Shown here: piece after piece, positions 1 to 64,000 of the stretch
Position numbering within the stretch: the stretch's first letter is position 1
How the letters are laid out: each line of letters starts with the position of its first letter
Origin: Candidatus Woesearchaeota archaeon
Lineage (GTDB): Archaea; Nanobdellota; Nanobdellia; Pacearchaeales; GW2011-AR1
Length of the DNA: 64,000 nt
Reading direction: 5' to 3'
NCBI GenBank assembly: GCA_964530945.1
Contig: CAZHCJ010000002.1
Location: forward strand, 14,899 to 78,898
The notes under the pieces: model-generated
The model's database searches: none
What the model saw: only the letters and a program-made list of their open reading frames with translations
Told to the model about the DNA's origin: nothing
Program-made: the position numbers and the translations under genes

Positions 1-344
1 GTCAGGCCAGTCAGTATTTACAATACAGGGTTAATGTTTTGTTCAAAGAAAACTAAGCCATTATTATTTAATTTTAAAAAGCCGTCTAGATTTAAGATAA
101 CTTCTTTGTTCGTTTTCTTTACATTCGTTGCAGTTTGGCTTGATGATAAGAATAATGTCTTGGAAATAAGAAAGGTTAAGCCTTTTACTTTTTCTGTTAA
201 ACCAATAAAAAAAGTTTCTAAACTTTTAGAAATCCCTCTTAATTGTGAGAATCGGGATACTATTGGACTTCTCGTCGATGATTAGAAAAGTTTATATATT
301 AATTTAGCTTTTTTTTAACACGTTATTAAAAGGAGGTGTAAATT

Positions 345-536
345 ATGGGAAAAATTATCGTCAAAAATGCTGTTCAGAGGAAGCCAGGACATCTATATTA
401 TGTAGATGGTAAGGGTAATGTTTGTGAGGCAAAAATGGCACGAGGCGGAAAAAAGAAGAAAAAGGCAACTAAGAAAAAAGCAAAGCCTAAGAAAGCTGCA
501 AAAAAGAAGCCTGCAAAGAGAAAAAAGCGAAGATAA
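345..536 (+). CDS. small lysine-rich basic protein (probable nucleic-acid binding), 63 aa
   Basis: Strong SD AGGAGGTG 6-13 nt upstream; C-terminal half is K/A/R-rich (KKKKKATKKKAKPKKAAKKKPAKRKKRR); no recognisable family. Confidence 0.5.
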   Translation: MGKIIVKNAVQRKPGHLYYVDGKGNVCEAKMARGGKKKKKATKKKAKPKKAAKKKPAKRKKRR

Positions 537-575
537 ATCTTCACATATTTTTTATTTTTATTTCTTAATATTCTT

Positions 576-935
576 TTATTGATTGTAGACTTTTTGGAGA
601 ATCCCTTCTAGCACTAGGCTCTTTCCTACGGGGATTTCTTCCCCTCTTTCAAATCTATTTGTGTATATATTCCTCTCTTCTCTATCTAAAGTAACTGTAT
701 ATTTTCCTTGGAAGGATCTGTATTTTCCCAAACTTTCAAGAGTTATACTTTCTGGAATTTCTTTTAAATTAATTCTTTTAATATTCCCTTTTTTGGATTC
801 TCTTAAGATTATTCTTCCTTCCAAAGGACCTCTTTCTTTAGGGGCAAGAAACACAAAAGATATTTTGTAAAAATCTGAGAAAGGGTCCTGAATTACTTTT
901 TGTTCTTTTTTTGACATGTTCAAAAAAGAAATCAT
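576..935 (-). CDS. hypothetical protein
   Basis: 119-aa ORF, no recognisable motifs. Confidence 0.3.
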   Translation of the reverse strand: MISFLNMSKKEQKVIQDPFSDFYKISFVFLAPKERGPLEGRIILRESKKGNIKRINLKEIPESITLESLGKYRSFQGKYTVTLDREERNIYTNRFERGEEIPVGKSLVLEGILQKVYNQ

Positions 936-996
936 GGAAATATATATTTTATTGCGATGGAGTATATTTTAAAAATCCGGCTTTCTTCCAGGAGAT

Positions 997-1998
997 ATGG
1001 CAATAATACTCGGAATAGAGAGCACTGCACATACTTTTAGCGTCGCTGTCGTGTCAAATGGAAAGATTTTGTCGAATATTAGGGATACTTATACCACTGA
1101 AAAAGGAGGCATTATTCCAAATGAAGCTGCGAAGCATCATAAACGTGTAAGAGAAGAAATTTATGAAAAAGCAATGGAAGAATCAAGCGTTGTTGATAGT
1201 GAGATTGATGCTATTGCCGTCTCTCAAGGTCCAGGATTGGCACCTTGTCTGTTGGAAGGAATGCGTTTTGCGAAGAAGCTTTCGAAGGAAATTAAAAAGC
1301 CAATTGTCCCAGTAAATCATTGCATCGCACATTTGGAAATTGGGAGAGTTACTGGAGCCGAAGATCCTGTAATGCTGTACGCTTCTGGCGCGAATACACA
1401 AATAATTGCATATGCGTCCGGAAAATACCTTGTTTTTGGTGAGACTCTTGATGTAGGCATAGGGAATTTTATTGACACTTTTGCTCGCGATGCGGGACTG
1501 GGTTTTCCTGGCGGTCCAAAAATAGAAAAACTTGCCTTAGAAAATAAATCAAAGAGTTATATAAGGTTGCCATATAGTATCAAAGGAATGGACATTGCTT
1601 TAAGCGGTATTCAAACAAACCTTAAACAAAAACTTAATTCTAAAAAAGAAGAATGCGGTTTGCCCGAATTGAGTTTTTCCCTTCAAGAAACTGTGTTTGC
1701 AATGCTTGTGGAGGTTTCTGAAAGAGCTTTGGCCCATGTCGGAAAAAATGAACTTTTGCTTGGCGGAGGTGTGGCATGCAACAAGCGCTTACAAGAAATG
1801 TGTAAGATAATGTGCGAGGAACGTGGTGCAAAGTTTTTTTGCCCGGATAATTCTTTGCTTGTAGATAATGCTGGGATGATTGCGTTTCTTGGAGAAATTA
1901 TGTTCCACAAAGGAATAAGTGTCAGTCATGAAAATCTCAGCAAATTAGATATTAAGCCAAGACAGCGCACGGATGATGTTGAGATTAGTTGGAGATAA
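997..1998 (+). CDS. kae1: tRNA N6-threonylcarbamoyladenosine synthase Kae1 (KEOPS catalytic subunit, Kae1/TsaD family), not fused to Bud32
   Basis: N-terminus ILGIESTAHTFSVAVV, metal-binding HCIAHLE, GGGVACN segment typical of Kae1/TsaD/ASKHA fold; 333 aa. Confidence 0.9.
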   Translation: MAIILGIESTAHTFSVAVVSNGKILSNIRDTYTTEKGGIIPNEAAKHHKRVREEIYEKAMEESSVVDSEIDAIAVSQGPGLAPCLLEGMRFAKKLSKEIKKPIVPVNHCIAHLEIGRVTGAEDPVMLYASGANTQIIAYASGKYLVFGETLDVGIGNFIDTFARDAGLGFPGGPKIEKLALENKSKSYIRLPYSIKGMDIALSGIQTNLKQKLNSKKEECGLPELSFSLQETVFAMLVEVSERALAHVGKNELLLGGGVACNKRLQEMCKIMCEERGAKFFCPDNSLLVDNAGMIAFLGEIMFHKGISVSHENLSKLDIKPRQRTDDVEISWR

Positions 1999-2064
1999 GA
2001 ACACAGTGTGTTTTCTCACGACATATGTCATGAACCTACACGGGATAAGAACACACAGAAATCT

Positions 2065-2072
2065 TTATAAAG
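2065..2072 (+). promoter_or_regulatory. TATA-like box TTTATAAA upstream of L7Ae gene
   Basis: AT octamer about 80 nt upstream of the rpl7ae ATG; implies a roughly 50-nt leader. Confidence 0.3.
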
Positions 2073-2090
2073 CAAAATTTTCTCACTTAG

Positions 2091-2144
2091 TTACCGATGA
2101 ACGAACCTTGCTTCGGGAGGGATCGTTCTAAACTGTTAATGGAG
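2091..2144 (+). promoter_or_regulatory. structured 5' leader of L7Ae mRNA: GAUGA followed by a hairpin closed by a C(UUCG)G tetraloop with A-A and G-G mismatches, then a GGAG SD
   Basis: CGATGAACGAACCTTGCTTCGGGAGGGATCGTTCTAAACTG: GAACGA pairs with TCGTTC, inner CC/GG and a UUCG loop; GC-rich relative to surroundings. Confidence 0.35.
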
Positions 2145-2150
2145 TAAAAG

Positions 2151-2453
2151 ATGACTGATATATATACAATTGTTGAGAAAGCACGCAAAACAGGCAAGGT
2201 AGAGAAAGGCACAAACGAAGTTACAAAAGCCATAGAGAGAGGTACGGCAAAATTAGTTGTGTATGCTACCGATGTTGAACCTAAAGAAATTATTCAACAT
2301 ATCCCTTTACTTTGCAAAGAAAAAGGAATTTTGTGTAAAGAAGCAGATAACAAACAAAAACTTGGAATTGCAGTAGGCATTCCGGTGTCTAGTTCAAGTG
2401 TCGCAGTAATAGATGCAGGTGATGCAGAAAAAGAAATTAGTTCTTTGAAATAA
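2151..2453 (+). CDS. rpl7ae: ribosomal protein L7Ae (K-turn binding, L7Ae/L30e family)
   Basis: [26 protein letters not shown]...[10 protein letters not shown] matches L7Ae core; conserved position before S28e/L24e. Confidence 0.9.
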
Positions 2454-2460
2454 AATTAAA

Positions 2461-2751
2461 ATGGCTAAATCACAAAAGAAACAACAAAAACAACAACAGA
2501 AGAGTAAAAGTAGCGATAGGATTGTGGGGGAAAGTGCTGCTGCCATAGTTCAAGAGATTGTAGGACGCACTGGGTTTAGGGGAGAAATAACCCAAGTTAA
2601 ATGCCTTGTAACAGAAGGACGTGACAAAGATAGAATTATGAGACGTAATGTTAAAGGTCCTGTAAGAGTGGGAGATGTTTTAATGTTGAGAGAGACAGAA
2701 ATTGAAGCACGTAGAATTCGAAGCAAAGTTTCAAAAGGAGCGTATACATAA
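2461..2751 (+). CDS. rps28e: ribosomal protein S28e
   Basis: [57 protein letters not shown] is the S28e signature. Confidence 0.9.
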
Positions 2752-2752
2752 T

Positions 2753-2974
2753 ATGGCAAAAATATCTCTTTCAAAGATTTTAGAAAAAGGAATAATCCTT
2801 GAAAGAGGAGATGTTGTAGAATATATTCCTGGAGAAGAAGAGGATTCTTCGTCCGTATTGGGAGGAATAAGACAAGAGATAATTGAAGCAGGATATATTG
2901 TGGACAGTGGTAGAGGTCCAGATAAAGAGGGAAGATATAATTTTTTTATTGGAGGTAAGAGAGAAGATGCCTAA
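2753..2974 (+). CDS. hypothetical small protein between rps28e and rpl24e (74 aa from internal ATG)
   Basis: Track ORF 2702-2974 overlaps S28e; the ATG at 2753 gives a non-overlapping 74-aa product; no recognisable family. Confidence 0.3.
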   Translation: MAKISLSKILEKGIILERGDVVEYIPGEEEDSSSVLGGIRQEIIEAGYIVDSGRGPDKEGRYNFFIGGKREDA

Positions 2975-3137
2975 ATGTAGTTATTGTGGTAGAGATTATG
3001 AACCTCCAAGAGGGTTAACATTGGTTCAAAACGATAGCAATGTTAAACATTTATGTTCTTCTAAGTGTAGAAAGAATATGAAACTTAAACGAAGAAAAGT
3101 TCGTTGGATTTCAAAAGAAAAGAAAAAGAAAGAGTAG
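2967..3137 (+). CDS. rpl24e: ribosomal protein L24e
   Basis: MPKCSYCGRDYEPPRGLTLVQNDSNVKHLCSSKCRKN is the L24e zinc-ribbon; GGAGGT SD 11 nt upstream of the ATG at 2967; upstream part of track ORF 2883-3137 is likely not translated. Confidence 0.85.
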   Translation: MPKCSYCGRDYEPPRGLTLVQNDSNVKHLCSSKCRKNMKLKRRKVRWISKEKKKKE

Positions 3138-3167
3138 TTTAATCACAATAATCCTTTTAATGCTTTT

Positions 3168-3461
3168 TTGAGATGTATTTTCATGGCAATACGTTTTGAA
3201 TTAGATGTCGAAAAATACCAATGGCTTCCTTCTCTGGAAAAAAGAATTTTTACTAAAACATTATACAATCGAGAGTTTGGTTCTATTGAAGAAGCATTAA
3301 ACCAAGAATTTCAAGGCAAGAAGGTAGGTGGTTTTTGGGGATTTAGTGTTGGAGAAGGAGATGACTCTAGGAGTGTTTATGTGGCTTTCCATAAGGGAAA
3401 TCAATGGAAAAAACTTCCCGTATTTAGATATTATGGCTCTTCAGATAAGCTTTCCAGATAA
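3168..3461 (+). CDS. hypothetical protein
   Basis: 97-aa ORF, no recognisable family. Confidence 0.35.
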   Translation: MRCIFMAIRFELDVEKYQWLPSLEKRIFTKTLYNREFGSIEEALNQEFQGKKVGGFWGFSVGEGDDSRSVYVAFHKGNQWKKLPVFRYYGSSDKLSR

Positions 3462-3670
3462 AAATAAAAAAGTAATTTTTACATATCTTTCCAACTTTTA
3501 AATAAGTCTTTATTAATCTTTGTTTTCACTCATAAATTTTATCAAAATTTTTAATTTCTCGACGACAAATTGGATTTTTGTGGAGAAAGGTTTATAAACT
3601 GAAAACACTTTTTTTGAGTACAAATTGGAGAAAATAACGCTGCCTAAAAACGTTTAAATTTTCTATAAAA

Positions 3671-6133
3671 ATGGCTAAAAAATCAGATTATACAGGGAAA
3701 GACATTCATGTTTTAGAAGGGCTTGAAGGTGTTCGAAAACGTCCTGCAATGTACATAGGGGGAACGGGCAAAGACGGATTGCATCACATGATTTACGAGG
3801 TGGTGGATAATGCTGTAGATGAAGCTCTTGCGGGATATTGCAAAAAAATTCTTGTACGTATAAACAAAGATGGAAGTGTAACAATAGAAGATGATGGTAG
3901 GGGAATCCCTGTAGACAAACATCCTAAGTTGAAAATTCCTGCTGTCGAAGTCGCACTAACTAAGCTTCATGCAGGGGGAAAATTTGATAAAAAATCTTAT
4001 GAAATATCTGGAGGTTTGCACGGTGTTGGTATAAGTGTTGTTAATGCCTTGTCCAAGAAACTTGTTGTGGAGATTAAACGTGATGGGAAAATATACAGGC
4101 AAGAGTATAGGCGCGGAAAAAGAGAGAACGCACTGAAACCAGTGGGAAAAACAAAAGAGACAGGGACTAAAATTACATTCTGGCCAGATGAAGAGATTTT
4201 CTCAACACTGAAATTCGATTACCTAACTCTTCAAACACGTCTACGCGAAATAGTCTTCTTAAATGCGGGTTTGAAAATTTTGTTGGTTGATGAAGAAAAA
4301 AAGAAGAAAAAAGAGTTCTTTGCTTCTGGAGGATTAATAGAATTTGTTAAGTGGATAAACAAATCAAAAGATGTTTTACATAGTAAACCAATTTATTTTA
4401 AAAAAGTAGAAGGAGATAATGTTGTAGAAGTTGCAATCCAATACAATAATTCTTATCAGACAAATATATTTGGTTTTGTTAACACTATAAACACTGTTGA
4501 AGGAGGGACGCATGTATCTGGATTTAAATCTGGTTTAACCAGGGTAATAAATGATTATGTGAAGCGTAAGAATCTTCTTAAGACAGGCTCGCTCCATGGA
4601 AATGATGTTCGCGAAGGAGTTACAGCTATTATTAGTATAAAGATGAAAGAGCCCCAGTTCGAAGGACAAACTAAAACCAAATTGGGAAATAGTGAGATGA
4701 ACGGTATTGTCAATTCAATAATTACTCAATCATTGGGAGAGTTTTTTGAGGAAAATCCGAGCATTGCTAAGAAAATAACTTCCAAATCTATAGATTCTGC
4801 TAAAGCGCGTTTGGCTGCAAAAAAAGCCAAAGATCTTGTAAGAAGGAAGAACGCCTTTTCTCTTGGCGGCTTGCCTGGAAAACTTACGGATTGTTCAAGC
4901 AAAAAATCTGATCGCTCAGAAATTTATATTGTAGAAGGAGAAAGTGCTGGAGGTTGTTTTTCTGGAGAAACGAAGGTTGCTCTTACTGATGGAAGAGATA
5001 TTTCTTTTAAACAACTTGTTAAAGAAAATAAAGAAGGAAAAAAGAATTTTGTTTACACAATAATGAGAGATGGAAAATTAGGTATAGAGGAAATAAAAAA
5101 TCCAAGAATTACTAAAAAAAATGCTGAAGTAATTAAAATAATATTGGATAATGACGAAGAGATAGTTTGTACACCAGACCATAAATTTATGTTAAGAAAT
5201 GGAAATTATAAAGAGGCCGAACATTTAACGAAAAATGATTCTCTTATGCCTCTATATAGAAAACACTCTAAAATAGGGGAAAATATAACTATAGAAGGTT
5301 ACGAAATGGTACTTGACTCTAAAAGAAAATGGATATTTACCCACATGTTGGCAGACGAATACAATCTCCGAAATAAAATAGATGATAAAAAACAGATGTT
5401 AGAAGCAGTAAATGAATATAATCATAAAATAAAAAAAATCTTAAAATTAAAAAAGAAGATTGATGTTTATGATATGGAAATTCCAAATACACATAATTTT
5501 GCTCTTTCCTCTGGTGTTTTCGTGCATAATAGCGCAAAGATGGCGCGAAACAGAGAAATCCAGGCGATATTGCCATTAAGAGGAAAAATTCTTAATGTTG
5601 AAAAATCAACACCTGTAAAAGTTTTTTCAAACACTGAAATTGCGAACCTAATTACTGCAATAGGTGCGGGCGTAGGGGATGAATTTAATTTAGATAAAAT
5701 AAGATACAATAAAGTAGTCATCATGACTGATGCCGATGTTGATGGAGAGCATATCAAAACTCTGTTGTTAACCTTCTTCTTTAGGTTTATGCCTGAACTT
5801 ATTGAAAACGGGCATATTTATGTTGCTTTGCCTCCTTTGTATAGGATTAGGAAAGGTAACAAGGACAAATATGTTTACTCGGATAAAGAATTAGAAAAAG
5901 TTAAGAGCAAGCATAAAAATGTCAAAGTTACACGCTTCAAGGGTTTAGGAGAGATGAGTTCTAATCAGCTTTGGGACACGACAATGAATCCAAAAACCCG
6001 TAAAATCAAGAAGGTTTACATTGAAGATGCTGTTGAAGCAGATCAAACATTCAGTATGCTCATGGGGAGTGATGTCCAAGCCAGAAAAGAATATATTCAA
6101 GAAAATGCACAGGAGGCGACTTTAGACGTTTAA
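3671..6133 (+). CDS. gyrB: DNA gyrase subunit B, interrupted by a mini-intein (extein about 628 aa)
   Basis: GHKL ATPase N-terminus (HHMIYEVVDNAVDEALAG), Toprim EGESAGG|..|SAKMARNRE, PLYRIRKG and C-terminal QENAQEATLDV; 820 aa is about 190 aa longer than an intein-free GyrB. Confidence 0.92.
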   Translation: MAKKSDYTGKDIHVLEGLEGVRKRPAMYIGGTGKDGLHHMIYEVVDNAVDEALAGYCKKILVRINKDGSVTIEDDGRGIPVDKHPKLKIPAVEVALTKLHAGGKFDKKSYEISGGLHGVGISVVNALSKKLVVEIKRDGKIYRQEYRRGKRENALKPVGKTKETGTKITFWPDEEIFSTLKFDYLTLQTRLREIVFLNAGLKILLVDEEKKKKKEFFASGGLIEFVKWINKSKDVLHSKPIYFKKVEGDNVVEVAIQYNNSYQTNIFGFVNTINTVEGGTHVSGFKSGLTRVINDYVKRKNLLKTGSLHGNDVREGVTAIISIKMKEPQFEGQTKTKLGNSEMNGIVNSIITQSLGEFFEENPSIAKKITSKSIDSAKARLAAKKAKDLVRRKNAFSLGGLPGKLTDCSSKKSDRSEIYIVEGESAGGCFSGETKVALTDGRDISFKQLVKENKEGKKNFVYTIMRDGKLGIEEIKNPRITKKNAEVIKIILDNDEEIVCTPDHKFMLRNGNYKEAEHLTKNDSLMPLYRKHSKIGENITIEGYEMVLDSKRKWIFTHMLADEYNLRNKIDDKKQMLEAVNEYNHKIKKILKLKKKIDVYDMEIPNTHNFALSSGVFVHNSAKMARNREIQAILPLRGKILNVEKSTPVKVFSNTEIANLITAIGAGVGDEFNLDKIRYNKVVIMTDADVDGEHIKTLLLTFFFRFMPELIENGHIYVALPPLYRIRKGNKDKYVYSDKELEKVKSKHKNVKVTRFKGLGEMSSNQLWDTTMNPKTRKIKKVYIEDAVEADQTFSMLMGSDVQARKEYIQENAQEATLDV
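4955..5530 (+). mobile_element. mini-intein (192 aa) inserted in the GyrB Toprim motif EGxSAGG^S
   Basis: Begins with Cys right after EGESAGG (CFSGETKVAL, block A), has a TPDHKF block B and terminal ...NTHNFALSSGVFVHN, followed by +1 Ser (SAKMAR); too short for a LAGLIDADG endonuclease domain. Confidence 0.8.
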
Positions 6134-6135
6134 AG

Positions 6136-6378
6136 ATGGAAGAAAATAATTTACCTGAAACTGGAGAAAAATATAGGCATTTTAAGGGAGGAGTTGTGGA
6201 GATAGATTGCGTGGCAAGAGATACAGATGAACCTAAAAGAAGATTAGTGGCATATCATTATACTGAAGATAATGAAGGAAATCATCTGGGAGATTATTGG
6301 GCGCGTTCGTTAGATGAATTTTTAGAATTTAAAGAATTAAATGGAGAAAAGATTAAACGTTTCAAAAAATTAGAGTAA
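6136..6378 (+). CDS. DUF1653-like small protein
   Basis: KYRHFKGGVVEI...VAYH...DYWARSLDEF resembles the conserved DUF1653 core (YRHYKG...W.RP...F). Confidence 0.5.
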   Translation: MEENNLPETGEKYRHFKGGVVEIDCVARDTDEPKRRLVAYHYTEDNEGNHLGDYWARSLDEFLEFKELNGEKIKRFKKLE

Positions 6379-6734
6379 TGGCGTTAAAAACACCCGACTG
6401 GATACTTGAGGGATATGATTCAAAGAGCGATTGGGCTAAGAAAAACCCCGAAAAGGCTGCTGTCCAGTCGATAGAGAAACCAAAAAATAAGAAAGGGAAG
6501 AAAAAATCTAAGAAAAGCAAATCAAGAGATGAAGACCTTTCAAAAAAGAAGTTCAAAGTTCGACGTTGCCCCAAGTGCGATAGCGATGAGGTTAAAGTTG
6601 TTGTAGAGAGGGATGCTAAAGGAGATTGGGAGTGTAAAGAATGTGGATGGACAGGCAAAAAACCAAATATGGAAGAACTTACCGAAGAGGAATTCATGAA
6701 ATATTTAGATGAAAAAGGGGAGGAGGTAGCTTAA
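6378..6734 (+). CDS. zinc-ribbon protein with lysine-rich linker
   Basis: CPKCDSDE...CKECGW (C-x2-C x18 C-x2-C), N-terminal K-rich tract. Confidence 0.45.
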   Translation: MALKTPDWILEGYDSKSDWAKKNPEKAAVQSIEKPKNKKGKKKSKKSKSRDEDLSKKKFKVRRCPKCDSDEVKVVVERDAKGDWECKECGWTGKKPNMEELTEEEFMKYLDEKGEEVA

Positions 6735-6735
6735 A

Positions 6736-6993
6736 ATGGTAAAAGAACTAATAGAAAAATTTGAAGAATTGGATAAAATTATGAATTGCGATTTACCAGA
6801 TGAACTTCCGCAAGAGGTAGATGAGATGTTTCAAGCAGCATATAGATTATGGGGAAAATATAGGTTTAAGATTGAAAGGGGGAACAGAATAAGTTCCAGA
6901 GAAGAAAGAGAATTTTCAAATCTTTTAGATAATATAGAAGAAAGGTTTGAATACATTAGAGATGGTATCTATGGGGTGGTTTTTGCAAGATAA
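6736..6993 (+). CDS. hypothetical protein
   Basis: 85-aa ORF directly upstream of gyrA. Confidence 0.3.
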
Positions 6994-7003
6994 AAATATA
7001 AAA

Positions 7004-9457
7004 ATGACATCAAAAAAGAAAAAGGCGAAGGAAATTGCAACATTGTCAGAAAAAGATAATATAATTAACTCAGAGATATCTGAAGAAATGAAGAAGGCTT
7101 ATTTGGATTATGCGATGAGCGTCATTGTTTCTCGTGCTATTCCAAGTATTGAAGACGGATTGAAACCTGTGCAGAGAAGAATTTTACATAGTATGAATCT
7201 TATGGGTTTGAAGCCTGGGAGTCAAACAAAAAAATCCGCAAGAATTGTCGGAGATGTTATAGGTAAGTATCATCCTCATGGAGATAGCGCAGTGTATGAT
7301 GCCATGGTAAGAATGGCTCAAAACTTTTCTCTTAGGTATCCTTTAGTTTTTGGGCAAGGAAATTTTGGAAGCATTGATGGAGATGGTCCGGCTGCCTACA
7401 GATATACAGAAAGTCGTTTGATGCCCATAGCTAAAGAGCTGTTGGAAGACATAGATAAAAACACGGTTAAATTTGTTTCAAATTTTGACAACTCTCTCGA
7501 AGAGCCAAAACTTTTACCAGGAAAACTTCCTGCCCTTATTTTGAATGGGGCAACAGGTATTGCGGTTGGGATGAGCACAAACATTCCTCCCCATAACTTA
7601 AGCGAAGTTAGTGATGCAATAATCGAATACATAAAAAACCCAGATATTTCTATTGAAGAGCTTCATGAAATTGTGAAAGGTCCTGACTTTCCTACAGGGG
7701 GACACGTAACAGGAGATATTTTAAAAATATATCAAACTGGAAAAGGAAGGTTGACTATGCGCGGGCGTACAGAGATTGAGAAGAAAAAGAAAAAAGAACT
7801 TGTTGTTATAACAGAGATTCCTTATTTGCTTAACAAAACTACATTGATAGAACAAATTGCAAAGATAATTCAAGATAAAAAAATAAAGAATGTTAAAGAT
7901 TTGCGTGACGAGAGTTCAAAAGGCAAGATACGCATTGTTCTTGAATTGAAAAAAGGCACAAATCCTAAATTTGTTGTTAACTCACTTTATAAATATACTC
8001 GGTTGCAGGACTATTTCAATGTTAAAAATTTGGCGTTGGTTAGAGGGCAACCAAAAGTTTTGAGTTTGAAGGATTTTGTTTCTGAATATGTTGATTATAG
8101 AAAAAAGATAATTACCCGTAGCACACAATTTGATTTGAATCGTGCGGAACAGCGTTTAGAGATAGTTGAAGGATTAATGATTGCATTAAAAAATATAGAT
8201 AAAATTATTTCTTATATTAAAAAATCTAAAGGTGCAAAAGAAGCTGAAGAGGGTTTGATGAAAACCTATAAACTTAGTCAGAGGCAGGCTAAAGCAGTTT
8301 TAGAGACAAAATTACAGCAACTTACCTCTTTAGAACAAGATAAGCTAAAGAAAGAAAATGAAGAACTTTCAAATGCAATAAAAGAATTTAAGAAAATTTT
8401 AGGAAGTGAGAAAGAAATTTTAAAGATAATTACTAATGAAGTTAAAGATTTGAAGAAAAAGTATGGCGATGCTCGAAGGACAAATGTTTTGGATAAAATT
8501 AAGAAAATTTCTGAGAAAGATGTTGTTCAAAAGAAAGATGTTGTTATCACAATAACCGAGAAAGGATATTGCAAACGTATGGATTTAAATACCTATAGAG
8601 AACAACGTAGAGGAGGTAAAGGAGTAAGAGGAAGCAACCTTGCGACGGGGGATTTTGTAAAACAGTTAATCACGTGTTCTACACACGATTATTTAATGTT
8701 TTTCACAACTCGTGGACGTGTGCTTTGGTTGAAAGCGTACGATATTCCTGAAGCAATGAGGTATAGTAAAGGGAAAGCAATTGTGAATTTATTGAACTTA
8801 AAAAATGAGAAAATTACAAGTGTAATCCCTGTTAATAATTTTGATGATTTCTTGTTCATGGCTACAAAGAAAGGTCAAGTGAAAAAGATATCTCTTGAAA
8901 AATTCTCTAGGCCAAGAAAAGGAGGAATTAAGGCAATGAAACTTCCTAAAGACAACTCAGACATGTTGATAGATGTCAAAGTTGTTTCAAAAGATCATGA
9001 AGTGTTTTTAGCTACAAAGAAAGGTCAAGCAATTCGTTTTTCAAGCAAAGAGGTTAGGGACATGGGGCGTGCAAGTTATGGAGTTATAGGAATAAAACTA
9101 GCAAAGGGAGATGAAGTTGTAAGCCTAGAGGTGTTGGACGAGAGTGCAGGAGATGCAATACTTACTATAACAGAGAAAGGTTACGGTAAGAGAACGGCTT
9201 TGAAAAATTATAGAAAAATTTCTAGAAGTGGCAAGGGAGTAATAAATCTTAAAACTTCAAACGTCACAGGAGATGTTGTAACGACGAGTTTCGTTAATGA
9301 TAAGGATAGCATAATTATTACGACATATAAAGGAATGGTAATACGAACTACGTTGAAAAATATACGTCGCATGGGTCGCGCTACTCGTGGAGTACGTATT
9401 GTAAAGCTTCAACCAGGAGATAAAGCTACTGACTTGGTTAAAGTTCCTGAAGAGTGA
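7004..9457 (+). CDS. gyrA: DNA gyrase subunit A
   Basis: [11 protein letters not shown]...[39 protein letters not shown] active-site region, GyrA-box-like C-terminal beta-pinwheel repeats; start taken at ATG 7004 (MTSKKKK) rather than track start 6947. Confidence 0.92.
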
Positions 9458-9517
9458 GTTCTGAAACATCTTTTTGAAACTAATAATCTTTTTAAATTAT
9501 GAATCGTATCTGCATTT

Positions 9518-9799
9518 ATGACAAGTGAAAATAGTGAATATAGACAATATCAAGTGGCAGTAGAATATGATAGTACTAGAGTTGGAGAAATTATTGGTGC
9601 AGGATTCGATAAAAAAGAAGGTTTGCAAATAGTGGGGCTAGGAGGAGCTTTTGATTTATCAGGTAGAGGATATGTTCTTGATGCCCATTTTTTCTATATA
9701 GGGCCAGAAGAAGATGCAAACACTTTTGCTGATAGGATGAGGGAAACTGGACTTGCAAAAGCAATCCATGTAGATCCCGTTTCGGATAGATTATCTTAA
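9518..9799 (+). CDS. hypothetical protein
   Basis: 93-aa ORF. Confidence 0.3.
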   Translation: MTSENSEYRQYQVAVEYDSTRVGEIIGAGFDKKEGLQIVGLGGAFDLSGRGYVLDAHFFYIGPEEDANTFADRMRETGLAKAIHVDPVSDRLS

Positions 9800-10578
9800 C
9801 TCTCAGAATTATTCCAAGCAGGACAAATATCTTTATATTCGCACCAATCACAGAGAACAGATTTGTTTGGAGGAAAGTGTGTTGTTGATTCTATTTCTTT
9901 TATCAATTCAAGAGTTTCTTTTTTAAGTTGTTTGAGTTGTTCGTTCGTTCTTTTTGATACAACTTTTTGATTATGTGCGAGAAAATGCCATATTAATTTT
10001 ACGGGCTTGTCTTCCCCAAACTTTTCTTTGATAGCAATTGAGTAAAGTGCTAGTTGTCTGTCTTGTTCACCATGGTTGTGTCTTGGTTGACTGTTACTTG
10101 TTTTGTAGTCATGTATTTCTAGTGTGTCACGCTCGAGGTCATGAACCAATCGGTCTATGAAACCTACTAGTTTAGTGTTTTCATCTAGGTCAATATAAAT
10201 CTTTTTTTCTATATCTATAGTGTTGTCATCAAAGGGTTTGTTTTGGAAGTAGTAATCCAGAAGAAAATGTATTCCTTTATTAAAATAATCTTCATGAGTC
10301 TTTCCTGGTTTTACTATAACCATTTTTGGATTGAATTCTTCTTTCCATATTTCGGCGTATTTTTTAATCAAGTCATCGACTTCAGGAAAACTATTTCCTT
10401 CATGGCTTTTTAATTTATTGTAAAACCATTCTAATGTACTATGAACAGAGCTTCCTAAATGAGCTTCAATACTTTTTTCAATCTTAGGAATGATTTTGTC
10501 AATGTAGCGAAATTTGTATTTAAGCTTGCATTGTTCAAAAGTAGAAAGTTTTGAATGCGAGTAAAACTTTATTGCCAT
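9796..10578 (-). CDS. PD-(D/E)XK nuclease, Cas4/RecB-like with Fe-S cysteine cluster (stand-alone)
   Basis: N-terminal Cys (FEQCKLKY), D..E.K core (GFIDRLVHD ... LEIHDYKTS), C-terminal CDWCEYKDICP (C-x2-C-x5-C): the Cas4/AddB-type 4Fe-4S arrangement; no cas genes or CRISPR nearby. Confidence 0.65.
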   Translation of the reverse strand: MAIKFYSHSKLSTFEQCKLKYKFRYIDKIIPKIEKSIEAHLGSSVHSTLEWFYNKLKSHEGNSFPEVDDLIKKYAEIWKEEFNPKMVIVKPGKTHEDYFNKGIHFLLDYYFQNKPFDDNTIDIEKKIYIDLDENTKLVGFIDRLVHDLERDTLEIHDYKTSNSQPRHNHGEQDRQLALYSIAIKEKFGEDKPVKLIWHFLAHNQKVVSKRTNEQLKQLKKETLELIKEIESTTHFPPNKSVLCDWCEYKDICPAWNNSES

Positions 10579-10631
10579 TAAATGAAAAACAAGAAGATGT
10601 TTATAAGTTTTTATTAGAATTTGGGAATTGT

Positions 10632-11714
10632 TTAATCGTTGGCTTCTGTCTCGGTTTCGCTTTCAGCCTCTATATCATTGGCCAGAAATCCCCACCAAGG
10701 TGCATTTTCTTGTAGAACTTCTCCTGTTTCAGAGTTTAATCTGAGTCTGAGACGCTCTTTTATTTTGAACAACCCTAAGAAACGTGCTTCTTTTCTTACT
10801 TCTGCCCTGTATTCTCCTTCTTCATCAAGTTCTATCTCTGTTTCGTTTTCATTGATTCTAGCTTCCAAGTGCGCTTTTATCTTTTCCATAACTTCTCCCG
10901 GGAGGACTTCAATTAAACGAGTTTCGTTATCTTTGAAAATTCCGTATACGCTTCTATTGTGGTGGTAAAGGGTAACGTTTGTTGAAGCATTAATGTTCTT
11001 TGATTGGATGATTATGTTTCCTGATTTTCCTGCATGGATTGTCATTGTTCTTTCTGTTTCCATTTTTCTAGTGATTTTAATTTTTATTTCCGCTTCTTCA
11101 TTTTCGGAAACTAACGAGGAAACTTCCTCGACAATTTCTTGTGTTAATGTCAATTGTTCTTCTGTCAAATCGCCTTTAGTTTCACTTTCAATATCTATCT
11201 CGCCATCATCTGTTTCTGCTTCTAATTCAAATTCTGCTTCGTACTCTAATGCATTGAAACTCTCTCTTAATTCTGTAATCGTCTCTCTCAATTCTTCTGA
11301 AAGGTCCACATTGCTTTCAATATCTATTTTTGTCCTTAATTTTTCTTGTGCTTGACATTTTAAAACAGCGCCAGTCCTATTACACCCTTCGGGAGAGCTT
11401 GCATTGTTTTGAGAATGAATTCTTAATCTGTTGCTTTCTTTCAATGCTTCTTGGAATCTTTCCCTAATTCTTTCAGCTTCTGCACCTTTTGCTTTTATCT
11501 TAATCTTTCTCTTTTCTCCTTCTGATTCAATCTCAATCTTTACTTCAGTATCTTCTTCCTCGATTTCTTCACCAACAATCGCATTGATTATATTCTCTCT
11601 TGCAGCCCTTTCTTTTTCTTCTGATCCGTTATCTTGTGCTAAAGTTAAAGGAATTCCCAGAACTATTCCTAATAAAAGAAGGATTGCGAAAAAGGTGAAC
11701 ACTCTTTTTTCCAT
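10632..11714 (-). CDS. secreted, highly acidic Glu-rich protein with N-terminal signal/TM segment
   Basis: N-terminal hydrophobic segment FAILLLLGIVLGIPLTLA then E/K-rich low-complexity. Confidence 0.55.
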   Translation of the reverse strand: MEKRVFTFFAILLLLGIVLGIPLTLAQDNGSEEKERAARENIINAIVGEEIEEEDTEVKIEIESEGEKRKIKIKAKGAEAERIRERFQEALKESNRLRIHSQNNASSPEGCNRTGAVLKCQAQEKLRTKIDIESNVDLSEELRETITELRESFNALEYEAEFELEAETDDGEIDIESETKGDLTEEQLTLTQEIVEEVSSLVSENEEAEIKIKITRKMETERTMTIHAGKSGNIIIQSKNINASTNVTLYHHNRSVYGIFKDNETRLIEVLPGEVMEKIKAHLEARINENETEIELDEEGEYRAEVRKEARFLGLFKIKERLRLRLNSETGEVLQENAPWWGFLANDIEAESETETEAND

Positions 11715-11750
11715 TTTAATAAATAAGCCTAGTTTTCCATACTTTTAAAT

Positions 11751-12983
11751 TTAACCTTTGAGGATTTCTCCCCATCCAATAAGTCGCCAGTGCTTGTCTA
11801 TGTTTCTAGCCAAACCAACATTATCGCCGGGTAGAGGGATTATGGGAATGTTTAGTGACAACTCAATCTCTTTTTCATTTTTTGAAAGTTTTTCAATTAT
11901 TCCAACACTTATGGTGGTATTTGTGCTTAACATTAACATTTCTTTTGTTTTCAAAGGTTCTACTTTTTTGTGTCCTTTTATTCCTAAAATTTCTTTGAAA
12001 AGTTTCATGGAGATTTTTATTTTGTTCGATATTTCTGGAAGTTTTCCTTTTAGCGACACGAGCGAGCCAGAAAGCGAATCTGTTTTTGCTAAACTTGGAT
12101 CTAGACTAGTTTCAAGAGAGATGCTTGCTCCAGGTCCAACTTCTTTTACTTGTTCTTTGCCTTTATGTATGGAGAGTATCTTTGCGTTGATTGTTAAGTA
12201 CTCTTTTTTGTGAGCTTTTTCAACAGTTATTCCTGGTTTGAGCTCTATTTCATCACCAATTTTAAGAGTCCCTTTCTTTAAAATTCCTCCAAGCACGCCA
12301 CCCTTGATGTTTTTTATAGGGGTTCCTGGGCGGTTAATGTCGAAACTTCTTGCTACGAGGAAGATAGGGTCTGAATTTGTATCTCTTTTTGGGATGTCTA
12401 TATTTAGGATTTCTTCAAGTATTTTATTTATGTTTACTCCTTGTTGTGCAGAGACAGGGATTATTGGTGCGTTTTCAGCAATTGTGTCTTTGAGAAATTC
12501 TTTTATTTCTTTATGGCTTTCTAAAGCACGTTTTTTGTCAACTAAATCTATTTTGTTTTGAACAACAATAATATTTTTTATTTTTTTTGCTTGTAAGGCC
12601 ATAAAATGTTCCCTTGTTTGGGGTTTTATTCCTTCATTTGCCGCAATTACAAGAATTGCTGCATCCATTGTTGCAGCTCCCGAAAGCATTGTAGCCATTA
12701 GCATTTCGTGTCCAGGGGCGTCTACAAAACTCACATAACGAAGAGGTTTCGCTTTTTTAGTGTCTTTTGGTTTTACGGTCAATTCCTCTTTTTCGGTTTT
12801 GTAAATAGTCATATCTGCATAACCTAATTTAATTGTTATTCCTCGTTTGAGTTCTTCTGAATGTGTGTCAGTGAACTTTCCGGAAAGTTGACTAAGAAGA
12901 GTAGTTTTCCCGTGGTCAATGTGTCCCACTACACCAATATTTATTTCTGGAATTTTCTTAGTTTTTGTATCGGATTTAGCCAT
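11751..12983 (-). CDS. eif2g: translation initiation factor aIF2 gamma subunit
   Basis: NIGVVGHIDHGKTTL...TDTHSEELKRGITIKLGYA, NKIDLV, domain II/III colinear with aIF2-gamma; 410 aa; zinc knuckle absent. Confidence 0.9.
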   Translation of the reverse strand: MAKSDTKTKKIPEINIGVVGHIDHGKTTLLSQLSGKFTDTHSEELKRGITIKLGYADMTIYKTEKEELTVKPKDTKKAKPLRYVSFVDAPGHEMLMATMLSGAATMDAAILVIAANEGIKPQTREHFMALQAKKIKNIIVVQNKIDLVDKKRALESHKEIKEFLKDTIAENAPIIPVSAQQGVNINKILEEILNIDIPKRDTNSDPIFLVARSFDINRPGTPIKNIKGGVLGGILKKGTLKIGDEIELKPGITVEKAHKKEYLTINAKILSIHKGKEQVKEVGPGASISLETSLDPSLAKTDSLSGSLVSLKGKLPEISNKIKISMKLFKEILGIKGHKKVEPLKTKEMLMLSTNTTISVGIIEKLSKNEKEIELSLNIPIIPLPGDNVGLARNIDKHWRLIGWGEILKG

Positions 12984-13021
12984 ATAAATTTTAGAAATAG
13001 TTTGTTAAAAAAGGTTTGGGT

Positions 13022-13618
13022 TTATTCTTTCTTTTCTTCTTCTGATTTCTTCTCTGATTTTTCAGAATGTTTTTCCCCATTTTCTTTTTCTTTTGGCTTT
13101 TCTCCGCTTTGCTCTTCTTTTTCTGTTTCCTCTTTCTTAGATTCTTCTTTCTTTTCTTCAGTTTTTTCTTCTGTTGGTTTTGACTCTTTTTTACTTTCTT
13201 CAGTAGGTTTTGATTCAAAAATATTTTCAAGAGGTTTTTTACCTTCTTTTAGGACTTTAAGATTGATTTGAGTTATTATCTCAGAAATAGTTTCTCCACG
13301 GACTGTTTTTCTTAAACGTAAGCCTCCCGGAGTGGGATTCGAGCGTTTCTTTTTACCTTCGAATTTTTGTCTCTTATGCATTCCTTTTCCGTACTCTAAA
13401 AGAACTTTTTTAAGGCCGATTCCGGGAACTCCTTTTATCGCAGTGAAGCCAGATTTGTCACTAGTCCCAGAAATTTCGAATTCATAACCTTCTAAGTCAG
13501 GAAGAATTTCTTTTCCTTGAATTTTATCTCCTAGGTTTTTACCATTGAAAAATTCTGTCTCTAGTTCAACTTTGTAAGTTTTTCCGGTTTTGTTTGGGAT
13601 GTTTATTTTAAAAACCAT
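13022..13618 (-). CDS. rps6e: ribosomal protein S6e with K/E-rich C-terminal tail
   Basis: MVFKINIPNKTGKTYKVE...ISGTSDKSGFTAIKGVPG...LLEYGKGMHKRQ...GGLRLRKTVRGETIS matches S6e; start placed at the internal ATG 13618, upstream track extension is likely not translated. Confidence 0.85.
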   Translation of the reverse strand: MVFKINIPNKTGKTYKVELETEFFNGKNLGDKIQGKEILPDLEGYEFEISGTSDKSGFTAIKGVPGIGLKKVLLEYGKGMHKRQKFEGKKKRSNPTPGGLRLRKTVRGETISEIITQINLKVLKEGKKPLENIFESKPTEESKKESKPTEEKTEEKKEESKKEETEKEEQSGEKPKEKENGEKHSEKSEKKSEEEKKE

Positions 13619-13656
13619 AATAACTAGTTGAGAATTGAGTTTAAAAAGGTTATTGG

Positions 13657-13848
13657 TTAAATATTCATTCCAATAAGAAGAAGTATCAATGCGATGATTA
13701 GTTCGATGAGTGCTACACGTTTTAATGTTTTCTCTTTCAACCATTTTTTCATGACGTTTATGCTCCAATGCGGGAAAATAAGAAGGATTAAACTTTCAAT
13801 TAAAGCAACAATGCCTATCACATTAAAGACGATGTTCCATGCAACCAT
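13657..13848 (-). CDS. small membrane protein (2 TM)
   Basis: MVAWNIVFNVIGIVALIESLILLIFP..., internal ATG at 13848. Confidence 0.35.
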   Translation of the reverse strand: MVAWNIVFNVIGIVALIESLILLIFPHWSINVMKKWLKEKTLKRVALIELIIALILLLIGMNI

Positions 13849-13948
13849 GCTAAAATAAAAGAAGTTTATTTTATAAACTTGCCGAATCCTGCACACTGAT
13901 ATGTTTGAGTACAATTAATTATTTAAATCCCGCGAAAGTTTTTTTAAG

Positions 13949-14239
13949 ATGAGTGAAGAAAGAGACCAAGGTGAAGGAAAAGTTGAGAGTATTATTCTGG
14001 ATGCAAGAGAAGTGGACTTGGCAAGTTTGCAAACAGATTTTGGAATAGGAAATACGCATCATTTAAAAGGACATTACGAAATTCCAGAGACGGAAAGAGT
14101 TGAATCTTATGAAGGAGGAATAAGTCCAGAAGAGCATAAAAGAATAAGTAAAATGCTAAGTAGGAAAGGGGTTGTAGGAGTTTCAGTTACTTATAATTTT
14201 TATTTGGAAAAATCAGAAAAATTGTTGGAGGAAGATTAA
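13949..14239 (+). CDS. hypothetical protein
   Basis: 96-aa ORF. Confidence 0.3.
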   Translation: MSEERDQGEGKVESIILDAREVDLASLQTDFGIGNTHHLKGHYEIPETERVESYEGGISPEEHKRISKMLSRKGVVGVSVTYNFYLEKSEKLLEED

Positions 14240-15996
14240 ACTCCCCAATCTTCTTCGGTGTGAGACTTTATCTCTTTTATTTCTTGTAATGCTTTGATTT
14301 CGTTTTGGGATAAAAGGTCTTTGTTTTTCTTAAACGCACGAAATTGTTTTTTGCTTATGTTAGTGTAAAGGTTTTCTACGTTTTTCATTCTTCGTTCAAA
14401 GTTAACTCCTGGAATTGATATGGCAAGCTCCATTCCTTCTGTGGCTTCATCGACACTCTTGTTTTCCGATTGCAATTTCTTTACTCTACCCACACGTTCT
14501 CCTTTTTGATCTATCAATTCTGTGTTAGGTTTTAGGGTTCCGGCCTCTACTTTTACTCCAAAAATAGCAGGGGCAGTGTTTCTGAAGACAAATCTGTGTA
14601 AAACGTTTAGTTTTGAGATTTGTGCAAGAGACATAAGACGTTCTTTCTCAATTTCTTGTTGTTTTTTTTCGCGTTCCTCGGTAAGATTCTCAATAAGCTT
14701 ATACACTATGTCATCCGTCAAAATTTTTATATCTTCTTTTTCTTTGATGCTTTTTACGAATTCTTTTGCCTCTTCATTCATTTCTGTGTTAAATCCTACA
14801 ATCATTGCATCGAGTTTGTTGATTTCTAGATTTGCCTTAGCACAGATTATGTCTGTTTTGTTTATTTTTCCTATGCCTGCTTTCACGACAGGGATGTTGT
14901 TTTGGCCCAGTATAAGCAGTAAAGCTTCCAAACTTCCTAATGAATCTGCCTTGGCAATAATTCCTTGTTTATCTAAATCTACAATCCCCGAAATTTCTTT
15001 TTTAAACTCTTTTTGGATTTCTTCCATGTTGTTTTTATGTACTCGGAAAGGCATTCCTGGAAGAATATCTTTTTTAGAGGTTATTTGCATTCTTATTCCT
15101 GTAGATGCCTGGACTTTTTCTTTTGGACTGAATTTATCACTAAGTGGATTTATTTCTTCTAAAACACGAATGTTTGTCAAGATGGGATTTCCTTCAAAAT
15201 CTGCTATAGCAACTTCATCCTCTTTTTTAAGCTGTCCATCGTAAAGAATGCTTTCAAGATAAATACAATCTTTAATCCTTTTTATTTCTAAGACAACACC
15301 TTTCCCGGAATTCTTTATTTTCAAATTTCCTGATAGATATTTTTGACTGATTCCACAAAGAACCATTATGAGTTCTTGAATTCCTTCACCTGTCTCGGCA
15401 GAGCAAGGCACTAGGGCAACTTTTTTGCTGAAGTCGTTGATGTTGTAAAATAAATCACTATCGAATCCGTGACTTTGAAGAGCTCCTATTAAGGTCATGT
15501 AGCGTTCTTGAAACGTTTGTTTTGTGTTTTGGCTTTGATTTTCGACATTTTCTTTTAATCCAGATTCTTTACTTGTTCTCCATCCTGAGATGTTATCTAT
15601 TTTGTTTAAGGCTATAAGAAAAGGGGTTTTGTTATGTTGAAGTATTTGGATTACTTCTGCCGTTTGAGGTTTAATGCCTTCATTTATGTCTATAACAAGT
15701 ATGGCTAAATCTGCCAAACTACCTCCGCGTTTTCTGAGATTTGTAAATGCTGCGTGTCCCGGGGTGTCTATAAATAAAAATCCTGGAAGATTGAGGCTTA
15801 TACCGGATTTTTCAATTAATGGACAAGCCGCTTTCATATCTTCCATAGGATACAACGTAAATGAAATTTTTTGAGTTATCCCTCCTGCTTCCCCGACTTG
15901 AACGGAGCTACTTCTAAGTTTATCTAAAATGCTTGTTTTTCCATGGTCTACGTGTCCGCAAACTGTGACAATTGGTTGACGTATTGATTGTTTCAT
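14236..15996 (-). CDS. infB: translation initiation factor aIF5B (IF-2 homolog)
   Basis: PIVTVCGHVDHGKTSILDKLR, DTPGHAAF, NKIDN G-domain motifs, 586 aa with C-terminal beta-barrel domains. Confidence 0.9.
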   Translation of the reverse strand: MKQSIRQPIVTVCGHVDHGKTSILDKLRSSSVQVGEAGGITQKISFTLYPMEDMKAACPLIEKSGISLNLPGFLFIDTPGHAAFTNLRKRGGSLADLAILVIDINEGIKPQTAEVIQILQHNKTPFLIALNKIDNISGWRTSKESGLKENVENQSQNTKQTFQERYMTLIGALQSHGFDSDLFYNINDFSKKVALVPCSAETGEGIQELIMVLCGISQKYLSGNLKIKNSGKGVVLEIKRIKDCIYLESILYDGQLKKEDEVAIADFEGNPILTNIRVLEEINPLSDKFSPKEKVQASTGIRMQITSKKDILPGMPFRVHKNNMEEIQKEFKKEISGIVDLDKQGIIAKADSLGSLEALLLILGQNNIPVVKAGIGKINKTDIICAKANLEINKLDAMIVGFNTEMNEEAKEFVKSIKEKEDIKILTDDIVYKLIENLTEEREKKQQEIEKERLMSLAQISKLNVLHRFVFRNTAPAIFGVKVEAGTLKPNTELIDQKGERVGRVKKLQSENKSVDEATEGMELAISIPGVNFERRMKNVENLYTNISKKQFRAFKKNKDLLSQNEIKALQEIKEIKSHTEEDWGV

Positions 15997-16046
15997 ATGT
16001 TTTGAAGCATAGTTTTATTTTTAAAGTTTGATGTGATTGGAAGTTT

Positions 16047-16487
16047 ATGGGAAAAGGATATTTGAGAGTTGAAAATTCTGATGGAAACTATCTAGAACAG
16101 TATGTTGTTAGAGTGAGCAGTCATAGACACACAGAGGAGTGGAGCAATCATGTTAAAGGTGAAGAAGGTGTTTTAAGTTTTTATTTACAGTGGTATGAAG
16201 TTCAAGGTCAGAAGTATGGGGGACAAAGGATGGAATTGGTGTTGCCGGACGATTTTTCTGAGAAAACACGGAAGGTTCTTGAACATATGGTAGAGATGAA
16301 TAATGAGTCTAGAAGGGCATGGTTTATGTATGGAGGATTGAGGAATGCTATTTTAATGGGTGATGGAGAATTTAGAGAGAAATTTCCACAAGGACCAAGA
16401 GAAGAGATTTTGAAAAAATTGACTGAAGAATATGATGGAATGTCTAGAGAAGATGTTGATAGTTTAATGGATAGGACAGGTTGGTAA
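16047..16487 (+). CDS. hypothetical protein
   Basis: 146-aa ORF. Confidence 0.35.
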   Translation: MGKGYLRVENSDGNYLEQYVVRVSSHRHTEEWSNHVKGEEGVLSFYLQWYEVQGQKYGGQRMELVLPDDFSEKTRKVLEHMVEMNNESRRAWFMYGGLRNAILMGDGEFREKFPQGPREEILKKLTEEYDGMSREDVDSLMDRTGW

Positions 16488-16494
16488 TTTTTTA

Positions 16495-16860
16495 TTAAAA
16501 TTCACACCCGGAAGCTTCACTTAGTTTTTCAAGTTGTTGAACACCTACAAGTTTTTCATTGTTGTTCATTACCCATGTAGGTGTTGCGCTTATTCCTTCT
16601 GCAATACATGTTTCTCTATTGTAGATGCAATCCACCACATCTAACCTGGAATAATGTTCTTTAAACATTTGTTCCTGGACTGCACATGCTCCACACCCTT
16701 CTTGAACATAAAGTGTTGAACTTTGACCGAGGCATGTAGCAAAGCTTTCCGTTACTTCAGTATTGGTATTTGGATTTTTATTTATGAGCAATATTGAAAT
16801 AAACAGAATGAGGATTATTATCACGACACTTGTAATAAGCGTCTTCTTTTTGATTTTCAT
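16495..16860 (-). CDS. membrane-anchored thioredoxin/glutaredoxin-like protein (CGAC active site)
   Basis: N-terminal TM, EGCGACAV CxxC motif, cis-Pro-like GISATPTWV. Confidence 0.6.
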   Translation of the reverse strand: MKIKKKTLITSVVIIILILFISILLINKNPNTNTEVTESFATCLGQSSTLYVQEGCGACAVQEQMFKEHYSRLDVVDCIYNRETCIAEGISATPTWVMNNNEKLVGVQQLEKLSEASGCEF

Positions 16861-16894
16861 ATCTCAAGGAGAAAACTAACCTATTTAAAGCTTA

Positions 16895-16995
16895 AGAAAA
16901 AAGTCAGGAGAAAAACGTCCGGAGTCGACAGGCACAAGACCAATGAAGACCAAGGCCAAGTCAATTCTCCCGCAATCCGCCTGACTAAGTGATAT
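16895..16995. ncRNA. candidate small structured RNA in a GC-rich intergenic patch
   Basis: GTCAGG...CCTGAC terminal inverted repeat, AATGAAGA (C-box-like) and CTGA (D-box-like) about 40 nt apart; minus strand reading ends in a T-run. Confidence 0.2.
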
Positions 16996-17053
16996 AAGTT
17001 AAGAAAGTGCTTTTTTTAAGAATTTCTTTTAATTTAAAAGTTTCAAAAGTAAG

Positions 17054-17389
17054 TTAATAATCAGGCAATTCTTCTTTGTCGGGTTCGTTAGTTTTTCCCT
17101 CTTCTTGTTTTTCGGGCTTTTTCAACTTTTGTTGGTTTTTTGGAGGTTCAGATTCCAGGTTATCATTTTCGGATTCTTCCAAGTCGGCTTCATCTATGGA
17201 GTTAATCATCTCTTTAAAAGTCTTGAAATCTGATGCGCCAATCCTAACTCCTGACTTTGTAAAACCAGTGTATCTCTCAGATGTGACGAACTCTCGAATT
17301 GTTAAACCTTTTCTGCCTCCGAAGTCATCTATGCGAACAACTATGTCTGTTGTGTCGTTTTTCTTAAGTTTTCCAATATCTTTTTCCAT
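17054..17389 (-). CDS. PC4/Sub1-like ssDNA-binding domain protein with acidic tail
   Basis: DIVVRIDDFGGRKGLTIREFVTSERYTGFTKSGVRI...FKTFKEMI resembles the PC4 C-terminal domain (YdbC-like). Confidence 0.5.
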   Translation of the reverse strand: MEKDIGKLKKNDTTDIVVRIDDFGGRKGLTIREFVTSERYTGFTKSGVRIGASDFKTFKEMINSIDEADLEESENDNLESEPPKNQQKLKKPEKQEEGKTNEPDKEELPDY

Positions 17390-17414
17390 TTTAATATGTT
17401 TAAGATGTCTTGGA

Positions 17415-17693
17415 ATTATATAAAGTTTTTGGAAAATGTGTTTTTTAATAAATCTTTTTTATATGGCCAATGTCCAGAACATAGACCATTAACACATTTT
17501 CTTGTATTTCATAAATTGTCCTGTATTTTCCAATTCTTGAACTCTACAATCCCGAGAGGTTTGCAGTCAGCGGTTTTCCAAGACGGGGATTTTCCTCTAA
17601 ATCCATAAACTTCTTTGTTATTCTTTTTTGGGTTTGCTTGTCGAGTTTCTTGAGAAATTTATCTGCCTGTTTTTTCAACTCGACTTTATACAT
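17415..17693 (-). pseudogene. RelE/ParE-family toxin gene disrupted by an in-frame TAG
   Basis: Minus-strand reading MYKVELKKQADKFLKKLDKQTQKRITKKFMDLEENPRLGKPLTANLSGL-TAG-SSRIGKYRTIYEIQENVLMVYVLDIGHIKK; the stop at 17544-17546 sits where RelE/ParE toxins have W in the conserved L.G.L(W)E/S.R.G.YR motif; starts 4 nt after the upstream antitoxin stop. Confidence 0.55.
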
Positions 17694-17694
17694 T

Positions 17695-17952
17695 TCACAT
17701 TCCTAGCCTTTTTTTAACTTCTTCGAGTGGAACGCTTGGAGAAGTATCTTCAAGCGCTTCTTTGATACCCCTCATTAAAGTGGGGTCGCTTAAAACTTCA
17801 ATTGTTTCTATAAGACTGTCTTCGTCTATTTTAGAATTTGCTTTTTTCTCAAGTATTCTTTTGAGAGCATCATTGTAACTTTCGTTAGGATGTATCTTAA
17901 AGGAATCTAATTTGTTCTTAACACTTTTGTTTAGCCTAATTGTTGTTTCCAT
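17695..17952 (-). CDS. antitoxin-like small protein (METTIRL family), partner of the disrupted RelE
   Basis: METTIRLNKSVKNKLDSFKI..ESYNDALKRILE; paralogs at 60587 and 44585 pair with RelE-like toxins; the upstream part of track ORF 17695-18093 overlaps tRNA-Ser and is likely not translated. Confidence 0.6.
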   Translation of the reverse strand: METTIRLNKSVKNKLDSFKIHPNESYNDALKRILEKKANSKIDEDSLIETIEVLSDPTLMRGIKEALEDTSPSVPLEEVKKRLGM

Positions 17953-17996
17953 ATACCTATGTATAGGTATGTATACTTTACGAAATTTGTGGAAAA

Positions 17997-18077
17997 CGCC
18001 CATGGCAGGAATCGAACCTGCGAGCCCAAACGGGCCGACCGTTCCAGGGTCGTGCAATACCACTATGCGACATGGGC
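17997..18077 (-). tRNA. tRNA-Ser (anticodon GGA), type II with long variable arm
   Basis: Minus-strand GCCCATG..anticodon stem CGACC/GGTCG with loop CTGGAAC (GGA)..variable stem-loop GCCCGTTTGGGC..T-arm GCAGG TTCGATT CCTGC..CATGGGC G. Confidence 0.8.
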
Positions 18078-18139
18078 TTGTAAAAGACATCACACCTGAT
18101 GGCTTGTAAAAGTATCTTTTAAGAATTATTTAAACTTAA

Positions 18140-18448
18140 TTATTCTTTCATTTCTATCTTGATGTTCACATTTTTTGGAATTCTCATCTTCATGATATGA
18201 TGCAAAACACGTTCATTTGCAGGTAGGTCAATAAGACGCTTATGAATTCTCATTTCAAAATTATCAAATGTTGCAGTGCCTTCACCGTCAGGGCTTTTAC
18301 GAGTTGTAATTTTAAGTTTTTTTGTGGGCAATGGAACAGGACCAGAGATTTCTATTCCTGCTTTTTTTGCAATTCCATTAATAGACTCACAGATAGCATT
18401 AATCATTTTTATGTCCGTGCTGTTAAGTCTTATTCTTACTTTTGCCAT
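18140..18448 (-). CDS. rps10: ribosomal protein S10 (uS10)
   Basis: KVRIRL...GPVPLPTKKLKITTRKSPDGEGTATFDNFEMRIHKRLIDL is near-identical to the archaeal S10 consensus. Confidence 0.9.
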   Translation of the reverse strand: MAKVRIRLNSTDIKMINAICESINGIAKKAGIEISGPVPLPTKKLKITTRKSPDGEGTATFDNFEMRIHKRLIDLPANERVLHHIMKMRIPKNVNIKIEMKE

Positions 18449-18560
18449 TGAAAATCTCCAGCGGGTTTTTCATAATTCCCGCAACCATATAAATAAGATT
18501 TTATGTTTGTTTAAAAACCTTTTTATACCTGCCCTGTTTGAATATCTTAAGAGGTGAATA

Positions 18561-20267
18561 ATGGCAGAAGTTTTTGCACAAATAAGTTTTATAATTTTGA
18601 TTGTTTTAGCAGTGTCAGTGGTTATGAGATTTCTTAAACAACCTTTAATAATAGGTTACATCATTTCAGGAGTTATTGCAGGACCGTTTTTTCTTGGAAT
18701 AATCCCTCAAATTGGAGCGTTAAATGTGTTTTCTGATTTAGGAATAGCTCTTTTGCTTTTCATAGTTGGCTTGCATCTTTCTCCAAAAGTAATAAAAGAG
18801 GTAGGAAAGGTATCTCTTTTGACAGGATTAGGGCAAATAATTTTTACTTCTGCAATAGGGTATATAATCGCAATCATTTTAGGATTTTCTCTTTTGACTT
18901 CACTTTATATTGCAATGGCCTTGGCTTTCTCATCTACGATTATAATAATGAAACTTCTTTCAGACAAAGGAGATTTAGAGAGTCTTTATGGCAAAATTTC
19001 CATTGGCTTTTTACTTGTTCAAGATTTGGTCGCAATAATTATTCTGATTATTGTTTCTGCCATTTCAGAAGGAGGGAATGTTGTAAGCCAAATTGGGGCA
19101 ACAATGTTGAAAGGTGTTTTAATAATCTCTTTACTCCTTCCGATTAGTTTGTATTTTTTGCCAAGGTTTCAAGATTTTTTCGGAAAGTCTCAAGAATTTT
19201 TGTTCGTGTTTTCTCTTGCATGGGGCTTGGGAATAGCTTCAGTGTTTTATTATGCAGGTTTGTCTATTGAAGTTGGTGCTTTGATTGCGGGTGTTTTGCT
19301 TTCTGTTTCTCCATATAATGTAGAGATGAGCTCAAGACTGAAACCTTTAAGAGATTTTTTCATAATTTCTTTCTTTTTACTGTTAGGGGCCCAAATGGCG
19401 GTAGAGAATATCACTCAATATGTATTTCCTGCAATAGTATTATCCTTGTTTGTGTTAGTCGGAAATCCATTTATAGTTATGTCTATTTTAGGTATTTCAG
19501 GATATACAAAGAAAACAAGTTTCTCTTCGGGGTTGACTGTTGCCCAAATATCCGAATTTTCATTGATACTTATAGCTCTAGGCGTAAAGGTTGGACATCT
19601 GTCTAATGACATACTTTCATTTGTGACGCTTGTTGCGTTGATAACGATAGCGGGTTCCACATACATGGTTATTTATTCCAATCAGATTTATTCGAGAATT
19701 TCTAGTATGCTTTCTGTTTTTGAGAGGAAAAACGTACGTGAAGGGGAAAAAATTTCTCGTAAGTTTGACACGGTTTTATTTGGATATAATCGTATAGGGT
19801 TCAGTATTCTGAAGTCTCTGAAAAAGATAAATAAGAAGTATTTGGTGATTGATTTTAATCCTAGTGTGATTAAGGATTTAAGAAGGTTAGGTATTCCGAG
19901 TTTGTATGGTGATGTGGATGATGAAACTTTGCTTGGAGAATTGCCTTGGGAAGATATGAAGATGGCCATATCTACCATACCTGATTTAGAGACAAATATT
20001 CTTTTGATAGACAAAATAAAATCTTCAAATCCAGAAACGATTATAATAATGAGGGCACATACCATTGGAGCCGCTTTAGAATTATATCAAAAAGGTGCAG
20101 ATTATGTTTTGACACCTCATTTTGTAGGAGGAGATTATTTGGGAAAATTGATTAAAGATTTTAAAGTTGATGAAAAAGAATATGCAAAAGAAGGAAAAAG
20201 ACATATAAAGAATCTTAAAGAGAGATTGAGGGAAGGACATAAGCACCCCCATGTAGAGAGAGATTAG
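18561..20267 (+). CDS. Kef-type cation/proton antiporter (CPA2) with C-terminal RCK/TrkA-N domain
   Basis: About 12 TM segments then VLFGYNRIGFSILKSLKKINKKYLVIDFN...YGDVDDETLL (Rossmann-like TrkA-N). Confidence 0.8.
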   Translation: MAEVFAQISFIILIVLAVSVVMRFLKQPLIIGYIISGVIAGPFFLGIIPQIGALNVFSDLGIALLLFIVGLHLSPKVIKEVGKVSLLTGLGQIIFTSAIGYIIAIILGFSLLTSLYIAMALAFSSTIIIMKLLSDKGDLESLYGKISIGFLLVQDLVAIIILIIVSAISEGGNVVSQIGATMLKGVLIISLLLPISLYFLPRFQDFFGKSQEFLFVFSLAWGLGIASVFYYAGLSIEVGALIAGVLLSVSPYNVEMSSRLKPLRDFFIISFFLLLGAQMAVENITQYVFPAIVLSLFVLVGNPFIVMSILGISGYTKKTSFSSGLTVAQISEFSLILIALGVKVGHLSNDILSFVTLVALITIAGSTYMVIYSNQIYSRISSMLSVFERKNVREGEKISRKFDTVLFGYNRIGFSILKSLKKINKKYLVIDFNPSVIKDLRRLGIPSLYGDVDDETLLGELPWEDMKMAISTIPDLETNILLIDKIKSSNPETIIIMRAHTIGAALELYQKGADYVLTPHFVGGDYLGKLIKDFKVDEKEYAKEGKRHIKNLKERLREGHKHPHVERD

Positions 20268-20270
20268 TTT

Positions 20271-20969
20271 TTATTTAACACTTTGCGAAGTGTTAGCTTT
20301 TGTATTTGTTTGTTCTTCGGGTTCTTCATCTGTCAGGCCAAACGCAGTGAAAATGAGGTCAAAGAATCTTAATATAACTTCCAATAAAAATATGAAAGAT
20401 AAATAGTTGAGTATATTTGTGTAAAGTGAAGGGAGTGTGCTTATATGTCTCAAGACACGGCTAAATTCGAAGAAATTTGGGTCAAGTATAAATACGCCTA
20501 AGAGAGTGTAAGGGATTACCTTTGCTATTTCTTGGGCAATATTATTTCCGTTTTTTGGAATATAAGAAACCATACGTATTGCTGCTATGATTGTGACAGA
20601 TAAGAACAGAATCGTTTGAATCTCTAGATTTTCTGATAATAAAATGAGGAAAGATGCAAAAACTGCAAACCATATGAAGATTAGGAAAGGTAAAATGATG
20701 ATGTATTCTATGAAGTAAAGGAATCCTGCGAACATTTTTGTGAAGAAAGGGTGTTCAGAAGTGTTATATTTGTTCAGATTTAGCCGAATAATATTCTTTC
20801 TTCCAATGAATCTGTAAAATTTCCAAACCAAAACAGCATAAATCGTAATAAGCAAAACCATAAGAAAGATGTTGACAAAGTCTTGGAGATATGATGGAAA
20901 AACAGACAAAACTCCGTTATACGTGTTCAGAAAAACTGAGCTTGTTTGGTTCACCTCTGCCATAAACAC
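20271..20969 (-). CDS. polytopic membrane protein, unknown function
   Basis: Multiple hydrophobic segments; acidic C-terminal tail. Confidence 0.4.
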   Translation of the reverse strand: MFMAEVNQTSSVFLNTYNGVLSVFPSYLQDFVNIFLMVLLITIYAVLVWKFYRFIGRKNIIRLNLNKYNTSEHPFFTKMFAGFLYFIEYIIILPFLIFIWFAVFASFLILLSENLEIQTILFLSVTIIAAIRMVSYIPKNGNNIAQEIAKVIPYTLLGVFILDPNFFEFSRVLRHISTLPSLYTNILNYLSFIFLLEVILRFFDLIFTAFGLTDEEPEEQTNTKANTSQSVK

Positions 20970-21215
20970 ATATGGTTAAGGTTATTTTTAAAGGTTTTTA
21001 GAGCGTTTCTATAGCTAGTTATATTCCTGCACCTAAATATTTAAAAGTATTATTTAAGTAGTGGGTTTATGGAAAGAATGTCTTTAAAATTGAATGAAGG
21101 TGATAAGAATAAAATAAGCCTCGAAAAAGTAAAGACCGAGATTAAAGAAAAAACAGAACGGGATTTGATAAGATTTAGGACTTGTTGTGCTGATTGCAGA
21201 GCCAGCCGATAAACC

Positions 21216-21623
21216 ATGCCTATTGAATTCTTAGATAGGTTGGGTAATTCTTTAGAACTTCCCTTCAAGAAAGGTGAAAGTGTAAAAAAAGTCTTATCGA
21301 GACATTTTATCCCTGTGGATTCCGTAATGATATATTTAGGGGATAAAATCATAAATGAAGATTATGTTTTATACAAGGAAGACGAAGAAATTTTTGTTAG
21401 GCTTATAGAAGGTTTTGATATAGTTTCTTTAATAAAAAATTTAAAAAAAGAAGTCAAATCGAGCTCTAAAGAGATATACAAAAAAAAGACCTTATCAATA
21501 AATAGGTTTGGAGATGTAAAAATGAATATTGAAAATATGTCTCCAGAACGGTTGAAAGAGTATGTCGAAGAGGTTTTTTTTGAAACTGTTATGGAATCCA
21601 GAATAATGATAGGATTGTTTTAG
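21216..21623 (+). CDS. N-terminal beta-grasp (MoaD/ThiS/TGS-like) domain ORF, likely the 5' part of the downstream PP-loop ATPase gene
   Basis: Frame ends ...ESRIMIGLF* while the next frame simultaneously reads NNDRIVLGLSGGIDS; see finding. Confidence 0.4.
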   Translation: MPIEFLDRLGNSLELPFKKGESVKKVLSRHFIPVDSVMIYLGDKIINEDYVLYKEDEEIFVRLIEGFDIVSLIKNLKKEVKSSSKEIYKKKTLSINRFGDVKMNIENMSPERLKEYVEEVFFETVMESRIMIGLF

Positions 21624-22417
21624 GTTTATCTGGAGGGATCGATAGCACATCCATGCTCCTGCTTTTAAGTACCTTAAAGGAGAGATTACCCTCTTTTGAA
21701 ATATTTGCAGTTACTTATGATGATTTTAAGGGAAAGGAAGATCCCACTTACAATTATATAAAGGATTTAGCTGATTTTTTTGGAATAAATCATGAGATAA
21801 TAACTGAAAAGGAAATCATGTCTTTATTTAATCTTAAGATATCTCCAAAGAAAATTTTTAAAAATCTTATGAAAACAGAAGATGCCGATAAAGTTATGTA
21901 TGCAGATCATCATGTAATGAGAAGGACAATTGAGGCTTTTGCTGAAGAAAATAAAATCAAAAAAATTTTCTTAGGGTTACATGCTTCAGACATAATTGCG
22001 GGATTTTTGAACAGTTACATCACAGGATATGTTTCCAATCCGGCACCTAGAAGAATTGTGGGAGATTTTGAATATATGCTCCCATTATGTAACCTAACAA
22101 AGAAAGAGTTAAAAATCTATTCGAGTGTGAATAAATTGACACATATATCCTCTTCCGAGATAAACTCTTGGGAAATAAATCCTTTAGATTGTAATCTATA
22201 TTATTATTTAGCCGATCAGCTACAATTTTTTTGGCCAAATATCCATTCGTGGCTTATAGAAGGCCATAAAAGATTGTTTAAAAACTTAAGAAAAGAAGAT
22301 TATGTTCTTTGTAAAAATTGCAGGTCTCCTATCTTACCCCAGTCTAGAGACAAAATCTCCTTATGTGATGTATGTAAATTATTTGAGAAACATAATTATC
22401 TTCAGAGTAAGTTTTAA
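21584..22417 (+). CDS. PP-loop (adenine nucleotide alpha hydrolase) ATPase domain with C-terminal zinc-ribbon cysteines; no in-frame start codon for its SGGxDS motif
   Basis: RIVLGLSGGIDSTSMLLLL PP-loop motif lies upstream of the first ATG (21653) of this frame; C-terminal CKNCRSP...CDVCKLF. Confidence 0.55.
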   Translation, partial: NCYGIQNNDRIVLGLSGGIDSTSMLLLLSTLKERLPSFEIFAVTYDDFKGKEDPTYNYIKDLADFFGINHEIITEKEIMSLFNLKISPKKIFKNLMKTEDADKVMYADHHVMRRTIEAFAEENKIKKIFLGLHASDIIAGFLNSYITGYVSNPAPRRIVGDFEYMLPLCNLTKKELKIYSSVNKLTHISSSEINSWEINPLDCNLYYYLADQLQFFWPNIHSWLIEGHKRLFKNLRKEDYVLCKNCRSPILPQSRDKISLCDVCKLFEKHNYLQSKF

Positions 22418-22441
22418 ATACAATTATAGCGTGTTTGAGGT

Positions 22442-23707
22442 ATGATCGACATAAAGTATATTCAGGAAAATCCCAAGGTGATAAAATATTCCGTAAAGGC
22501 AAGAGAGTTGGACGTGAATGTAGATTTACTTTTAAAAAAGTATGAAGAATGGAAAAAACTGAAAAAAGACCTAGATAATTTGCGTAGGGAACGGAATGTT
22601 TTAAGTGAAAAAGTTAATGAAGCAAAGAAAAAGAAAAAAGATTTCAAGAAATTTATAAAGCAGAGTAGAGAAAATAACAAAAAACTTGAGCAGACGGAAA
22701 CAAAAGTAAAAAAAGTTTGGAAAGAGTATGAAAGATTAGCTTACAAAATACCGAATGTACTCCATAAAGATGTTCCTATAAGTGATAAAGATAGGGTTGA
22801 TTGGGAAAGCAAAATCAAGAAACCCAAATTTAATTTTAAACCAAAAACAAATTGGGAAATTCTAGTAGATACAGACATGGCTGATTTCAATAGGGCCATT
22901 AAGGCAGCAGGAGATAGAGGCTGGATGCTAAAAGGAGATGCCGCTAGACTAAATAGAGCCATCACAAATTTTGTTTTGGATTTTTGGAGAAAGAAGGGTT
23001 ATTTTGAATTAATTCCTCCCTATTATGTGAACGAAGAAAATCTTTACATAACAGGGCACTATCCGGGAGGAGAAGAAGAGGTTTACAAAACAGAAGATGG
23101 AAAAGTTTTTGTTGGAACGGGAGAAATTTCTGTTTTGGCAGTTTTCAAAAATGATATTTTCAATAAAAAAGAACTTCCAAAAAAATTCATGTGTTATACT
23201 CCTTGTTATCGTAGAGAGGCGGGGAATCATGCAGATGATAAAGGATTGTATAGAACGCACCAATTTGATAAAGTTGAGCTTACGCATATAACGACCCCGG
23301 AAAAGGAAGAAAAAGAGTACAATCAAATTTTTGAAGATGCAAAAGAGCTTTACAAAATATTGGGTTTGCCACACAGAATCATTACCCATAGAGCAAACGA
23401 TATGCCAAATAAAGCCACCCTAGAAAAAGATATTGAAATTTATATGTCTGCAGAAGAGAGATGGGGGGAAGCAGCAAGTATTGGAATGACGGCAAGTTTT
23501 CAAGCAAGAAGAGGAAACATACAATTTGTTGGGGAAGGAAAAAAAGAATTTGTGCACACGATTTATGCAACAGGAGGCGTGGCAAATAGAATTTTAATAG
23601 CAATTTTAAATAATTTTCAAAACAAAGACGGCTCTGTTAACATTCCAAAAGTTTTACAGAAATATATGGGCAAGAAGAAAATTGTCGGAAAGAAAAAACT
23701 TAAATAA
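22442..23707 (+). CDS. serS: seryl-tRNA synthetase
   Basis: N-terminal coiled coil, class II motifs (ARLNRAITNFVLDFW, FMCYTPCYRREAGNHADDKGLYRTHQFDKVEL, GEGKKEFVHTIYATG). Confidence 0.92.
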   Translation: MIDIKYIQENPKVIKYSVKARELDVNVDLLLKKYEEWKKLKKDLDNLRRERNVLSEKVNEAKKKKKDFKKFIKQSRENNKKLEQTETKVKKVWKEYERLAYKIPNVLHKDVPISDKDRVDWESKIKKPKFNFKPKTNWEILVDTDMADFNRAIKAAGDRGWMLKGDAARLNRAITNFVLDFWRKKGYFELIPPYYVNEENLYITGHYPGGEEEVYKTEDGKVFVGTGEISVLAVFKNDIFNKKELPKKFMCYTPCYRREAGNHADDKGLYRTHQFDKVELTHITTPEKEEKEYNQIFEDAKELYKILGLPHRIITHRANDMPNKATLEKDIEIYMSAEERWGEAASIGMTASFQARRGNIQFVGEGKKEFVHTIYATGGVANRILIAILNNFQNKDGSVNIPKVLQKYMGKKKIVGKKKLK

Positions 23708-23830
23708 AACAAAATCTTGTTTGTAATATGAAAAAGAAGGTGCCAAATTGGCTTCATTATGCCACATGGGCGTTAGGAATAATAGCTCTTTTATTGTTGA
23801 TTTATGGAATAATTAGGGCGCTCGTTTAAG

Positions 23831-24010
23831 ATGAGACATGGAGATTATCCTTCATTACTTTCTCACGCAATTAATTTTGCAATTTTTATTTACTTTGCTA
23901 TATTTTTGTTAAAATTAAATGCACTAGATGTGTTTGGATTGTTTATAGCCGCCTTCGGTTTGTTTGTGTCTTTAGTGGCTAACATAATCTCTATAATTGA
24001 GAATCAATAA
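23831..24010 (+). CDS. small membrane peptide (59 aa)
   Basis: ORF below the track threshold; two hydrophobic helices. Confidence 0.25.
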   Translation: MRHGDYPSLLSHAINFAIFIYFAIFLLKLNALDVFGLFIAAFGLFVSLVANIISIIENQ

Positions 24011-24015
24011 ATAAA

Positions 24016-24294
24016 ATGGCAAAAAGAAGAATAATGGCAAACAATAAATTAGACGCTGTGAAGTTTGGCTTGGCTGGAGGGATAGTTGCGGGCTTGTGTG
24101 TCTTTATCACAACTTTGCTTGCTTTGATATCTACAGGCTATGCTGCCAGTTGGACTAGCGCTATAAGCAGCGTATACGGGTTTCTTGGCTACAATATAAG
24201 TTTCGTTGGGGCTATACTTGGAGCAATCTATGCATTCATAGATGGCTTTATCCTTACATGGATTTTTGCCTTGATTTACAACAAGCTTTTGTAA
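24016..24294 (+). CDS. small membrane protein (3 TM)
   Basis: Hydrophobic ORF; opposite-strand ORF 24049-24354 rejected. Confidence 0.4.
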   Translation: MAKRRIMANNKLDAVKFGLAGGIVAGLCVFITTLLALISTGYAASWTSAISSVYGFLGYNISFVGAILGAIYAFIDGFILTWIFALIYNKLL

Positions 24295-24390
24295 ATAGGA
24301 GAAGGAAGCTTTAGAAAATAGAATTTCAGGAACTTGTTGAATTATGGTTTCCACAACCTTTAAAAATAAATTCTATCATAATATTATATT

Positions 24391-24462
24391 GCCTACGTGG
24401 TCTAATGGCTATGACTCATCCCTGTCGCGGATGCGATCCGGGTTCGATTCCCGGCGTGGGCG
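24391..24462 (+). tRNA. tRNA-Asp (anticodon GTC)
   Basis: GCCTACG..D-arm..anticodon stem CATCC/GGATG loop CTGTCGC (GTC)..T-arm CCGGG TTCGATT CCCGG..CGTGGGC G; 72 nt. Confidence 0.85.
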
Positions 24463-24465
24463 TGT
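24452..24465 (+). repeat. direct repeat copy 1 (tRNA-Asp 3' end, CGGCGTGGGCGTGT)
   Basis: 14-mer repeated with 1 mismatch at 25355-25368; GC-rich in an AT-rich genome. Confidence 0.4.
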
Positions 24466-24511
24466 ACGTCTACATGGAAACATTTATAAATAATGTGGAC
24501 GTATATCTTCT

Positions 24512-24976
24512 ATGACATATACTGAAATTAAAAAGAGAAATGGAAAGAAATATTATTATAGGGTTAGATCTGTCAGAAAAGGGAAGAAAGTTCAGAAAGA
24601 AAGAAAATATCTTGGAGTTAATCTTTCTAAAATTGATTTAAGCAAAAAAGAAAAAGAAGCAGATATTTCTTTAAATAGAAATAAAGAAAATAAAGAATTA
24701 GAAAAGATAAAACAGAAAATCAAAGAAGTTCTTAAGAAAAATAAAGTAAAAAGAGCAGGAATATTTGGAAGTTATTCAAGAGGAGATCAACGAAAAAATA
24801 GTGATATTGATATCTTGATTGAAGTAAAAGGAAGAAAATTTAGTTTATTTGATTTAGTTGGACTTGAGATGGAACTAAAAGAAATATTGAAAAGAGATGT
24901 TGATCTTTTAACATATTCTGGAATCCACCCTCTTTTAAAAGAAAGGATATTAAATGAAGAAGTAAGAATAATATGA
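24512..24976 (+). CDS. MNT-type nucleotidyltransferase (HepT/MntA system antitoxin) with K-rich N-terminal extension
   Basis: GIFGSYSRGDQRKNSDIDILIEV ... DLLTY is the minimal nucleotidyltransferase (GSx9-13Dx[DE]) fold. Confidence 0.75.
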   Translation: MTYTEIKKRNGKKYYYRVRSVRKGKKVQKERKYLGVNLSKIDLSKKEKEADISLNRNKENKELEKIKQKIKEVLKKNKVKRAGIFGSYSRGDQRKNSDIDILIEVKGRKFSLFDLVGLEMELKEILKRDVDLLTYSGIHPLLKERILNEEVRII

Positions 24977-25314
24977 AAAAAGATCCTTTAATATTTATTG
25001 AACATATTTTAGAAAGTATTATAGCTATAGAAGAATTTTCTAAAAATATAAGTAAAAAAGAATTAGGTTCAAATAGGTTGATACAAAGTGCAACTGTAAA
25101 AGAGATTGAAATTATTGGGGAAGCCACCAAGAACCTTTCTTTGAATTTCAGAGAAAAATATCCTGAAGTCCCTTGGAATAAAATTGCTGGAACAAGAGAT
25201 AAATTAAGTCATCATTATTTTGGAATCGATATAGGTATCATTTGGGATGTTATCAAAGAAGATATTCCGGTATTAAAAAAACAAATACAAAAAATTAGAA
25301 AGGATTTGGAATAA
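24973..25314 (+). CDS. HepT-like HEPN toxin (DUF86)
   Basis: C-terminal RDKLSHHYFGID (Rx4-6H HEPN motif); overlaps the MNT gene stop by 4 nt. Confidence 0.75.
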   Translation: MKKDPLIFIEHILESIIAIEEFSKNISKKELGSNRLIQSATVKEIEIIGEATKNLSLNFREKYPEVPWNKIAGTRDKLSHHYFGIDIGIIWDVIKEDIPVLKKQIQKIRKDLE

Positions 25315-25354
25315 TTAAAAAATAAACCTAACTGAGACACTTTTATCTCAAGCA

Positions 25355-25368
25355 CGACGTGGGCGTGT
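25355..25368 (+). repeat. direct repeat copy 2 (CGACGTGGGCGTGT), att-like duplicate of the tRNA-Asp 3' end
   Basis: Bounds a roughly 0.9 kb segment carrying the MNT/HepT pair. Confidence 0.4.
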
Positions 25369-25616
25369 TATTGTTTCTTTTTATGATAAAGATCTAAAAT
25401 GTAAATTAGATTTTCATTTTTGAAATATTTATAAGATAATCTAAACGGTTTGATGTACAATTCTCTTGTGCCTTTTCTCACATTCCTCATTGGCTTTCCG
25501 ATTTCAGGATTTTTAGAAATTTTCTTAATTTGTTTAGAAATCTTTTGTTTCAAAGACATGTCTTTTAATTTAGAAAAAATAATTGTGAATTTTTTATCGA
25601 AACGTATCTCTACCAT
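25368..25616 (-). CDS. RelE/ParE-family toxin
   Basis: 82 aa, ...ELYIKPFRLSYKYFKNENLIYILDLYHKKK matches the RelE C-terminal core; overlaps the upstream antitoxin. Confidence 0.65.
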   Translation of the reverse strand: MVEIRFDKKFTIIFSKLKDMSLKQKISKQIKKISKNPEIGKPMRNVRKGTRELYIKPFRLSYKYFKNENLIYILDLYHKKKQ

Positions 25617-25879
25617 TTCATCATTTCTTCTTCGAGATTTTCAGAATCAACACTAATGAATTTTCCAGATTCGATTCTCTTGTATGCTTCTTCAGTTCTT
25701 TTTGCAAATTCTAAGTCTTCTTTAAGAGCTTTATCCATTTCGCTAGCCTTTTTTAAGATTAATTGGTTTTTGTTTTGGATAATCAATAGTTTGTCTCCTG
25801 AGGTTAGGTTCTTTCTCATACTTTGAGGAATAACGATTTGTCCTTTAGAGCTCATCTTGATTACATCAATATTTGTCAT
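25610..25879 (-). CDS. AbrB/MazE/SpoVT-family antitoxin
   Basis: MSSKGQIVIPQSMRKNL swapped-hairpin motif; start taken at the internal ATG 25879. Confidence 0.6.
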   Translation of the reverse strand: MTNIDVIKMSSKGQIVIPQSMRKNLTSGDKLLIIQNKNQLILKKASEMDKALKEDLEFAKRTEEAYKRIESGKFISVDSENLEEEMMKW

Positions 25880-26094
25880 GGTAAGATTAGTCTTACTTAA
25901 TTTATAAATCTTCTTATTTTGTTGTTCTAATTGCGATGCTTCCCTACAAAAACAAACCCTATACTTTATAAACTCAAATTTCAACCATATTATATTACTA
26001 ATGTGAAGGTTCTTGAACATGTTTCAAGGAACCTGTTCAAGAATAGATGATTCTTGATAAACCTCTAACGAGGAATTAAAGTAAGGAGAATAGA

Positions 26095-27483
26095 ATGAAT
26101 AACAAATTTAAGAAATTAGGACTTAGTGAAGATTTGCTTTATATCTTGGATAAAAAAGGTTTTGAAATACCTACGGAAATTCAAGAAAAAGCCATACCTT
26201 TAGTGTTAGAAGGAAAAGATGTAATTGGGGGCTCGGCAACAGGAAGCGGAAAAACTCTTGCGTTTTCTTCTTCAATAATTGAGAATTTAAAGCCTAATGA
26301 AAATGTTCAAGCTTTAATTTTAACCCCTACAAGGGAATTAGCAGAACAGGTTTCTGTTTCAATAAAAGAATTTTCAAAAGGTAAAAATTTGAATGTTGTT
26401 TCTGTTTACGGAGGTGTAAGTATAAACCCTCAAATAAGAAATTTAGCAGTTGCAGATATTGTTGTAGGGACGCCCGGAAGAATTTTAGACCATATACAAA
26501 GAAAAACATTAAGATTAGATAAGATTAATTTTTTAGTTATTGACGAAGTTGACAGGTTGTTTGACATGGGATTTATTGAAGATGTTGAAAAGATAATAAA
26601 CCAGTGTTCAAAAGATAGACAAACAATGCTCTTTTCAGCAACAATCTCCCCAGACGTTCATTATTTAGCTAAGAAATATACTAAAAATCCTATAGAGGTC
26701 TCAGTAGATTCTTATGTTGATTATTCAATGCTTGAACAAGTTTTTTATGATGTCCCAAATCATTTGAAATTTTCATTGCTGGTTCATTTGATGAAAAAAG
26801 AAGATTCTGATTTAATCATGGTTTTTTGTTCTACGAGAAGAAATGTGGATTTCATAAATTATAATTTACAAAAACAAGGAATTAATTCCCAAGCCATTCA
26901 TGGAGGTTTAAACCAAGGCAAAAGAAATAGTGTCATGAAATCTTTTCAAGGAAAAGGTCCTGGCGTTTTAGTTTGTACTGATGTGGCTGCTCGTGGTTTA
27001 GACATTGACAATGTTACGCATGTTTACAATTATGATTTACCTAACTCAAGTAAAGAATATATTCACAGGATTGGGAGGACTGCAAGAGCAGGAAAATCAG
27101 GAAAAGCAATAAATATTTTATCAAGTAGGGATTATGATAATTTTAGAGAAATAATGTCTGATGATTCTTTGAGAATAGAAAGAGAGGATTTGCCTGAGAT
27201 TGAGGTGGTTAGTGTGAGTACAAATTCAACAAGAAGCAGAAGAGGCGGAAGCAGAGGACGTAGCGGTAGCAGAAATTACAAAGGGAACAAAGGAAAATAT
27301 AAAGGAAGAAATTCAAGAAAAAGGAATAGCAGAGGCGGAAACAGAAAAGGAAACAAAGGCTCTGGAGGAAAAGGCGGTTATCAAGGTGGAAAAAGAAGTA
27401 GGGGAAAAGGGAAGAAAAGAAAATTCAATAAAAAAAGAGACCCTCGAGGAGGAATGTATGCCCAACCTCGTGGGCGATGTTGA
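26095..27483 (+). CDS. DEAD-box RNA helicase with Arg/Gly/Lys-rich C-terminal tail
   Basis: Q-motif, GSGKTLAF, DEVD, SAT, HRIGRTARAG; tail RSRRGGSRGRSGSRNYKGNKG. Confidence 0.9.
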   Translation: MNNKFKKLGLSEDLLYILDKKGFEIPTEIQEKAIPLVLEGKDVIGGSATGSGKTLAFSSSIIENLKPNENVQALILTPTRELAEQVSVSIKEFSKGKNLNVVSVYGGVSINPQIRNLAVADIVVGTPGRILDHIQRKTLRLDKINFLVIDEVDRLFDMGFIEDVEKIINQCSKDRQTMLFSATISPDVHYLAKKYTKNPIEVSVDSYVDYSMLEQVFYDVPNHLKFSLLVHLMKKEDSDLIMVFCSTRRNVDFINYNLQKQGINSQAIHGGLNQGKRNSVMKSFQGKGPGVLVCTDVAARGLDIDNVTHVYNYDLPNSSKEYIHRIGRTARAGKSGKAINILSSRDYDNFREIMSDDSLRIEREDLPEIEVVSVSTNSTRSRRGGSRGRSGSRNYKGNKGKYKGRNSRKRNSRGGNRKGNKGSGGKGGYQGGKRSRGKGKKRKFNKKRDPRGGMYAQPRGRC

Positions 27484-27699
27484 GTAGTTTCATCTAAGTA
27501 ATCTTTTGGTTAAACAGAAAATTATAAATTATATATTTTTTTTAGATGAATTTAGAAGGAGTTAAAAGAAATTAGTGCTTGGAATACTAACAGGAAATGG
27601 CAAAACAAATTAAAAGAATATTATGATATAAATAATGACATATTATCTATATCTAACAAGGAAAAAATAGAAACATCTATAGATATTGGAGATTTTATC

Positions 27700-27951
27700 T
27701 TGAATATTAACAATAGAAATCTTATTTGTGGCATAGAGGTAATGGATGCCAGCGAGAATCTTGGTATCTCAAAAAGTATTTTAAAGAATATTAAGAATGT
27801 AAAAATATCTGTTTCATACAAAACGAATTATGTCCATAATTTGCTTATAATTAATTTTATGAAAAAAGGAAAAGATGTAAATGTCCCCATACCTCTAACT
27901 TTGAATTTGGGTCATAAAAAACCCAAAAAAGATATTTTAATTTACAATTGA
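27700..27951 (+). CDS. hypothetical small protein (TTG start in track; frame is open from 27556)
   Basis: No canonical start; weak support. Confidence 0.2.
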   Translation: MNINNRNLICGIEVMDASENLGISKSILKNIKNVKISVSYKTNYVHNLLIINFMKKGKDVNVPIPLTLNLGHKKPKKDILIYN

Positions 27952-27953
27952 TT

Positions 27954-29879
27954 TTATCTCTCTTTTCTCTGCAACTTTCTAACCGCATCTAAAACTCTTA
28001 TGTCTGGAGAAAGAATATAGACGTGGTCGTTAGGGCTGCGTAGAGCTCTATATATTCTCTGAAGGAATTCACGCCAGGCTTTGTCACGATAAAATTCCCA
28101 ATAGTAATCTTTATGTGTTTTTTGAAGAACTTTCCAAAAAGTATCGGACACGTTTGGATTGGGGTATTTTGTGAAAATTATTGAACGACAAATCTTGCCA
28201 GGGAAGTCTACACCACGAGAGCATTTAGTGCTGAATAATTTTTTTTGAACGCCTTGTTTGAAATCCGATACTGCCTTGCCTGTTTTATCTTCTCCTTGAG
28301 CAATTTTTATTTCTTCTACACTTGTTATGTGGTCTAAGTCAAAGAGTTCTTTTTCTTTTTCAGTAGGCAAATCTTTGTATGCAGTTACGTGGATTAGTGC
28401 AGGAATTTCTGCGGCTTTTATTGAGGCTGACAAAGCATCGAGATAATCTACGCGTTCTTTTTCTCCCGATTTGAATGTAGAATAACGACAATCAAATTCT
28501 TTTCCCGTCATTATTATTTCTGTTGAACCAAAGTTTAAATCTTCGGCGATAACTTTAGCAAAGTTTTCAATTTTGAATATATTTTTTATTATACTGTCGC
28601 TGTGAAGTGTGCCTGACATGAAAATAAGAGTTTTTGTTTTGTCTAAAAGGTCTTGGAACTTTCCAGAGATATCTGTACTTACAAGTTTAACAATTATGTT
28701 TTCTTCGTTACTATCCTCTTTCTTTTCTTTTCTGTATGTGAGGTAAAGTTTCTTCATTGTGTGTTTAAAATCTCTCGCTACCTCTAATGCGTTGTTCGCA
28801 TAGTTCATTTCATCGATAGAAATTTCTGCTTCAAGTTCATCGTTTGAAGTGAATTCTTCTAAAACATCTTTTATTTTTGTATCTTTAACATGTAGAACGG
28901 CATTTTTGTCTACTCCGATAGCTTTTTTATTTTGTAATTCCAATTCAATTAATCGTTTTATCTTGTCTAAGGAGCGTTGAGCTTTTGGAGATTCTGGATG
29001 TATCGTTTTTATATTTGAGAGCAAGCGTGTGAGGTTTAATTCATCTTGTTGGAAGAATTGATCCAAGAATTCGTCTGCTTCATCTATTATGTCTACTTCT
29101 GTTAAGGGTTTGCGTCCCATCACCATCTCAGTACGGTATTTTGCCGAATTGAAAATCATTGCGTCTGCATCAAGATAAGCTTCATATTGGTCATAATAAC
29201 TACAACCTGGTTTTCTATGGTAAAATACAAAAGTCTCTCCTGAAACCCCTTTGTAGCGTCTTTTACGTGCGTCTGTTAAGGTCTTTAACTCAAAACTTGA
29301 TGGTAAAATGGGGCTCCAGTAAGGGTTTGCTCCTGCGACTGCAGCACGTCTAAGATTATTCATGCTTATCCCTCTGTGATGGTCCATGAATGGGTTGTCT
29401 CTGACGTACTCTCTGATTCTATCTAAGTTTTTATCTACGAGTTTTATGTTCTCTGGCAATTCGAGGGAGGCACAGCTTTTTCCTGGAATAAAAACAGAGT
29501 CGTGGTTGTCTTTTCCAGTAATCATCGAAATTTTCATTTTTTTTCCATTAGTTTTTTTCAAATATTTGTCTTTTATGTAATCTTCTTCGTATTGTCTTTG
29601 TAAGGCTTTAACAGGCACCACTATAGAAGCTTTGCCAAGTGCACGAGCCACGTTTAACGCTATTGCACTTTTGCCACTACCACAAGTCCCGTGTAAGAAA
29701 ATTACTTTATACTCTTTAGTTTTTTCTAAAATCTCTTTGACAACATCTTCTTGAGTCTTTCCATTACTAAATTTTAATGGCTCTAAAGAGACATCTCCAC
29801 GGTATAAACTCCAATAGGGATTTTCAAAAATATCTAATGTTGGTTTATGATTTTGAATTTGCCTCTTTTTTTCTTTCAT
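27954..29879 (-). CDS. SF2 helicase of the Rad3/XPD/DinG family, apparently without the Fe-S domain
   Basis: Walker A FLHGTCGSGKSAIAL, DEAD-like IIDEADEF, C-terminal motif VI SRGVDFPGKICRSIIFTKYPNPN ... RALRSPNDHVYILSPDIRV typical of DinG/XPD; no 4-Cys cluster between motifs I and II. Confidence 0.6.
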   Translation of the reverse strand: MKEKKRQIQNHKPTLDIFENPYWSLYRGDVSLEPLKFSNGKTQEDVVKEILEKTKEYKVIFLHGTCGSGKSAIALNVARALGKASIVVPVKALQRQYEEDYIKDKYLKKTNGKKMKISMITGKDNHDSVFIPGKSCASLELPENIKLVDKNLDRIREYVRDNPFMDHHRGISMNNLRRAAVAGANPYWSPILPSSFELKTLTDARKRRYKGVSGETFVFYHRKPGCSYYDQYEAYLDADAMIFNSAKYRTEMVMGRKPLTEVDIIDEADEFLDQFFQQDELNLTRLLSNIKTIHPESPKAQRSLDKIKRLIELELQNKKAIGVDKNAVLHVKDTKIKDVLEEFTSNDELEAEISIDEMNYANNALEVARDFKHTMKKLYLTYRKEKKEDSNEENIIVKLVSTDISGKFQDLLDKTKTLIFMSGTLHSDSIIKNIFKIENFAKVIAEDLNFGSTEIIMTGKEFDCRYSTFKSGEKERVDYLDALSASIKAAEIPALIHVTAYKDLPTEKEKELFDLDHITSVEEIKIAQGEDKTGKAVSDFKQGVQKKLFSTKCSRGVDFPGKICRSIIFTKYPNPNVSDTFWKVLQKTHKDYYWEFYRDKAWREFLQRIYRALRSPNDHVYILSPDIRVLDAVRKLQRKER

Positions 29880-29985
29880 AGAATAATCAGTAGAAAAAAG
29901 GGTTTAAAATATTTTACATGGATTTAAACTAATTTTCACCTTTTTGAATATAAATTTTTAAAAAGCTAGAAATATTTTTTATAAG

Positions 29986-30276
29986 ATGAAGCGTTTGAAA
30001 GAGATAGTTACGCAGGGGAAAAGAGATATACGTATATTGGAAGACAACGAAGTTGCGAAAAACGAGATGCAAGAAGCATCTAACTTTAAGCTTCTTTGTG
30101 AAAATGGTTTTTCTGAAGAGGGGGCAAGAAAAAACTTAGTTATTAAAGCTTATGAAATGGAAGCAGATGCCATTTATATTGAACACGTAGGATACAATTA
30201 CGGGAATCAAATGCCTGGAAGAGAAAACAGCAGAAAAAAGTATAGGGCTAGCGGTGTTGCGATTTTTAACTCTTAG
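29986..30276 (+). CDS. hypothetical protein
   Basis: 96-aa ORF. Confidence 0.3.
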   Translation: MKRLKEIVTQGKRDIRILEDNEVAKNEMQEASNFKLLCENGFSEEGARKNLVIKAYEMEADAIYIEHVGYNYGNQMPGRENSRKKYRASGVAIFNS

Positions 30277-30318
30277 ATAGTCCAAAATATTTAAAAAAAC
30301 AGATTATAAATTTTTAAT

Positions 30319-30732
30319 ATGGGAAACGAAACAATTGAGAATATTAATGAGGAAAGAAAAGAGAAAGAAATGCAACAAGATGTAGAGCCTTCTCAAATAC
30401 CTCAAGTTCCACCTGAAGAAAGCGGGGTTCCTCAACAACCCGGAACACAAATCCCTCCTACGCAACAATCAGAAGAAGGGCAATCCCCAGTACATCAATC
30501 TCAACAAGTCCAACAAGAAGAATCTCAACAAGCTTTGACTCAACAGCAGCCTGGACAGATTCCTGCACTTCCCGAGAAATCAGAGGTTCAGATAGAGACA
30601 GAAAAAGATGCAGTTAGGGAAAAACAAGAAGAGAAAGTTCAGAAGGAATCACAAACTCAAGAGCAAAATGTTGAACAGCAATTACGAATGGAAGAACAAA
30701 CATCTCAACAGAACCAGGAAAGACAAGAGTAA
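30319..30732 (+). CDS. Gln/Glu-rich low-complexity (disordered) protein
   Basis: Q/E/P-rich throughout. Confidence 0.4.
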   Translation: MGNETIENINEERKEKEMQQDVEPSQIPQVPPEESGVPQQPGTQIPPTQQSEEGQSPVHQSQQVQQEESQQALTQQQPGQIPALPEKSEVQIETEKDAVREKQEEKVQKESQTQEQNVEQQLRMEEQTSQQNQERQE

Positions 30733-30865
30733 GGGCAAAATCAACAATTCAGAGAATGGAAAATTCTAGAAAACTTATATGTCAGAAGCTAAAAATAATC
30801 TTTCATAAAAAATTCTCCCCATTCTTTATATGTTCTAGGGGTATCATCAGATTTATATAATTTAT

Positions 30866-31792
30866 TTGTTTTTTAATAACATGAAGTGGAAAAAATTTCT
30901 AAGCTTTCTTTTCATTATTTTAGTTGTACTTTTACTTGGGATGTATTGGTTTGTTCCGAACCAAGAACTAGAATTCTTCTTTGCGGAAAGAAATTATAAT
31001 TTTTCAGTAGGAAATCTTTCAGGAGAGATGCAATTTTATGATAATATGCGTTTTCCAACGAAGGATATAACCTATAGAATTGAAGATTGCACTATTCAAA
31101 AAGAAAGTGAAATGGAGCGCGCTTTTGAGATAATTGAAAATGAAACTTCATTGAATTTTGATTCTGTTTCTGAGAAAGAGCAAATACATGTCACTTGTGA
31201 TAGTAAGACAAAACTTAATGGGGCTTTATACATTGCAGGCGAAGGCGGCCCGTCGAATATAACCAAATCTGGCGAGTTTAATGTTATTGAAGGAGGCAAA
31301 ATTCTTTTAATAAGAGAGTCTCGTTGTGATAAACCCATTGTTCCCTTGCACGAATTGCTTCATGTTTTGGGGTTTAATCATTCACAAAATGAGAATAACA
31401 TAATGTATCCTGTCAGCAAGTGTAAACAAACAATCGGACAGGACATACTGGATTTTATAGAAAAGATTTATGGCTATCCTGGCTACTCCGATTTATTTTT
31501 TGAGGATGCTTCGGCTTCTAGAAGCGGCACATATCTCAATATCAATTTTACGGTTAGAAATGGAGGTTTAAACAACGCTGAGAATTCTAGTGTTGTAATT
31601 TATGCTGATGATTCAGAAATAAAGAGGTTTGAGGTTGAAGAAATGGGTATAGGGGAAGGAAGAAATGTTATCCTTAGTAATATATTTAGTTTGAAAAGAA
31701 ACATAAATGAAATGCGTCTTGAGTTAGAATATGGAGGAAGTGAGCTGAGTAAAGAAAATAATGTTGCGTTGCTTGAAATAAAAAATAATTAG
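30866..31792 (+). CDS. membrane-anchored metzincin-type zinc metalloprotease
   Basis: N-terminal TM; HELLHVLGFNHS (HExxHxxGxxH) plus Met-turn-like NIMYP. Confidence 0.6.
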   Translation: MFFNNMKWKKFLSFLFIILVVLLLGMYWFVPNQELEFFFAERNYNFSVGNLSGEMQFYDNMRFPTKDITYRIEDCTIQKESEMERAFEIIENETSLNFDSVSEKEQIHVTCDSKTKLNGALYIAGEGGPSNITKSGEFNVIEGGKILLIRESRCDKPIVPLHELLHVLGFNHSQNENNIMYPVSKCKQTIGQDILDFIEKIYGYPGYSDLFFEDASASRSGTYLNINFTVRNGGLNNAENSSVVIYADDSEIKRFEVEEMGIGEGRNVILSNIFSLKRNINEMRLELEYGGSELSKENNVALLEIKNN

Positions 31793-31979
31793 AAAAAATT
31801 TTTAGATTTAGTCATCGAGTTCGAAATCTTCTAAATCTCGTTCGAAATCTTCTTCGTCTTCGAATTCATCGAAGTTTTTAGCCATTTTGGTCATCCACCT
31901 CGTTTTTATTAATTCAACTTTAAGAGATATACTTGTTTTTAAAGATTTCTATGACGAGAAATAAGGTTTTGTTGAAGGG

Positions 31980-32411
31980 TTAATTTAATCTTCTTATAGA
32001 ATCTTGAGTTGTCAAAGGAAGACCCAGAGGGCCAATCTCTAGAAGAGCGTTTCTTGGTTCAAAGAATTTCAATTCAATTTTTCCAAAAGAGCTATCTCCA
32101 AGACTCTTTTCAACTTTGACATGATGGATCGTTCCTCTTCTCACAAGATGCTCTTTATCAACAATTCTTAGAGTGTAAGGTTTAGAAGTGCCTACAAACC
32201 CATATCTCTCATTTCCCATCATTTCTCTTACTTCTTCTGGAGTTACTTCTCTGTAAGAAACTCCTTTATGTTCAAAAGACCCCATAGTGACTTTTCCTTG
32301 CCCGAGCGTTTTTTCATCTATGCTATCCATTAACTCCTTAATTCTTGATAAACCTTCATACGTGCCTGTCCAAGTTTTGGTAGAGTATCTTCTTCTTGCC
32401 GAAGTTCTCAT
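31980..32411 (-). CDS. hypothetical protein
   Basis: 143-aa ORF, R-rich N-terminus. Confidence 0.4.
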   Translation of the reverse strand: MRTSARRRYSTKTWTGTYEGLSRIKELMDSIDEKTLGQGKVTMGSFEHKGVSYREVTPEEVREMMGNERYGFVGTSKPYTLRIVDKEHLVRRGTIHHVKVEKSLGDSSFGKIELKFFEPRNALLEIGPLGLPLTTQDSIRRLN

Positions 32412-32496
32412 GAAGAAGAATGCACAATATCTTTTTTAAAAATTATTAATGTAAAAAGTATATGTTAAGATTTCAGAAAACTCTAAATTAAAAAAA

Positions 32497-32538
32497 GGAG
32501 GTCCGAAGACCTCCAAGGTGTCTTGCCGAAACAAGACA
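32497..32538 (-). terminator. two tandem hairpins with UUCG/CGAA-type loops followed (minus strand) by U7; putative terminator downstream of tRNA-Tyr
   Basis: GGAGGTC-CGAA-GACCTCC (perfect 7 bp) and TGTCTTG-CCGAAA-CAAGACA (7 bp); A7 precedes on plus, i.e. U7 follows on minus. Confidence 0.4.
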
Positions 32539-32628
32539 ATATATCTAGGATATTGCCATATTTAAGTGTTTTGTTTTTGCTTATGCGAACTTGCAGGAGT
32601 TTTTAGAAAATCAACAAGAGAAGAAAAA

Positions 32629-32831
32629 TCCCTCCACCAAGATTCGAACTTGGGATCTCCCGGGGACTGCGTTGTTTTTTGAACGTGCGAGTCTCGAAAG
32701 ATTGACTAATCAGGCTTCATAGAATTTCCCTTGTGGGAATCTCCACCCTAGTTTAACACTACAGCCAGGCGCTCTAACCATTGCTCCTTTTCCAGAGTTT
32801 TTACATCTAAAAAAGTCTGAGCTATGGAGGG
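32629..32831 (-). tRNA. candidate tRNA-Tyr (anticodon GTA) split by two introns: about 36 nt in the D-loop and about 95 nt after the anticodon
   Basis: Minus-strand 5' CCCTCCA TA GCTCAG[...]TGGTTAGAGC G CCTGG CTGTAG[...]C CCGGG AGAT CCAAG TTCGAAT CTTGG TGGAGGG A; C1-G72 pair and A73 are archaeal tRNA-Tyr identity elements; BHB motifs not verified. Confidence 0.5.
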
Positions 32832-32918
32832 ATTATTTTTGTTACCCACTTAGTTTTGGGTAATCCTTAAAGGTAAGGATAGAAAGAGAAGTTATTTAGG
32901 TTTTTTAAGGTTTTTTGT

Positions 32919-34319
32919 TTACCCTAAATCAACCTTATCAGAGTCCTTATCTTTTTCTATAGGTTCTGTTACAAAATAAGCACGGTTACTTTCTGATTCG
33001 TTTATATCTCCTTCACGTTCAAATATTGCCGTTGCTCTCGGAAGCGCAAATTTGCCCATGACTCCGACTTTAGAATAAATTATGTAACTTAGAACTCGAA
33101 CTTCTCCAGCTTCGAGTTTTTCAAAATTCCATTCTATTTTTTTAGATTTTTCATCAACTCTATCTGGTTTTTCCACTCCGAATTTATCGTAAATTTTTAC
33201 CAATGGAGGCAAACGGTCAATGACGTTTACGCGTTCAATGTATTTTTGAGATTTAAGCATTATAGTTACTTTAAGTGCAAATTCTCCTCCTTTAGATCTT
33301 ACGTGAGAGACCCTCTTTCTTATTACGAGATTTGTTCTAGAGTATTTCTTGACTATTATCACTATTGCCACAATAAACAAGATTAGTATGAATGGAAAAA
33401 GCCAGTTTGTTTGCACGTTTATTTTTAGTGATTCTCCTGGGTTTATTTCTCGGCTCCAGGTATAATAAATCTTGAAGCCTTGACGCTCAACATTATCTGG
33501 TTGAGGGCTCAAAGTGGTAAAAAGTCTTGAAATAATATTTTTCTTTATCGTTGTTTCAGATTCTACTATTGTGTTTCCTTTGTTGTTTTTTTCAATAATT
33601 TGATTGTTTATGAAAAATCCGTAATCCTGACGTGTTGTTGTTAGTAAATCTTTTTCTTCAAATTCAATAGTGCCTTCAATGTTTGTTGTCTCGCCATGAG
33701 TTTTTATTTCTGCGTTAAGAGTGTAGAATCCTGCCTTTAACTTTTTGAATTCTTCTTCATTTAAATCAAAATCAAAATCCACTCTTTCTTTTGGTCCTAA
33801 ATCAAAAGTTTCTTCAGTTTGGAAAAAAACACTCTCAAATTCTACTTTAGTTTCACCAAAATCAAAGTTTTTCAAATTTTGGAGATAGATACTTATCGTG
33901 TTGGAATCTATATCTACTTCGCTTGAGCCAACTTCAAAAGCATTTTCTAATGGAACAATCTCGAAAGTCAATCTCTCTTCTTGTTCTTCACCATCGTTTG
34001 CCTTTATATGATATGTGAATGTGTAAAATCCTTTTTTATCGATTTCGGAAATGGGTTTTATTTTAAGCTCAACATTTTCAGTTGCACCTTGGGGAATGTA
34101 AACAGTTCCTTTAGGAAACATCTCAAATCCCAAAAGATTGTAAAACTGAAAATTCTCGCTTTGTCCGAAATTCTTTATCTCTAGATTGAAGGTTGCCGGT
34201 TGGTTTAGTTCTTGTATTAACACACCTTTTTCTCCTATCTGTTCAACATTTAAATTTATTGCTATTACTGAAGGCAAAATTATTAACATACATAAAAACC
34301 ACACCAGTATTTTTTTCAT
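32919..34319 (-). CDS. cell-surface protein: signal peptide, large extracellular domain, C-terminal TM anchor and short cytoplasmic domain
   Basis: N-terminal ILVWFLCMLIILPSVIA; TM FPFILILFIVAIVIIV near residue 300; no recognisable catalytic motifs. Confidence 0.55.
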   Translation of the reverse strand: MKKILVWFLCMLIILPSVIAINLNVEQIGEKGVLIQELNQPATFNLEIKNFGQSENFQFYNLLGFEMFPKGTVYIPQGATENVELKIKPISEIDKKGFYTFTYHIKANDGEEQEERLTFEIVPLENAFEVGSSEVDIDSNTISIYLQNLKNFDFGETKVEFESVFFQTEETFDLGPKERVDFDFDLNEEEFKKLKAGFYTLNAEIKTHGETTNIEGTIEFEEKDLLTTTRQDYGFFINNQIIEKNNKGNTIVESETTIKKNIISRLFTTLSPQPDNVERQGFKIYYTWSREINPGESLKINVQTNWLFPFILILFIVAIVIIVKKYSRTNLVIRKRVSHVRSKGGEFALKVTIMLKSQKYIERVNVIDRLPPLVKIYDKFGVEKPDRVDEKSKKIEWNFEKLEAGEVRVLSYIIYSKVGVMGKFALPRATAIFEREGDINESESNRAYFVTEPIEKDKDSDKVDLG

Positions 34320-34416
34320 ATAAAATCAAAATAGAATTTCTATTTAAAGGTTTTTATAGTTAATCACTATGGACATCTATATAAATCATTTTATACTGTT
34401 TATACATGGATGAGGT

Positions 34417-34719
34417 ATGAGATTCATAAAATCTAAGGAACTAGAAAAACACATTGGGGAAAGAGTGTTTGTGGGAGACAGAAAGGGAAACATAGAGGAT
34501 TTTATTGATGAAAAAGATTCAGATGCAAAGTTTGGCATCTTGGGAAAAGATAATCTTGGGTTTTTTGTGGATGTTTGCGATTTCAATTCTTTAAGATATC
34601 CTTTAATAGGTATTAACAAAAAAGAGGAGATGGTAAGATTAGGAGATAGAGGAGTTGTGGGGTTGGAATATAGCAATGGTCAAATTATTTGTTATAATTA
34701 TAAATTCGATTTAGAGTGA
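34417..34719 (+). CDS. hypothetical protein
   Basis: 100-aa ORF. Confidence 0.3.
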   Translation: MRFIKSKELEKHIGERVFVGDRKGNIEDFIDEKDSDAKFGILGKDNLGFFVDVCDFNSLRYPLIGINKKEEMVRLGDRGVVGLEYSNGQIICYNYKFDLE

Positions 34720-34733
34720 TTATTTCTTACTTT

Positions 34734-35240
34734 CTAAGATTTTTTACCTTCTAAGTCTAACCATGCTTTCGCTTGCCCTAAGAACTGGTCGCACCCGTTT
34801 GCAATTTTGTCTTCCATTTCATCAACTCTAGATTTTATGACCCATTTCTCATAAATCCCTCTCAGAAATTTTTTCATTGCAGTCCCTTCAAACTTGTTAT
34901 CATAATCTTTTACTAAAATTCCTTTAACTTTGATTTTAACTGAACCTTGGTTTGTTCTTATTTTAACCCCCTCACGCATTGCTTCAACATTTTTCAAAGC
35001 TTTTGCTTCCATTATAATTTTCATCTCAAATTTGAAATAATCTGTCATTTTTCTAGAACCTTTCCATTCGGCTTTTATTTCTTTTTCATCACCCTTTATC
35101 TTTTCTTCATATTTCTCTTCTTCAACATCAAGCATTGTTTCATCTGTTAACCATTCATAGCAAAATTGATAGAAGTCTTTAAATGAAAATACACCTCCAT
35201 ATTTTATTTCGCTGGAGAAGATTGTGTCTTTCTCTGCCAT
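34734..35240 (-). CDS. hypothetical protein (start at internal ATG, MAEKD...)
   Basis: K/E-rich, no family recognised. Confidence 0.4.
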   Translation of the reverse strand: MAEKDTIFSSEIKYGGVFSFKDFYQFCYEWLTDETMLDVEEEKYEEKIKGDEKEIKAEWKGSRKMTDYFKFEMKIIMEAKALKNVEAMREGVKIRTNQGSVKIKVKGILVKDYDNKFEGTAMKKFLRGIYEKWVIKSRVDEMEDKIANGCDQFLGQAKAWLDLEGKKS

Positions 35241-35539
35241 TACTTTAAAAAAAGAATGACGATTTAAATATTTAACTAAACACACGAATGTTTTTAATCT
35301 TGAAATATTTTTAGTTTTAATGAAGTTAAGGGAAATTCTACTTTACGAGAATGGTTCTAAAAGAAATTTTTACGTTGTTTTATCTAGGGGTTTTTATGGC
35401 TGTTATGAGAATTTCCAAAATGGAGATAGAGACCATTTAGTAAGTTTTCCCATTTTAGATTTAGAAAGAATGGTTCTTGAAGAACTTTTTGGAGACGGAA
35501 AATCGGATGAAATATGGGTGATTAATTACGATAAATAAA

Positions 35540-36109
35540 TCATATCTCTGAACTGCAAGATTCACAAATTATTCTGCCATCAACTTTGTAAAGGATATCT
35601 GTTTCGCCACATTCTTCACATATGCCTTCGTGCATGAATTTTCTATGTTTTGCTTTTTCAATTCTTTTGAGTTTTTCTTGTTCTTCCCGGATTTTTGCAT
35701 ACTCTTCTAATTCAGGGTAAATCTCTGGTTGGAAGCTTAAAATATCTTTAACCGTGACAATTCCAATGAGCTTTTTTCCCTTGAGCACAACAGGAAGTCT
35801 GTCAAATTTCTTTTTTTCCATTTTGTTTACTGCATCTCTAATATCTGAGTCTGGTTTAATGGTCACGACTTTTTTTGCTGCGACTTGTTTTGCTTTGATG
35901 TTTTTCAAATCTTTTTTGGATTTTTTTACAATCGCCCATAAAATGTCTTTTTGAGAAAGGAAGCCCACGACTTTATTATCTTTATTGACTAAGATTAAGC
36001 TACCTACGCGTTTCTTAACCATTTTCTTAGAACATTTTAACAAGTCATCATCAGGATTTGCAACAACAGAGTCACGGGTCATAACATCTGCAACATGGAT
36101 TGTTTCCAT
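35540..36109 (-). CDS. CBS-domain pair protein with C-terminal zinc ribbon
   Basis: Two CBS repeats (VADVMTRDSVV..., GIVTVKDIL) and CEECGETD...CESC. Confidence 0.7.
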   Translation of the reverse strand: METIHVADVMTRDSVVANPDDDLLKCSKKMVKKRVGSLILVNKDNKVVGFLSQKDILWAIVKKSKKDLKNIKAKQVAAKKVVTIKPDSDIRDAVNKMEKKKFDRLPVVLKGKKLIGIVTVKDILSFQPEIYPELEEYAKIREEQEKLKRIEKAKHRKFMHEGICEECGETDILYKVDGRIICESCSSEI

Positions 36110-36578
36110 GTTTCATATAAGAATATGATGCTTATAAAGTTTATGAGGTTTTTGTGTATTCTATAATCTAAACCTTTTGATTTTGCCACAATAATCATCT
36201 TGAAAAATCTAGAAAACAGAGTTTCTTGACCCAAAAAATCAAAGCATTTTTTGAGTATTAGACAAAACCAAAACTTTATCACAATAATGTTTAAATAAGG
36301 AACACTGATTATTTTAGTTATGGGTGTAAGTATATGTCCTCGTGCCAATTCTTGTAGGGCTTACAGTTTTTATAAAGTTTTTACTGGGGATGAAACAAAT
36401 GGAAATGTTTTGAAGAGAGACGAACGTGGCCATTATAATTGTAGAGCGTTGGAAGTTGCTAGAAGCACAACTTCTGATAAATCGATAAAGTGTCCCGGTT
36501 ATCTAAAGAGCATAAATAAAGAGATTTTGAGTGAAGGAGGAGGTTTAGTATGGTTAATGGGGGGCTCGACGACTTAAA

Positions 36579-38219
36579 ATGGCAGATAAACCAGTAGTTT
36601 TGATGCCTGAAGACATCCAACGCATTATGGGAAAAGATGCTCAGAGAAACAATATTTTAGCGGCTAGAATGGTTTCAGAGATAGTCAAAACAACACTTGG
36701 GCCTAGAGGAATGGATAAAATGCTTGTTTCTCCTACTGGTGAGATAATTGTTACGAATGATGGAGTCACAATTCTTAACGAAATGCAAATTGAACATCCT
36801 GCCGCAAAGATGATGGTTGAAATTGCCAAAACTCAAGAATCAGAGGTTGGAGATGGTACTACGACCGCTGTTATGCTTGCAGGAAAATTACTTGAAAATG
36901 CAGAGAAGTTGCTTGATAGTAAAATACATCCTACTGTTATAACGAAAGGTTATCGTATGGCTGCTGAAAGACTTCAAGAAATACTTAAAGATGTTTCATT
37001 GAAAATTACTCCTGAGGATGAAGATGTTCTAAAACAAATAGCAATGACTGCTATGACCGGAAAAGGAGCTGAAGATTCAAGAGAGCATTTTGCGACGATA
37101 ATTGTCAATGCTGTGAAACAGATTAGAGAGCAAGGAAAAATTGATTTAGATAACATTAAAATTGAAAAATCTAAAGGAGACGGGATAAAAGACACTGAGT
37201 TAATCACAGGCATAGTGGTTGATAAGGAGCGAGTTTCTAAAGATATGCCTAGAGTCATTGAAAATGCCAAAATTGCAATGATTGATTTTCCTTTAGAATT
37301 GAAAAATCCTGAAATTGAAACAAAAATTTCAATTACCTCACCAGACCAATTAAAGAGTTTTTTGGCTCAAGAGGAAACTGAGATAAAAGAACTCATAGGA
37401 AAAGTTAAAGAATCTGGGGCGAATGTTGTTTTTTGTCAGAAAGGAATAGATGATTTCGCACAATATCTTTTATCTAAAGAAGGTATTTATGCTATAAGGC
37501 GAGTAGCAAGAAGCGATATGGAAAAACTTGCAAAAGCAACCAGTGGAAAAATAGTTTCAAATATTTCAGAGTTGACTCCTTTTGAGTTAGGGAATGCAAA
37601 ACAAGTTGAAGAGGTGAAACACGGTGAGGATACGCTTACTTATGTTAAAGGTTGTGAAAATCCTAAAGCTTTAACTATTCTTATTCATGGAGGGACGGAC
37701 CATGTTATAGACGAAATTGAGAGAGCTATAAGAGACGGATTGGGGGACGTTTCTTGCGCTTTGGAGTCTGGCTTGGTTGTAACAGGAGGTGGGGCAATAG
37801 AAATTGAACTTGCTAAACGTCTCCGTGAATTTTCTCAGGGTTTAAGTGGCAGAGAACAACTAGCTGTAGAAGAATTTGCCTCTGCTCTTGAATTCATACC
37901 CATTACGTTGGCCGAAAATGCTGGCTTAGACCCTATAGATATTCTTACAGAACTCAAAGCGAAACACGATTCAGGGGAAAAGAATGCTGGGCTGAATTTA
38001 TTTACCGGGAAAATTGAAAATGTTCTTGAGGCACGTATCGTAGAGCCATGGAAGATAAAAAGTCAGGCAATAAATTCTGCTAGTGAAGTAGCCATAATGA
38101 TTTTAAGAATTGATGATGTTATTGCTTCAAACGACGGAAGTAGTAGTGGTGCGAGAAAAGGTCGTTTAGCCGGTAGGGGTCAGGGTGCAGGTATGCCTGG
38201 AATGTATGATGAGTTTTAA
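36579..38219 (+). CDS. ths: thermosome subunit (group II chaperonin)
   Basis: [13 protein letters not shown]-binding GDGTTT, C-terminal Gly/Met tail [13 protein letters not shown]; 546 aa. Confidence 0.92.
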
Positions 38220-38225
38220 GAAGAG

Positions 38226-39437
38226 TTATTCTATATCCACGCCTTTTTCCGCTTTGTAGATATTTAAACCCCAGTTATTACTCATTTCGTGAAAATTTTC
38301 TAAGTAAGTGTCGAACGAATAGCTATTTCTTCTTTCAAAATCTTCTTTTGCTTTTGTCAGTGTCTCGGGATTTTCTATTGAATTCTTCCAATTGGTGACA
38401 TCTCTTAGATATCTCCATGTCAATCCTTTTCCGACTTTTCCTGGGGCCCGGTAATATTCTACTCCGTAATCCCAACTTCCATGAATTCTTTCTCCTTCAG
38501 AAACAATTCTTCCGGCTACATCCAAAACCTTTATTAAGTGAGCTCTGTCATCATATTCTTGCGCACATACAGGGTCATAGTCACATTCTTCCAACATTTC
38601 TTTAATTTCTTTTCCGTGTGTGAAATCACTTGCACTTGTGGAATTTCCAAGAATTGTCATTCCCCATTGCTCTGCAGTAGTTCCTTGAACATGGACAACT
38701 CCCAATCCACCATCATTGCTCGCATTTGGCTGAACAGGATCTCCATAACTCTCTTGCATAATCATTCCTGCCAAAGTGTTTTCTGGTATTCCGTATGCTT
38801 CTTCAACAGCATGATAAATAGGTTGCCATCTTAGCGTTCTTTGAATTCTCCCTATTGTTGAGTTTTTTTCTGCAAGTCTTGTTCCTGAAAAATCGTGCTC
38901 AACTAAAGGTTCATATCCTAATCTTTCATATAAAGAACCTTCCTGTCCGTGAGGTGTGGCTGGTCTTGAAGTTGCTTCCGATGCAGTTTCATCAGATTGT
39001 TCAATCATTTGCTCTTGTGTAAAATCACTAATGACCTGGTTTGCGTAAGGTTTTAGTTGGCTTCCACTAAAGGCAAGTCCTGAAACCAATGCTCCTGTTT
39101 TCAGCCAAGATAAAGGTCTGATTTCTTCAACTTTTGAATTAATTTTACCTACAAAATTCTTAACTTTGGTGAGTTTTTCTTTATTCAATACCATATAATC
39201 GGTGACACCCAATGCAGCACCTGTTCCCAACATAATGAGTGCATTTGTAGGATCAGAATATTCTGATTTATCTATCAAATCCGTTGTAGCAAGTATTGCG
39301 CCTCCATTTACGGCACCAAAGGCTAGTATTTTATCTAAGCCATTCCCAATTTTCTGCTTACCAGTATCTAACGCCCTTGCAGCACTTTCAATAGTTTCTG
39401 TTATTGTCATTTTCAATAAAAAATGATGAAAAAACAT
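38226..39437 (-). CDS. lytic transglycosylase-like (SLT/lysozyme-like domain) protein with N-terminal hydrophobic region
   Basis: ENTLAGMIMQESYGDP...SNDGGLGVVHVQGTTA resembles the SLT catalytic E-S...GLMQ core; the sequence as printed around 39415-39425 appears one A short of what both overlapping track ORFs imply, so the exact start is uncertain. Confidence 0.5.
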   Translation of the reverse strand: MFFHHFLLKMTITETIESAARALDTGKQKIGNGLDKILAFGAVNGGAILATTDLIDKSEYSDPTNALIMLGTGAALGVTDYMVLNKEKLTKVKNFVGKINSKVEEIRPLSWLKTGALVSGLAFSGSQLKPYANQVISDFTQEQMIEQSDETASEATSRPATPHGQEGSLYERLGYEPLVEHDFSGTRLAEKNSTIGRIQRTLRWQPIYHAVEEAYGIPENTLAGMIMQESYGDPVQPNASNDGGLGVVHVQGTTAEQWGMTILGNSTSASDFTHGKEIKEMLEECDYDPVCAQEYDDRAHLIKVLDVAGRIVSEGERIHGSWDYGVEYYRAPGKVGKGLTWRYLRDVTNWKNSIENPETLTKAKEDFERRNSYSFDTYLENFHEMSNNWGLNIYKAEKGVDIE

Positions 39438-39487
39438 ATTTAAAAACCTTTCTATTGTAGTTATTTGATAGAAGTAACAATATGCTT

Positions 39488-40252
39488 CTAACCTGTTTTT
39501 GAAAGTGCTAAATTGAATTCTTCTTGCGAAATGAAACCATATTCATGCAAAAGCCACAACCTTCTTCTAATTTTTGAGTTGTTTGGATGATGGAGCTCAA
39601 GTATGTTGGTGTTTAATTCAGAATTTATTCCAACTTTCAAAGAATAAACATATCTGTTTGTTTCTGCAATATCTTCTTCGAGATTAGATCCTGCAAGAAC
39701 AGATACAAGTCCTTCCCGTATTAAATCTTCTCTCTTATTTCTATAATCTCCATATTTTGTGCCTATTGAATTCCATTCTTCTATGAGTTTTAAGCGTTTT
39801 CTATAAGGCATCTTTCTGAATGCTACATGCCCCCCAATTTCGTGGACCATTACACCTCCATCGGGAGAATAGATTTCAACTATAAAACCAGGTTTCAAAA
39901 AATAATTATCTCTTGAAGGATGATCTTTTGGAGCAAAATATGTTTTTCCCAGCGCTCTAGTATTCCCAAACATCCCTTGGGTGACAGACTTTTCACCAAT
40001 TCCAAAACCTCTGATTTGACTTATGTGTGAATCAAAAGTGTCCCAGTTTTCTTTGGCCTGGGAGTAGGCCTGAGAAAGAACATTTCTATACTTTCTTATT
40101 TCTTCTTCAGATAAATTTTCAGAGATGAAAATTTCTTCAGGAATGAAATAAGTGATGTTTTCATTAGATGTATTGCTTGAGAGATTTAGTGTGCTTCCTA
40201 AACTAAGTAAACCCACTAAACCCAAGGCTAATGATTTTTTTATTTTTTTCAT
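39488..40252 (-). CDS. secreted putative zinc metallopeptidase (HEIGGH)
   Basis: Signal peptide LALGLVGLLSLGS; MVHEIGGHVAF HExxH motif. Confidence 0.5.
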   Translation of the reverse strand: MKKIKKSLALGLVGLLSLGSTLNLSSNTSNENITYFIPEEIFISENLSEEEIRKYRNVLSQAYSQAKENWDTFDSHISQIRGFGIGEKSVTQGMFGNTRALGKTYFAPKDHPSRDNYFLKPGFIVEIYSPDGGVMVHEIGGHVAFRKMPYRKRLKLIEEWNSIGTKYGDYRNKREDLIREGLVSVLAGSNLEEDIAETNRYVYSLKVGINSELNTNILELHHPNNSKIRRRLWLLHEYGFISQEEFNLALSKTG

Positions 40253-40343
40253 AAAGAATTATTCAAAGCGTTACTTATAATTTTTTATTTAAAAAATTGT
40301 AATAATAAAAAAGAAAGAGAAAGCCTAAGGCTTTCTTTAAGAA

Positions 40344-40712
40344 TTATTTCTTCTTTTTGTGCTTACTCTTCATTACATTCCAACCAGCAATTAAGCTATA
40401 GCCAGAGATTGCCACTAAGTGCAATAGGAATGAAGACCATCTGCCCCAGTTAAACGCAAATGCGGCGACCAATAATATAATCATTGGCGGTATTACAGTA
40501 TACTTAAGCTTGTAGTTTGCAAGTATTGCAATTCCGAATACTATTTCAGACAAGATTAAAATCCATGCCCAGAATCCGGGTGCCCATGCGAACAAAGCTA
40601 TTCCAGAAAGCATTCCTGTAACTCCTGCTACTCCTGTAGAGAATAACTTAAGCAAGCCAGGTACTAGCATTAGCAAACCAAGTAACCATCTGTTGATTGT
40701 CTTTAAATCCAT
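40344..40712 (-). CDS. DoxX-family small membrane protein
   Basis: 4 TM, DoxX-like N-terminal LLGLLMLVPGLLKLFS. Confidence 0.5.
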   Translation of the reverse strand: MDLKTINRWLLGLLMLVPGLLKLFSTGVAGVTGMLSGIALFAWAPGFWAWILILSEIVFGIAILANYKLKYTVIPPMIILLVAAFAFNWGRWSSFLLHLVAISGYSLIAGWNVMKSKHKKKK

Positions 40713-40850
40713 TCTACCTCCCTAGATTTATTTAAACTTCAAATATTAAGATGTTTTTAAATCTTAAGTTTTTGAAAAACATTATAAACTAAATTTTCTT
40801 TTTTTAAATATGAAAAAGAGATTGCGCATACGCTTTGCGGGGAACTGAAT

Positions 40851-41393
40851 ATGAAAAAGAGAGAGATCAAAAGAAGAGCTTTAGAAAGACGCTATCTTCC
40901 TGAATTTGTTTATGGAGGTATTGACGGTGCAGTCACGACATTTGCAATAGTCTCTGGAGTGGTCGGAGCTGCCCTAAGTCCTGTAATTGTTTTAATTCTT
41001 GGCTTTGCTAATTTATTCGCAGACGGTTTTTCAATGGCTATTTCAAATTATCTTTCTGTTAAATCAAAGAATGATTTGATTCGCATGAAAGGGAAGAAAA
41101 TAAATGCAAAAAAGACATCGATAGCGACGTTTTTTGCATTCTTATTGATAGGTTTCATTCCGTTGTTTTCCTTTGTTGTTGCTAGTTTAACTCAAAACAA
41201 ATATTTAATCGAAACGCAATTCCGAAACTCTTTTATACTTACAGGAATTGCACTAGTCATAGTGGGCTGGTTTAAAGGAGAGGTTTCAGGAAAATCTAAA
41301 ACGCGCTCGGCTTTGCAAACGCTTTTGATTGGCGGAGTTGCGGCAGCGTTGGCGTTTTTTGTGGGATGGTTAATTAAATCTCTTATAGGATAA
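40851..41393 (+). CDS. VIT1/CCC1-family (DUF125) iron/manganese transporter-like membrane protein
   Basis: GGIDGAVTTFAIVSGV signature. Confidence 0.65.
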   Translation: MKKREIKRRALERRYLPEFVYGGIDGAVTTFAIVSGVVGAALSPVIVLILGFANLFADGFSMAISNYLSVKSKNDLIRMKGKKINAKKTSIATFFAFLLIGFIPLFSFVVASLTQNKYLIETQFRNSFILTGIALVIVGWFKGEVSGKSKTRSALQTLLIGGVAAALAFFVGWLIKSLIG

Positions 41394-41420
41394 ATAAAAT
41401 GAGAAAATCAAATAAATAAA

Positions 41421-41651
41421 ATGAGTGTAAAAATTTATTCCACACCCACATGTCCTTGGTGCAACAAAGCCAAAGAGTTTTTTAAAGAAAACGATATAGA
41501 TTTTGAAAATATTGATGTAAGCAAAAATAGAAAAGCTGCACAAGAAATGGTTCAAAAATCAGGACAAATGGGTGTCCCGGTTATAGAAATTAATGATAAT
41601 GTAATCGTTGGTTTTAACGAACCGGAAATTAAAAAAGCATTAGATCTTTGA
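41421..41651 (+). CDS. glutaredoxin-like protein (NrdH/Grx, CPWC)
   Basis: VKIYSTPTCPWCNKAKEF ... GVPVIEIN. Confidence 0.7.
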   Translation: MSVKIYSTPTCPWCNKAKEFFKENDIDFENIDVSKNRKAAQEMVQKSGQMGVPVIEINDNVIVGFNEPEIKKALDL

Positions 41652-41658
41652 ATTAATA

Positions 41659-42624
41659 ATGATTGAAGAAAAATTTGATTTAATCGTTCTAGGTGGAGGC
41701 GGAAGTGGTTTAGCTGGAGCCATGTATGCTGCACGTTTGAATCTTAATGTTTTGGTATTGGGGCATACTCATGGAACAGAACTCCCAATCGGAGGGGTTA
41801 TAACGACCACACATGTGGTAGAAAATTATCCCGGATTTAAGAAACTTTCAGGACCCGAATTGGCAAAAAAATTAGAAGAACATGCTCGCGCGTATGATGA
41901 AGTTACAATTAAGACGGAGAAAGCAGAAAGTGTTGAAAAACAAAACAAAAAGTTTGTGGTTAAAACAAGCAAAGGAGAGTATGAAGGCAAAACCTTACTT
42001 TTTGCTACCGGAACAAAATGGAGAAAACTTCCTGAAAGTGTTGGGGGCAGTCGCGAATTTGAGAATCGTGGCATTTCTTATTGTGCTTTGTGCGACGGAC
42101 CTTTGTACAAAGGAAAAACAATTGCAGTGATTGGAGGTTCGGATAGTGCAGCAAAAGATGCTTTGCTTTTGAGTGAACATGCTAAAAAGGTTTATATTAT
42201 TTATCGTGGAGAAAGCATTCATCCAGAGCCAATAAACTTAGAACGTGTTGAAAAAAACAAAAAGATTGAAGTGATTAACAATACAAATATTGTTGAGATT
42301 AAAGGAAATGATATGGTTCAAAGTGTGGCTTTAGATAAAGCCCACAAAGGTTCAAAAGAACTTAAACTTGATGGTGTTTTTGTGGCTATTGGACACATTG
42401 CACTTTCTGATTTGGCGAAGCCTTTAGGTGTTAAATTGAACAAAAAAGGAGAGATTGTGATTAATCATATGACTTCTGAAACTAATGTTCCTGGAGTGTT
42501 TGCTGCAGGGGATGTTACAGATAAACATTTCAAACAACTTATTACAGGTGTGGCAGATGCTTGCACTGCTGCGCACAGTGCTTACGAACATATGATGAAT
42601 GAAGAAGTAAAGACAGGACAATAA
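41659..42624 (+). CDS. trxB: thioredoxin reductase
   Basis: FAD site LIVLGGGGSGLAGAMYAA, redox CALCDG, NADPH site VIGGSDSAAKDALLL, GVFAAGDV. Confidence 0.85.
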   Translation: MIEEKFDLIVLGGGGSGLAGAMYAARLNLNVLVLGHTHGTELPIGGVITTTHVVENYPGFKKLSGPELAKKLEEHARAYDEVTIKTEKAESVEKQNKKFVVKTSKGEYEGKTLLFATGTKWRKLPESVGGSREFENRGISYCALCDGPLYKGKTIAVIGGSDSAAKDALLLSEHAKKVYIIYRGESIHPEPINLERVEKNKKIEVINNTNIVEIKGNDMVQSVALDKAHKGSKELKLDGVFVAIGHIALSDLAKPLGVKLNKKGEIVINHMTSETNVPGVFAAGDVTDKHFKQLITGVADACTAAHSAYEHMMNEEVKTGQ

Positions 42625-42687
42625 TGTTACTTCTCTTGAATTAATACAAATAGAAAGATTTATAAAGTTATTTTCATCACTCTTTTT

Positions 42688-43227
42688 ATGGAAGAAGAGT
42701 TTAGAAGAGTAAGAGAATCTATAAGAGCACTTGAAAGATCTTGTAAGCGGGAGCTTGGAGATGCTACTCGGAGAGTGAATGAACTCGAAGGAAATACTTA
42801 CCAACACGGAAGAAGAGTTGAAGGTGCTTATGATAAAGGAATGCGTGCTGGGAGAAGTGAGAGCTACCAAAATGTTTATGATTCACTAGACACATTTTTC
42901 AGAGGCGAGGGAGAAGTTTATGTTATGGAAGCTCATAATCCAGAAGAATGGAACGGAGATTTTAATCTAAGACCTCTTTCAAGTGGCGAGGTAGAATCTA
43001 TTTATACAAAAGTTTCGGATTTGCCGAAAATCCAAAGTCGCGCAGTAAGAAGTTTAGAACATGAAGGAGTCACGAGATTAGGGCAGGTTGCATTAAGAAC
43101 AGAAGAACAACTTTTGAATGTGGACAATTTTGGAGTCAAATCTCTTGAATTTTTTAGGCAGGCTTTAGCAGAAAGAGGCTTGCGTTTTGGAATGGACTTA
43201 TTGGGGTATGTGCCTTCTACTGAGTAA
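42688..43227 (+). CDS. protein with C-terminal helix-hairpin-helix domain resembling the bacterial RNA polymerase alpha C-terminal domain; Arg-rich, elevated GC
   Basis: VRSLEHEGVTRLGQVALRTEEQLLNVDNFGVKSLEFFRQALAERGL follows the alphaCTD pattern (..v..L.......LL...N.G.KSL.EI...L...GL); local GC is visibly higher than neighbours. Confidence 0.4.
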   Translation: MEEEFRRVRESIRALERSCKRELGDATRRVNELEGNTYQHGRRVEGAYDKGMRAGRSESYQNVYDSLDTFFRGEGEVYVMEAHNPEEWNGDFNLRPLSSGEVESIYTKVSDLPKIQSRAVRSLEHEGVTRLGQVALRTEEQLLNVDNFGVKSLEFFRQALAERGLRFGMDLLGYVPSTE

Positions 43228-43273
43228 ACCAAAACTCTTTTAACTGGAATTCTTTCTAGATAATTAACTTAAA

Positions 43274-43531
43274 ATGGCAAAGATGACAAACACTCGTGGT
43301 AAAACAATAAAGCTGGAAGATGGAGAAAAGGTCAGAGATGCGGCTGAAAAGTTAGGAGTTAAATTCTCGTGTAGGAATGGGCTTTGCGGCACGTGTATGA
43401 CTGATGTTGTTGAAGGTCAAGAAAATCTTTCTGAGTTGACGGAGCAAGAAAAAGTGTTCCATTTGGATAAAGAAATGAGACTTATGTGCCGGTGTAAAAT
43501 TAAATCTGGAGATGTGAAAATAAAACCTTAA
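43274..43531 (+). CDS. plant-type [2Fe-2S] ferredoxin-like small protein
   Basis: CRNGLCGTC...(30 aa)...C = C-x4-C-x2-C-x30-C; stop overlaps or abuts the dph2 start. Confidence 0.7.
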   Translation: MAKMTNTRGKTIKLEDGEKVRDAAEKLGVKFSCRNGLCGTCMTDVVEGQENLSELTEQEKVFHLDKEMRLMCRCKIKSGDVKIKP

Positions 43532-43532
43532 A

Positions 43533-44525
43533 ATGACACTAAACTTCGAAAAAGAAAAACTCGTTCGTGAACTGAAGAAACGCAAACCGAAAAAGGTTTT
43601 AGTTCAGCTTGCTGAAGGGATAAAACAAAACGCTGTTGAACTTTCTGAAACGATGCACGAGGCTGTGCCTGGGTTGGAAATTATATTTTCTGGAGAGACG
43701 TGTTGGGGTGCTTGCTCTGTAAGTGTGCAAGAGGCAGAATACTTCAATGTGGATCTAATTGTTCATTTTGGACACGCGCGTTTTATTGACATTGATTTTC
43801 CTATTTTATATATTGAAGTTCAAGATGAACTTAACTTAGAACCATTAATGAAACGTTCCTTGAAAGAGCTGGAAAAATTTGAAGTTATTGGACTTAGTTA
43901 TTCTATTCAGCATAGACACGATTTAGAAAAAATGAAAAAGTTTTATGAATCTCAAGGCAAGAAAGTTGTTCTTTCTGAAAAAATAGGGAATGTTGACTAT
44001 GAGGGACACATAGTGGGATGCCAATATGAAGGTCTTAAGGCAATACAAGAAAAGGTTGATGTGTTTTTAATTTTTGGAAACCAGTTTCATTCTATGGGAG
44101 CATCTTTAGCGGTTGAAAAACCTGTTGTGCTTGTGGATGTTTATAACGACTCTGTAAGAAGCATGAAAGGTTTGCGCGACAAAATACTTAAGCAACGTGC
44201 AATATCCATTGACAAACTTAAGAATGCTAAAAAGGTAGGGATAATTGTCGAGATAAAACCAGGACAGCAGTTTGGTTCAGCAAAGTATCTTTTGAAAGAA
44301 ATGAAAAAAACAGGAAAAGAAGCCGTTGTTATCACGATGAATGAACTTACTCCGGAGAAACTTATGAATTTTTATAATATTGATGCTTTCGTGGAATTAG
44401 CTTGTCCTCGCATAGCTGTGGACGACTTTTTCAAGTATGAAAAACCAATTTTAACATTTAAAGAAGCACTTATTGCTCTTGGCTTGATGTCTTGGGAAGA
44501 AGGCTTGAAAACTGGTTTGGTCTGA
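43533..44525 (+). CDS. dph2: diphthamide biosynthesis enzyme Dph2 (2-(3-amino-3-carboxypropyl)histidine synthase)
   Basis: VLVQLAEGIK...IIFSGETCWGACSVSVQEA...DLIVHFGHA, three-domain Dph2 layout, 330 aa. Confidence 0.85.
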   Translation: MTLNFEKEKLVRELKKRKPKKVLVQLAEGIKQNAVELSETMHEAVPGLEIIFSGETCWGACSVSVQEAEYFNVDLIVHFGHARFIDIDFPILYIEVQDELNLEPLMKRSLKELEKFEVIGLSYSIQHRHDLEKMKKFYESQGKKVVLSEKIGNVDYEGHIVGCQYEGLKAIQEKVDVFLIFGNQFHSMGASLAVEKPVVLVDVYNDSVRSMKGLRDKILKQRAISIDKLKNAKKVGIIVEIKPGQQFGSAKYLLKEMKKTGKEAVVITMNELTPEKLMNFYNIDAFVELACPRIAVDDFFKYEKPILTFKEALIALGLMSWEEGLKTGLV

Positions 44526-44584
44526 TAGAAAAGTATTTAAATTAGGATTCTTATATAATTTATAATAGTTATAAATATTATAAA

Positions 44585-44797
44585 ATGGAAAAAACAACAA
44601 TTGCTATAAGTAAAGATTTGAAAAAGAAAATTGCAACATTTGGAAATGCTGGAGAAAGTTATTCTGAGGTGCTCGAAAGAATCTATGATGCTGCAGTAAA
44701 AACTCAAATAAGAGAATTGTTGTTAAATGAAGAAGGATTTATTTCTTTAAATGATTTTGAAAAAGAGGTTGAAAAGAAATGGCCAAGGTCGAAATAA
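44585..44797 (+). CDS. antitoxin-like small protein (same family as 17695 and 60587)
   Basis: MEKTTIAISKDLKKKIATFGNAGESYSEVLERIYD. Confidence 0.5.
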   Translation: MEKTTIAISKDLKKKIATFGNAGESYSEVLERIYDAAVKTQIRELLLNEEGFISLNDFEKEVEKKWPRSK

Positions 44798-45117
44798 TCG
44801 ACTCATTGGCAAGAGAGATTAAAAAGAGATTCAAAGGAGAATCCCACGAAATCATTAAATTATTAAGAAGTCTGGAAAAGAATCCAAAGAAAGGAAGATC
44901 TTTGGGAAACGTTGGGGGAATTGTGATAAAGGAGATAAGATACAAAAAGTATAGATTTTATTTTGTTACGGATGGATATAAAATTAAGGTTTATGGTATA
45001 TCAGAATTGAAAGATTTATTGATTAGGTTTGTTAGAATGTCAGATAAAAAAGCACAGCAGAAAACTATAAATGAGATAAGAAATATCTTAAGAAGTTTTG
45101 GAAGCGAAGGGTTTTGA
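44779..45117 (+). CDS. RelE/ParE-like toxin
   Basis: ...GIVIKEIRYKKYRFYFVTDGYKIKVYGI; overlaps the upstream antitoxin by 19 nt. Confidence 0.45.
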   Translation: MAKVEIIDSLAREIKKRFKGESHEIIKLLRSLEKNPKKGRSLGNVGGIVIKEIRYKKYRFYFVTDGYKIKVYGISELKDLLIRFVRMSDKKAQQKTINEIRNILRSFGSEGF

Positions 45118-45195
45118 AAACCGGTTTGATTTGATTTTATGCTTGTTAAAGGGGAATATTTAAAAGATATACTCTACTCTTAATAAAGAATAAAA

Positions 45196-47205
45196 ATGAG
45201 GTTAAAACAATTTACATTAATTTTTTCAATTACTCTACTTTTGTCTTTTTCTCCGTTTGTTTTGGCGGGAGAAATCAAACCAGATTTATCTGAGATAATT
45301 TCTGAAAAATATATGGGGGAAAAAGTTTCCGTAATTATTATACTTGAAAATTTACCAACCCCTGAAGATATAAGTATTCTCCAATCGGATGGAGCTGACA
45401 TTGAACATCAATATGGTATAATAAATGCTGTCGCTGCACAAATTCCTGTACAGGCCGCAGAAAAGATAGCAGAAAGAAATTTTGTTAAACTGGTTGAGCC
45501 AGATTATAGTGTTAAACTTGTTCTTGATGAAAGCATTCCTCAAATCCAAGCGGATAGGGTTTGGGATTTAGGAGTTAGTGGAAAAGAAATAGATGTTGCA
45601 GTTTTAGATACAGGGATTTATGACGAACATTCTTCTTTAAGTGTTGAAAGAGAAATAGATTACACTGGGGAAGGAACAAATGATTTACATGGTCATGGGA
45701 CGCATGTAGCAGGAATAATAGCTTCTAGCGATTCAACTTATAGGGGTGTTGCTTTTGATTCTGATTTGTTTAATGTAAAAGTTTTAAATAAAGAAGGAAG
45801 TGGTTATGGTTCAGACGTTATTGAAGGAATTGAATGGGCAATTGATAATGGGGCAGAAGTTTTAAGCATGAGTTTTGGGGCAGAAATAGATAATTGTGAT
45901 GGAACGGACGCTCTTTCTATGGCTGTTGATGAGGCAGTAAGTCAGGGCATTGTGGTAGTGGTTGCAGCGGGAAACTCAGGACCTGATGAAGGAACAATAA
46001 CAACACCAGGATGTTCAAAAGGAGCAATTACCGTGGGAGCTGTAGATGGCAACGACAATATTCCAAGTTTTAGCAGTAGAGGTCCAACAGACGATGGAAG
46101 AACAAAACCAGATTTGGTTTCTCCTGGAGTCGCAATAATTTCTACATGGAAAGATAATTCGTTTGAGTCGTTATCAGGAACATCGATGTCAACACCCCAT
46201 GTTTCAGGAATTGTTGCTTTATTGATGGAAGTGAATTCGACTCTTAACCCCTCTGAGATAAAAGAATCACTAAAATCGACTGCTCTTGATTTAGGTTTAG
46301 ATGAGAATACTCAGGGTTCTGGGAGAGCCGATGCTTATGAATCTTATCTATACGTTTTAAATTTCACAAGTAATGATGAATTTAGAGATGATACGAATGA
46401 TACTGAAAATCCTAAAGAAGAAAATGAATCAGATGGAATAAACGAATCGGATGGAACAGAAGAAGCAAAGAATGAAACAGAAGAAGATTCAAGATTTAAT
46501 CCCGGAATAAAACCTGGAAGTATTTTTTACGGCTTAGATAAACTTTTCGAGAGAATAAATTTGGCTTTAACATTTGACCATTTGGAAAAAGCAAAGCTTC
46601 ATGTTGAATATTCTGAAGAAAGATTGGGAGAAGCACAATATTTGATTGAAAAAGGAGATATTGAAAGTGCTCAAACATCCATAGAAGATTATGGAGAAAG
46701 TTTAAACAATTCTATGAGAATATCTAAAATGGCTAAGGGTTTAGGGGAAAATACAACTAGCGTTGATGCACTTGTTGCGGAAGCAACATCTATACATTTG
46801 AAAGTTCTTGGAGAGATATATAATAAAGTTCCAGAACAAGCGAGAAGCAGTATTGAAAAATCAATAGAAAACAGTGCAAGAGGAAGAGAAAATGCAGTTA
46901 ACGCCTTGAGAGAAACAGATAAATCAAAAGAAAGCATACAAGAGGAAATAGAAGAAGAGGGGAGAGAATCTAATATGGGAGAAAATAAAACAAAAGAGTC
47001 TGGAGAGGGTGAAGAAAGTGAAAGAGATGAAATTGATAAATCTTTGGAGGGTCTTGAAGATCCTGCCAAAACGAAGATAAAAGAAATTCAAGAAAAAGTA
47101 ATTTCTGAAAAGGTTTCTTCCAAAAGTAATTCTCTCCCTGCAGAAGATAAAGCCACAGGTTCTAATCCCCCAAGTTCAGCAAATTCCAATAGAGGTGGAC
47201 CTTAA
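45196..47205 (+). CDS. secreted subtilisin-like serine protease (S8) with long acidic Ser/Glu-rich C-terminal extension
   Basis: Signal peptide; catalytic triad contexts VAVLDTGI (D), HGHGTHVAGIIAS (H), GTSMSTPHVSGIVALL (S). Confidence 0.9.
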   Translation: MRLKQFTLIFSITLLLSFSPFVLAGEIKPDLSEIISEKYMGEKVSVIIILENLPTPEDISILQSDGADIEHQYGIINAVAAQIPVQAAEKIAERNFVKLVEPDYSVKLVLDESIPQIQADRVWDLGVSGKEIDVAVLDTGIYDEHSSLSVEREIDYTGEGTNDLHGHGTHVAGIIASSDSTYRGVAFDSDLFNVKVLNKEGSGYGSDVIEGIEWAIDNGAEVLSMSFGAEIDNCDGTDALSMAVDEAVSQGIVVVVAAGNSGPDEGTITTPGCSKGAITVGAVDGNDNIPSFSSRGPTDDGRTKPDLVSPGVAIISTWKDNSFESLSGTSMSTPHVSGIVALLMEVNSTLNPSEIKESLKSTALDLGLDENTQGSGRADAYESYLYVLNFTSNDEFRDDTNDTENPKEENESDGINESDGTEEAKNETEEDSRFNPGIKPGSIFYGLDKLFERINLALTFDHLEKAKLHVEYSEERLGEAQYLIEKGDIESAQTSIEDYGESLNNSMRISKMAKGLGENTTSVDALVAEATSIHLKVLGEIYNKVPEQARSSIEKSIENSARGRENAVNALRETDKSKESIQEEIEEEGRESNMGENKTKESGEGEESERDEIDKSLEGLEDPAKTKIKEIQEKVISEKVSSKSNSLPAEDKATGSNPPSSANSNRGGP

Positions 47206-47269
47206 TCAAACTTCTTATAAAATTACAAAGGATATTTTCACGTATCAAAAAAAGGTTATCACAACATCA

Positions 47270-47420
47270 GGATTTAGAGAAGTTGTTGCGAAGCAAAAAT
47301 ATGGGTGAAAATCGAGCCAAGATGCGAACCTCTAAATCTTTGTTATACGCCCCGAAGAATGAATGATGAGAATGCAGCGTGGAAAAATCCGAAAAATTCT
47401 GAATTAGATAACCGAACGTA
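47270..47420. ncRNA. candidate structured RNA / C-D box-like element in a 360-nt intergenic region
   Basis: 9-bp inverted repeat GATTTAGAG...CTCTAAATC, then AATGATGAG (RUGAUGA-like) and CTGA 30 nt downstream; track ORF 47305-47490 judged non-coding. Confidence 0.2.
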
Positions 47421-47591
47421 CCTAAGAATTCAATGGATGTTTCAGTATTTTTGGATGAGAAATATACTTAATTCTTTACATAATTTTTGAGAAATAAATG
47501 TTGTCCTCGAGAACCAAAACCTTAATAAACGTCTCTTTATCTCTATAAATACTTCTTAATCAATCTTAAATTGAGTGAAAGGAGGTTAAAA

Positions 47592-48305
47592 ATGTCTGAA
47601 GAAAATACAATAACGTTCAAAAAAGATACTCTATGGAAAGTTGGAACAGCTGTGTTTGCTATTCTTTTTGTATTTGCATTGCTCGGCGGATTCGGCTCAT
47701 TAGGAAGTAGTTCAGGAGCCGTTGTCGATGACAAAGATGCAGGACAACAAGATGATGTGAATGCAAAAGCTCTTATTGAAGATAATGATCCTGTTTTAGG
47801 AAATGAAGATGCTGAAGTTTCAATCGTCGAATTTAGCGATTTTCAGTGTTCATTTTGCGCGAGAGCCCATACAGGAGCGATGGCTGATTTTAAGGCAAGT
47901 AGTTATTTTACCAATGGTGAAGTAAATTTTGTTTACAAGCATTTGCCTTTGAATAGCATTCATCCACAAGCTCAAGAAGCTGCAGAAGCTTCATTATGTG
48001 CTCAAGACCAAGAATCTTTCTGGGAATACCATGATATGCTTTTCGCAAATCAAGGAGCTCTAGATACAAGTAGTTTGAAATCTTATGCTGCACAACTTGG
48101 ACTCGACACAGGAGAGTTTAATGAGTGTCTTGATAGTGGAGAAAAAGCTTCCGAGGTTAATAAAGAGACGGCTCAAGCAACTTCTGCTGGAGCGAGAGGA
48201 ACACCTTATTTCCTTGTTGTTAACACAAAAACGGGAGATGCTACAAGTGTTTCAGGAGCAGTTCCATTTTCACAATTCGAGACCGCAATTAATGCGGTTC
48301 TTTAA
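47592..48305 (+). CDS. DsbA-like thiol:disulfide oxidoreductase, membrane-anchored (copy 1)
   Basis: SD AAAGGAGG; N-terminal TM; FSDFQCSFCARAH CxxC in a thioredoxin fold; cis-Pro region GTPYFLV. Confidence 0.7.
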   Translation: MSEENTITFKKDTLWKVGTAVFAILFVFALLGGFGSLGSSSGAVVDDKDAGQQDDVNAKALIEDNDPVLGNEDAEVSIVEFSDFQCSFCARAHTGAMADFKASSYFTNGEVNFVYKHLPLNSIHPQAQEAAEASLCAQDQESFWEYHDMLFANQGALDTSSLKSYAAQLGLDTGEFNECLDSGEKASEVNKETAQATSAGARGTPYFLVVNTKTGDATSVSGAVPFSQFETAINAVL

Positions 48306-48374
48306 TTTTTTATTTTTAAGAATATTTTTTATTTTTTTGCTTAAGTTTAAATAAACAAAATAACAGAAACTAGT

Positions 48375-48890
48375 ATGAAAAAATCACGTAAAAGAAGAAT
48401 AAAGAATGCATTTAGAGGTCGCTATTTAGTACTTTTTGTATTATGGTTTTTAGCATATGTTGCATTAAATGTCTATTTTAATGAATTATATGTTAGTCTG
48501 GAAATATGGAGCTCATACAATCAATTATTTCTAATTCCTTTTGTATTGTTCAACTTCTTAATTGTTCCTTTTCTTATTTCTCTAACAGTAAATCTTAGCA
48601 TTTTGCGTTTCAAAGAAGCAGGAAGTGGTTTTGGAGATAGAAGTGCATCAGGAGTTGGAGGTGTTGGGGCTTTGATAGGAATTGTTGCCGGCGCTTGCCC
48701 GGGATGTTTTGTCGGTTTGTTTCCCGCAGTTTTAGGTATTTTTGGAGTAAGTGCAACGCTTTCTGCCTTGCCTTTATTCGGGTTGGAATTACAAGTGCTT
48801 TCTTCTGCTCTCTTGTTGTTGGCCATATATTTGTTAACCAAAGATATTGTTTGCGAAGTTCCTTTGGAGATGAAAGGAGGTGACAAGTAA
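48375..48890 (+). CDS. membrane protein with intramembrane CPGC motif
   Basis: GIVAGACPGCFVGLFPAVLG inside a hydrophobic helix. Confidence 0.4.
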   Translation: MKKSRKRRIKNAFRGRYLVLFVLWFLAYVALNVYFNELYVSLEIWSSYNQLFLIPFVLFNFLIVPFLISLTVNLSILRFKEAGSGFGDRSASGVGGVGALIGIVAGACPGCFVGLFPAVLGIFGVSATLSALPLFGLELQVLSSALLLLAIYLLTKDIVCEVPLEMKGGDK

Positions 48891-49295
48891 ATGAATAGAA
48901 AATTAATTTTAGGAATAGGTGTAATTGTGGTGGTGTTTGTTTTGTTTTTTGCTTTTGCAGGAAATGAATCTCAAGGTGATGTTGTTTCTGAATCAGAAGA
49001 AAATCAGGCGAGTACACGGGCTGTGAAGGAGTTCGATGTTGTTGCTAGAAATTGGGAATTCGTTCCAGGAACGATAGAGGTGAATCAAGGAGACAGGATT
49101 GTGTTGAATGTTGAAAGTGTGGATGGGGATCATGGAATAATGATTTCTGAATTTGGAGTAAACGAGCACTTGTCTCCCGGAGAAGAAACAATGATAGAGT
49201 TTGTTGCAGACAAGAAAGGAACATTCACGTTTTTTTGTAATGTTTATTGTGGGGCAGGACACTCTAATATGAGAGGAGAGCTTATTGTGAGATAA
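48891..49295 (+). CDS. membrane-anchored cupredoxin-domain protein with CuA-type copper ligand pattern
   Basis: H (DGDHGIMI) ... FCNVYCGAGHSNM = C-x3-C-G-x2-H-x2-M as in COX II/N2OR CuA; SD GGAGGTG upstream. Confidence 0.6.
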   Translation: MNRKLILGIGVIVVVFVLFFAFAGNESQGDVVSESEENQASTRAVKEFDVVARNWEFVPGTIEVNQGDRIVLNVESVDGDHGIMISEFGVNEHLSPGEETMIEFVADKKGTFTFFCNVYCGAGHSNMRGELIVR

Positions 49296-49296
49296 A

Positions 49297-49701
49297 ATGA
49301 AATACCTCATAATACTCGTTTTGTCATTGCTTGGATTTTTCTTAGCTGGCTACATAAATCTTAAAACGGAAAGGAAAGAAAAGCTTGTTTGTGTTATTGG
49401 AAATGATTGCAATAAAGTTATAAAGAGCAAATATGGAAAAACTTTTGGTATGGACAACACTTTTCTTGGGATGATTTATTATCTTGTTGTTTTGATTTTG
49501 GCTCTTGACGTTTTGATTTTTCCTTGGATAGTTAGCGTTGGTTTGTTTTACTGGGTGTTTTTTCTCATCACTTTGGGAGCTGCCCTTTTCTCTGTGTATC
49601 TAACCATTATACAATTGTTTGTAATTAAAGAGTTGTGTGAGTATTGCCTTCTTACGGCTTTAAACACAATATTAATATTTGTACTGTTTATTGTTTTGTA
49701 A
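49297..49701 (+). CDS. VKOR-family (vitamin K epoxide reductase-like) membrane thiol oxidoreductase, the DsbB-analog partner of DsbA-like proteins
   Basis: Loop Cys pair CVIGNDC, SKYGKTFGM, and CEYC CxxC at the start of the last TM. Confidence 0.6.
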   Translation: MKYLIILVLSLLGFFLAGYINLKTERKEKLVCVIGNDCNKVIKSKYGKTFGMDNTFLGMIYYLVVLILALDVLIFPWIVSVGLFYWVFFLITLGAALFSVYLTIIQLFVIKELCEYCLLTALNTILIFVLFIVL

Positions 49702-49702
49702 A

Positions 49703-50293
49703 ATGAAATTTTCAAAAAAAGAAACCAAAGATTTGACGTTTGCCGGAATAATGATTTCTTTAGCTTTTGCCATACTTCTTGCAGGAGGATTCAATATTTT
49801 AAGTGAAGGGTTTTTCAGTGTTTTCATAATTGCGTTTTTTACCGCCGGAATTGGGTTTTTATTGCATGAACTGATGCATAAATTTGTTGCTCAGCGTTAT
49901 AAAATGTGGGCAGAGTTTCGTGCAGATTATAAAATGCTTTGGGTTGCAATAGCTTTCGCATTTTTCGGATTTATTATTGCGGCACCAGGAGCAGTTTACA
50001 TTCGTGGAAGAATCACAAATGAAAAAAATGGGAAGATTTCTCTTGCAGGTCCTATGACAAACCTAGTACTTGCGATTTTGTTTTTAATTCCTTTACTTTT
50101 AGTTAGTTTTAGTTCGCAAATTCTCTATGCGTTTTTCAGTTTTGGCTTAACAATTAATTCTTTGCTTGCGGCATTTAACATGATTCCGGTTATGCCTTTT
50201 GACGGTGCAAAGATAATAAAATGGAATAAAGAATGGTATTACTTTACTTTGCTTGCAGGGGTCGGCCTTTTTATTCTGAGTTTTGTGGTTTGA
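49703..50293 (+). CDS. site-2 protease family (M50) intramembrane zinc metalloprotease
   Basis: HELMHK inside TM and downstream AAFNMIPVMPFDGAKI (LDG-type third ligand motif). Confidence 0.6.
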   Translation: MKFSKKETKDLTFAGIMISLAFAILLAGGFNILSEGFFSVFIIAFFTAGIGFLLHELMHKFVAQRYKMWAEFRADYKMLWVAIAFAFFGFIIAAPGAVYIRGRITNEKNGKISLAGPMTNLVLAILFLIPLLLVSFSSQILYAFFSFGLTINSLLAAFNMIPVMPFDGAKIIKWNKEWYYFTLLAGVGLFILSFVV

Positions 50294-50326
50294 TAGTTTT
50301 ATAAACGCTTTTGATTATTTTAAAAA

Positions 50327-50818
50327 ATGGAAAATAAGCATGTGGGTTATCTTGTTTTAGGAATCGCTGTTGTTTTAGTTGGAATCATATTCTTATATCA
50401 AAACGCTATGCAAGAGATAGTTTATCTTAGCTGTGGTTTAGAACACAGTGTTACATGTCCCATGAATCAAACCATAATGCAACAAACCTATTTGGCCTTG
50501 GGAATTGTAGGTATTTTAGTAGTTATTGCTGGTCTGTTAATATTTAGCAAACCTAAAGAGAGAATCATTGTTAAAGAAAAGAAAGTTAAAGTTAAAGAAA
50601 AACGTAAAAGGCCAAGTGTTAAAGACCTAAGTGCTAAGGAGAAAAAAGCCTTGGATTTGATTGAAAAAGAAGAAGGCGCGATGTTCCAATCTGAACTGAA
50701 AGAAAAGCTAGATATAGGAAAAGTCGGAATGACTCGCCTTTTAGATAAACTTGAAGCTAAACAATTCTTGGAAAGGAAAAGAAGAGGAATGAATAACATT
50801 GTTGTGCTGAAGTATTAG
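50327..50818 (+). CDS. membrane-tethered winged-helix transcription regulator with extracytoplasmic Cys pair (copy 1)
   Basis: TM1, loop SCGLEHSVTCPMNQ, TM2, K/R-rich then wHTH ...MTRLLDKLEAKQFLERKRRGMNNIVVL. Confidence 0.55.
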   Translation: MENKHVGYLVLGIAVVLVGIIFLYQNAMQEIVYLSCGLEHSVTCPMNQTIMQQTYLALGIVGILVVIAGLLIFSKPKERIIVKEKKVKVKEKRKRPSVKDLSAKEKKALDLIEKEEGAMFQSELKEKLDIGKVGMTRLLDKLEAKQFLERKRRGMNNIVVLKY

Positions 50819-50861
50819 TTGCTTACGAAAAGTTTAAATAAAAGTAAGATTAATCTTATTT

Positions 50862-51080
50862 ATGAAAATAGACACAACGAAGATGAGTTCTAGAGGACAA
50901 ATAGTTATTCCTAGAGATTTACGCGAAGGCATAAATGCAGGAGAAAAATTGATAGTTATAAGGAAAAAAGACGAAATAATATTGAAAAAATCACTTCCTG
51001 AGAATGCCTTATGGTCTGAAAAATCTTTGTCAAAAACGTGGCTGAATAAAGAGGAAGACGAAATATGGAAAGATTTGTGA
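50862..51080 (+). CDS. mazE: MazE/AbrB-family antitoxin
   Basis: MSSRGQIVIPRDLRE. Confidence 0.6.
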   Translation: MKIDTTKMSSRGQIVIPRDLREGINAGEKLIVIRKKDEIILKKSLPENALWSEKSLSKTWLNKEEDEIWKDL

Positions 51081-51397
51081 AAGGAGATGTTGTTGTCATG
51101 GATTTCCCTTTTTCTAATTTAAAAAATTCTAAAAGAAGACCTGCGCTGGTGATTAAAGTTCCTAAAGGAGATGATTTAATTGTATCTCAAATAACAGGAA
51201 AATCTTATGAAGAAGATTTAGAAATTGAGATTACAAAGAAAGATTTTGCAAAAGGTAAGTTGAAAGTAAACAGCTATCTTAGAATAGATAAATTTTTTTC
51301 AATTGAGAAATATCTTATCAAATATAAAATCGGAAAGTTAAAACCTAAGAAATTTAATGAGATAATTGATTCCATAATCGATTTTTTGAAAAAGTGA
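51065..51397 (+). CDS. mazF: MazF/PemK-family toxin (mRNA interferase)
   Basis: KGDVVVMDFPFSN...RPALVIKV matches the MazF N-terminal core; overlaps the antitoxin. Confidence 0.65.
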   Translation: MERFVKGDVVVMDFPFSNLKNSKRRPALVIKVPKGDDLIVSQITGKSYEEDLEIEITKKDFAKGKLKVNSYLRIDKFFSIEKYLIKYKIGKLKPKKFNEIIDSIIDFLKK

Positions 51398-51498
51398 TTT
51401 TTTTTCTATTTTGGGATGGTTTTATCTAAAACCTTCAAAAAGTTCCATGTAACTAGTTACACCGAAGCGGTTATAATAAATGATTTCTTGGGTTTTGC

Positions 51499-52128
51499 AT
51501 GGTTAAGAAAAAATCAACAGGCAAAAAAACAGATTGGGAGTTTTATGCTCAGATAGGAGTTGTAGTAATATTAGCTGGCATATTGATATATTCTTTAAAT
51601 CTTCCTAGTGTTTCTGCTTCAGGAGTTATTCCTACCGGAGTTCCAGAGGTTTATGGAGAAGAGCTCGGTATTACATATGATGATGTTTCACCTCAAAACC
51701 AGCAACTTGCTGATAAAACTATAAGATTACTTGGCAACATAGATCGTTTGGAAACTCTTGACGAATCTAAGATGGGGCGTTACATAAACATATTGTATAG
51801 TATGAATAATGGAATCTCTTGTGAGTATTGTTGTGGGGCTCGTTCAGTAATATTTGAAAACGGACAACCGGCCTGTGGGTGTGCACATAGTTATGCTATG
51901 CGTGGTCTGACAAAATACTTGTTAATAAATCATCCTGATATGAATGATGAACAGATACTTGAAGAAGTAGGGAAATGGAAAACATTATTTTTCCCCGGAA
52001 TCATTCAAGGTAAAGCAGATATAATGGAAAGCCAAGGACTTGATACGGATTATTTGAGTTTGACAACAAATAAGTATAGAGGAATAGAGCAAGGGCAGGT
52101 AAGCGGAGGAATGATTGGCGCTTGTTAA
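51499..52128 (+). CDS. membrane-anchored secreted Cys-rich protein ending in ...SGGMIGAC
   Basis: TM near N-terminus; CEYCCGARS...CGCAHS; C-terminal tail shared with the next small ORF. Confidence 0.45.
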   Translation: MVKKKSTGKKTDWEFYAQIGVVVILAGILIYSLNLPSVSASGVIPTGVPEVYGEELGITYDDVSPQNQQLADKTIRLLGNIDRLETLDESKMGRYINILYSMNNGISCEYCCGARSVIFENGQPACGCAHSYAMRGLTKYLLINHPDMNDEQILEEVGKWKTLFFPGIIQGKADIMESQGLDTDYLSLTTNKYRGIEQGQVSGGMIGAC

Positions 52129-52146
52129 TTAAATTCGAGGAGGAAA

Positions 52147-52317
52147 AATGAAAATAAATAAAGATAAGGCTAGAGTTGCATTGTGGGTCGTGATAGGAGT
52201 GCTTTTGCTTGCTGTAGTGTATGTGGTGTTTTTCAAAGACGCATCAACAGCTTCAACACTAAGCGCTAATTCAGGACAAGCTGCAAGTGCTTATAGCGGA
52301 ATGGTTGGTGGCTGTTA
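52147..52317 (+). CDS. small membrane-anchored peptide (56 aa) ending in ...SGMVGGC
   Basis: SD GAGGAGG 6 nt upstream; below the track size cutoff; C-terminal motif matches the preceding protein. Confidence 0.35.
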
Positions 52318-52381
52318 AAACTTTTAAAAGTTTTAACTCAGAGGATTGGTTTGAGATAAAACTAACTTTCAGACAAATAAA

Positions 52382-52861
52382 ATGAACAAAAAATTTTTAA
52401 TAGGAATGGGAGTATTGGCATTAATCTTTTTAGTCGTAGTCTTACTCCCAAGTCCAAGTGCTGCAGATTATGAAAATATTAATGCTGTTGAAAGCGAGAT
52501 AGAAATTTATAAATCGGCTACATGTGGGTGCTGTGGAATTTACACAAGCTATTTTGACGGAAAAACAAGTCCAGATATAGAATCTTTGAATGTTCAAGAT
52601 ACTTATTCTATTAAAAGAGAACACGGCGTTCCTCCTGAATTAGAAAGTTGCCATACTACCTTAATTGATGGATACTTTGTTGAAGGACATATTCCTTTAG
52701 AAGCTATTGAAAAACTTTTATCTGAAAAACCGGATGTTGCAGGAATTGCTATGCCCGGAATGCCTTCTGGAAGTCCAGGAATGCCAGGGCCTAAAAGAGG
52801 AGATTTTGTAATATACAGTGTAAACCATGATGGAAGCTATCAAGAGTTCATGAGGATATAG
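52382..52861 (+). CDS. DUF411-like (CopG-type) periplasmic metal-binding protein
   Basis: Signal peptide; CGCCGIY motif, CHTTLIDGYFVEGHIP, Met/Pro-rich GIAMPGMPSGSPGMPGP. Confidence 0.55.
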   Translation: MNKKFLIGMGVLALIFLVVVLLPSPSAADYENINAVESEIEIYKSATCGCCGIYTSYFDGKTSPDIESLNVQDTYSIKREHGVPPELESCHTTLIDGYFVEGHIPLEAIEKLLSEKPDVAGIAMPGMPSGSPGMPGPKRGDFVIYSVNHDGSYQEFMRI

Positions 52862-52870
52862 TTAGGAAAA

Positions 52871-53398
52871 ATGGATAAAAAACTTTTTTCTTTATTTTTT
52901 GGATGGATTTTTTTAATATCTTTTTCTAAATTAGTTTCTGCACATTGTCCCTTGTGTACTATTGGAGCTGGGGCGGCCGCAGGAGCAGCTGTTTGGTTAG
53001 GGATTAGCAAAGTTGTAGTTGCATTGTTTATTGGGGCTTTTGCAATGTCAATGGGGATATGGTTTTCAAATATTAAATATTTGAAAAAGAAACGTTTTCC
53101 TTTCCAGAAAACCCTAATTGTTTTAGGTGTCTTTCTTTTGACATTCATTCCTTTATTGCCCATAATTAGCGCAATAGGTCCATTGTATTTGTCTTTTATT
53201 GGAGAATATGGAACAACTTACGCCTTTAATTACTCTATTTTAAGTGGGCTTTTTGGAGGGATTTTAGTTTTTTCAGCCCCAGGTTTAAGCAAAAAATTAA
53301 CCCAACTAAGAAAAGGAAAAATGCTTCCTTTCCAAGGAATCTTGATAACATTCTCATTGTTAATCTTCACAGGGGGGCTTATACAAGTTTTAATTTAA
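52871..53398 (+). CDS. membrane protein with N-terminal HCPLC motif
   Basis: SAHCPLCTIGAGAAAGAAV then several TM. Confidence 0.4.
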   Translation: MDKKLFSLFFGWIFLISFSKLVSAHCPLCTIGAGAAAGAAVWLGISKVVVALFIGAFAMSMGIWFSNIKYLKKKRFPFQKTLIVLGVFLLTFIPLLPIISAIGPLYLSFIGEYGTTYAFNYSILSGLFGGILVFSAPGLSKKLTQLRKGKMLPFQGILITFSLLIFTGGLIQVLI

Positions 53399-53824
53399 AT
53401 GGAAATTTTAACACTTGTTTTGCTTGGAGTTATTCTATTATTTTTTATATTTTTAGCAATGAAAAACCTAATCGGAAGTGAAAGGATTTGTGCAATATGC
53501 TTTTCAGTTCTGTTCACTTGGATATTTTTACTTCTAGGGTATTTTTGGGGGTTGTTTTTCAATAAAATAATAATAGCCATTTTGATGGGGATGAGTGTGT
53601 TAGGAATATATTATGTTGCCGAGAAAAAAGTCAAAAAAAGATTCTTGGTTTTTAGGTTGCCTTTTTTACTGACATTAATATTTGTTGTTTATTTTGTTTT
53701 AGAAGAATTTATTTTAGAAAGTTTTATTTTATTAGGCGTTTTATGGGTATTTTTCATCCTAATTTATTCATTCAAATTTAATGGATTTGCAAAAAAACTT
53801 GTGGAGTGCTGCAAAAAATGGTAA
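53399..53824 (+). CDS. membrane protein, C-terminal CCKKW
   Basis: Hydrophobic ORF. Confidence 0.35.
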   Translation: MEILTLVLLGVILLFFIFLAMKNLIGSERICAICFSVLFTWIFLLLGYFWGLFFNKIIIAILMGMSVLGIYYVAEKKVKKRFLVFRLPFLLTLIFVVYFVLEEFILESFILLGVLWVFFILIYSFKFNGFAKKLVECCKKW

Positions 53825-54279
53825 AGAGAAAAAGCAATAATGGGAACAGCAATGCAGTTTTATATGGTGTGTTGGCAGGTGTAGGATTGTTAGTATTTTA
53901 TGTTTTAGTTGTTTCTCTTTTTCAAAGCGTGGATTTCGCTCTTTTGAATATTAGAAGTTTGTGGTATTTGGTCATTCCTTTGGTAATAGGTTTTGGAACG
54001 CAAATAGGTCTTTATAGCTCAATACGTCACACTGCTACTGTCACGGGAACCGCTGCGGCCACGGGAGGGATTTCTGCAGGAGGAATGTTAGCATGTTGTA
54101 GCCATTTCCTTTTGAACATAATTCCTTTGGCAGGAGCATCTGGTTTGGCTATATTTCTTATGAAATACCAGCCTGCATTTCTTGGAGTGGGAATTGCTTC
54201 AAGTATTTTTGGAATTGGATTGATGGTTAAGCATAAAAAATCTATGAAAAAAGGTTTGAAAGGAGGTAAATGTCATTAA
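53806..54279 (+). CDS. membrane protein with intramembrane ACCSH motif
   Basis: GGISAGGMLACCSHFLLNIIPLAG; C-terminal GGKCH. Confidence 0.4.
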   Translation: MLQKMVKRKSNNGNSNAVLYGVLAGVGLLVFYVLVVSLFQSVDFALLNIRSLWYLVIPLVIGFGTQIGLYSSIRHTATVTGTAAATGGISAGGMLACCSHFLLNIIPLAGASGLAIFLMKYQPAFLGVGIASSIFGIGLMVKHKKSMKKGLKGGKCH

Positions 54280-54813
54280 ATGAATAAAAAAATTTTACTT
54301 TATGGTGCTTTAGGTTTGGTGGTTTTAGTCTTAGCCCTTTTCACAATTTTTCCAGGAATGATTTATGCAGTAAAAGATGCCGGAATTACAGGGAATAGTC
54401 TTTCAAATTCTACAAATGACAAATGTTCTCCTGCTCCAGGTTATGATGAAGAATCATGGAGAGAACACATGAGTCATCATCCAAATATATACAAAGAGTG
54501 TTTTGTCTCTGATCTAGAAAGTGATGAATTTGAAGAATTTGTCGAAAGTGATAATGTTTTCATAATAAACACTCATACCCCGTATATTGGGGAAATAGAA
54601 GGAACAGATTTGATTGCTAAAGACTGGCAAAATATAGCCTCTTATGAAGATCAGTTGCCAGAAAATAAGAATGCACCTATAGGGGTTTATTGTAGAAGTG
54701 GAAGTATGTCTTCGAGTGCTGCTAGCCAATTAATTGATTTGGGCTATACAAATGTTTACAATCTTGAAGGTGGAATGAATGCCTGGCGGGATTCAGGAAG
54801 AACTTTGATTTAA
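54280..54813 (+). CDS. membrane-anchored rhodanese-domain sulfurtransferase
   Basis: IGVYCRSGSMSSSAASQLIDLGYTNVYNLEGGMNAW (active-site Cys loop). Confidence 0.7.
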   Translation: MNKKILLYGALGLVVLVLALFTIFPGMIYAVKDAGITGNSLSNSTNDKCSPAPGYDEESWREHMSHHPNIYKECFVSDLESDEFEEFVESDNVFIINTHTPYIGEIEGTDLIAKDWQNIASYEDQLPENKNAPIGVYCRSGSMSSSAASQLIDLGYTNVYNLEGGMNAWRDSGRTLI

Positions 54814-54870
54814 CTTATTTTTATTAATTTAAATAAGAAGTTTTATTAATTAATCTTAGTTCTTGCTTTT

Positions 54871-55365
54871 ATGAAACCTCGTTATTTGGGTATATCCATT
54901 GTCATTGTTAGCCTTGTTGTTTTAGGGGGCCTCTTTTATCTTAATTCTAGTTTAAATAAACAGAACTTTGAGAATTGTATAACTTCTTGCGAAATGCAGG
55001 AAAACACTTCATGTTCCGTAGAATCATGTAATTTGGAAAGAGGCCATAATGATTTTGAGGAATTTATCTCTATATTAGAAATTTTAGTTGCGTTCCTTGC
55101 AGGAATAGGATTTTACCTTTCTTTAACAAAAAAAGAAAAGATAATTGAACAGAAAGAATATGATTTGAGTAAATTAAACAAAGAAGAAAAAAGGGTTTTT
55201 TTGCTTGTTAAGAAAAATAAAGAAAAAGGGATTTATCAAAGTAATATTGTAAAAGAGTTTGATTTTTCAAAATCTAAAGTGACTCGGATATTAGATCGTT
55301 TAGAACAATCTAAACTGGTTGAGAGAAAAAGGCGCGGGATGACAAATCTTATTGTCCTTAAATAA
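54871..55365 (+). CDS. membrane-tethered winged-helix regulator with extracytoplasmic 4-Cys segment (copy 2)
   Basis: TM1, NCITSCEMQENTSCSVESC, TM2, wHTH ending ERKRRGMTNLIVLK (same ending as copy 1). Confidence 0.55.
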   Translation: MKPRYLGISIVIVSLVVLGGLFYLNSSLNKQNFENCITSCEMQENTSCSVESCNLERGHNDFEEFISILEILVAFLAGIGFYLSLTKKEKIIEQKEYDLSKLNKEEKRVFLLVKKNKEKGIYQSNIVKEFDFSKSKVTRILDRLEQSKLVERKRRGMTNLIVLK

Positions 55366-55424
55366 AATCAGTTTCAGGTGTAAAACTAGTTTCACGTTAT
55401 ATTTATAAACCGTTTTTTTAAGTC

Positions 55425-55643
55425 TTGTGTATGAAAAAAGAGATTGTTGTCTTGAATATAAAAAATATTGATGTTAATCATTGTCTTGCTCTTCCAGAGT
55501 TGGGAATTAATGAAGAATTAATTCCTGAAAAAAAGATTGCAGTTGAGTTTGTTGTAGATAAAAAAGGAAGTTTTACATTTTTTTATAATGTTTATTATGG
55601 AGCAGGGCATAACTCAGTGAGTAGGAGATTGATAGTAAAATAA
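55425..55643 (+). pseudogene. degenerate remnant of the CuA-type cupredoxin (copper ligands lost)
   Basis: VEFVVDKKGSFTFFYNVYYGAGHNSVSRRLIV aligns with IEFVADKKGTFTFFCNVYCGAGHSNMRGELIV of 48891-49295 with both Cys replaced by Tyr and Met by Val; N-terminal cupredoxin barrel missing. Confidence 0.45.
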
Positions 55644-55662
55644 AGATGAAAGGAGGTTTAAT

Positions 55663-56409
55663 ATGTCGAAAGAAACAATTACATTAAAAAGAGACACTTT
55701 GTGGAAAGTTGCTACAGGTATTTTTGCGTTATTATTTATAGTTGCATTGTTTTCGGGAGGGCTTAATTTTTCGGGACCTGATAGTCAAGGAACTTCAGGA
55801 AACAGCGTGGTTCAACAACCAAATCAACGGCCTTCAATAGTGGAAGCTAGTGTTGATGATGATCCTGTTTTTGGAAATGAAAATGCTCCTGTAACAATGA
55901 TAGAATTTAGTGATTACCAGTGTCCTTTTTGTAGAAAATTCTGGACAGAAACATTACCACAAATAAAATCAGAATATATTGATACAGGTAAAGTTAAATT
56001 TGTTTACCGTGATTTTCCTTTGAATAGTATACATCCAAGTGCCCAGGCAGCGGCAGAAACTGCTGAATGTGTGAGAGATAACTATAGTGAAGATGCTTAT
56101 TGGGAAATACATGATAAGATTTTCTCAGAGCAAAATATTCTTGATGGAGGAGACCCTATAATAGGTCCTGTAAAAGGAACAGTGCAATTTAGTGAAAATG
56201 ATCTAAAGAATTGGGCAAGTGATCTAGGATATGAAATAGGAGGTTGTCTTGATTCTGGAAAATTCACGAGCGAAGTTCAAAAAGATATTACTGATGCAAC
56301 AGCCGCAGGAGGTCGTGGAACACCATATTTTGTCATTAATGGTCAACCATTGAGCGGAGCACAACCTTTTAGTTCATTTAAGCAGGTAATTGATGCAGAA
56401 TTATCTTAA
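55663..56409 (+). CDS. DsbA-like thiol:disulfide oxidoreductase, membrane-anchored (copy 2)
   Basis: SD AAAGGAGG; FSDYQCPFCRKFW; same architecture as copy 1 (ITLKRDTLWKVATGIFALLF). Confidence 0.7.
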   Translation: MSKETITLKRDTLWKVATGIFALLFIVALFSGGLNFSGPDSQGTSGNSVVQQPNQRPSIVEASVDDDPVFGNENAPVTMIEFSDYQCPFCRKFWTETLPQIKSEYIDTGKVKFVYRDFPLNSIHPSAQAAAETAECVRDNYSEDAYWEIHDKIFSEQNILDGGDPIIGPVKGTVQFSENDLKNWASDLGYEIGGCLDSGKFTSEVQKDITDATAAGGRGTPYFVINGQPLSGAQPFSSFKQVIDAELS

Positions 56410-56453
56410 AAAAATTTAATTTATTTTTATTTTTTAATTCTTTATTATAAAAA

Positions 56454-56609
56454 ATGGATAAAACAATCTTTTTAGGACACCATCCTCTGAATGACCCCAC
56501 ATTGGTAGGAACTGGCGCCACCTCAAATACAGGAGGGTTTATCATAGCAGGAATGTTCTTGTTGTTCTTTATAGGATTAATTTACTGGTTAGCCAAAAAA
56601 TCTCGCTAG
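56454..56609 (+). CDS. small membrane peptide (51 aa)
   Basis: Below track cutoff; single TM. Confidence 0.25.
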   Translation: MDKTIFLGHHPLNDPTLVGTGATSNTGGFIIAGMFLLFFIGLIYWLAKKSR

Positions 56610-56654
56610 CCTACTAACGAAAGATTTAAATAAACATATGTATGATAATATCAT

Positions 56655-57017
56655 ATGATAGACAAGAACATATTAAAAACATGTCACAGTGAAGGTTATG
56701 AAGAAGATGATATTTATGGCGCGTATAAAATATTTTTTGGAACTCTTGTGAGTGAGTCAAGATTAAGAATAATTAATGTCTTAAGAAAAGGTAAAAAAAA
56801 TGTTTCAGGGATTATTAAAGAATTAAAAATGGATCAAACAAGCGTTTCACACAATCTTTCAAGGCTTAAACAATGTGGATTTGTTGATTCCAAAAGAAAT
56901 GGAAAATTTGTTTATTATGAATTAAACGAGAAAACAATTAATCCTCTGATGGATTTAATTGATAAACATATGTCAAGACATTGTTTGCACATACTCAAGG
57001 AGATAAAAAATGAATAA
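56655..57017 (+). CDS. ArsR/SmtB-family metalloregulator
   Basis: LRIINVLRKGKKNVSGIIKELKMDQTSVSHNLSRLKQCGFVDSKRNGKFVYYEL HTH plus N- and C-terminal Cys/His. Confidence 0.75.
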   Translation: MIDKNILKTCHSEGYEEDDIYGAYKIFFGTLVSESRLRIINVLRKGKKNVSGIIKELKMDQTSVSHNLSRLKQCGFVDSKRNGKFVYYELNEKTINPLMDLIDKHMSRHCLHILKEIKNE

Positions 57018-57495
57018 AATAAATTTGATGGTTTTTTTAGCAATAGCATTTATTGTTTTTAGCTTTGCTTCTGTTCCAACTATTTTGGCACATAGTGATG
57101 AAACACTTTTAGAGGCAGAACATTTAGTTGAAGAACAAATTTCTTGCGATGAGCTTACAAATACTCAATTAGCAGCAATAGGAGATTATTATATGGAACA
57201 GATGCATCCTGGAGAAGAGCATGAGTATATGGATGAGATGATGGGTGGAGAAGGCTCAGAAAGTTTGGAAGCGATGCATATAAACATGGCATACAGATTT
57301 TATTGTGATGGCTCATATGAAAATTCAGAATACGGGATTGCCGCAAATAATATGCCTATGATGAATAATTATTTCAGTAATTCTAGTTACATGGGTTTTC
57401 AATGGATGCCTTTGTCGGTTGCAATAATTCTTGTTTTGTTAGTTGTTTTGGTTGCCTTACAAGTTAAAAAGAAATCAAAAGGAAGTAAAAAATGA
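57010..57495 (+). CDS. secreted Met/His-rich putative copper-binding protein with C-terminal TM anchor
   Basis: Signal peptide; MEQMHPGEEHEYMDEMMGG, NNMPMMNNY. Confidence 0.5.
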   Translation: MNKINLMVFLAIAFIVFSFASVPTILAHSDETLLEAEHLVEEQISCDELTNTQLAAIGDYYMEQMHPGEEHEYMDEMMGGEGSESLEAMHINMAYRFYCDGSYENSEYGIAANNMPMMNNYFSNSSYMGFQWMPLSVAIILVLLVVLVALQVKKKSKGSKK

Positions 57496-57583
57496 TTAAA
57501 AAAATATTTAACTACAGCTTGCCAATTTTTTTATTGGTTTTATCTCAGCGCATACTGGAGATGATTATTATACTCATCATTCT

Positions 57584-57706
57584 ATGATGGATGGTTATTC
57601 CGGATGGTTTTTTGGAGGGGTTTTGATGATTTTAGTTGTAATTGCTCTGATTTTAGGGATAATTTGGTTGATTAAACAAATAAGTGAAAAACCAAAAAAG
57701 AGATAA
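57584..57706 (+). CDS. small membrane peptide (40 aa), paralog of 60303-60509
   Basis: MMDGYSGWFFGG...LGIIWLIKQISEK vs MGYGMMGSYFGGGFMW...LGILWLIKELKK. Confidence 0.3.
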   Translation: MMDGYSGWFFGGVLMILVVIALILGIIWLIKQISEKPKKR

Positions 57707-57708
57707 AA

Positions 57709-57909
57709 ATGGCATTACTAAAGAAGAAATGTGCTTACTGCGGAGACAAGATTGAAAGAGAAAAAGAGATATTCAGAGATGTGAAAACCCCTGGATTTGT
57801 AGGAACAAGAAAGAAAGCATTCATGTCTGAGGAGCATGCAGATAAATATGAAAAAGAAGTTGAAGAGCATATGAAAAAACCTTCTAAGGGAGGGGGCTGT
57901 TGTGGTTAA
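57709..57909 (+). CDS. TRASH/YHS-like metal-binding small protein with C-terminal GGGCCG
   Basis: CAYCGDKI...KKAFMSEEHADKYEKE resembles the YHS/TRASH fold (CxxC ... YYFCSeeC..F) with Met/His in place of the second Cys pair. Confidence 0.45.
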   Translation: MALLKKKCAYCGDKIEREKEIFRDVKTPGFVGTRKKAFMSEEHADKYEKEVEEHMKKPSKGGGCCG

Positions 57910-57928
57910 ACAAAATAAAGAATTGTTT

Positions 57929-58045
57929 ATGTGTGAAGAATGCGAATTGAGTTATGATGATAAAAAATTTGCTAAGAAATGTGAATCATGGTGCAAAAAA
58001 CACAAATCTTGCAATCTTGAAATAACTAGACACGCTGTGAATTAG
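57929..58045 (+). CDS. small Cys-rich zinc-ribbon/TRASH-like peptide (38 aa)
   Basis: [28 protein letters not shown]: CxxC-x12-CxxxC-x5-C. Confidence 0.3.
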
Positions 58046-58046
58046 A

Positions 58047-60278
58047 ATGAAAAAACCTGTTAAAGCAATAATTTCAATACAAGGAATGCATTGTGCTAGT
58101 TGCGCATCTAACATAAAGAAAAATCTTGGGAAGGTTAAGGGCGTGAAAGAGGCTAGTGTGAGTCTTATGACAAATAAGGCTGTTGTTGAACTTGATGGAG
58201 AAAAAGTTCCTGAAGAGAAATTAAGAAAAGCTATTTCTTCTGTTGGGAATTATGAAGCTTTAAACATTGAGTACTCTGACTCTGGAAAAAAGAGTGAGGA
58301 AAAACAAAAACACGAAGAGTACTCTAAAGAGCATAAACATCCTCATGGTGTTGCAAGCAATGCCGAGGAGAAAAATTGGAAACGCAAGATGGCTTGGGGG
58401 TGGATTATAACCCTTCCTGTAGCATTTCTTATGTTTTCAGAAAGATTTTTTAATATTGAAATAGGTCATATCTTGACCACTTACTTAATTCTAATACTTT
58501 CTTTTCCAGTAGTTTTTATTTTAGGCTGGAACACAATAAAAGGTGGCTTCAAGGGCCTTTCAAAATTTTACTTTAATATGGATTTGCTCATAGCTCTTGG
58601 AACGATTATAGCATATGTTTCTGGAATACTAACTTTCTTTTTACCTCTTGAAAATTATTCTGGTGTTGCAGCAATGATTATGACCATTTTTCTTACGGGA
58701 AAGTATATTGAAGCCCGTGCTCGCGGAAGAGCAGGACAGGAAATAAAGAAACTTTTGGAGTTAGGGGCTAAAAAGGCTAGGCGTTTAAAAAATGGCGAAG
58801 AAATTGAAATAGATGTTTCTGAAATAAAAAAAGGAGATATTTTGATAGTTAAACCAGGAGAAAAGATACCTACCGACGGGGTTGTTGTTAAAGGGGGAAG
58901 TAGTGTTGATGAATCAATGGTTACAGGAGAAAGTATTCCTATAGACAAAACAAAAGGTAGTAATGTTATTGGGGCAACGGTAAATCAAGATGGGATTTTA
59001 CATATTAAAGCTACAAAAGTGGGCAAAGACACATTTCTCTCACATATAATTGAATTAGTTGAAAAGACCCAAAGTTCAAAAGTCCCAATACAAGCTTTTG
59101 CAGACAAAATAACAAATATTTTTGTCCCTACAGTAATACTCATTACAATTTTAACTTTTATAGGATGGATTCTTTTTGGCGCAAGTGTCAGCAATGCTCT
59201 TGCCATAGCAATAGCTGTTTTAGTTATAGCTTGTCCGTGTGCCCTTGGACTAGCGACGCCGACTGCTTTAATGGTTGGCTCTGGAATTGGAGCTAAAAAT
59301 GGAATTTTAATTAGAAAAGGCGAGGCAATACAAACAATGAAAGAAGTTAAAACAATTGTATTAGATAAAACAGGAACAATTACTAAAGGAAAACCAGAGG
59401 TTGTTGAAGTGTATTCTTTGGGTAAAGAAAAAGAATTGATTGGAATTGCTGCAAGTTTAGAAAAGCTGAGCGAGCATCCATTATCTCATGCCATAGTTGA
59501 AAAAGGTAAAGAAATGAAAGCAAAAACCTTGAAAGTTAAAAATTTCAAAATACTTAGAGGGCGAGGAGTTCAAGGAAAAATTGGCGGTAATGATATTCTT
59601 ATTGGAAATAGTAATTTAATCAAAGAGAAAAATATTCCTCTCGGAAAACTCAAGAAAAAAGTTTCTGAGTTTGAAAATAGAGGTCATACTACAATAATCG
59701 TTTCTGAAAATAAACGTGTTTTGGGAATTATTGGTGTTGCAGATGCACCTAAAGATGATTCTAAAGAAGCAATTTTAAAACTTAAAAAAATGGGGTTGGA
59801 AGTGGTTATGATGACTGGAGATAATGAAGCGACAGCTAAAGCAATTGGCAAAAAAGTGGGCATTAATGAGGTTCTTGCAAGCGTCATGCCTGGAGATAAA
59901 GCAAAAGAAGTAAAATCTTTGCAAAATAAAAATAAAGGAATGGTTGCTTTTGTCGGAGATGGAATAAATGACGCTCCTGGATTGAAGCAAGCAAACGTGG
60001 GAATTGCGATGGGAACAGGAACAGACATCGCTATTGAAGCAGGGGACATAGTGATAGTTAAAGGCTCTCTTAATGGAGTAGTCCAAGCAATAAATCTAAG
60101 TAATGCAACATTCAGCAAGATTAAACAAAATGTATTTTGGGCATTCGCATATAATATCATTGCCATACCTGTAGCAATCGCTGGTTTGTTGCATCCTATA
60201 ATTGCAGAGCTTGCAATGGCTCTTTCGTCTGTAAGTGTTGTAGGAAATGCGAATCTGCTAAGAAGAAAAAAGATTTAA
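58047..60278 (+). CDS. copA: copper-translocating P1B-type ATPase CopA
   Basis: [18 protein letters not shown] ([14 protein letters not shown]), [25 protein letters not shown]. Confidence 0.9.
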
Positions 60279-60302
60279 ATAAAACAAAAAATTGTATTCA
60301 AT

Positions 60303-60509
60303 ATGAAAAAAGATAATTTGTTAGGGATTGTGGCTCTGGCAGTCATAGTACTGGCTTTGTTATTTGGATTCTTCTCTATGGGGTATGGGATGATGGGCTC
60401 GTATTTTGGAGGAGGTTTTATGTGGATTTTCATGTTCATAATCTGGATATTGGTTATTGTGTTTCTTATTTTAGGAATTTTGTGGTTAATCAAAGAATTG
60501 AAGAAGTAG
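60303..60509 (+). CDS. small Gly/Met-rich membrane protein
   Basis: 68 aa, 2 TM, paralog of the 57584 peptide. Confidence 0.4.
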   Translation: MKKDNLLGIVALAVIVLALLFGFFSMGYGMMGSYFGGGFMWIFMFIIWILVIVFLILGILWLIKELKK

Positions 60510-60586
60510 TGTTTAATGCTTTTCTTTGATTAAATAAGATATTTTAGACGAAATATTTATAAATTTACATCTGTATACACAAGTAA

Positions 60587-60796
60587 ATGGAAACAACAAT
60601 ACGTCTTTCTGGAAACGTTAAAAAACAGTTAGATAAGATGAAGATTCATAGTAAAGAAAGCTATAGTGATGTAATAGAATTTCTCATAGAAGATCATCTG
60701 GAATTGAGTGAAGAAACAAAGAGAAGAATTAAAAAAGCAAAAAAAAGTGAAAATTGGATTTCCCATGAAGAAGTTAAAAAAAGATTTGGTTTATAA
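60587..60796 (+). CDS. antitoxin (METTIRL family), partner of RelE/ParE
   Basis: METTIRLSGNVKKQLDKMKIHSKESYSDVIEFLIE; stop overlaps the toxin start. Confidence 0.6.
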   Translation: METTIRLSGNVKKQLDKMKIHSKESYSDVIEFLIEDHLELSEETKRRIKKAKKSENWISHEEVKKRFGL

Positions 60797-61050
60797 TGGT
60801 AGAGATAAAATGGGAAGAAAATGTTTTGAGACAATTAGATAAGCTTCCAGATGTTATTTCTAAACGAATTGTTAAAAAAGTTGATTCATTAAGAATAAGC
60901 CCATTTTCAAAAATTAAAAAATTGAAGGGTGAAGATGTATTTAGATTAAGAATCGGAGATTATAGAATAATTTTAGATGTCGATGTTAAAAACAAATTAA
61001 TAAGAATCTTATATCTAGGACACAGAAAGAATATTTATAAGAAGAAATGA
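60796..61050 (+). CDS. RelE/ParE-family toxin
   Basis: ...VFRLRIGDYRIILDVDVKNKLIRILYLGHRKNIY canonical RelE/ParE C-terminus. Confidence 0.7.
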   Translation: MVEIKWEENVLRQLDKLPDVISKRIVKKVDSLRISPFSKIKKLKGEDVFRLRIGDYRIILDVDVKNKLIRILYLGHRKNIYKKK

Positions 61051-61830
61051 TTAATCCTCTTCAATCCAGCTATAACCTTTTTCTTCCAGTTTATTAACCA
61101 GTTCTCCTGTTCCAGAATGGACAATTTTACCTTTATTAATAATTGAAACTCTGTCAGGTTTGATGTGTTCAAGAATACGCTTATAGTGGGTAATGATTAA
61201 AACTGTTTTTCCTTTACCTATGTTTGTATCTGATTCTTGTGATTTGAAAGTGTTTATTCCCCGGGCAACTAACTTTAAAGAATCTATATCCAATCCAGAG
61301 TCAGTTTCATCTAAGACAGCAAGTTTAGGATTGAGAATCAACAATTGGAGAATTTCCATTTTCTTTTTCTCTCCCCCGGAGAAACCTTCATTAAGATAAC
61401 GATCAAGAAAACTTTTATCAACTCCTAGTTTTTTAGAGTGCTCCTTTAATAATTTATTAAATTCTAAAACTGACAAGAGAGATTTTTTATGAAGAGAGTT
61501 GTAAGCTTGCCTTAGAAATTTTTGTATTTGAACCCCTGAAACTTCAACAGGATTTTGAAAACTCAGAAAGATTCCTTTTTGCGCTCTTTCGTTTGGCTCT
61601 AATCCTAAAATATCTTCTCCATTTAGTAGAATCTTGCCTTGAGTAACTTTGTAGCGAGGGTCCCCCATGAGCACCTTTGCCAAGGTAGATTTTCCAGAGC
61701 CATTTGGGCCCATCAGGGCATGTGTTTGACCTCTTTCTAATTCAAGAGTTAATCCATTAAGAATTTTTATGGGTGTTTTTTTATCCTCAGGGTTCTCAAT
61801 TTCAACATGTAAGTCTTTTATTTTAAGCAT
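61051..61830 (-). CDS. sufC: Fe-S cluster assembly ATPase SufC
   Basis: Walker A GPNGSGKST, ABC signature FSGGEKKK, Walker B LAVLDETDSGLD, H-loop ITHY. Confidence 0.85.
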   Translation of the reverse strand: MLKIKDLHVEIENPEDKKTPIKILNGLTLELERGQTHALMGPNGSGKSTLAKVLMGDPRYKVTQGKILLNGEDILGLEPNERAQKGIFLSFQNPVEVSGVQIQKFLRQAYNSLHKKSLLSVLEFNKLLKEHSKKLGVDKSFLDRYLNEGFSGGEKKKMEILQLLILNPKLAVLDETDSGLDIDSLKLVARGINTFKSQESDTNIGKGKTVLIITHYKRILEHIKPDRVSIINKGKIVHSGTGELVNKLEEKGYSWIEED

Positions 61831-61838
61831 TAAAAGAA

Positions 61839-62153
61839 TTATATGCCTGCTCTTTTAAGTCTTTCTTCAAGATAACTTAATACGTTAATGGGTTTGGTCA
61901 AAGGATTTTCTCGTACATTTTTTACCGACAAAATATCCTGTCTTTTAGTGAATTCCTTAAAAATTATACTTTCAATATTCCCTTTCTCTGTTTTGTAAGC
62001 AACAACATAAAACCACGGAGCAAATTCTTCACGTCTAACATTGAGTTTTCTCCTCCATCCAAGATAGATTCCCTTACCCACTTCTTTTCCGTTGACAAAT
62101 ATCCTATAAGAGGTATTCCATTTGGGATGTTTTAAGGCGCCGTACTTTTTCAT
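61839..62153 (-). CDS. hypothetical protein in suf cluster
   Basis: 104 aa, no family recognised. Confidence 0.35.
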   Translation of the reverse strand: MKKYGALKHPKWNTSYRIFVNGKEVGKGIYLGWRRKLNVRREEFAPWFYVVAYKTEKGNIESIIFKEFTKRQDILSVKNVRENPLTKPINVLSYLEERLKRAGI

Positions 62154-62201
62154 AAGAAAATATGTTTTTCATTTTTTAAAAGAATTGTTGTGGAGTAAGT
62201 G

Positions 62202-62492
62202 CTACTTCAATGCCTTTTCTAAGGTTTCTCTTGCAGCTTCTTCATTTTTTATTGGAACTTCCTTTGCATTTATTATTTCTAGTTCATTAATGCTCGCACG
62301 GCAATAATTGAACTTGTACCCTCTGATTATCTCTTCTCCAAGACTAATCACAATTATAGAACGGTATTTATTCCCCTTTACTCCTTCAAGCTTTGTTATT
62401 AATCCTTTCCCTTCAAAAATTACTTCACCTTTTTCAATAATAGATGTGTCATATACTTCCCCTATTCTCACATCGCTGTGAAAATAAACCAT
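62202..62492 (-). CDS. hypothetical protein in suf cluster
   Basis: 96 aa, single Cys. Confidence 0.35.
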   Translation of the reverse strand: MVYFHSDVRIGEVYDTSIIEKGEVIFEGKGLITKLEGVKGNKYRSIIVISLGEEIIRGYKFNYCRASINELEIINAKEVPIKNEEAARETLEKALK

Positions 62493-62493
62493 C

Positions 62494-62871
62494 TTACATC
62501 AATGCTTTCTTCGCGGCTTCTAAAGGAAGAAGGGCACATTTAATGCGTGATGGCGAAAGTTTGAGTTTTAACATTTTTAGCATATCATTTTTGTTCATCT
62601 CTTTAACATCTTTAACGCTAAGATTTTTTAGTTTGTTTGTTAACATAGACGCAGAAACTATAGACATCACGCAACCACTTCCAGAAAACTTCACTTCAGA
62701 AATTTTTCCGCCCTTAACGATGAGATGCATGGTTATTTCATCTCCACAAAGTGTATTGTATTCTGTTGCCTTGTGAGTGGGCTTTTCAAGTTTTCCGTAG
62801 TTTTCAGGACTTTTGTACAGCTCTAGAATGTGTTCTCGGTATAAATCATCAGAGATGTTTTTGTGAGTCAT
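62494..62871 (-). CDS. sufU: SufU/IscU-like Fe-S scaffold/sulfur acceptor (NifU N-terminal domain)
   Basis: LYREHILELYKSPENYG...NTLCGDEI...FSGSGCVMSIVSASMLT...RIKCALLPLEA three conserved Cys. Confidence 0.7.
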   Translation of the reverse strand: MTHKNISDDLYREHILELYKSPENYGKLEKPTHKATEYNTLCGDEITMHLIVKGGKISEVKFSGSGCVMSIVSASMLTNKLKNLSVKDVKEMNKNDMLKMLKLKLSPSRIKCALLPLEAAKKALM

Positions 62872-64000
62872 CTATTAAACCTCGCGTTTATTTTTTTCAA
62901 ACTTTTAATAAGTTTATCTATGTCCTTTTTTGTTGTGAAAACTGAGAAGCTTGCTCTGCAAACTCCTTTAACTCCTAGAATGCTCATAAGAGGCATTGCA
63001 CACATGTGTCCTCCACGGATTGCAATTTTATCTCTGTTTAGCAACTCTGCAACGTCATGAGGATGTACATTTTTTATGTTGAACGAAACAATGCCTAGTG
63101 AGTTTTTTAAGCCAGGATTGTAAATTTCAATGTTTGGGACATTCTTCATTTCTTTTAATGCATAAGCCAAAAGTTTTCTTTCGTTTTTTCTAATGGAAGT
63201 TAGACCAATTTTGCGAAGATATTTTATTGATTCTGCTAAACCCATTGCTTCTGAAATGTTTTGAGTTCCTGCTTCAAATTTTTCAGGGGGGTTTGTGTAG
63301 GTGGCATTTTTAAAACTGACAGATTTTATCATTCCTCCTCCAAGATTAAAAGGTTTAAGTTCATTGAGCAGTTTCTCTTTGCCGTAAAGAACCCCTATTC
63401 CCATTGGCCCCAACATTTTGTGGCTTGAGAATGCTAAAAAATCGGGTTTTAATTCTTTAACGTTTATTGGCAAATGTGAGATACTTTGGGCAGCATCAAT
63501 TAGTGTTAATGCCTTGTTTTTTCTTGCAAGATTTATTATTTTTTTAATTGGATTTATTGTACCGAGAACATTTGAGACGTGTGTGAATGCAACCAAAGCT
63601 GTGTGTTTGTCAATTTTTTCTTTTGCATCTTTCATATCTAGTGTAAATGTGTTTTTATTTAGTTTTATGAAACGCAATTCCATTTTGTTATCTTTTGCAA
63701 AACGTTGCCACGGAATAAGGTTGCTATGGTGTTCCATTTCGGTCAAAACAATGTTGCGCTTGCCTTTTTTAATTAAAGGTTTAATGCTGTTTGCAAGAAG
63801 GTTGATGGATTCTGTAGTATTACGTGTAAAGACAATCTCGTTTGGTTTGGAGTTTATGAAACTCGCTATAATTTTTCTTGCATTATTGTATTTTTGCATT
63901 GCCCGATCTGCCAAAGTGTACAACCCTCTGTCAACATTTGCATTATCTTTTCTTGAGAAATTAGATATCGCTTCGATTACTTGTTTTGGACGTTGGCTTG
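62868..64000 (-). CDS. sufS: cysteine desulfurase SufS (partial; N-terminus lies beyond the window end)
   Basis: PLP-Lys context SSHKMLGPMGIGVLYG, catalytic Cys RGGHMCAMP; track start is a TTG, and the frame stays open to position 64000 reading ...RPKQVIEAISNFSRKDNANVDRG. Confidence 0.8.
   Translation of the reverse strand, partial: SQRPKQVIEAISNFSRKDNANVDRGLYTLADRAMQKYNNARKIIASFINSKPNEIVFTRNTTESINLLANSIKPLIKKGKRNIVLTEMEHHSNLIPWQRFAKDNKMELRFIKLNKNTFTLDMKDAKEKIDKHTALVAFTHVSNVLGTINPIKKIINLARKNKALTLIDAAQSISHLPINVKELKPDFLAFSSHKMLGPMGIGVLYGKEKLLNELKPFNLGGGMIKSVSFKNATYTNPPEKFEAGTQNISEAMGLAESIKYLRKIGLTSIRKNERKLLAYALKEMKNVPNIEIYNPGLKNSLGIVSFNIKNVHPHDVAELLNRDKIAIRGGHMCAMPLMSILGVKGVCRASFSVFTTKKDIDKLIKSLKKINARFNR

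Follow-up and report, generated by a model that had tools for sequence, protein, structure and literature searches.

Enzymes of the PP-loop class adenylate carboxyl or carbonyl groups. Among them, TilS, which makes lysidine, adenylates its substrate and then accepts an amine nucleophile, TtcA makes s2C32, and the active site of TtuA takes up the C-terminal end of TtuB. Archaeal genes of the ThiS family are found in association with PP-loop ATPase genes (PMC2948915). In microcin C, a short ribosomal peptide gene (MccA) lies beside an ATP-using, E1/ThiF-like enzyme acting on the peptide C-terminus (MccB), and an aminoacyl-tRNA synthetase, the target AspRS, is the contact point of the pathway (PMC8323819). 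Albomycin is a non-ribosomal siderophore-nucleoside conjugate whose cluster holds a complete seryl-tRNA synthetase (SerRS), AbmK, a source of seryl-adenylate or seryl-tRNA that gives resistance as well (PMC8323819). PEARL/pearlin systems (TglA/TglB, AmmA) combine a conserved scaffold peptide with a supply of aminoacyl-tRNA, with tailoring enzymes and with a peptidase that can free the C-terminal product.

The locus described here lies in a window of 64,000 nt (the whole stretch of DNA that was analysed). In it, a TtuA/NcsA-type thiolase scaffold and a ubiquitin-like partner appear to be fused, shorn of their sulfur chemistry and coupled to a tiny peptide and a SerRS. The features are as follows.

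21069..21212, + strand: small ORF of 47 aa (MERMSLKLNEGDKNKISLEKVKTEIKEKTERDLIRFRTCCADCRASR), candidate scaffold or precursor peptide; stop codon 3 nt ahead of the ATG of ORF1
21216..21419, + strand: predicted N-terminal ubiquitin-like beta-grasp domain (about ORF1 residues 1-68), with the conserved IEGFD at its end
21420..21539, + strand: linker and cysteine-free beta-hairpin (with IYKKKTLSINRFGDVKMNIE), at the place of the N-terminal zinc finger of TtuA
21540..21599, + strand: PP-loop helix alpha-1 (SPERLKEYVEEVFFETVMES), read in the ORF1 frame; aligns to segment EEHFKEYFERKVSRTIERYKLL of TtuA PH0300
21584..21620, + strand: frame-change window, bounded by TGA 21581-83 (downstream frame) and TAG 21621-23 (ORF1)
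21596..22417, + strand: rest of the enzyme, -1 frame; Pfam PP-loop family PF01171, partial NCBIfam TtcA/TilS/NcsA matches
21629-46, + strand: PP-loop motif SGGIDS, -1 frame
21869-925, + strand: MKTEDADKVMYADHHVMRR motif, in place of the Fe-S CxxC
21971-22012, + strand: LGLHASDIIAGFLN, -1 frame
22163-89, + strand: NSWEINPLD, -1 frame
22310-75, + strand: zinc ribbon CKNC-x16-CDVC, four Cys invariant
22415-17, + strand: stop of the enzyme, end of the -1 frame
22442..23707, + strand: SerRS, 24 nt downstream of the enzyme; TIGR00414 serS at 365 bits against a cut-off of 301.65

ORF1 (21216-21623) encodes 135 aa with the C-terminus ...ESRIMIGLF, as stated in the preliminary description of this DNA, and ends in TAG at 21621-23. 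The same description had the PP-loop frame opening at a TGA without any start before the motif, and this was also found: past TGA 21581-83 the frame is open from 21584 to the stop at 22415-22417, its stretch up to SGGIDS (NCYGIQNNDRIVLGLSGGIDS) is start-free, with no ATG, GTG or TTG upstream of the motif on direct reading, and its first ATG (21653) lies downstream. ORF1 and the PP-loop frame overlap by 37-40 nt, rather than ORF1 extending 30 nt into it as given there, and are out of frame: as (21584-21216) mod 3 = 2, the PP-loop frame is -1 (or +2) relative to ORF1. The source database keeps the gene as separate 135-aa and 254-aa proteins.

An exhaustive search returned 89 proteins at E<=1e-30. 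All 65 full-length relatives, taken from its best matches, are unsplit and consist of one ORF of ~400 aa, and the single ORFs of homologs P0002, P0003, P0005 and P0006 span 98-99% of the reconstructed (joined) protein. The enzyme ORF is likewise intact in loci L002-L005 and L016. Alignments of TtuA and TtcA continue across the junction, and joining the frames moves the start of the TtcA profile alignment from position 38 to position 21. With every full-length relative (65 of 65) encoded by one uninterrupted ORF of ~400 aa, the SGGIDS frame and ORF1 are regarded as one gene with a frameshift, which agrees with the fused gene suspected at first. The proper annotation would be one disrupted gene in place of two proteins.

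With moderate confidence, the two frames are read as halves of one ancestral gene of ~400 codons, interrupted by a lesion that is small and not programmed. The stretch that runs from the conserved E (of YVE) to LSGG measures 56 nt here, 10 nt short of the 22 codons seen in 57 of the 65 relatives (range 20-26). Judged against relatives of <=54% identity, the simplest lesion would be a 10-nt deletion near 21594-21602, where homology locates the break; it would fall in the linker that joins helix alpha-1 to the PP-loop strand and put the downstream part in the -1 frame. The indel earlier suspected in the TTGTTTTA region found no specific support; comparison with relatives points to a break around 21594-21602, and the segment falls short of the family norm by 10 nt rather than by 1 nt. 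Since spacings of 20-21 occur among relatives, a 1-nt error in a lineage with a loop naturally 3 residues shorter is also conceivable. As it stands in the contig, the gene would yield no active enzyme, because ORF1 ends ahead of SGGxDS and the sole downstream conventional start (21653) comes after it. As both halves are otherwise intact, the lesion may be recent or present in part of the sequenced population only. In an alignment of six sequences, the window sequence retains all 66 invariant columns. The lesion is also isolated: gyrB, gyrA, aIF5B, SerRS, helicase, Kae1 and ribosomal protein genes all give full-length domain matches in the 64-kb window. Exact-protein look-ups for the 254-aa ORF, ORF1 and SerRS gave no match in other assemblies, a gapped DNA pattern for the junction gave none in metagenome contigs, and a scan of metagenome contigs for related loci returned a TARA fragment and one distant match only.

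An assembly or sequencing artefact, in which the real genome would have the ~400-codon gene whole and 1 or 10 nt were dropped from the consensus, is a possible though tentative explanation. Neither half has further stops, every family-invariant residue is kept, the partner genes (peptide and SerRS) are intact, and the sequence comes from one metagenome-derived contig (83,766 bp), no second copy being on record. However, a loss of 10 nt is atypical for a base-calling error, none of the other genes tested within the window is frameshifted, and the homopolymers in 21584-21620 are all <=4 nt. Nor can a length change of the T8 run (21574-81) restore the frame, because a TGA follows it; by direct reading, T9 and T6 read TGA and T7 meets TAA.

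The overlap of ~37 nt, with both frames intact on either side, would suit a programmed -1 frameshift of the ribosome, or slippage in transcription, by which the full-length fusion would be made from the present sequence, yet such recoding is barely credible here. There is no X XXY YYZ slippery heptamer in the permissive window 21584-21620, and the only nearby one, T TTT TTT at 21575, slips onto the stop TGA 21581-83. The RNA fold is unremarkable (MFE of -26.6 kcal/mol; mean of the shuffled sequences -27.6; z=0.26), and an Rfam search found no element at the junction. Among relatives, all <=54% identical, a shift is needed by none of the full-length homologs (0/65), nor by the fetched loci with a complete gene, and the joined product would still be ~3 residues short in a near-constant linker. 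The programmed +1 shift offered in the preliminary description is ruled out outright: the +1 frame relative to ORF1 is closed, full of stops, the needed shift is -1 (or +2), and neither a slippery site, a stimulatory structure nor a shifted homolog was found. UGA is a stop in this window, ending GyrA, a helicase and other genes. An alternative code with UGA as sense was rejected for this reason, and it cannot lengthen the PP-loop frame upstream because of the many other stops there.

In known systems, the ubiquitin-like carriers and TtuA/NcsA are separate proteins (PMC2948915), which would fit a true split into a beta-grasp plus helix protein and a PP-loop protein from a non-canonical start, ATC (21596) or ATT (21614), both upstream of SGGIDS and in the correct frame. 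This is very improbable: no homolog is divided at the corresponding point, direct reading shows no Shine-Dalgarno-like sequence before ATC or ATT, and helix alpha-1 would be parted from its PP-loop domain.

Read as one gene, the intact protein is predicted to be a ThiS/SAMP2/TtuB-like beta-grasp domain joined to a PP-loop ATP pyrophosphatase domain of the TtuA/NcsA fold that is devoid of [4Fe-4S] ligands, with a C-terminal zinc ribbon. The originally described architecture of ubiquitin-like domain, PP-loop and C-terminal CxxC...CxxC is upheld, but the beta-grasp domain, which had been placed at the C-terminus of ORF1, occupies its N-terminal ~66 residues, the C-terminus (SPERLKEYVEEVFFETVMES) being a TtuA-type helix before the PP-loop strand. 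A beta-grasp profile built from 45 sequences matches 1ryj (E=7e-7), SAMP2 (5lda_B, 8e-5), PF1061 (1e-4) and TtuB (0.015), and the region has a weak Pfam ULD_2 match. In the AF2 model of homolog P0002, the domain has the beta-grasp order strand-strand-helix-strand-strand. It resembles ThiS, SAMP2, TtuB and Urm1 in its beta-grasp fold and in profile-level sequence similarity; in contrast to these, it is internal, and the Gly-Gly position reads (I/V)EG(F/Y)D, here IEGFD (21405-19), running on into a linker of the same polypeptide. Because of this continuation, the domain could not be thiocarboxylated or conjugated unless cleaved. The Gly at the domain end varies across the wider family, in which RAY, ERY and RNY are seen. 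The linker and hairpin have the conserved residues Y88, K90, L93 and G99 and form two short strands of low confidence in the homolog model. The counterpart of helix alpha-1 in homolog P0004 is YVEETFMETLLTE.

Like TtuA, NcsA (Ncs6/Ctu1) and TtcA, the enzyme carries SGGxDS with a helix ahead of the PP-loop strand, is of the same overall fold, has a zinc ribbon of CxxC...CxxC form at its C-terminus and is partnered functionally by a ThiS-type ubiquitin-like domain. The fold was compared using the AF2 model of P0002, a homolog 53% identical to the window protein (pLDDT 73.8), in place of the window protein itself. With this model, Foldseek finds TtuA at E=8e-14 (target-normalised TM 0.65-0.70) and NcsA at 1e-12, and the likeness to the solved thiolases 5ztb, 5mkp, 5b4e and 6scy is at E~1e-13. 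The zinc-ribbon cysteines align with the C-terminal finger of NcsA; in 66 sequences these four are 100% conserved, and any other Cys column is below 40%. What sets the enzyme apart is its lack of the three cluster-binding cysteines, in whose place it has MY-x-DHH-x-RR and NPWE motifs. In the alignment with NcsA, DAHKV..MY.DHH of the enzyme family lies opposite PCSFC, and NPWELNP opposite PCPYSC; across the family (66 sequences) the three [4Fe-4S] Cys ligands (CxxC plus C) are absent. A cysteine-free hairpin replaces the N-terminal zinc finger of TtuA, the family profile aligning to PH0300 only from residue 19 on, and the ubiquitin-like domain is N-terminally fused and has no free Gly-Gly end.

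A TtuA/Ncs6-type sulfur-transfer enzyme, as first supposed, is therefore only partly what is seen: the closest solved relatives are indeed TtuA and NcsA/Ncs6, but all three [4Fe-4S] cysteines and a free Gly-Gly are absent. The HMM assignment once suggested for the PP-loop domain gives TtcA as the best NCBIfam match, yet at 49.1 bits against a cut-off of 272, with NcsA (24.5 against 500) and TilS (TIGR02432, 32-34 against 93.6) also below theirs. TilS is comparable in having a PP-loop domain without an Fe-S cluster, and its structures (2e89, 3a2k) are the second-best structural match group. However, the C-terminal tRNA-binding domains of TilS are absent here, with a zinc ribbon in their place, and TilS has no beta-grasp domain, zinc ribbon or linked peptide, all of which are found with this enzyme.

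The 47-aa ORF upstream ends in ...DLIRFRTCCADCRASR. In L001, L002, L003, L005, L011, L013/14, L015 and L016, the sequence immediately ahead of the enzyme gene encodes a tail of the form D[LIV][IVM]RFRTCCAD[CPV]RAS[KR], which is near-identical between archaeal and bacterial loci. A profile search with the peptide yielded 249 protein clusters, with the same tail in all 16 inspected (16/16). Members are 45-60 aa long and have an invariant tail of 16 residues, the last of them Lys or Arg, ...RFRTCCADxRAS(K/R). A short precursor-type ORF with a conserved core thus adjoins the enzyme gene, as in RiPP-like or scaffold-peptide pathways. NCBIfam has no model for the peptide, and a literature search found no mention of its motif. 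The UniRef label of one member, 'FXSXX-COOH protein', is unfit, as the Ser of the tail is at -2, not -3.

A SerRS gene accompanies that of the enzyme at L001, L002, L003, L005, L013 (methanogen type) and L016, and the linkage is seen in every locus with enough flank. In L005, from Micromonospora sp. HNM0581, the intact cassette comprises the peptide gene (5695-5892), that of the enzyme WP_169596553.1 (5992-7194) and that of SerRS (11342-12625); L016 has an archaeal trio. Peptide, enzyme and SerRS form a conserved three-gene set common to archaea and bacteria, which makes the gene of more interest than its break; the frameshift itself is ordinary, be it a broken gene or an assembly flaw. Bacterial loci have further genes for radical SAM/SPASM enzymes, a TauD-like oxygenase and an aldo-keto reductase, and two of them (L004 and L005) for an M20 amidohydrolase. 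Neither the radical SAM genes nor that of the oxygenase occur in the archaeal loci, so archaea and bacteria may not have the same pathway.

From its gene content, the cassette looks like an undescribed peptide-based pathway. The fold of the enzyme, its lost motifs and its neighbourhood suggest that it would activate the peptide's C-terminal region at the expense of ATP; SerRS would then provide activated serine, self-resistance, or both, in a peptide-based small-molecule pathway. Tentatively, the cassette may represent a pathway of DPANN-like archaea, actinomycetes and Verrucomicrobiota in which an Fe-S-free, TtuA-derived enzyme activates the ...RFRTCCADxRAS(K/R) C-terminus with ATP, and serine from SerRS is either appended, by a non-LanB analogue of PEARL enzymes, or mimicked in a microcin-C-like seryl-adenylate inhibitor, with SerRS as the immunity protein.

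An intact enzyme that instead modifies tRNA-Ser in the manner of TtcA or TilS, with the Cys-Cys peptide as co-substrate or sulfur relay, is unlikely. Its closest solved relatives (TtuA, NcsA and TilS) do all act on tRNA, TtcA is its best NCBIfam match, SerRS is linked wherever the flank suffices, and a gene for tRNA-Ser(GGA) is found in the window, 3 kb upstream. Yet eight other loci have no tRNA gene, for which reason this proximity is taken as coincidence; the Fe-S ligands required for TtuA/TtcA chemistry are missing, and the bacterial radical SAM/SPASM, TauD-like and aldo-keto reductase genes, with the M20 amidohydrolase of L004 and L005, are a set typical of peptide or small-molecule pathways.

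The proposed peptide-activating pathway would resemble microcin C in having a short ribosomal peptide gene beside an ATP-using enzyme that acts on the peptide C-terminus, and an aminoacyl-tRNA synthetase, here SerRS, as the contact point. It differs in that the enzyme is a PP-loop protein rather than E1/ThiF-like, that the target there is AspRS, and that the peptide here is 45-60 aa with its invariant tail. Compared with the PEARL systems, the conserved peptide, aminoacyl-tRNA supply and tailoring enzymes have counterparts here, and the M20 amidohydrolase of L004/L005 might be the peptidase that frees the C-terminal product. In contrast, no LanB-like PEARL enzyme was noticed among the genes of the loci, the ATP-using enzyme is a TtuA-like PP-loop protein, and the addition of serine to the peptide is hypothetical. 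AbmK offers a precedent for a complete SerRS as both serine donor and immunity factor, whereas albomycin involves neither a precursor peptide nor such a PP-loop enzyme, and the linked archaeal SerRS may be the sole SerRS of its genome.

If the peptide is the substrate, the enzyme would represent a new class for peptide C-terminal activation, and the cassette would connect aminoacyl-tRNA synthetases in a new way with peptide natural products or cofactors. A literature search found no description of a system of peptide, enzyme and SerRS. The cassette members looked up carry the names 'hypothetical', 'ATP-binding' and 'asparagine synthase-related', and one peptide that of 'FXSXX-COOH protein'.

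The most noteworthy result is a conserved cassette, found across Archaea and Bacteria, of a small peptide ORF, a beta-grasp/PP-loop enzyme and a seryl-tRNA synthetase (SerRS). In the window, the enzyme gene is broken: ORF1 (21216-21623, 135 aa) and the downstream PP-loop frame are one gene. When both frames were joined and searched against 5.8 billion proteins, P0002 (401 aa, 53% identity), P0003 (422 aa) and P0005 and P0006 (399 aa each) were retrieved, each a single protein spanning 98-99% of the query. When 1.84 billion cluster representatives were searched exhaustively with a profile, 89 proteins came up at E<=1e-30, and 65 full-length relatives (370-450 aa) among its best matches matched the whole profile. 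The enzyme ORF is also unbroken in MAGs of Candidatus Ainarchaeum (locus L002), Verrucomicrobiota (L003) and Streptosporangiaceae (L004), in the isolate Micromonospora sp. HNM0581 (L005) and in a marine archaeal contig (L016). The ortholog comparison called for in the preliminary description thus finds single fused genes. At its C-terminus, ORF1 encodes the helix (SPERLKEYVEEVFFETVMES) ahead of the PP-loop strand, aligned in the family profile with EEHFKEYFERKVSRTIERYKLL of Pyrococcus TtuA, and joining the frames lengthens the NCBIfam TtcA alignment, its start moving from profile position 38 to 21. Another database protein, P0101 (255 aa), follows the family sequence until the strand before SGG and then continues as unrelated glycine-rich sequence; a chimeric contig or a second disrupted family copy may explain it.

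Reading the three forward frames over 21215-22420 bore out the two-frame anatomy and the missing start codon before the PP-loop motif. ORF1 runs from ATG 21216 to TAG 21621-23 (C-terminus ...EEVFFETVMESRIMIGLF), and the frame with RIVLGLSGGIDSTSM is open past TGA 21581-83, with the translation NCYGIQNNDRIVLGLSGGIDS. Between this TGA and SGGIDS (21629-46) the PP-loop frame contains no ATG, GTG or TTG; its earliest conventional start, ATG 21653, lies 3' of the motif. In the source database, the 254-aa ORF from ATG 21653 (P0001) and ORF1 (P0095) are separate entries. Three details had to be corrected: the two frames overlap by 37-40 nt rather than 30; the PP-loop frame is -1/+2 relative to ORF1 rather than +1, the +1 frame being full of stops; and the beta-grasp part lies at the N-terminal, not the C-terminal, end of ORF1.

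A change of reading frame is possible solely within 21584-21620. A programmed +1 shift, as suggested earlier, finds no basis there: the +1 frame is closed, slippery heptamers of the form X XXY YYZ are absent from this interval, folding of the 131 nt that begin at 21570 is no more stable than that of shuffled controls (z=0.26), and an Rfam search of the whole window matched two tRNAs and nothing else. Immediately 5' of this region, a T8 run (21574-21581) gives the ORF1 frame a perfect slippery site, U UUU UUU (T TTT TTT at 21575). However, a slip there cannot join the two frames because it reads TGA 21581-83 directly, and a change in T8 length was ruled out as a frame rescue on the same ground. 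This organism reads UGA as a stop: the codon terminates gyrA, a DEAD-box helicase and further long genes in the window. Programmed recoding of the broken gene is accordingly considered very improbable, and an ordinary, non-programmed frameshift, real or artefactual, disrupts the gene.

Between the conserved Glu of Y-V-E and LSGG, 57 of the 65 relatives have 22 residues (range 20-26); the window has 56 nt, or 18 2/3 codons. ORF1 homology holds through ETVMES (cf. ETLLTE in the homolog P0004) and that of the -1 frame starts at IQNNDRIVLG; these stretches share 4 nt, with two residues absent between them. Based on this overlap, the missing residues and the short spacing, a single 10-nt deletion near 21594-21602 would be the most economical reading, judged against relatives with no more than 54% identity; alternatively, the loop may be naturally shorter and the error a single nucleotide. 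Since both gene halves retain all 66 columns invariant in a six-sequence alignment, the lesion is recent or artefactual. It is isolated in the window; full-length domain matches were obtained for Kae1, L7Ae, S28e, gyrB, gyrA, aIF5B, a Kef-type antiporter, SerRS and two helicases. A search for a second assembly of the organism found none. A real mutation is somewhat favoured, and an assembly error is a less probable though serious candidate.

The HMM assignment of the enzyme stopped at the generic PP-loop family of Pfam: the best partial NCBIfam matches (TtcA, TilS, QueC and NcsA) were each far under cutoff, so that TtuA/Ncs6, QueC and TilS, as put forward previously, were not reached. An AF2 model of P0002 (pLDDT 73.8, pTM 0.67) matched, in order, TtuA (5ztb, 5mkp, 5b4e, 5gha; E~1e-13), NcsA (6scy) and TilS. 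The suggested fusion of a ubiquitin-like and a PP-loop domain with C-terminal CxxC...CxxC is correct for the family, because a profile of the first ~70 residues, built from 45 sequences, matches the ThiS-type beta-grasp proteins 1ryj (7e-7), SAMP2 (8e-5), PF1061 (1e-4) and TtuB (0.015). The proposed TtuA/Ncs6-type thiolase is not supported. The enzyme shares the TtuA/NcsA fold with an intact ATP motif but lacks the [4Fe-4S] ligands: the CxxC and third cysteine align to DAHKV..MY-x-DHH-x-RR and NPWE(L/I)NP, and in 66 aligned sequences cysteine is conserved only at the four zinc-ribbon positions of the C-terminus (each 100%). The ubiquitin-like domain, ending in (I/V)EG(F/Y)D, runs on into the polypeptide; it is fused and uncleavable, and therefore offers no free Gly-Gly for sulfur carriage. 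The family, whose members are named 'hypothetical', 'ATP-binding' or 'asparagine synthase-related', forms an uncharacterised and divergent branch within the TtuA/NcsA/TilS group and is probably not a sulfur transferase.

An invariant peptide is encoded beside the enzyme gene. In the window this is:

21069-21212, + strand, 47-aa ORF, C-terminus ...ERDLIRFRTCCADCRASR (also written ...DLIRFRTCCADCRASR), stop 3 nt 5' of the ORF1 ATG

Its 16-residue tail, D[LIV][IVM]RFRTCCAD[CPV]RAS[KR], recurs almost unchanged 5' of the enzyme gene wherever upstream sequence is available (archaeal L001, L002, L011, L015 and L016; bacterial L003 and L005; also L013/L014); enzyme identity in these loci is just 34-53%. 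A peptide profile gathered 249 clusters, including Kutzneria, Actinomadura, Nonomuraea, Spirillospora and Spongiactinospora; all 16 members read carry the tail, and nearly all listed members are named 'hypothetical'. The ORF has the appearance of a precursor or scaffold peptide. Read by eye, an AT-rich TATA-like element (ATATTTAAAAGT, 21036-21047) ~25-30 nt 5' of ATG 21069 is consistent with a leaderless archaeal transcript beginning at the peptide gene.

Wherever a locus has enough flank, a SerRS gene accompanies the peptide-enzyme pair, in varying order and orientation.

SerRS genes and radical SAM regions of the cassette loci
Window, 22442-23707: SerRS (serS, 365 bits), directly downstream
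L001, 3157-4446: SerRS, after a methyltransferase
L002, 3863-5149, - strand: SerRS, divergent
L003, 2839-4119: SerRS, within operon
L005, 11342-12625: SerRS, within operon
L013, 6980-8533: SerRS, methanogen type, tRNA_bind_4 domain
L016, 1229-2497: SerRS, upstream
L003, 1318-7179; L004, 1238-5242; L005, ~7240-11196; L013, 704-5360: region of the added genes, with two radical SAM/SPASM enzymes, bacterial-type cassette

The varying gene order and the methanogen-type SerRS of L013 point to a functional rather than inherited linkage. The radical SAM/SPASM enzymes weakly resemble anaerobic sulfatase maturase, viperin and DesII. They are accompanied by a TauD-like oxygenase and an aldo-keto reductase in L003 and L013 and by an M20 amidohydrolase in L004 and L005; none of these enzymes of the bacterial-type loci has a curated family name. 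Archaeal loci carry a methyltransferase, and L016 a metallophosphoesterase. No description of the cassette or peptide motif was found in the searchable literature. Archaeal ThiS-family genes neighbour PP-loop ATPase genes (PMC2948915), and the SerRS encoded in the albomycin cluster serves as activated-serine donor and in resistance (PMC8323819).

As the TtuB C-terminus enters the TtuA active site and PP-loop enzymes adenylate carboxylates, the enzyme may, at the expense of ATP, activate a carboxyl or carbonyl group in the C-terminal region of the peptide, which the beta-grasp domain would help to hold. SerRS would furnish the nucleophile, either seryl-adenylate or seryl-tRNA, shield the producer, or do both; a scaffold-peptide or Trojan-horse logic would accommodate the tailoring enzymes of the bacterial loci and the M20 peptidase. 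The chief rival function is tRNA-Ser modification by the intact enzyme: the relatives of the family favour it, but the lost cluster ligands and the bacterial gene content speak against it.

A tRNA-Ser(GGA) gene (17997-18077, - strand) lies 3 kb upstream of the cassette, probably by coincidence, because eight homologous loci have no tRNA gene. Elsewhere in the window, gyrB (3671-6133, + strand) contains an intein, its Intein_splicing domain matching residues 438-620, which fall between GyrB and Toprim domains. Just after tRNA-Asp, an MNT-like nucleotidyltransferase (154 aa) and a HepT-like ribonuclease (113 aa) are adjacent with a 4-nt overlap (24512-25314, + strand), a typical HepT/MNT toxin-antitoxin pair.

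Follow-up and report, generated by a model that had tools for sequence, protein, structure and literature searches.

The 64-kb stretch of woesearchaeal DNA analysed here, called the window throughout, harbours an intact tRNA-Asp(GTC) gene. Upstream of it, as in the relative L102, lie SerRS and two small membrane proteins; downstream there follow two toxin-antitoxin gene pairs (Table 1). A first-pass annotation, made from the sequence alone, had claimed that the tRNA's final 11 nt, together with 3 nt more, recur further downstream, that only an MNT/HepT pair lies between the two copies, and that a second toxin-antitoxin pair (AbrB plus RelE) starts at the distal one. All three statements hold. 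The two copies agree in 13 of 14 positions and are the sole ones in 64 kb, both intervening open reading frames have Pfam support, and the TAA stop codon of the ParE/RelE-family toxin (25368–25370) overlaps the final base of the distal repeat, with the AbrB/MazE-type antitoxin beyond it.

Table 1. Features at the tRNA-Asp locus, in coordinates of the window.
Feature	Position	Strand	Evidence
tRNA-Asp(GTC), intact; putative integration target (attB/attL left side)	24391–24462	+	Rfam RF00005, 58.4 bits
Proximal core copy (putative attL), CGGCGTGGGCGTGT; last 11 nt of the tRNA + TGT	24452–24465	+	
Cassette left end: 11-nt inverted repeat TACGTCTACAT/ATGTGGACGTA around the TATA-like TTTATAAATA (24483–24492)	24465–24503	+	
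MntA-like minimal nucleotidyltransferase (MNT), predicted antitoxin	24512–24976	+	Pfam NTP_transf_2, 1.6e-17
HepT (HEPN) RNase toxin, predicted	24973–25314	+	Pfam HepT-like, 5e-27
Element-specific 'P arm' of the putative distal att site, CCTAACTGAGACACTTTTATCTCAAGCA, ~28 nt	25327–25354	+	Alignment with three L102 copies
Distal core copy (putative attR), CGACGTGGGCGTGT	25355–25368	+	13/14 match to proximal copy
T-rich flank TATTGTTTCTTT, presumed displaced ancestral trailer (B')	25369–25380	+	Likeness to L102 and L107 tRNA-Asp trailers
ParE/RelE-family toxin, outside the repeat-bracketed segment	25368–25616	-	Pfam ParE_toxin, 1.5e-7
AbrB/MazE-type antitoxin, partner of ParE	25610–25879	-	Pfam MazE_antitoxin, 2.4e-6

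The segment between the core copies thus contains nothing but an MntA-like/HepT operon. It resembles the type VII HepT/MntA systems in its Pfam domains, in the combination of a HEPN toxin with a minimal nucleotidyltransferase in one operon, in the order of the genes (nucleotidyltransferase first, the start of HepT overlapping the MNT stop codon in ATGA) and in its catalytic motifs, which are GSxxRG (G86–G91) and DxD (D98/D100) in MNT and Rx4H (R75–H80, taken from the translation) in HepT. It differs from them in its NCBIfam scores, which stay below the equivalog level of characterised MntA and HepT (54.7 bits against MntA_antitoxin for MNT and 29 bits for HepT, the cut-off being 60), and in an additional N-terminal extension of MNT of ~45 aa that is conserved across a subfamily. 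An exact look-up of the MNT protein returned no record, and its AlphaFold model, computed from the single sequence, was poor (pLDDT 53). Relatives of MNT on viral contigs match at 35% only, across the domain. At its left end the segment has an inverted repeat whose arms are 91% complementary and 17 nt apart; judged by its sequence, this is probably an own promoter combined with a toxin-antitoxin operator. With a GC content of 26.7%, compared to 34.1% for the window, the segment belongs to the lowest (most AT-rich) 0.5% of all 900-nt stretches in the window.

The end of the tRNA was mapped by ARAGORN (24390–24463) as well as by Rfam, which identifies CGGCGTGGGCGTGT as its last 11 nt followed by TGT. 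The block common to both core copies without mismatch is CGTGGGCGTGT (24455–65 and 25358–68). The exact core is short, 11–14 nt. When up to two mismatches were permitted, the 14-mer still had just two matches on both strands of the 64 kb; the expected number, from shuffles, is 0.01, and two matches were reached in none of 100 shuffles. From base composition, 7e-5 instances of so close a match (13/14) would be expected in the 5 kb downstream; with all 17 registers around the tRNA end permitted, the figure is 1.5e-3. The 11-mer GGCGTGGGCGT was found, in 1.17 Mb of related loci, only at the 3' ends of tRNA-Asp genes and in one distal copy in L102. The 14-mer is therefore not a common GC-rich word, a possibility that the first-pass annotation had left to be checked. 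Among the loci compared, a same-strand repeat of the tRNA 3' end (11-mer or longer) occurs downstream of 4 out of 32 tRNAs and upstream of none of the 32.

The distal repeat forms the 3' end of a longer element of ~42 nt (25327–25368), the first part of which, the P arm, has no homology to the body of the tRNA. Arm and core together give the search pattern CCTAACTGRGACACTTTNNTCNCANNCNCGRCGTGG. A profile of the element (nhmmer) yielded only four true copies in 1.17 Mb of related DNA, with E-values between 2e-10 and 2e-12, and no further true copy of the arm was found in the 64-kb window. Two arm-like matches in the window, at 36487 and 40035, lie inside genes and were dismissed as chance.

Three copies of the element belong to L102, which has the same gene order as the window: the C-terminus of SerRS, the two small membrane proteins and a near-identical tRNA-Asp. 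Downstream of this tRNA, CCTAACTGGGACACTTTCTTCCCACCCTCGGCGTGG is present in three direct copies (near 1445, 1913 and 3048). The three copies are identical across 38 nt and each is located behind the stop codon of unrelated cargo, namely a 184-aa ORF, a 114-aa ORF, and TrmB on the minus strand together with a 75-aa ORF. The third copy ends in CGGCGTGGGCGTA, that is, in the end of the L102 tRNA plus 2 nt; the other two lack the last 4–5 nt of the core. In both genomes the full distal copy matches the nucleotides that follow the mature tRNA in that same genome (TGT/TGT in the window, TA/TA in L102), which argues that the copies arose by duplication of the local target at the DNA level. Since arm and core also bound the three other small and unrelated cassettes in L102, tRNA-Asp appears to serve a single family of att sites as a landing site that is used repeatedly. 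The element was found in these two genomes only.

Conservation around the tRNA is one-sided. The gene for a DUF5676-like membrane protein adjoins tRNA-Asp and is kept in L099, L102, L103–106 and L107–109, whereas each relative or lineage compared has a different sequence behind the tRNA, L099, L102 and L103 among them. In L107–109 the same tRNA 3' end is followed by a T-rich trailer and CysRS, without the element, and these loci serve as a putative empty-site reference at the family level. The first-pass annotation had proposed such a comparison for presence or absence of the 0.9-kb segment; the relatives compared are all distant (58–72% identity in the neighbouring protein). The T-rich flank behind the distal repeat aligns to the trailer of L102 with a score of 11 (p ~0.0003) and to that of L107 with a score of 10 (p ~0.001; random 24-mers as null model), and the flank next to the tRNA in the window resembles no relative's tRNA trailer. 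In L102, the ancestral-looking trailer ATTGTTTCTTT adjoins the tRNA and not the distal end.

Other anchors were also used for the comparison. Homology with the helicase-anchored relatives L096 and L098 restarts in the alignment only at ~25955, past the AbrB antitoxin. Genes downstream of the helicase are kept in L096–L098 (75–78%); upstream of it these have Na/Pi transporter or DUF2283 genes and no tRNA. A metagenome scan anchored at the DEAD-box helicase gave identities of up to 58%, with tRNA-Asp in L012 only and there on the opposite strand. Synteny anchored at SerRS (L001 and L090–L095, 81–86% identity) showed neither a tRNA nor a toxin-antitoxin pair downstream of SerRS, and the contexts of P0194 and P0210 (L112–L116) were without tRNA.

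The segment has the intact tRNA on one side and a directly repeated copy of the tRNA's 3' end on the other, as an att-flanked element at a tRNA gene would. The best explanation, which we regard as probable, is an integrase-less, att-flanked, CIME-like cassette that site-specific recombination placed at the 3' end of tRNA-Asp(GTC). The 14-nt repeat would then represent the core shared by the two att sites that resulted. The inserted cassette of ~0.9 kb would consist of its own promoter/operator, the MntA-like/HepT operon, the element-specific arm of ~28 nt and finally the core. The insertion would have rebuilt the tRNA end (attL), and the original tRNA end with its T-rich trailer would have been displaced 903 nt downstream, behind the arm (attR, 25327–25380). 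On this basis the empty site is predicted to have the junction ...CCCGGCGTGGGCGTGT|TATTGTTTCTTTTTATG, i.e. tRNA...GCGTGT-TATTGTTTCTTT, and the excised circle the junction ...CAAGCACGACGTGGGCGTGT|ACGTCTACATGG, i.e. ...arm-core-ACGTCTACAT. That recombination took place, in which direction and by which recombinase, is inferred; the insertion, too, is deduced and not directly seen, no empty site having been found in a near-identical strain. A single simple attP x attB event accounts neither for the position of the trailer in L102 nor for the loss of core nucleotides there. That the repeat is an att-like scar, as the first-pass annotation proposed, is supported by the conserved arm, the L102 copies, the match to each genome's own trailer, the trailer-like distal flank, the AT-rich cassette, the variable downstream region and the contigs that break off at the tRNA in one relative.

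The same annotation regarded the segment as the decayed rest of a larger islet that had lost its integrase. There is no indication that the segment ever contained one. The att-flanked segment holds the MNT and HepT ORFs and no recombinase, and among the cassette and window ORFs tested (most of those with at least 150 aa) Pfam revealed no integrase or other recombinase; Phage_integrase, Cas1, PolB and transposase were all absent from the window ORFs tested. One ORF beside tRNA-Ser in L099 looked integrase-like on sight and was dropped, having no Pfam support. No attP, circular form or partner element was found in IMG/VR and in phage and plasmid collections: the tRNA 3' end and the arm, searched against IMG/VR, and the element, searched against the phage and plasmid collections, gave either nothing or chance matches in coding sequences. 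As in a CIME, both copies of the core are kept, the distal one with an arm common to L102, and no recombinase was found. Three tiny L102 cassettes with arms identical across 38 nt favour integrase-less cassettes moved in trans over decay. Lacking a recombinase gene, the cassette would be a cis-mobilizable, CIME-like unit, mobilized by an integrase that acts in trans or has since been lost.

The ~42-nt element might instead be a signal at the RNA level (3'-UTR, terminator or processing site) with partial mimicry of the tRNA 3' end, conserved for its function. We consider this unlikely, despite several features in its favour. All four copies lie on the coding strand 0–19 nt past a stop codon, the L102 copies are identical over their 38 nt, and a 5-bp hairpin can form in the element, TGGGA...TCCCA in L102 and, with one compensatory change, TGAGA...TCTCA in the window. 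However, the folding energies are unremarkable (z -0.6 to -2.3), and an Rfam search returned the tRNA only and no family for the element. A signal of this kind would not explain why the element is found downstream of tRNA-Asp and nowhere else in the 64 kb or in 1.17 Mb of relatives, nor why the common block runs past the end of the mature tRNA, where it matches each genome's own trailer. Moreover, the nucleotides of the acceptor end are missing in two L102 copies, and the mimicry of the tRNA is therefore not preserved. A reading of the element as a split tRNA or as a tRNA 3' half was rejected as well: it has no T-loop consensus and did not match the tRNA model.

The segment might also have entered otherwise than through a defined site. 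Microhomology-mediated recombination, or homologous recombination with DNA of a related strain, could have used the GC-rich tRNA end by chance, and the shortness of the common block (11–14 nt) and the absent recombinase would fit such an origin. Yet the same arm precedes the core at four independent junctions, with unrelated cargo and in two genomes. One arm at four junctions indicates a defined site and not accidental microhomology, and we regard non-site-specific entry as quite improbable.

Small unrelated cassettes with near-identical repeats behind their ORFs also call to mind an integron-type array of the CALIN kind, with the element as attC site. Its first nucleotides, ACCTAAC, fit the inverse-core consensus RYYYAAC, and integrons as well as integrase-less attC clusters have been reported in Archaea including Nanoarchaeota (PMC9668308). 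The cassettes of these systems are comparable in that each ends in a similar repeat, sites within one genome are more alike than those of different genomes, and toxin-antitoxin cassettes are frequent among the cargo. But there is no R''/R' pair at the element: none of the four copies has a GTTRRRY (R') box within 160 nt, and GTTAGG is found nowhere in L102, so that the element does not qualify as attC. There is no IntI either, the upstream genes in the window and in L102 being SerRS and the two small membrane proteins. The cassettes here come with promoters of their own, and in one of them a gene lies on the opposite strand. Finally, a tRNA 3' end is the anchor of the array and shares its last 8–13 nt with each site; this is not a feature of integrons. 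A true integron is thus very improbable.

Casposons generate duplications of 14–15 bp at tRNA 3' ends, and a 14-nt repeat in this position could be the target-site duplication of a casposon or another transposon. This reading is hardly credible and is effectively refuted by the absence of terminal inverted repeats, for which the best local score between the cassette ends, 7, was equalled in 469 of 500 shuffles; furthermore, conservation is limited to one end of the cassettes, and Cas1, PolB and transposase are missing among the ORFs tested. Chance recurrence of a GC-rich word, in favour of which only the shortness of the repeat can be cited, has practically no probability left, being already refuted by the expected numbers given above, both per window and within 5 kb, and by the same arrangement in L102.

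Site-specific insertion at the tRNA-Asp end, which we prefer, has parallels in known systems. Archaeal elements of the SSV and pNOB8 types use tRNA genes as integration sites, where part of the tRNA then stands as a direct repeat, and remnants of them can stay trapped in the chromosome. Both types carry an integrase gene, which in the SSV type is split on integration. The tRNA target and the partial-tRNA repeat are shared with the present locus, where in contrast Pfam detected no integrase or fragment of one. CIMEs and their accretion, reviewed for the ICESt1/ICESt3 family of Streptococcus (PMC5704250), are similar in having attL and attR flanks without genes for integration or transfer, and in forming tandem arrays through repeated use of att sites at the target gene's end. 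They are, however, defined as decayed bacterial ICEs or IMEs, and no sign of decay from a larger element is seen here. The ssrA islands of Dehalococcoides (PMC3146451) are bounded by tandem direct repeats of the target 3' end, each preceded by a conserved, non-homologous motif, and some of them are without integration genes and have been read as cis-mobilizable. They have in common with our locus a target at the 3' end of a gene for a small structured RNA, bounding direct repeats, tandem islands and the lack of a recombinase in some of these. Here, by contrast, the units are far smaller (0.5–1.1 kb with one or two genes), their host is a DPANN archaeon and their target tRNA-Asp, the core measures 11–14 nt compared to 20 bp, and no cognate recombinase was found.

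Insertion of a small cassette at a tRNA gene is an ordinary kind of event. A more far-reaching idea, which we put forward tentatively and do not hold to be the likelier course of events, is that tRNA-Asp in this lineage of Woesearchaeota anchors an integron-like platform of a new type. Each self-promoted cassette of 0.5–1.1 kb would end in a conserved site of ~40 nt whose last 8–13 nt copy the tRNA 3' end; a recombinase whose gene lies elsewhere would insert the cassettes, stack them and possibly also cut them out, and a hypervariable array behind an essential tRNA would result. To our knowledge, little is known about the gain and loss of genes in DPANN archaea with their tiny genomes. In our best reading, the end of tRNA-Asp would have offered a defined site of entry to a HepT/MntA addiction or defence module. 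If this is general, arm plus core behind tRNA-Asp would give a DNA signature by which a gene-flux hot-spot in Woesearchaeota could be searched for, and it would point to a recombinase that works in trans. In annotations, the distal 14-mer would better be recorded as an att site or tRNA fragment, and the MNT/HepT pair as accessory DNA acquired horizontally. In a 72%-identical relative, two contigs stop exactly at the 3' end of tRNA-Asp and a third stops 41 nt later.

Since Rfam bounds the tRNA-Asp gene at 24391–24462, the sequence CGGCGTGGGCGTGT at 24452–24465 consists of its final 11 nt plus TGT. It recurs as CGACGTGGGCGTGT at 25355–25368, confirming the first-pass annotation, which had reported a downstream repeat of this tRNA end. 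One would expect 0.01 instances by shuffling, and in 64 kb these are the only two copies at up to two mismatches. Base composition predicts 7e-5 matches of 13/14 in the 5 kb downstream, a figure that rises to 1.5e-3 when all registers around the end of the tRNA are allowed. The search for other copies of the 14-mer showed that it is not a common GC-rich word: 64 kb hold no more, and in 1.17 Mb of related loci the core 11-mer occurs only at tRNA-Asp ends and in one distal copy, in the related locus L102. The window has a G+C content of 34%, and its SerRS shares 81% identity with the SerRS of a 'Candidatus Woesearchaeota' MAG, so that its source, judged by this protein, is a Woesearchaeota-like DPANN archaeon.

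Genes around tRNA-Asp in the window
Feature	Position	Strand	Remark
SerRS (seryl-tRNA synthetase)	22442–23707		
Small membrane proteins (two)	23831–24010; 24016–24294		
tRNA-Asp(GTC)	24391–24462		Rfam; between membrane-protein genes and MNT
MNT (nucleotidyltransferase) ORF	24512–24976		
HepT	24973–25314		
ParE/RelE-family toxin	25368–25616	(-)	
AbrB/MazE antitoxin	25610–25879	(-)	
DEAD-box helicase	26095–27483		
XPD-like helicase	27954–29879	(-)	

SerRS and the helicase are poor synteny anchors, as relatives with 75–86% identical proteins differ on the tRNA side. The 92-aa membrane protein immediately 5' of tRNA-Asp is a good one: a homologue (58–72% identical), followed by a same-strand tRNA-Asp(GTC), is found in the related loci L099–L101, L102, L103–L106 and L107–L109. 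SerRS is immediately upstream in L099 and L103/L104, L102 keeps its C-terminus, and in L107–L109 two extra genes separate it from the membrane-protein gene. Judged by this common order, the position of tRNA-Asp is therefore ancestral. The sequence 3' of it is different in each lineage, with CysRS in L107–L109, ParA-like genes, about 7.5 kb further and then the helicase in L103, hypothetical genes in L102 and two toxin-antitoxin pairs in the window. In three independent assemblies of the closest syntenic relative (72% identical), two contigs (L100 and L101) end exactly at the tRNA-Asp 3' end and the third 41 nt beyond (L099, 10387–10428). Assemblers stop at polymorphic or repeated sequence, so the population may vary, or a repeat may begin, at precisely this point. 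In another lineage (L115, 2190–2713; L116, 1676–2199) no tRNA separates the homologue of the small membrane protein from an AbrB/MazE antitoxin and a ParE toxin, which come directly after it; this ParE is 39% identical to that of the window.

The tRNA-Asp of L102 is near-identical to the window's, and in a k-mer scan its 3' end CGGCGTGGGCGTA recurs 2.25 kb downstream. L102 holds three copies of an element of about 40 nt, CCTAACTGGGACACTTTCTTCCCACCCTCGGCGTGG, at about 1445, 1913 and 3048, each placed just after the stop codon of its cargo. The three cargoes are unrelated: a 184-aa ORF; a 114-aa ORF; TrmB on the minus strand plus a 75-aa ORF. The distal repeat in the window forms the 3' end of a fourth copy (25327–25368, CCTAACTGAGACACTTTTATCTCAAGCACGACGTGGGCGTGT). 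The element consists of an arm of about 28 nt, not homologous to the tRNA body, and the core common to the tRNA end. A profile of the four copies gave no further match in the window or 116 other loci; two weaker window matches lie inside genes and were rejected as chance. Rfam holds no known RNA family for the element and its predicted folding is unremarkable; its 5-bp hairpin shows one compensatory change between the window and L102. Speculatively, the arm loosely recalls the arrangement of variable loop and T-arm in the tRNA-Asp 3' half (TAAC, 5-bp stem, 8-nt loop, 5-bp stem, against TAAC, CCGGG, 7-nt loop, CCCGG in the tRNA) and might be a very diverged copy of it.

The 24 nt past the distal copy in the window (TGTTATTGTTTCTTT...) are similar to the trailers that follow the tRNA in L102 (p about 0.0003) and L107 (p about 0.001, both against random 24-mers), whereas the sequence past the tRNA itself (ACGTCTACATGG...) shows no likeness to the trailers of the relatives compared. 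This fits a putative attL composed of tRNA, core and element, and an attR of arm, core and original trailer. The segment between the cores has a G+C content of 26.7%, within the lowest 0.5% among 900-nt stretches in the window. Thus, the arm and core in L102, the trailer likeness, the AT-rich cassette and the variable sequence downstream of the tRNA support the reading as an att-like integration scar. In L102 the ancestral-looking trailer ATTGTTTCTTT adjoins the tRNA and not the distal end, and two of the three copies retain the arm and CGGCGTGG(G) without the final core nucleotides. Because of this placement and these truncated cores, we suggest that crossing-over took place within the core and that cassettes entered at arm-core sites in addition to the tRNA. 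Such behaviour, suggested by two loci, would be integron-like. The L102 tRNA-Asp gene lies between the two copies of a 12-nt direct repeat, GAGTAGTAAGAT/GAGTAGTAACAT (712–723 and 839–850), which may be due to chance.

The cassette was probably integrated by site-specific recombination. A recombinase provided in trans would join a small circular or donor-borne arm-core cassette to the core at the tRNA-Asp end, thereby regenerating tRNA-Asp and displacing the old tRNA end with its trailer. The first-pass annotation had proposed a decayed islet that lost its integrase. Pfam detected no recombinase in the cassette or the window ORFs tested; two large window ORFs without Pfam match resemble, by eye, a surface protein and a lytic-transglycosylase-like protein. 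The decay itself finds less support, as the three tiny L102 cassettes, with arms identical over 38 nt, favour a cassette that would always have been integrase-less over the remnant of a larger island. Selection for a tRNA-like shape was rejected: each full-length distal copy repeats the nucleotides that its own genome has past the mature tRNA (TGT for the window, TA for L102). Such selection cannot account for this; a recombination event that duplicates the local target does. An integron attC site is likewise rejected: an RYYYAAC-like box opens the element, but no copy has a GTTRRRY partner at a distance of up to 160 nt, and the cassettes carry their own promoters. A transposon or casposon is dismissed, as the two ends of the cassette show no inverted repeat. 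No carrier element was found: IMG/VR, phage and plasmid collections hold neither the element nor the tRNA end.

The closest documented anatomy is that of the tandem ssrA islands of Dehalococcoides, in which a conserved, target-foreign motif precedes each direct repeat of the target end, and some of which are without integration genes (PMC3146451); the general concept is that of the cis-mobilizable element and accretion (PMC5704250). The evidence thus supports an att-flanked, integrase-less islet at a tRNA gene, a type already known. Less ordinary is that a conserved arm-plus-core site marks a small cassette family behind tRNA-Asp.

The cargo genes overlap by ATGA. The HepT ORF carries the Rx4H motif (R75–H80) and the MNT ORF the GSxxRG and DxD motifs; both score above Pfam thresholds and below NCBIfam equivalog cut-offs. 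MNT residues 1–45 (24512–24650) form a conserved N-terminal extension, M.YTE.K..N.K.Y.YRV.S.RKG.KV.K.R.YLG.NL, which is common to an MNT subfamily (about a dozen 50%-identity cluster representatives) and matches no Pfam family. A single-sequence AlphaFold model places a beta-hairpin at residues 3–17 with low confidence. This domain of about 45 aa may be a DNA-binding part recognising the putative palindromic operator at the left end of the cassette. There an 11-nt inverted repeat surrounds a TATA-like box, and the simplest reading is that the toxin-antitoxin operon has its operator and promoter at this place; the cassette is self-contained.

Such scars seem to be frequent among these archaea. 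Four of all 32 tRNAs in the loci scanned have a 3'-end repeat of at least 11 nt downstream on the same strand, and none upstream. Two, on other DPANN contigs, enclose no gene: a 21-nt repeat 105 nt downstream of tRNA-Leu(TAA) (L020, 3640–3780, minus strand) and a 12-nt repeat 58 nt downstream of tRNA-Ala(CGC) (L004, 3220–3310).

The sole other tRNA of the window, tRNA-Ser(GGA) at 17997–18077(-), also directly precedes a toxin-antitoxin pair (region 17454–18077, minus strand), a VapB-like antitoxin (17695–17952) and a ParE-like toxin (17454–17693), which may be a pseudogene because of an in-frame TAG. TTTTCCAcAAA after tRNA-Ser returns as TTTTCCAaAAA past the toxin, a weak match that may be chance, and the promoter of the pair holds a palindrome, ATACCTAT/ATAGGTAT. 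A second AbrB-like N-terminal domain (50868–50993), adjoining a MarR-like ORF, shares 52% identity, across 42 aa, with the antitoxin behind the distal repeat. Finally, the leader 5' of the DEAD-box helicase (25955–26094) is conserved in relatives (L096, 1040–1196; L098, about 2200–2355) and may act as an operator or a structured 5' UTR. It contains a palindrome, TTCTTGAACATGTT/AACCTGTTCAAGAA, at 26010–26043, together with another repeat, TCAAGAAT/ATTCTTGA.

Follow-up and report, generated by a model that had tools for sequence, protein, structure and literature searches.

A twice-interrupted tRNA-Tyr(GUA) gene of a DPANN archaeon and a conserved kink-turn-like module in its long intron

The minus strand of the 64-kb stretch of DNA analyzed in this study (the window) carries a tRNA-Tyr(GUA) gene at positions 32629-32831, which consists of three exons (15, 22, and 36 nt) and two introns (36 and 94 nt). 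Exon 1 (32831-32817, minus strand; CCCTCCATAGCTCAG) encodes tRNA nucleotides 1 to 15, comprising the 5′ strand of the acceptor stem (CCCUCCA), U8 A9, the 5′ strand of the D stem (GCUC), and A14 G15, and is supported by cloverleaf covariation. Intron 1 (32816-32781, minus strand) lies in the D-loop between nucleotides 15 and 16 and is bounded by a relaxed bulge-helix-bulge (BHB) motif of the HBh′ type, which is supported by the minimum free energy (MFE) fold and by conservation. Exon 2 (32780-32759, minus strand; TGGTTAGAGCGCCTGGCTGTAG) encodes nucleotides 16 to 37, which include the remaining D-loop, the 3′ strand of the D stem (GAGC), G26, the 5′ strand of the anticodon stem (CCUGG), and C32 U33 G34 U35 A36 G37. 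Intron 2 (32758-32665, minus strand) occupies the canonical 37/38 site within a strict hBHBh′ motif. Exon 3 (32664-32629, minus strand; CCCGGGAGATCCCAAGTTCGAATCTTGGTGGAGGGA) encodes nucleotides 38 to 73, composed of C38, the 3′ strand of the anticodon stem (CCGGG), the variable loop (AGAUC), the T arm (CCAAG-UUCGAAU-CUUGG), the 3′ strand of the acceptor stem (UGGAGGG), and A73. Exon 3 ends in A73, and CCA is not encoded at the 3′ end of the gene. No open reading frame (ORF) of at least 60 aa overlaps the gene. The 5′ and 3′ pieces quoted in the original prediction are found on the minus strand where it had located them, but the distance from exon 1 to exon 3 is 152 nt rather than the ∼130 nt that had been given.

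The joined exons form a 73-nt sequence that ARAGORN names tRNA-Tyr(gta), and deletion of intron 1 alone leads ARAGORN -i to report a tRNA-Tyr with a 94-nt intron. The anticodon GUA is placed within a 7-nt loop (CUGUAGC) with U33, and the class-I cloverleaf features are present (a 5-nt variable loop, U8, A14, G18 G19, and the T loop UUCGAAU). The pair C1-G72 together with A73 is the identity set of archaeal and eukaryal tyrosyl-tRNA synthetases, and the tyrosine identity claimed from these nucleotides and the anticodon is borne out by the spliced product. A set of 18 distinct homologous tRNA-Tyr precursors was assembled from scans of genomes and metagenomes with the 3′ exon and from loci syntenic with homologues of the upstream gene. 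In silico splicing yields exactly 73 nt for all 18 precursors. Across the 8 distinct spliced sequences all 21 stem pairs are formed (100%), 7 of the cloverleaf pairs are changed on both sides and are spread over all four stems, and C1, G72, A73, and the loop CUGUAGC are invariant (8/8). None of 500 shuffles equaled this pairing and covariation. The analysis confirms, far beyond chance, that positions 32629-32831 of the minus strand contain a real tyrosine tRNA gene.

An intron-less tRNA-Tyr is encoded at the same syntenic position in L019 (11436-11506) and L020 (9752-9822; Pacearchaeota, GCA_023137045.1), also with the loop CUGUAGC. Since this ortholog shares the loop, it fixes the 37|38 junction independently and identifies C38 as native. 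It also indicates that neither the long intron nor the module that it contains (described below) is universal and that the module is dispensable.

In its native form, the gene is missed by gene finders, as the original prediction had anticipated. ARAGORN calls no tRNA here, either by default or with the -i option, and the Rfam tRNA model does not detect the gene at the gathering score or at E values up to 10 (searched in 32560-32900); the weak Rfam matches in that interval belong to unrelated lncRNA families. The one-intron relatives are affected in another way: ARAGORN -i calls the tRNA-Tyr genes of L001, L003, L004, L005, L006, L017, L021, and L036 Asp, Asn, or Phe because the program displaces the intron boundary. 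The BHB geometry and the intron-less ortholog indicate that the anticodon in these misnamed genes is GUA.

The two introns that had been proposed, one in the D-loop and one of about 95 nt in the anticodon loop, are both recovered, and BHB geometry is present at both junctions, strict at 37/38 and relaxed in the D-loop. The first of the two conditions under which the original prediction would have been refuted, a lack of BHB motifs at the junctions, is therefore contradicted. At the 37/38 site, the anticodon stem provides the outer helix, the central helix is formed by C32 to U35 (CUGU) with the intron strand GCAG (32667..32670, minus strand; conserved pairing), and the inner helix is GUU/AAC. 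The bulges are 3 nt each, A36 G37|U on one side and U C|C38 on the other, which gives a 4-bp central helix with opposite-strand 3-nt bulges and flanking helices, as in the strict hBHBh′ definition. This geometry is retained throughout the family: the 3-nt bulges and the central helix are kept in 18/18 genes, C38 invariably occupies the third place of the 3′ bulge (18/18), and intron positions n-5 to n-2 read GCAG, ACAG, AUAG, GCGG, or GUAG, all of which pair with CUGU (18/18). The length of the long intron ranges from 64 to 136 nt over the 18 genes.

At the D-loop site, the central helix pairs G10 to C13 (GCUC) with GAGC near the 3′ end of intron 1, the bulges are A14 G15|A at the 5′ site and A A|U16 at the 3′ site, and the inner hairpin comprises 10 bp. 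The unconstrained MFE fold of the precursor reproduces this helix-bulge-helix exactly. The motif is classified as relaxed because an outer helix is impossible, with A9 opposite G17, and cleavage at this site would depend on an endonuclease of broad specificity. Excision restores the D-loop AGUGGUUA, as found in uninterrupted relatives. The 36-nt intron is shared, at the identical 15/16 site, by L013 (GCA_964503975.1) and L010, a metagenome contig, both of the Pacearchaeota/Woesearchaeota type, so that the two-intron form occurs in 3 of the 18 homologues; the remaining 15 carry the long intron only. All 14 pairs of the intron 1 helix are kept in these three genomes, with 2 double and 4 single compatible changes, and L013 additionally has a compensatory change in the T stem. 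The nearest counterpart of the L010 long intron is found in L002, a locus without the D-loop intron, and this suggests that the D-loop intron was gained or lost recently.

A TATA-like element (CTTTAAGGA, core CTTTAAGG; 32864..32872, minus strand) is read directly ∼40 nt upstream of tRNA position 1 and may act as the promoter; TTTAAAA is found at -30 to -33 in 10 of the 18 homologous genes. The position at -40 in the window is explained by a 22-nt palindrome (TTACCCAAAACTAAGTGGGTAA; 32842-32863, minus strand) that lies between the TATA-like element and the tRNA and displaces the element. A run of five T residues (32624..32628, minus strand) immediately follows A73 and is likely an archaeal transcription terminator, and at least 4 T residues directly follow the gene in 9/18 homologues. 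In some relatives, a stretch of ∼60 nt lying between the tRNA and its TATA-like box is conserved (AAGCTTGTGCAGGRGCTTAG...TTTCAAGTTTATAA...GGGGATTTATA; L001, ∼5420-5510; L003, ∼1270-1350, minus strand), and it could represent a leader or another small RNA.

The window has a G+C content of 34% and includes genes for a thermosome subunit, aIF2-gamma, ribosomal protein S6e, Kae1, SerRS, and Dph2; the aIF2-gamma, S6e, Kae1, thermosome, and Dph2 genes identify it as archaeal chromosomal DNA. Exact matches of the 3′ exon are confined to metagenome-assembled genomes (MAGs) labeled Woesearchaeota or Pacearchaeota, and the named homologues of the 466-aa gene just upstream are assigned to Pacearchaeota, Nanoarchaeota, or simply archaeon. 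The host is a DPANN lineage, and these relatives place it in a group known for disrupted tRNA genes, in line with the statement of the original prediction that multiple noncanonical introns characterize some archaeal lineages: DPANN endonucleases with an L3 loop accompany many disrupted tRNA genes, and the tRNA sets of these archaea have been reported as incomplete (PMC5829648). No gene for a splicing endonuclease or a modification enzyme was found among the 39 ORFs scanned in the window. Other features of the window include a 137-aa ORF (30319-30732, plus strand) that is extremely Q/E/P-rich, of low complexity, and without a Pfam family, and a run of small same-strand thiol/redox genes (47592-56409, plus strand) encoding two DsbA-like thioredoxins, VKOR, cupredoxin, rhodanese, and DUF411, together with two MarR-like regulators.

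Synteny around the gene is not universal; L014 ends short of the site, and in L015 and L016 a different gene lies immediately downstream. Incomplete copies of the tRNA-Tyr 5′ end occur upstream of the intact gene in L004 (∼2440-2780, minus strand), L007 (∼6900-7090, plus strand), L005 (4010-4110, plus strand), L013 (3840-3860, plus strand), and L042 (∼4415-4435, plus strand). Those of L004 and L007 are tandem units, and in L013 an HNH/LAGLIDADG ORF (3892-4695) is located between the partial copy and the tRNA-Tyr gene. These copies look like scars of site-specific integration at tRNA-Tyr. L006 (3360-3384, plus strand; 2314-2469, minus strand) has, in addition to a tRNA-Tyr of its own with the acceptor CCCCUCA, an isolated 3′ fragment from another tRNA-Tyr at a distance of ∼1 kb, and the flank of this fragment equals the 3′ flank of the L009 gene. 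In addition, a palindromic element of ∼40 nt, GGG(A/C)ACCAAGGTTCCCCTTA...CCCCTCC, is found inside the L018 intron (∼12610-12660) and upstream of the L005 tRNA-Tyr (∼4020-4080) and may be a small mobile element.

All 18 long introns have in common a conserved block of ∼50 nt, located in the window at 32702..32751 (minus strand) and delimited by a covariance model and by covariation over the 18 sequences. It reads CUAGGGU-G-GA-G-AUUCCC(ACAA)GGGAAAUU-C-UAU-GA-A-GCCUGA-UU-AGUCAA. The 5′ strand of this module consists of a stem (GGY), R, and G-A and leads into a hairpin, after which the 3′ strand continues with one paired nucleotide, a 3-nt bulge (N-A-U), G-A, A, and the stem partner (RCC). Both GA steps keep their G and A without exception, and the bulge is always 3 nt (18 sequences). 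The pair flanking the bulge, which is the first pair of the C-stem, is GC in 8, UA in 8, and CG in 2 sequences (100% paired), and the basal (NC) stem covaries as well, with GC in 16 and UA in 2 at one pair and UA, UG, and CG at another; the second layer of the C-stem is irregular, with a bulge of 1 to 2 nt. The covariation score of the module was matched by none of 500 shuffles and collapsed in slid registers. These features are the signature of an L7Ae/15.5K-type kink-turn, with the noncanonical pairs proposed from the nucleotide pattern. We take the bulged strand N-A-U G-A to resemble the C box and the kink-turn of U4 snRNA.

The covariance model (R1) scored the window module at 60 bits (E value, 2e-11) and matched each tRNA-Tyr intron once wherever an intron-bearing locus was searched (18 distinct sequences), with no match elsewhere in ∼400 kb of the window and loci, the intron-less L019 included. 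A degenerate pattern of the module gave 10 matches in viral contigs, which are chance matches in coding DNA and were rejected by the covariance model. No Rfam family resembles the intron 2 module, and no description of a kink-turn in a tRNA-Tyr intron was found in the full-text literature searched.

The module is followed by an antisense stretch, AGUCAA in the window (32702..32707, minus strand), which is complementary to tRNA nucleotides 33 to 29 (5 pairs). Across the 18 sequences, this stretch (AGYCAR(G)) always starts 2 nt past the basal helix of the module, without indels, and is complementary to the tRNA from nucleotide 33 down to 27 or 28, with 6 to 7 pairs in most relatives and 7 bp in five. 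Positions 29 to 33 are paired in 18/18. At position 28, the pair is C:G in 9 sequences and U:A in 4, and all four genes with U28 carry A in the intron; these U28:A cases may come from one lineage and thus represent a single evolutionary event. The site 27-33 is the top-scoring one within the tRNA in 13/18 (tied with one other position in two of these), and nucleotides 14 to 20 of the D-loop fit the antisense stretch better than nucleotides 27 to 33 in 5/18, the window included. The antisense helix cannot coexist with the anticodon stem or the BHB. Of the 7 precursors folded, 4 are predicted to adopt this helix in their MFE structure; the window and L002 favor the BHB form, which in L003 comes within 1 kcal/mol of the MFE. 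The antisense stretch is a putative functional element.

Collectively, the locus is best read as a functional twice-interrupted tRNA-Tyr(GUA) gene of a Pacearchaeota/Woesearchaeota-type DPANN archaeon, spliced at two BHB sites and bearing the module in its long intron, a reading in which we have high confidence. The conserved exons and junctions are direct observations, and expression, cleavage, and ligation are modeled on the established archaeal pathway. Transcription of the minus strand from the TATA-like element would produce a precursor of ∼203 nt in addition to a short leader. Cleavage by the archaeal splicing endonuclease would then remove 36 nt from the D-loop (15/16) at the relaxed site and 94 nt from the anticodon loop (37/38) at the strict site, after which an RNA ligase would assemble exons 1 to 3 into a class-I tRNA of 73 nt that bears the tyrosine identity set of archaea. 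The long intron is not simply a spacer: its predicted hairpin carries a kink-turn of the L7Ae-bound kind, and the stretch antisense to the 5′ strand of the anticodon stem lies a fixed distance beyond it. This stretch may transiently open the anticodon stem and present G34 to G37, or it may instead time the formation of the BHB.

A decaying tRNA-Tyr pseudogene, broken by two insertions and backed by a working tRNA-Tyr elsewhere in the genome, is a highly improbable explanation of the same sequence. The span of this genome searched for tRNAs is the 64 kb of the window, and the tRNA-Tyr loci of relatives do show integration scars and partial gene copies; but the two insertions fall exactly into BHB frames, the exon sequences do not differ from those of relatives whose genes look functional, and a search of the window for partial tRNA copies found none. 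In addition, three genomes retain the two-intron form, in which the intron helix and T stem show compensatory changes, and the promoter-like element and terminator-like run are kept. We thus regard the gene as functional, and the remaining alternatives concern what the module in its long intron does. We tentatively propose, at somewhat below even confidence, that the L7Ae-bound module keeps the precursor's anticodon region in place, or makes it available, for a step that precedes splicing, either a modification near positions 32 to 37 or the timing of BHB formation. It is also possible, if less probable, that the module is purely structural or protein binding, for example, a folding aid or a stabilizer of the excised and possibly circular intron, with a coincidental complementarity to nucleotides 27 to 33. 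By our estimate, a 5-nt match somewhere in a 73-nt tRNA arises by chance about one time in five, the D-loop fit is equal or better in 5/18, the BHB conformer has the lowest predicted energy in the window and L002 and nearly so in L003, and the intron is dispensable in L019 and L020, all of which would agree with a structural role. The invariant spacing of the antisense stretch speaks against coincidence, as do its retention in 18/18, its extension to 7 bp in five sequences, and its tracking of the change from C28 to U28.

Two known classes of guide RNA bear partial likenesses to the module. Stand-alone H/ACA RNAs act on pre-tRNA-Tyr in Sulfolobales, and a cis-acting H/ACA-like half guide could place U35 for pseudouridylation by Cbf5 and L7Ae, replacing or assisting Pus7. 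The kink-turn has the matching orientation, with a 6-layer helix between the G.A pairs and the start of the 3′ antisense stretch, and the intron 2 module agrees with the rule that the K-turn lies 5 to 6 bp from the pseudouridylation pocket (PMC2651775). Pairing of the antisense stretch involves the 5′ strand of the anticodon stem and stops two nucleotides short of U35, but strict application of the rule makes G34, not U35, the first unpaired nucleotide; moreover, there is no 5′ guide strand (and no room for one in L002, L008, L010, and L033), no lower stem, and no ACA/ANA box ∼14 nt downstream or at a fixed distance. We consider this half guide improbable. A degenerate box C/D guide like that of the tRNA-Trp intron, which would direct ribose methylation of C32, appears very improbable. 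The kink-turn has the D′-loop-C′ arrangement (YRGA ... AUGAAR), exactly 12 nt separate the C′-like box from the end of the complementarity without indels in 18 sequences, and a D box placed next would make C32 the fifth paired nucleotide. However, no conserved CUGA (D box) follows the 12-nt spacer in the 18 introns, and no C box (RUGAUGA) is located upstream, where the module begins only 1 nt into the intron in L002, L008, L010, and L033. Further, A.G is found here at the position that is U.U in C/D motifs, no Rfam C/D family matches, and the sequences on either side of the kink-turn covary and are paired to one another, which makes them a stem and not a guide. Finally, the module could be a new type of cis-acting guide, in which a single L7Ae-bound kink-turn and an antisense stretch of 5 to 7 nt open the anticodon stem; we judge this unlikely, although less so than either of the known guide classes. 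Were it true, G34 to G37 would become accessible, at a set distance from the kink-turn, to a modification such as Ψ35, or splicing would be gated. Such a guide would fall outside both the box C/D and the H/ACA class, might be similar to a minimal ancestor of these guides, and would make this the second archaeal tRNA intron, after that of tRNA-Trp, to act on its own tRNA.

Archaeal tRNA genes with multiple introns, including noncanonical BHB introns, have been found in Thermoproteales and other groups with SPLITS and tRNAscan-SE 2.0 (PMC4033280 and PMC4090602). The gene described here is similar in having two endonuclease-type introns, one strict hBHBh′ intron at 37/38 and one relaxed intron elsewhere, and in being unseen by finders that expect a single canonical intron. 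Unlike the known cases, its host is a Pacearchaeota/Woesearchaeota-type DPANN archaeon, its canonical intron measures 64 to 136 nt in the family compared with the usual median of 12 to 25 nt, and its D-loop intron is patchy, being present in L010 and absent from L002 despite the most similar long intron. The tRNA-Trp intron, in which a box C/D RNA is nested, is an exception to the short introns of archaea and was termed a unique example by a review (PMC4090602). The euryarchaeal tRNA-Trp intron, a box C/D guide for Cm34 and Um39, resembles the present one as a long 37/38 intron with an L7Ae-type kink-turn and complementarity to its own anticodon arm; here, in contrast, the tRNA is tRNA-Tyr, C/D boxes are absent, and there is only one kink-turn, whose flanks form a covarying stem.

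The H/ACA sRNAs Sso1, Sto1, Sac1, Mse2, and Ape7 guide Ψ35 in intron-containing pre-tRNA-Tyr (PMC2651775). The module shares with Sso1-type sRNAs the anticodon stem-loop of pre-tRNA-Tyr as its target and the series of K-turn, ∼6-bp helix, and 3′ antisense element. Those sRNAs are encoded by genes of their own and possess the complete pocket, lower stem, and ACA box, whereas the element described here lies within the intron of its own substrate and has no 5′ guide, lower stem, or ACA box.

In eukaryotes, the tRNA-Tyr intron is present throughout, is needed for Ψ35, and is linked to m1A58. The long intron described here is similar as a conserved 37/38 intron predicted to pair with the anticodon region; the eukaryotic introns are short and without a kink-turn, unlike this one. 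As an archaeal tRNA gene interrupted twice, the locus belongs to a kind already known, and the kink-turn module in its long intron is undescribed in the literature searched. A gene of this form would cause tRNA-Tyr to be scored as missing from the genome, and the one-intron relatives can receive the wrong name; both effects distort tRNA censuses of DPANN archaea and estimates of genome completeness. The patchy distribution of the D-loop intron suggests that intron gain or loss is still ongoing in the group, and the gene is of value for annotation and for following intron turnover among DPANN archaea. The module, in turn, offers a testable candidate for a functional archaeal tRNA intron beyond tRNA-Trp, in a tRNA whose intron eukaryotes universally keep.

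Follow-up and report, generated by a model that had tools for sequence, protein, structure and literature searches.

A divergent GH23 (SLT-type) enzyme of a DPANN archaeon, likely membrane-held and directed at bacterial murein, encoded next to a secreted zincin-like protein

The 403-aa SLT-like protein encoded in the window (the whole stretch of 64,000 nucleotides analyzed here) is a genuine though divergent GH23/SLT enzyme, as judged from its fold, its conserved residues and its homology to bona fide SLT proteins. We consider it likely that the protein is a membrane-held muramidase or lytic transglycosylase that cuts bacterial murein, and that the neighboring gene, for an HExxH protein, is not a conserved partner. 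The enzyme is a further, poorly annotated case of the GH23 enzymes known in DPANN, and its family is found almost only in that group of small archaea of symbiotic type (Pacearchaeota, Woesearchaeota, Nanoarchaeia). A preliminary description of this DNA had drawn attention to the two genes, and the motifs that it quoted are present in the translations, MQESYGDP...GGLGVVHVQ in the 403-aa ORF and HEIGGH in the 254-aa ORF. Both ORFs were confirmed as same-strand neighbors, but their order is the reverse of that proposed: the HExxH gene lies 5' and is transcribed first, and the SLT-like gene second. The features of the locus are the following:

38226-39437, minus strand: gene for the 403-aa SLT-like (GH23) protein, stop codon at 38226-38228 (ORF list)
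38229-38912, minus strand: GH23/SLT catalytic domain, residues 176-403
38751-38753, minus strand: codon for Glu229, the predicted catalytic acid/base of the E-S motif (translation QES)
38913-39053, minus strand: acidic, poorly conserved linker, residues 129-175 (pLDDT, alignment, charge)
39054-39437, minus strand: family-specific N-terminal helical region, residues 1-128 (hydropathy, loop charges, model)
39438-39487, minus strand: 50-bp spacer between the HExxH and the SLT-like genes (sequence read)
39488-40252, minus strand: gene for the 254-aa secreted zincin-like protein, a distant Peptidase_Mx1 relative (ORF list)
39827-39844, minus strand: HEIGGH zinc-binding motif, residues 137-142 (translation)
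40175-40252, minus strand: signal-peptide-like N-terminus, about residues 1-26 (hydropathy peak of 1.46 at residues 7-25)
40318-40336, minus strand: terminator-like hairpin and T-run in the interval between the DoxX and the HExxH genes (terminator scan)

The predicted structure of the 403-aa protein (mean pLDDT 81.7) has a lysozyme-like alpha-helical fold and matched GH23 structures in a fold search. The E-S motif of GH23/SLT enzymes is present as E229-S230, and these two residues, as well as D242, G246, Q251 and Y343, are invariant in all 28 homologues of the alignment from which our conservation counts are taken (30-60% identity). In a PDB sequence search, E229 was aligned with the catalytic Glu64 of E. 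coli MltE, which is the residue changed in PDB entries titled 'inactive mutant E64Q'. Motifs II and III occur in variant form, as G246-x-x-H249-x-Q251 (GLGVVHVQ) in place of the canonical GLMQ and as Y342-Y343-R-x-P-G (YYRAPG) in place of AYNxG, and BLASTP lines them up with the GLMMFQ and AYNRG of relatives from Bacteroidota. The catalytic domain ends in a DPANN-specific helical extension (residues 350-403, approximately). Thus, the GH23/SLT fold and the conserved catalytic Glu foreseen in the preliminary description are both borne out, by the predicted structure, the GH23 fold matches and the invariance of E229; a model with neither a lysozyme-like fold nor a conserved Glu, set beforehand as the outcome that would overturn this reading, is not what we obtained for the 403-aa protein.

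Membership of PF01464 is established through transitive homology and fold, because direct searches gave nothing or marginal matches: the 403-aa protein had no match at E<=1 in a Pfam scan, and so falls below the PF01464 gathering threshold, while the matches to EmtA in an NCBIfam scan (E 0.0098) and to the PDB (E 0.07 in the sequence search, 0.0099 in the profile search) are marginal. Sixty-five homologues were found, and wherever a source is named, it is a DPANN or an unclassified archaeon; a precomputed PF01464 match exists for 8 of the 65. When the members of the family were scanned, 13/28 matched PF01464, the best at 8e-10. The closest non-archaeal relatives found are uncharacterized membrane SLT proteins of Bacteroidota, from Prolixibacteraceae/Sunxiuqinia MAGs (L021:27-1091, L022:4518-5555). 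These score 54-58 bits on PF01464, for which the cut-off is 21.3; the Sunxiuqinia membrane protein, with 58 bits, is 36% identical to the 403-aa protein (E 3e-34).

The hydrophobic N-terminus noted in the preliminary description resolves, by hydropathy, into three helices and not into a classical signal peptide. These helices are moderately hydrophobic (residues 37-55, 66-84 and 106-124, with Kyte-Doolittle means of 1.55, 1.57 and 0.82, respectively), and residues 1-128 are modelled as long helices with a pLDDT of 60-77. The linker that follows has a pLDDT of about 49-58 and a net charge of -5, and its length and sequence vary in the alignment. Over the family, loop 1 and the linker are both acidic, and loop 2 is basic, with a charge of +1 to +7 in most members. 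The three-helix segment is probably a membrane anchor, and the conserved positive-inside charge pattern would place the catalytic C-terminal domain outside; this placement is not secure, because helix 3 is weakly hydrophobic, at 0.82 in the 403-aa protein and 0.3-1.4 over the family. The sole two cysteines of the protein, C285 and C291, are kept in 22/28 and 21/28 homologues, and their conservation, together with the DsbA-like genes present in the window, is suggestive of an extracellular location. Short relatives of the protein have a lipoprotein-like N-terminus.

Bacterial murein appears to be the likely substrate, because some relatives carry LysM domains or adjoin a gene for an N-acetylmuramoyl-L-alanine amidase. 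In the short, lipoprotein-like subclade, an Amidase_3 gene is found directly 3' of the SLT-like gene at L004, L005 and L018, with an OmpA-like gene nearby at L004 and L005; at L001, a second SLT gene adjoins the SLT-like gene. Beyond the fold, the catalytic residues and the SLT homology, which we regard as established, we infer a biological role for the enzyme. The three N-terminal helices would keep the enzyme anchored in the membrane of the archaeon, the acidic, flexible linker would let the catalytic domain reach outward, and Glu229, acting as general acid, would cleave the beta-1,4 MurNAc-GlcNAc bond of bacterial peptidoglycan. The target could be, at the site of contact, the wall of a bacterium that serves as host or prey, or else murein debris used as food.

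The product of the neighboring gene is a secreted zincin-fold metallohydrolase and putative peptidase, distantly related to Peptidase_Mx1. It starts with MKKIKKSLALGLVGLLSLGS, a typical n-region and h-region, and several N-x-S/T sequons (N23, N27, N32, N46) are clustered after this signal-peptide-like N-terminus. HEIGGH lies within a modelled helix (residues 132-146) of a zincin fold resembling PDB 4l7a, and H137, E138, H142 and D194 are invariant in 9/9 aligned members of the family. The downstream EDxAE segment, in which D194 (9/9) and E193 (8/9) are found, is aligned with SEDIAE of 4l7a and would contribute the third, acidic metal ligand. The signal-peptide HEIGGH protein announced in the preliminary description is in keeping with these observations, as a putative metallopeptidase with a signal-peptide-like N-terminus by hydropathy. 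On Peptidase_Mx1 (PF15890) the 254-aa protein scores 15.7 bits, below the gathering cut-off of 25.6, and 8/9 members of its family match PF15890 at E<=1, the best at 6.1e-07. The first matches of the family are to Peptidase_Mx1/4l7a, with anthrax lethal factor and Pro-Pro endopeptidases next; no match to known murein peptidase families (M15, M23, M74 and others) was seen, and no link of the Peptidase_Mx1 family to peptidoglycan was found. Relatives are few: a word-indexed search with the HExxH protein returned the self-match alone, a profile search added two and an exhaustive HMMER search gave 8, all distant.

The two genes are flanked by a thermosome gene on one side and by DoxX, VIT1, glutaredoxin and thioredoxin-reductase genes on the other, on one contiguous sequence, and the GC content is uniform across the pair and its flanks (0.34-0.37). 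The window also codes for aIF2-gamma, aIF5B, ribosomal protein S6e and diphthamide synthase, which with the thermosome gene confirm the archaeal host supposed at the outset. On the basis of the housekeeping flanks and the ordinary GC, the SLT-like gene is a native archaeal gene. The organism encodes several secreted proteases, the 254-aa zincin among them. Within the 50-bp spacer, a Shine-Dalgarno-like element, GAAAGGT, lies some 9-15 nt 5' of the ATG of the SLT-like gene, and a search of the spacer for a terminator-like hairpin revealed none; the HExxH and SLT-like genes may be co-transcribed. The hairpin at 40318-40336 likely marks the start of a separate transcription unit, although the number of terminator-like sites equals that expected from shuffled sequence, which limits the weight of this hairpin and makes the evidence weak. 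A sigma-70 promoter scan found fewer sites than in shuffles, with a promoter model that is not applicable to archaea.

Could the two proteins form a dedicated wall-degrading pair, the SLT-like enzyme cutting the glycan and the HExxH peptidase the stems or cross-links, both from one operon? Such a functional pair had been suggested in the preliminary description. It accords with the shared strand, with a short gap free of terminator-like sites and a terminator-like hairpin upstream of both genes, with the extracytoplasmic look of both proteins, with the co-occurrence of both families in the Aenigmarchaeota MAG JAGVVU01 and with the pairing of other clades of the SLT-like family with a peptidoglycan amidase. 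We nevertheless consider it unlikely. Searches by tblastn of the SLT-like loci (L001-L008, L012-L020) were negative: in 12 distinct related loci, no HExxH relative was found as far as about 5 kb from the SLT-like gene. Likewise, no SLT-like gene was found beside the HExxH relative in the Aenigmarchaeota loci L009-L011. In JAGVVU01 itself, which has both families (L011, L017), the genes sit on different contigs. Moreover, the HExxH family is matched to Peptidase_Mx1/4l7a and not to a murein peptidase family; hence neither conserved adjacency nor a peptidase of murein-specific type, the two marks of a two-gene peptidoglycan-hydrolase module, is found here. The metallopeptidase gene is best read as a chance neighbor and not as a conserved partner, in an adjacency particular to this genome; the same-strand gap of 50 bp may still reflect a local functional link between the two genes. 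As a separate observation, the contig carrying P0009 has an upstream gene of 253 aa with a faint Hydrolase_2 match.

The fold does not fix the type of reaction or the substrate, because GH23 also includes chitinases and hydrolytic lysozymes. The domain might accordingly target a glycan other than murein, such as chitin or chito-oligomers, the glycan of the organism's own envelope or the wall of an archaeal host (pseudomurein, for example), maybe to make way for pili or other surface structures. This we regard as rather unlikely, given that relatives adjoin genes for Amidase_3, which is MurNAc-L-Ala-specific, and for OmpA-like proteins, and that the closest relatives outside the archaea are the Bacteroidota membrane SLT proteins. 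For pseudomurein, which the preliminary description had offered as a substrate, the LysM domains of some relatives tell in the same direction; the N-acetyltalosaminuronic acid of this polymer is beta-1,3-linked, and the polymer is resistant to enzymes of the lysozyme type. Archaeal homologues of peptidoglycan hydrolases, in addition, occur mostly outside the producers of pseudomurein (PMC12352652). Far less probable still is that the genes are non-native or non-functional, left behind by a virus or a mobile element, or bacterial and binned by error into the assembly of an archaeon. SLT domains originate from bacteria or phages, the closest relatives outside DPANN belong to bacteria, and weak PHROGs matches were obtained to a phage transglycosylase (E 5e-05) and to an internal virion protein with an endolysin domain (E 1e-04). 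However, the flanking genes lie on the same contiguous sequence with the same GC, both ORFs are intact, and the catalytic residues are invariant over the 28 homologues in spite of their divergence; a pattern-based scan of IMG/VR, of limited sensitivity, returned no relatives. We therefore set aside the viral relic entertained in the preliminary description and rejected MAG contamination as well as a prophage.

An SLT-like enzyme is, as had been remarked, unexpected in archaea in general, but this does not hold for Pacearchaeota and Woesearchaeota, for which murein transglycosylases have been reported, and the same wall-directed role of their GH23 proteins proposed (PMC8204110, PMC9723730, PMC11537232, PMC12352652). 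GH23 was reported as "absent" from some Pacearchaeota genomes (PMC11537232); surveys of this kind may undercount the enzymes, because a precomputed SLT match exists for so few of the 65 homologues and for the 403-aa protein not at all. Genomes offer few clues as to which cells uncultured DPANN use as hosts or prey, and murein-cleaving enzymes in murein-free archaea are one of them; this idea is already in the literature and is unchanged by the present finding. The practical addition is a compact GH23 family (about 400 aa) whose conserved N-terminal region is probably a membrane anchor and which Pfam-based annotation largely fails to see; being small and tractable, it lends itself to a direct test of whether archaea act against bacterial walls. 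It is conceivable, although we hold the idea with considerable doubt, that this three-helix-anchored family is a widespread, contact-dependent DPANN tool for breaching the walls of bacterial hosts. If so, the tethered enzyme would act solely where archaeon and bacterium touch, and the murein would be opened there to let through a cytoplasmic bridge or a structure for feeding; the organism, and with it the many Pacearchaeota and Woesearchaeota that carry the family, would live as episymbionts or predators on bacteria and not on archaea; the trait would be far commoner in DPANN than in published surveys, because most members are missed by standard Pfam annotation; and the secreted zincin, possibly co-transcribed, might be a helper recruited in this genome.

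With respect to known systems, the 254-aa protein is archaeal, whereas Peptidase_Mx1 (PF15890; PDB 4l7a, BACCAC_01431 of Bacteroides caccae) and the TIGR04549 zinc metallohydrolase lipoproteins are from Bacteroidota, and the NWDxFD motif and the C-terminal YGFxSxxE motif are specific to its own family. The 403-aa protein differs from the bacterial family-1 lytic transglycosylases (GH23, PF01464; E. coli MltE/EmtA, P. aeruginosa MltD and MltF, Slt70) in being encoded by an archaeon not expected to make murein and in lying below Pfam detection. The DPANN family has GLGxxHxQ as motif II and YYRxPG as motif III, an insertion of about 45 residues between motifs and, at the C-terminus, about 50 further residues of helical structure; a three-helix N-terminus specific to the family stands where those enzymes have a lipoprotein signal or a single anchor. 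The Bacteroidota membrane SLT proteins come closer, with 36-39% identity over the catalytic core, the same insertion between motifs, a similar size (345-354 aa) and a hydrophobic multi-helix N-terminus preceding the catalytic domain. In contrast to the 403-aa protein, they score above the Pfam threshold, their motifs, GLMMFQ and AYNRG, are canonical-like, their N-terminus has no sequence similarity to the archaeal one, the C-terminal extension is missing, and their carriers have a murein of their own to remodel. Goose-type lysozymes and the GH23 chitinase of Ralstonia sp. A-471 hydrolyze their substrates, chitin in the case of the latter, and do not form 1,6-anhydro products; the Glu-to-Asp-to-Gln spacing of the 403-aa protein may resemble that of goose-type (g-type) lysozyme. 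Finally, the published GH23 proteins of DPANN come from the same lineages, belong to the same catalytic superfamily and have the same proposed role, the binding or degradation of bacterial walls in episymbiosis or predation; those proteins, of fam00969, are described as large, of up to about 3000 aa, and from them the present family, of about 400 aa and with a conserved, putative N-terminal anchor of its own, is set apart.

It is likely, in our view, that the SLT-like protein is a membrane-anchored, outward-facing muramidase or lytic transglycosylase of family GH23 acting on bacterial peptidoglycan, encoded beside an unrelated secreted zincin. The preliminary description placed both ORFs correctly on one strand but reversed the gene order: the HExxH gene is transcribed first and, after a 50 bp gap, the SLT-like gene follows, its end separated by 6 bp from a convergent thermosome gene.

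Window 36579-38219, convergent with the SLT-like gene: thermosome subunit (Cpn60_TCP1, E 3e-183)
Window 38226-39437 (-): SLT-like gene, intact ORF, 403 aa, with MQESYGDP...GGLGVVHVQ
Window 39488-40252 (-): HExxH gene, intact ORF, 254 aa, protein start MKKIKKSLALGLVGLLSLGS, with HEIGGH

Direct detection of the SLT-like protein is close to nil. A Pfam scan returned nothing at E<=1, the NCBIfam EmtA match is marginal (E 0.0098), and so is the PDB sequence match to MltE (E 0.07). Its homologues (n=65, 34-100% identity) carry exclusively archaeal source names (Pacearchaeota, Woesearchaeota, Nanoarchaeota, Nanoarchaeia and "archaeon"); a precomputed match to PF01464, the GH23/SLT family, exists for eight of them and LysM for six. 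Among 28 aligned members, PF01464 is matched by 13 (best 8e-10) and LysM by two, and all 28 share E229-S230, D242, G246, Q251 and Y343. In a residue-by-residue alignment, E229 falls on MltE Glu64, the position changed in the structures labelled "inactive mutant E64Q". Two Bacteroidota relatives came from scanning GTDB species genomes, both exceeding the Pfam SLT threshold (58 and 54 bits vs 21.3), one of them 36% identical to the SLT-like protein over 165 residues (E 3e-34).

L021 27-1091 and L022 4518-5555: membrane SLT proteins of Sunxiuqinia and Prolixibacteraceae MAGs, 345-354 aa, the closest non-archaeal relatives found

In the alignment with the Bacteroidota relative, GLGVVHVQ of the archaeal protein is paired with GAGLMMFQ, and YYRAPG with AYNRG, which explains the divergent motifs. 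The SLT reading was checked for a missing lysozyme-like fold or catalytic Glu and was not refuted, because of the homologues, the invariant catalytic residues and the Bacteroidota relatives that pass Pfam. Together these findings establish the protein as a real GH23/SLT enzyme.

The fold itself does not discriminate between lytic transglycosylases, hydrolytic lysozymes and chitinases of GH23; the top structural identities are to g-type lysozyme (20%) and a GH23 chitinase (19%). Murein is nevertheless the best-supported substrate, if indirectly, since LysM domains occur within the family. Gene associations also bear on the question. Members of a short clade have a downstream Amidase_3 (N-acetylmuramoyl-L-alanine amidase) gene that overlaps the SLT-like gene in L004, L005 and L018, and in two of these loci (L004 and L005) an OmpA-like gene adjoins.

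L004 6001-7724; L005 749-2472; L018 1352-3117: SLT-like + Amidase_3 unit of the short, lipoprotein-like clade

The arrangement has the appearance of a truly conserved unit of two murein-degrading enzymes in DPANN genomes other than this one. In another locus (L001), a second SLT protein of 617 aa is encoded directly after the SLT-like gene, and on the contig of family member P0009 the upstream gene has a faint Hydrolase_2 match. Pseudomurein has no MurNAc and contains beta-1,3 links, and the LysM and gene associations thus point to bacterial walls. A viral relic, as had been suggested, or contamination is unlikely: PHROGs matches exist, weak and to generic transglycosylase, but housekeeping genes flank the two genes, their GC is ordinary, and a pattern-based scan of IMG/VR returned no relatives. 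It is plausible that the catalytic domain was acquired from bacteria by ancient transfer, the Bacteroidota-like proteins being the closest relatives found; these may resemble the donor lineage.

Residues 1-128 of the SLT-like protein form a family-specific region with conserved LDK, SDPTN, GxGA and RPxSWxKTG motifs and three moderately hydrophobic helices (37-55, 66-84 and 106-124; Kyte-Doolittle means 1.55, 1.57 and 0.82), the third only weakly so. In the family as a whole, helix 1 is followed by an acidic loop and helix 2 by a basic one (+1 to +7 in most members), with an acidic or neutral linker after that. Because these charges fit the positive-inside rule, the N-terminus would lie inside and the catalytic domain outside. 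Three further observations support the outside location: members with LysM; the short clade (P0062-P0064), whose single hydrophobic N-terminal segment ends in a Cys and looks like a lipoprotein signal; and the sole cysteines, C285 and C291, conserved in 22 and 21 of the 28 members, together with DsbA-like genes in the window, whose products are consistent with disulfide bonds being formed in exported proteins, the conserved Cys pair of this enzyme included.

Window 47571-48305 (+) and 55663-56409 (+): two DsbA-like thioredoxin-fold proteins

Residues 129-175 are an acidic linker modelled with low confidence, and residues 350-403 a helical extension, modelled with confidence, in which F367, N371, Y378 and N388 are conserved.

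The HExxH protein is nearly an orphan. An indexed homologue search found only the protein itself, whereas exhaustive HMMER searching across 1.8 billion representatives brought up eight relatives (E 1e-7 to 1e-3), one from an Aenigmarchaeota MAG. Their alignment shows no variation at H137, E138, H142 and D194, nor in the N-terminal WD and C-terminal YxFxSxxE motifs; eight of nine family members match Peptidase_Mx1 (PF15890; best 6.1e-07), and the protein itself scores 15.7 bits, below the cut-off of 25.6. Four N-x-S/T sequons follow its signal-like segment. It is a putative secreted metallohydrolase of the zincin fold, and its homologues, motifs, Pfam matches and sequons hold no tie to peptidoglycan.

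The local layout is compatible with a single transcript, since a terminator-like hairpin (40318-40336) stands upstream of the pair, after a DoxX gene, none was found between the two genes, and GAAAGGT precedes the second ATG. The adjacency is not conserved, however. By tblastn, no HExxH relative occurs in 12 distinct SLT-like loci (L001/L015, L003, L004/L019, L006, L007/L014, L008, L012, L013, L016, L017, L018 and L020), and the three loci that surround the Aenigmarchaeota HExxH relative contain no SLT-like gene. The MAG JAGVVU01 has both families on separate contigs (SLT-like on L017, HExxH on L011), its SLT-like gene being apparently split, which may reflect a frameshift, pseudogenization or faulty assembly.

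L017 334-1601: SLT-like gene as two overlapping ORFs (287 + 159 aa), Aenigmarchaeota MAG JAGVVU01

SLT-like neighbours differ by locus: a DHH phosphoesterase gene (DHH/DHHA1) upstream in L001 and L003, an Nre gene (Nre_N/Nre_C) downstream, which is the next gene in L003 and L013 and comes behind the second SLT gene in L001, and RNase HII, metallophosphatase and others in the remainder; the DHH/Nre synteny is absent from the window. The proposed glycan-plus-peptide set is therefore unsupported for this pair, but does hold elsewhere, in the short clade, with Amidase_3 as partner.

The window is low in GC (0.30-0.37) and encodes archaeal markers (thermosome subunit, aIF2-gamma, aIF5B, ribosomal protein S6e, Kae1/TsaD and a diphthamide synthesis protein). 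Other genes deserve mention.

3671-6133 (+) and 6947-9457 (+): bacterial-type DNA gyrase genes, in an archaeon; GyrB carries an intein (Intein_splicing, residues 438-620) between its GyrB domain and Toprim
9796-10578 (-): PD-(D/E)XK nuclease, Cas4 match weaker
30866-31792 (+): likely secreted matrixin/astacin-like metalloprotease with CARDB
45196-47205 (+): likely secreted S8 subtilase with DUF5667
42688-43227 (+): 179 aa, C-terminus matching the bacterial RNA polymerase alpha-subunit C-terminal domain (PF03118, E 2.5e-07), odd for an archaeon
10632-11714 (-), 20271-20969 (-), 21653-22417 (+), 32919-34319 (-), 34734-35285 (-): five ORFs of 183-466 aa, no Pfam family at E<=0.001, typical DPANN hypothetical proteins

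The two proteases and the HExxH protein suggest a sizeable extracellular protease set.

Archaeal GH23 enzymes of this kind are already known. Rinke 2013 and Castelle 2015, as cited in PMC8204110, recorded murein-type lytic transglycosylases in both Pacearchaeota and Woesearchaeota. PMC8204110 itself describes them as extracellular and large, reaching 3000 aa, and suggests that the hosts are bacteria. GH23 in Woesearchaeota has been linked to proposed "vampiristic" predation (PMC9723730), many Pacearchaeota genomes encode GH23 (PMC11537232), and some archaeal peptidoglycan hydrolases, whose homologues are found especially among Nanoarchaeota, kill bacteria in experiments (PMC12352652). The Bacteroidota membrane SLT proteins share the inter-motif insertion of the archaeal protein but lack its helical extension. 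What sets the present family apart is its compact size (~400 aa), an anchor region peculiar to it, divergent motifs and the fact that Pfam mostly misses it.
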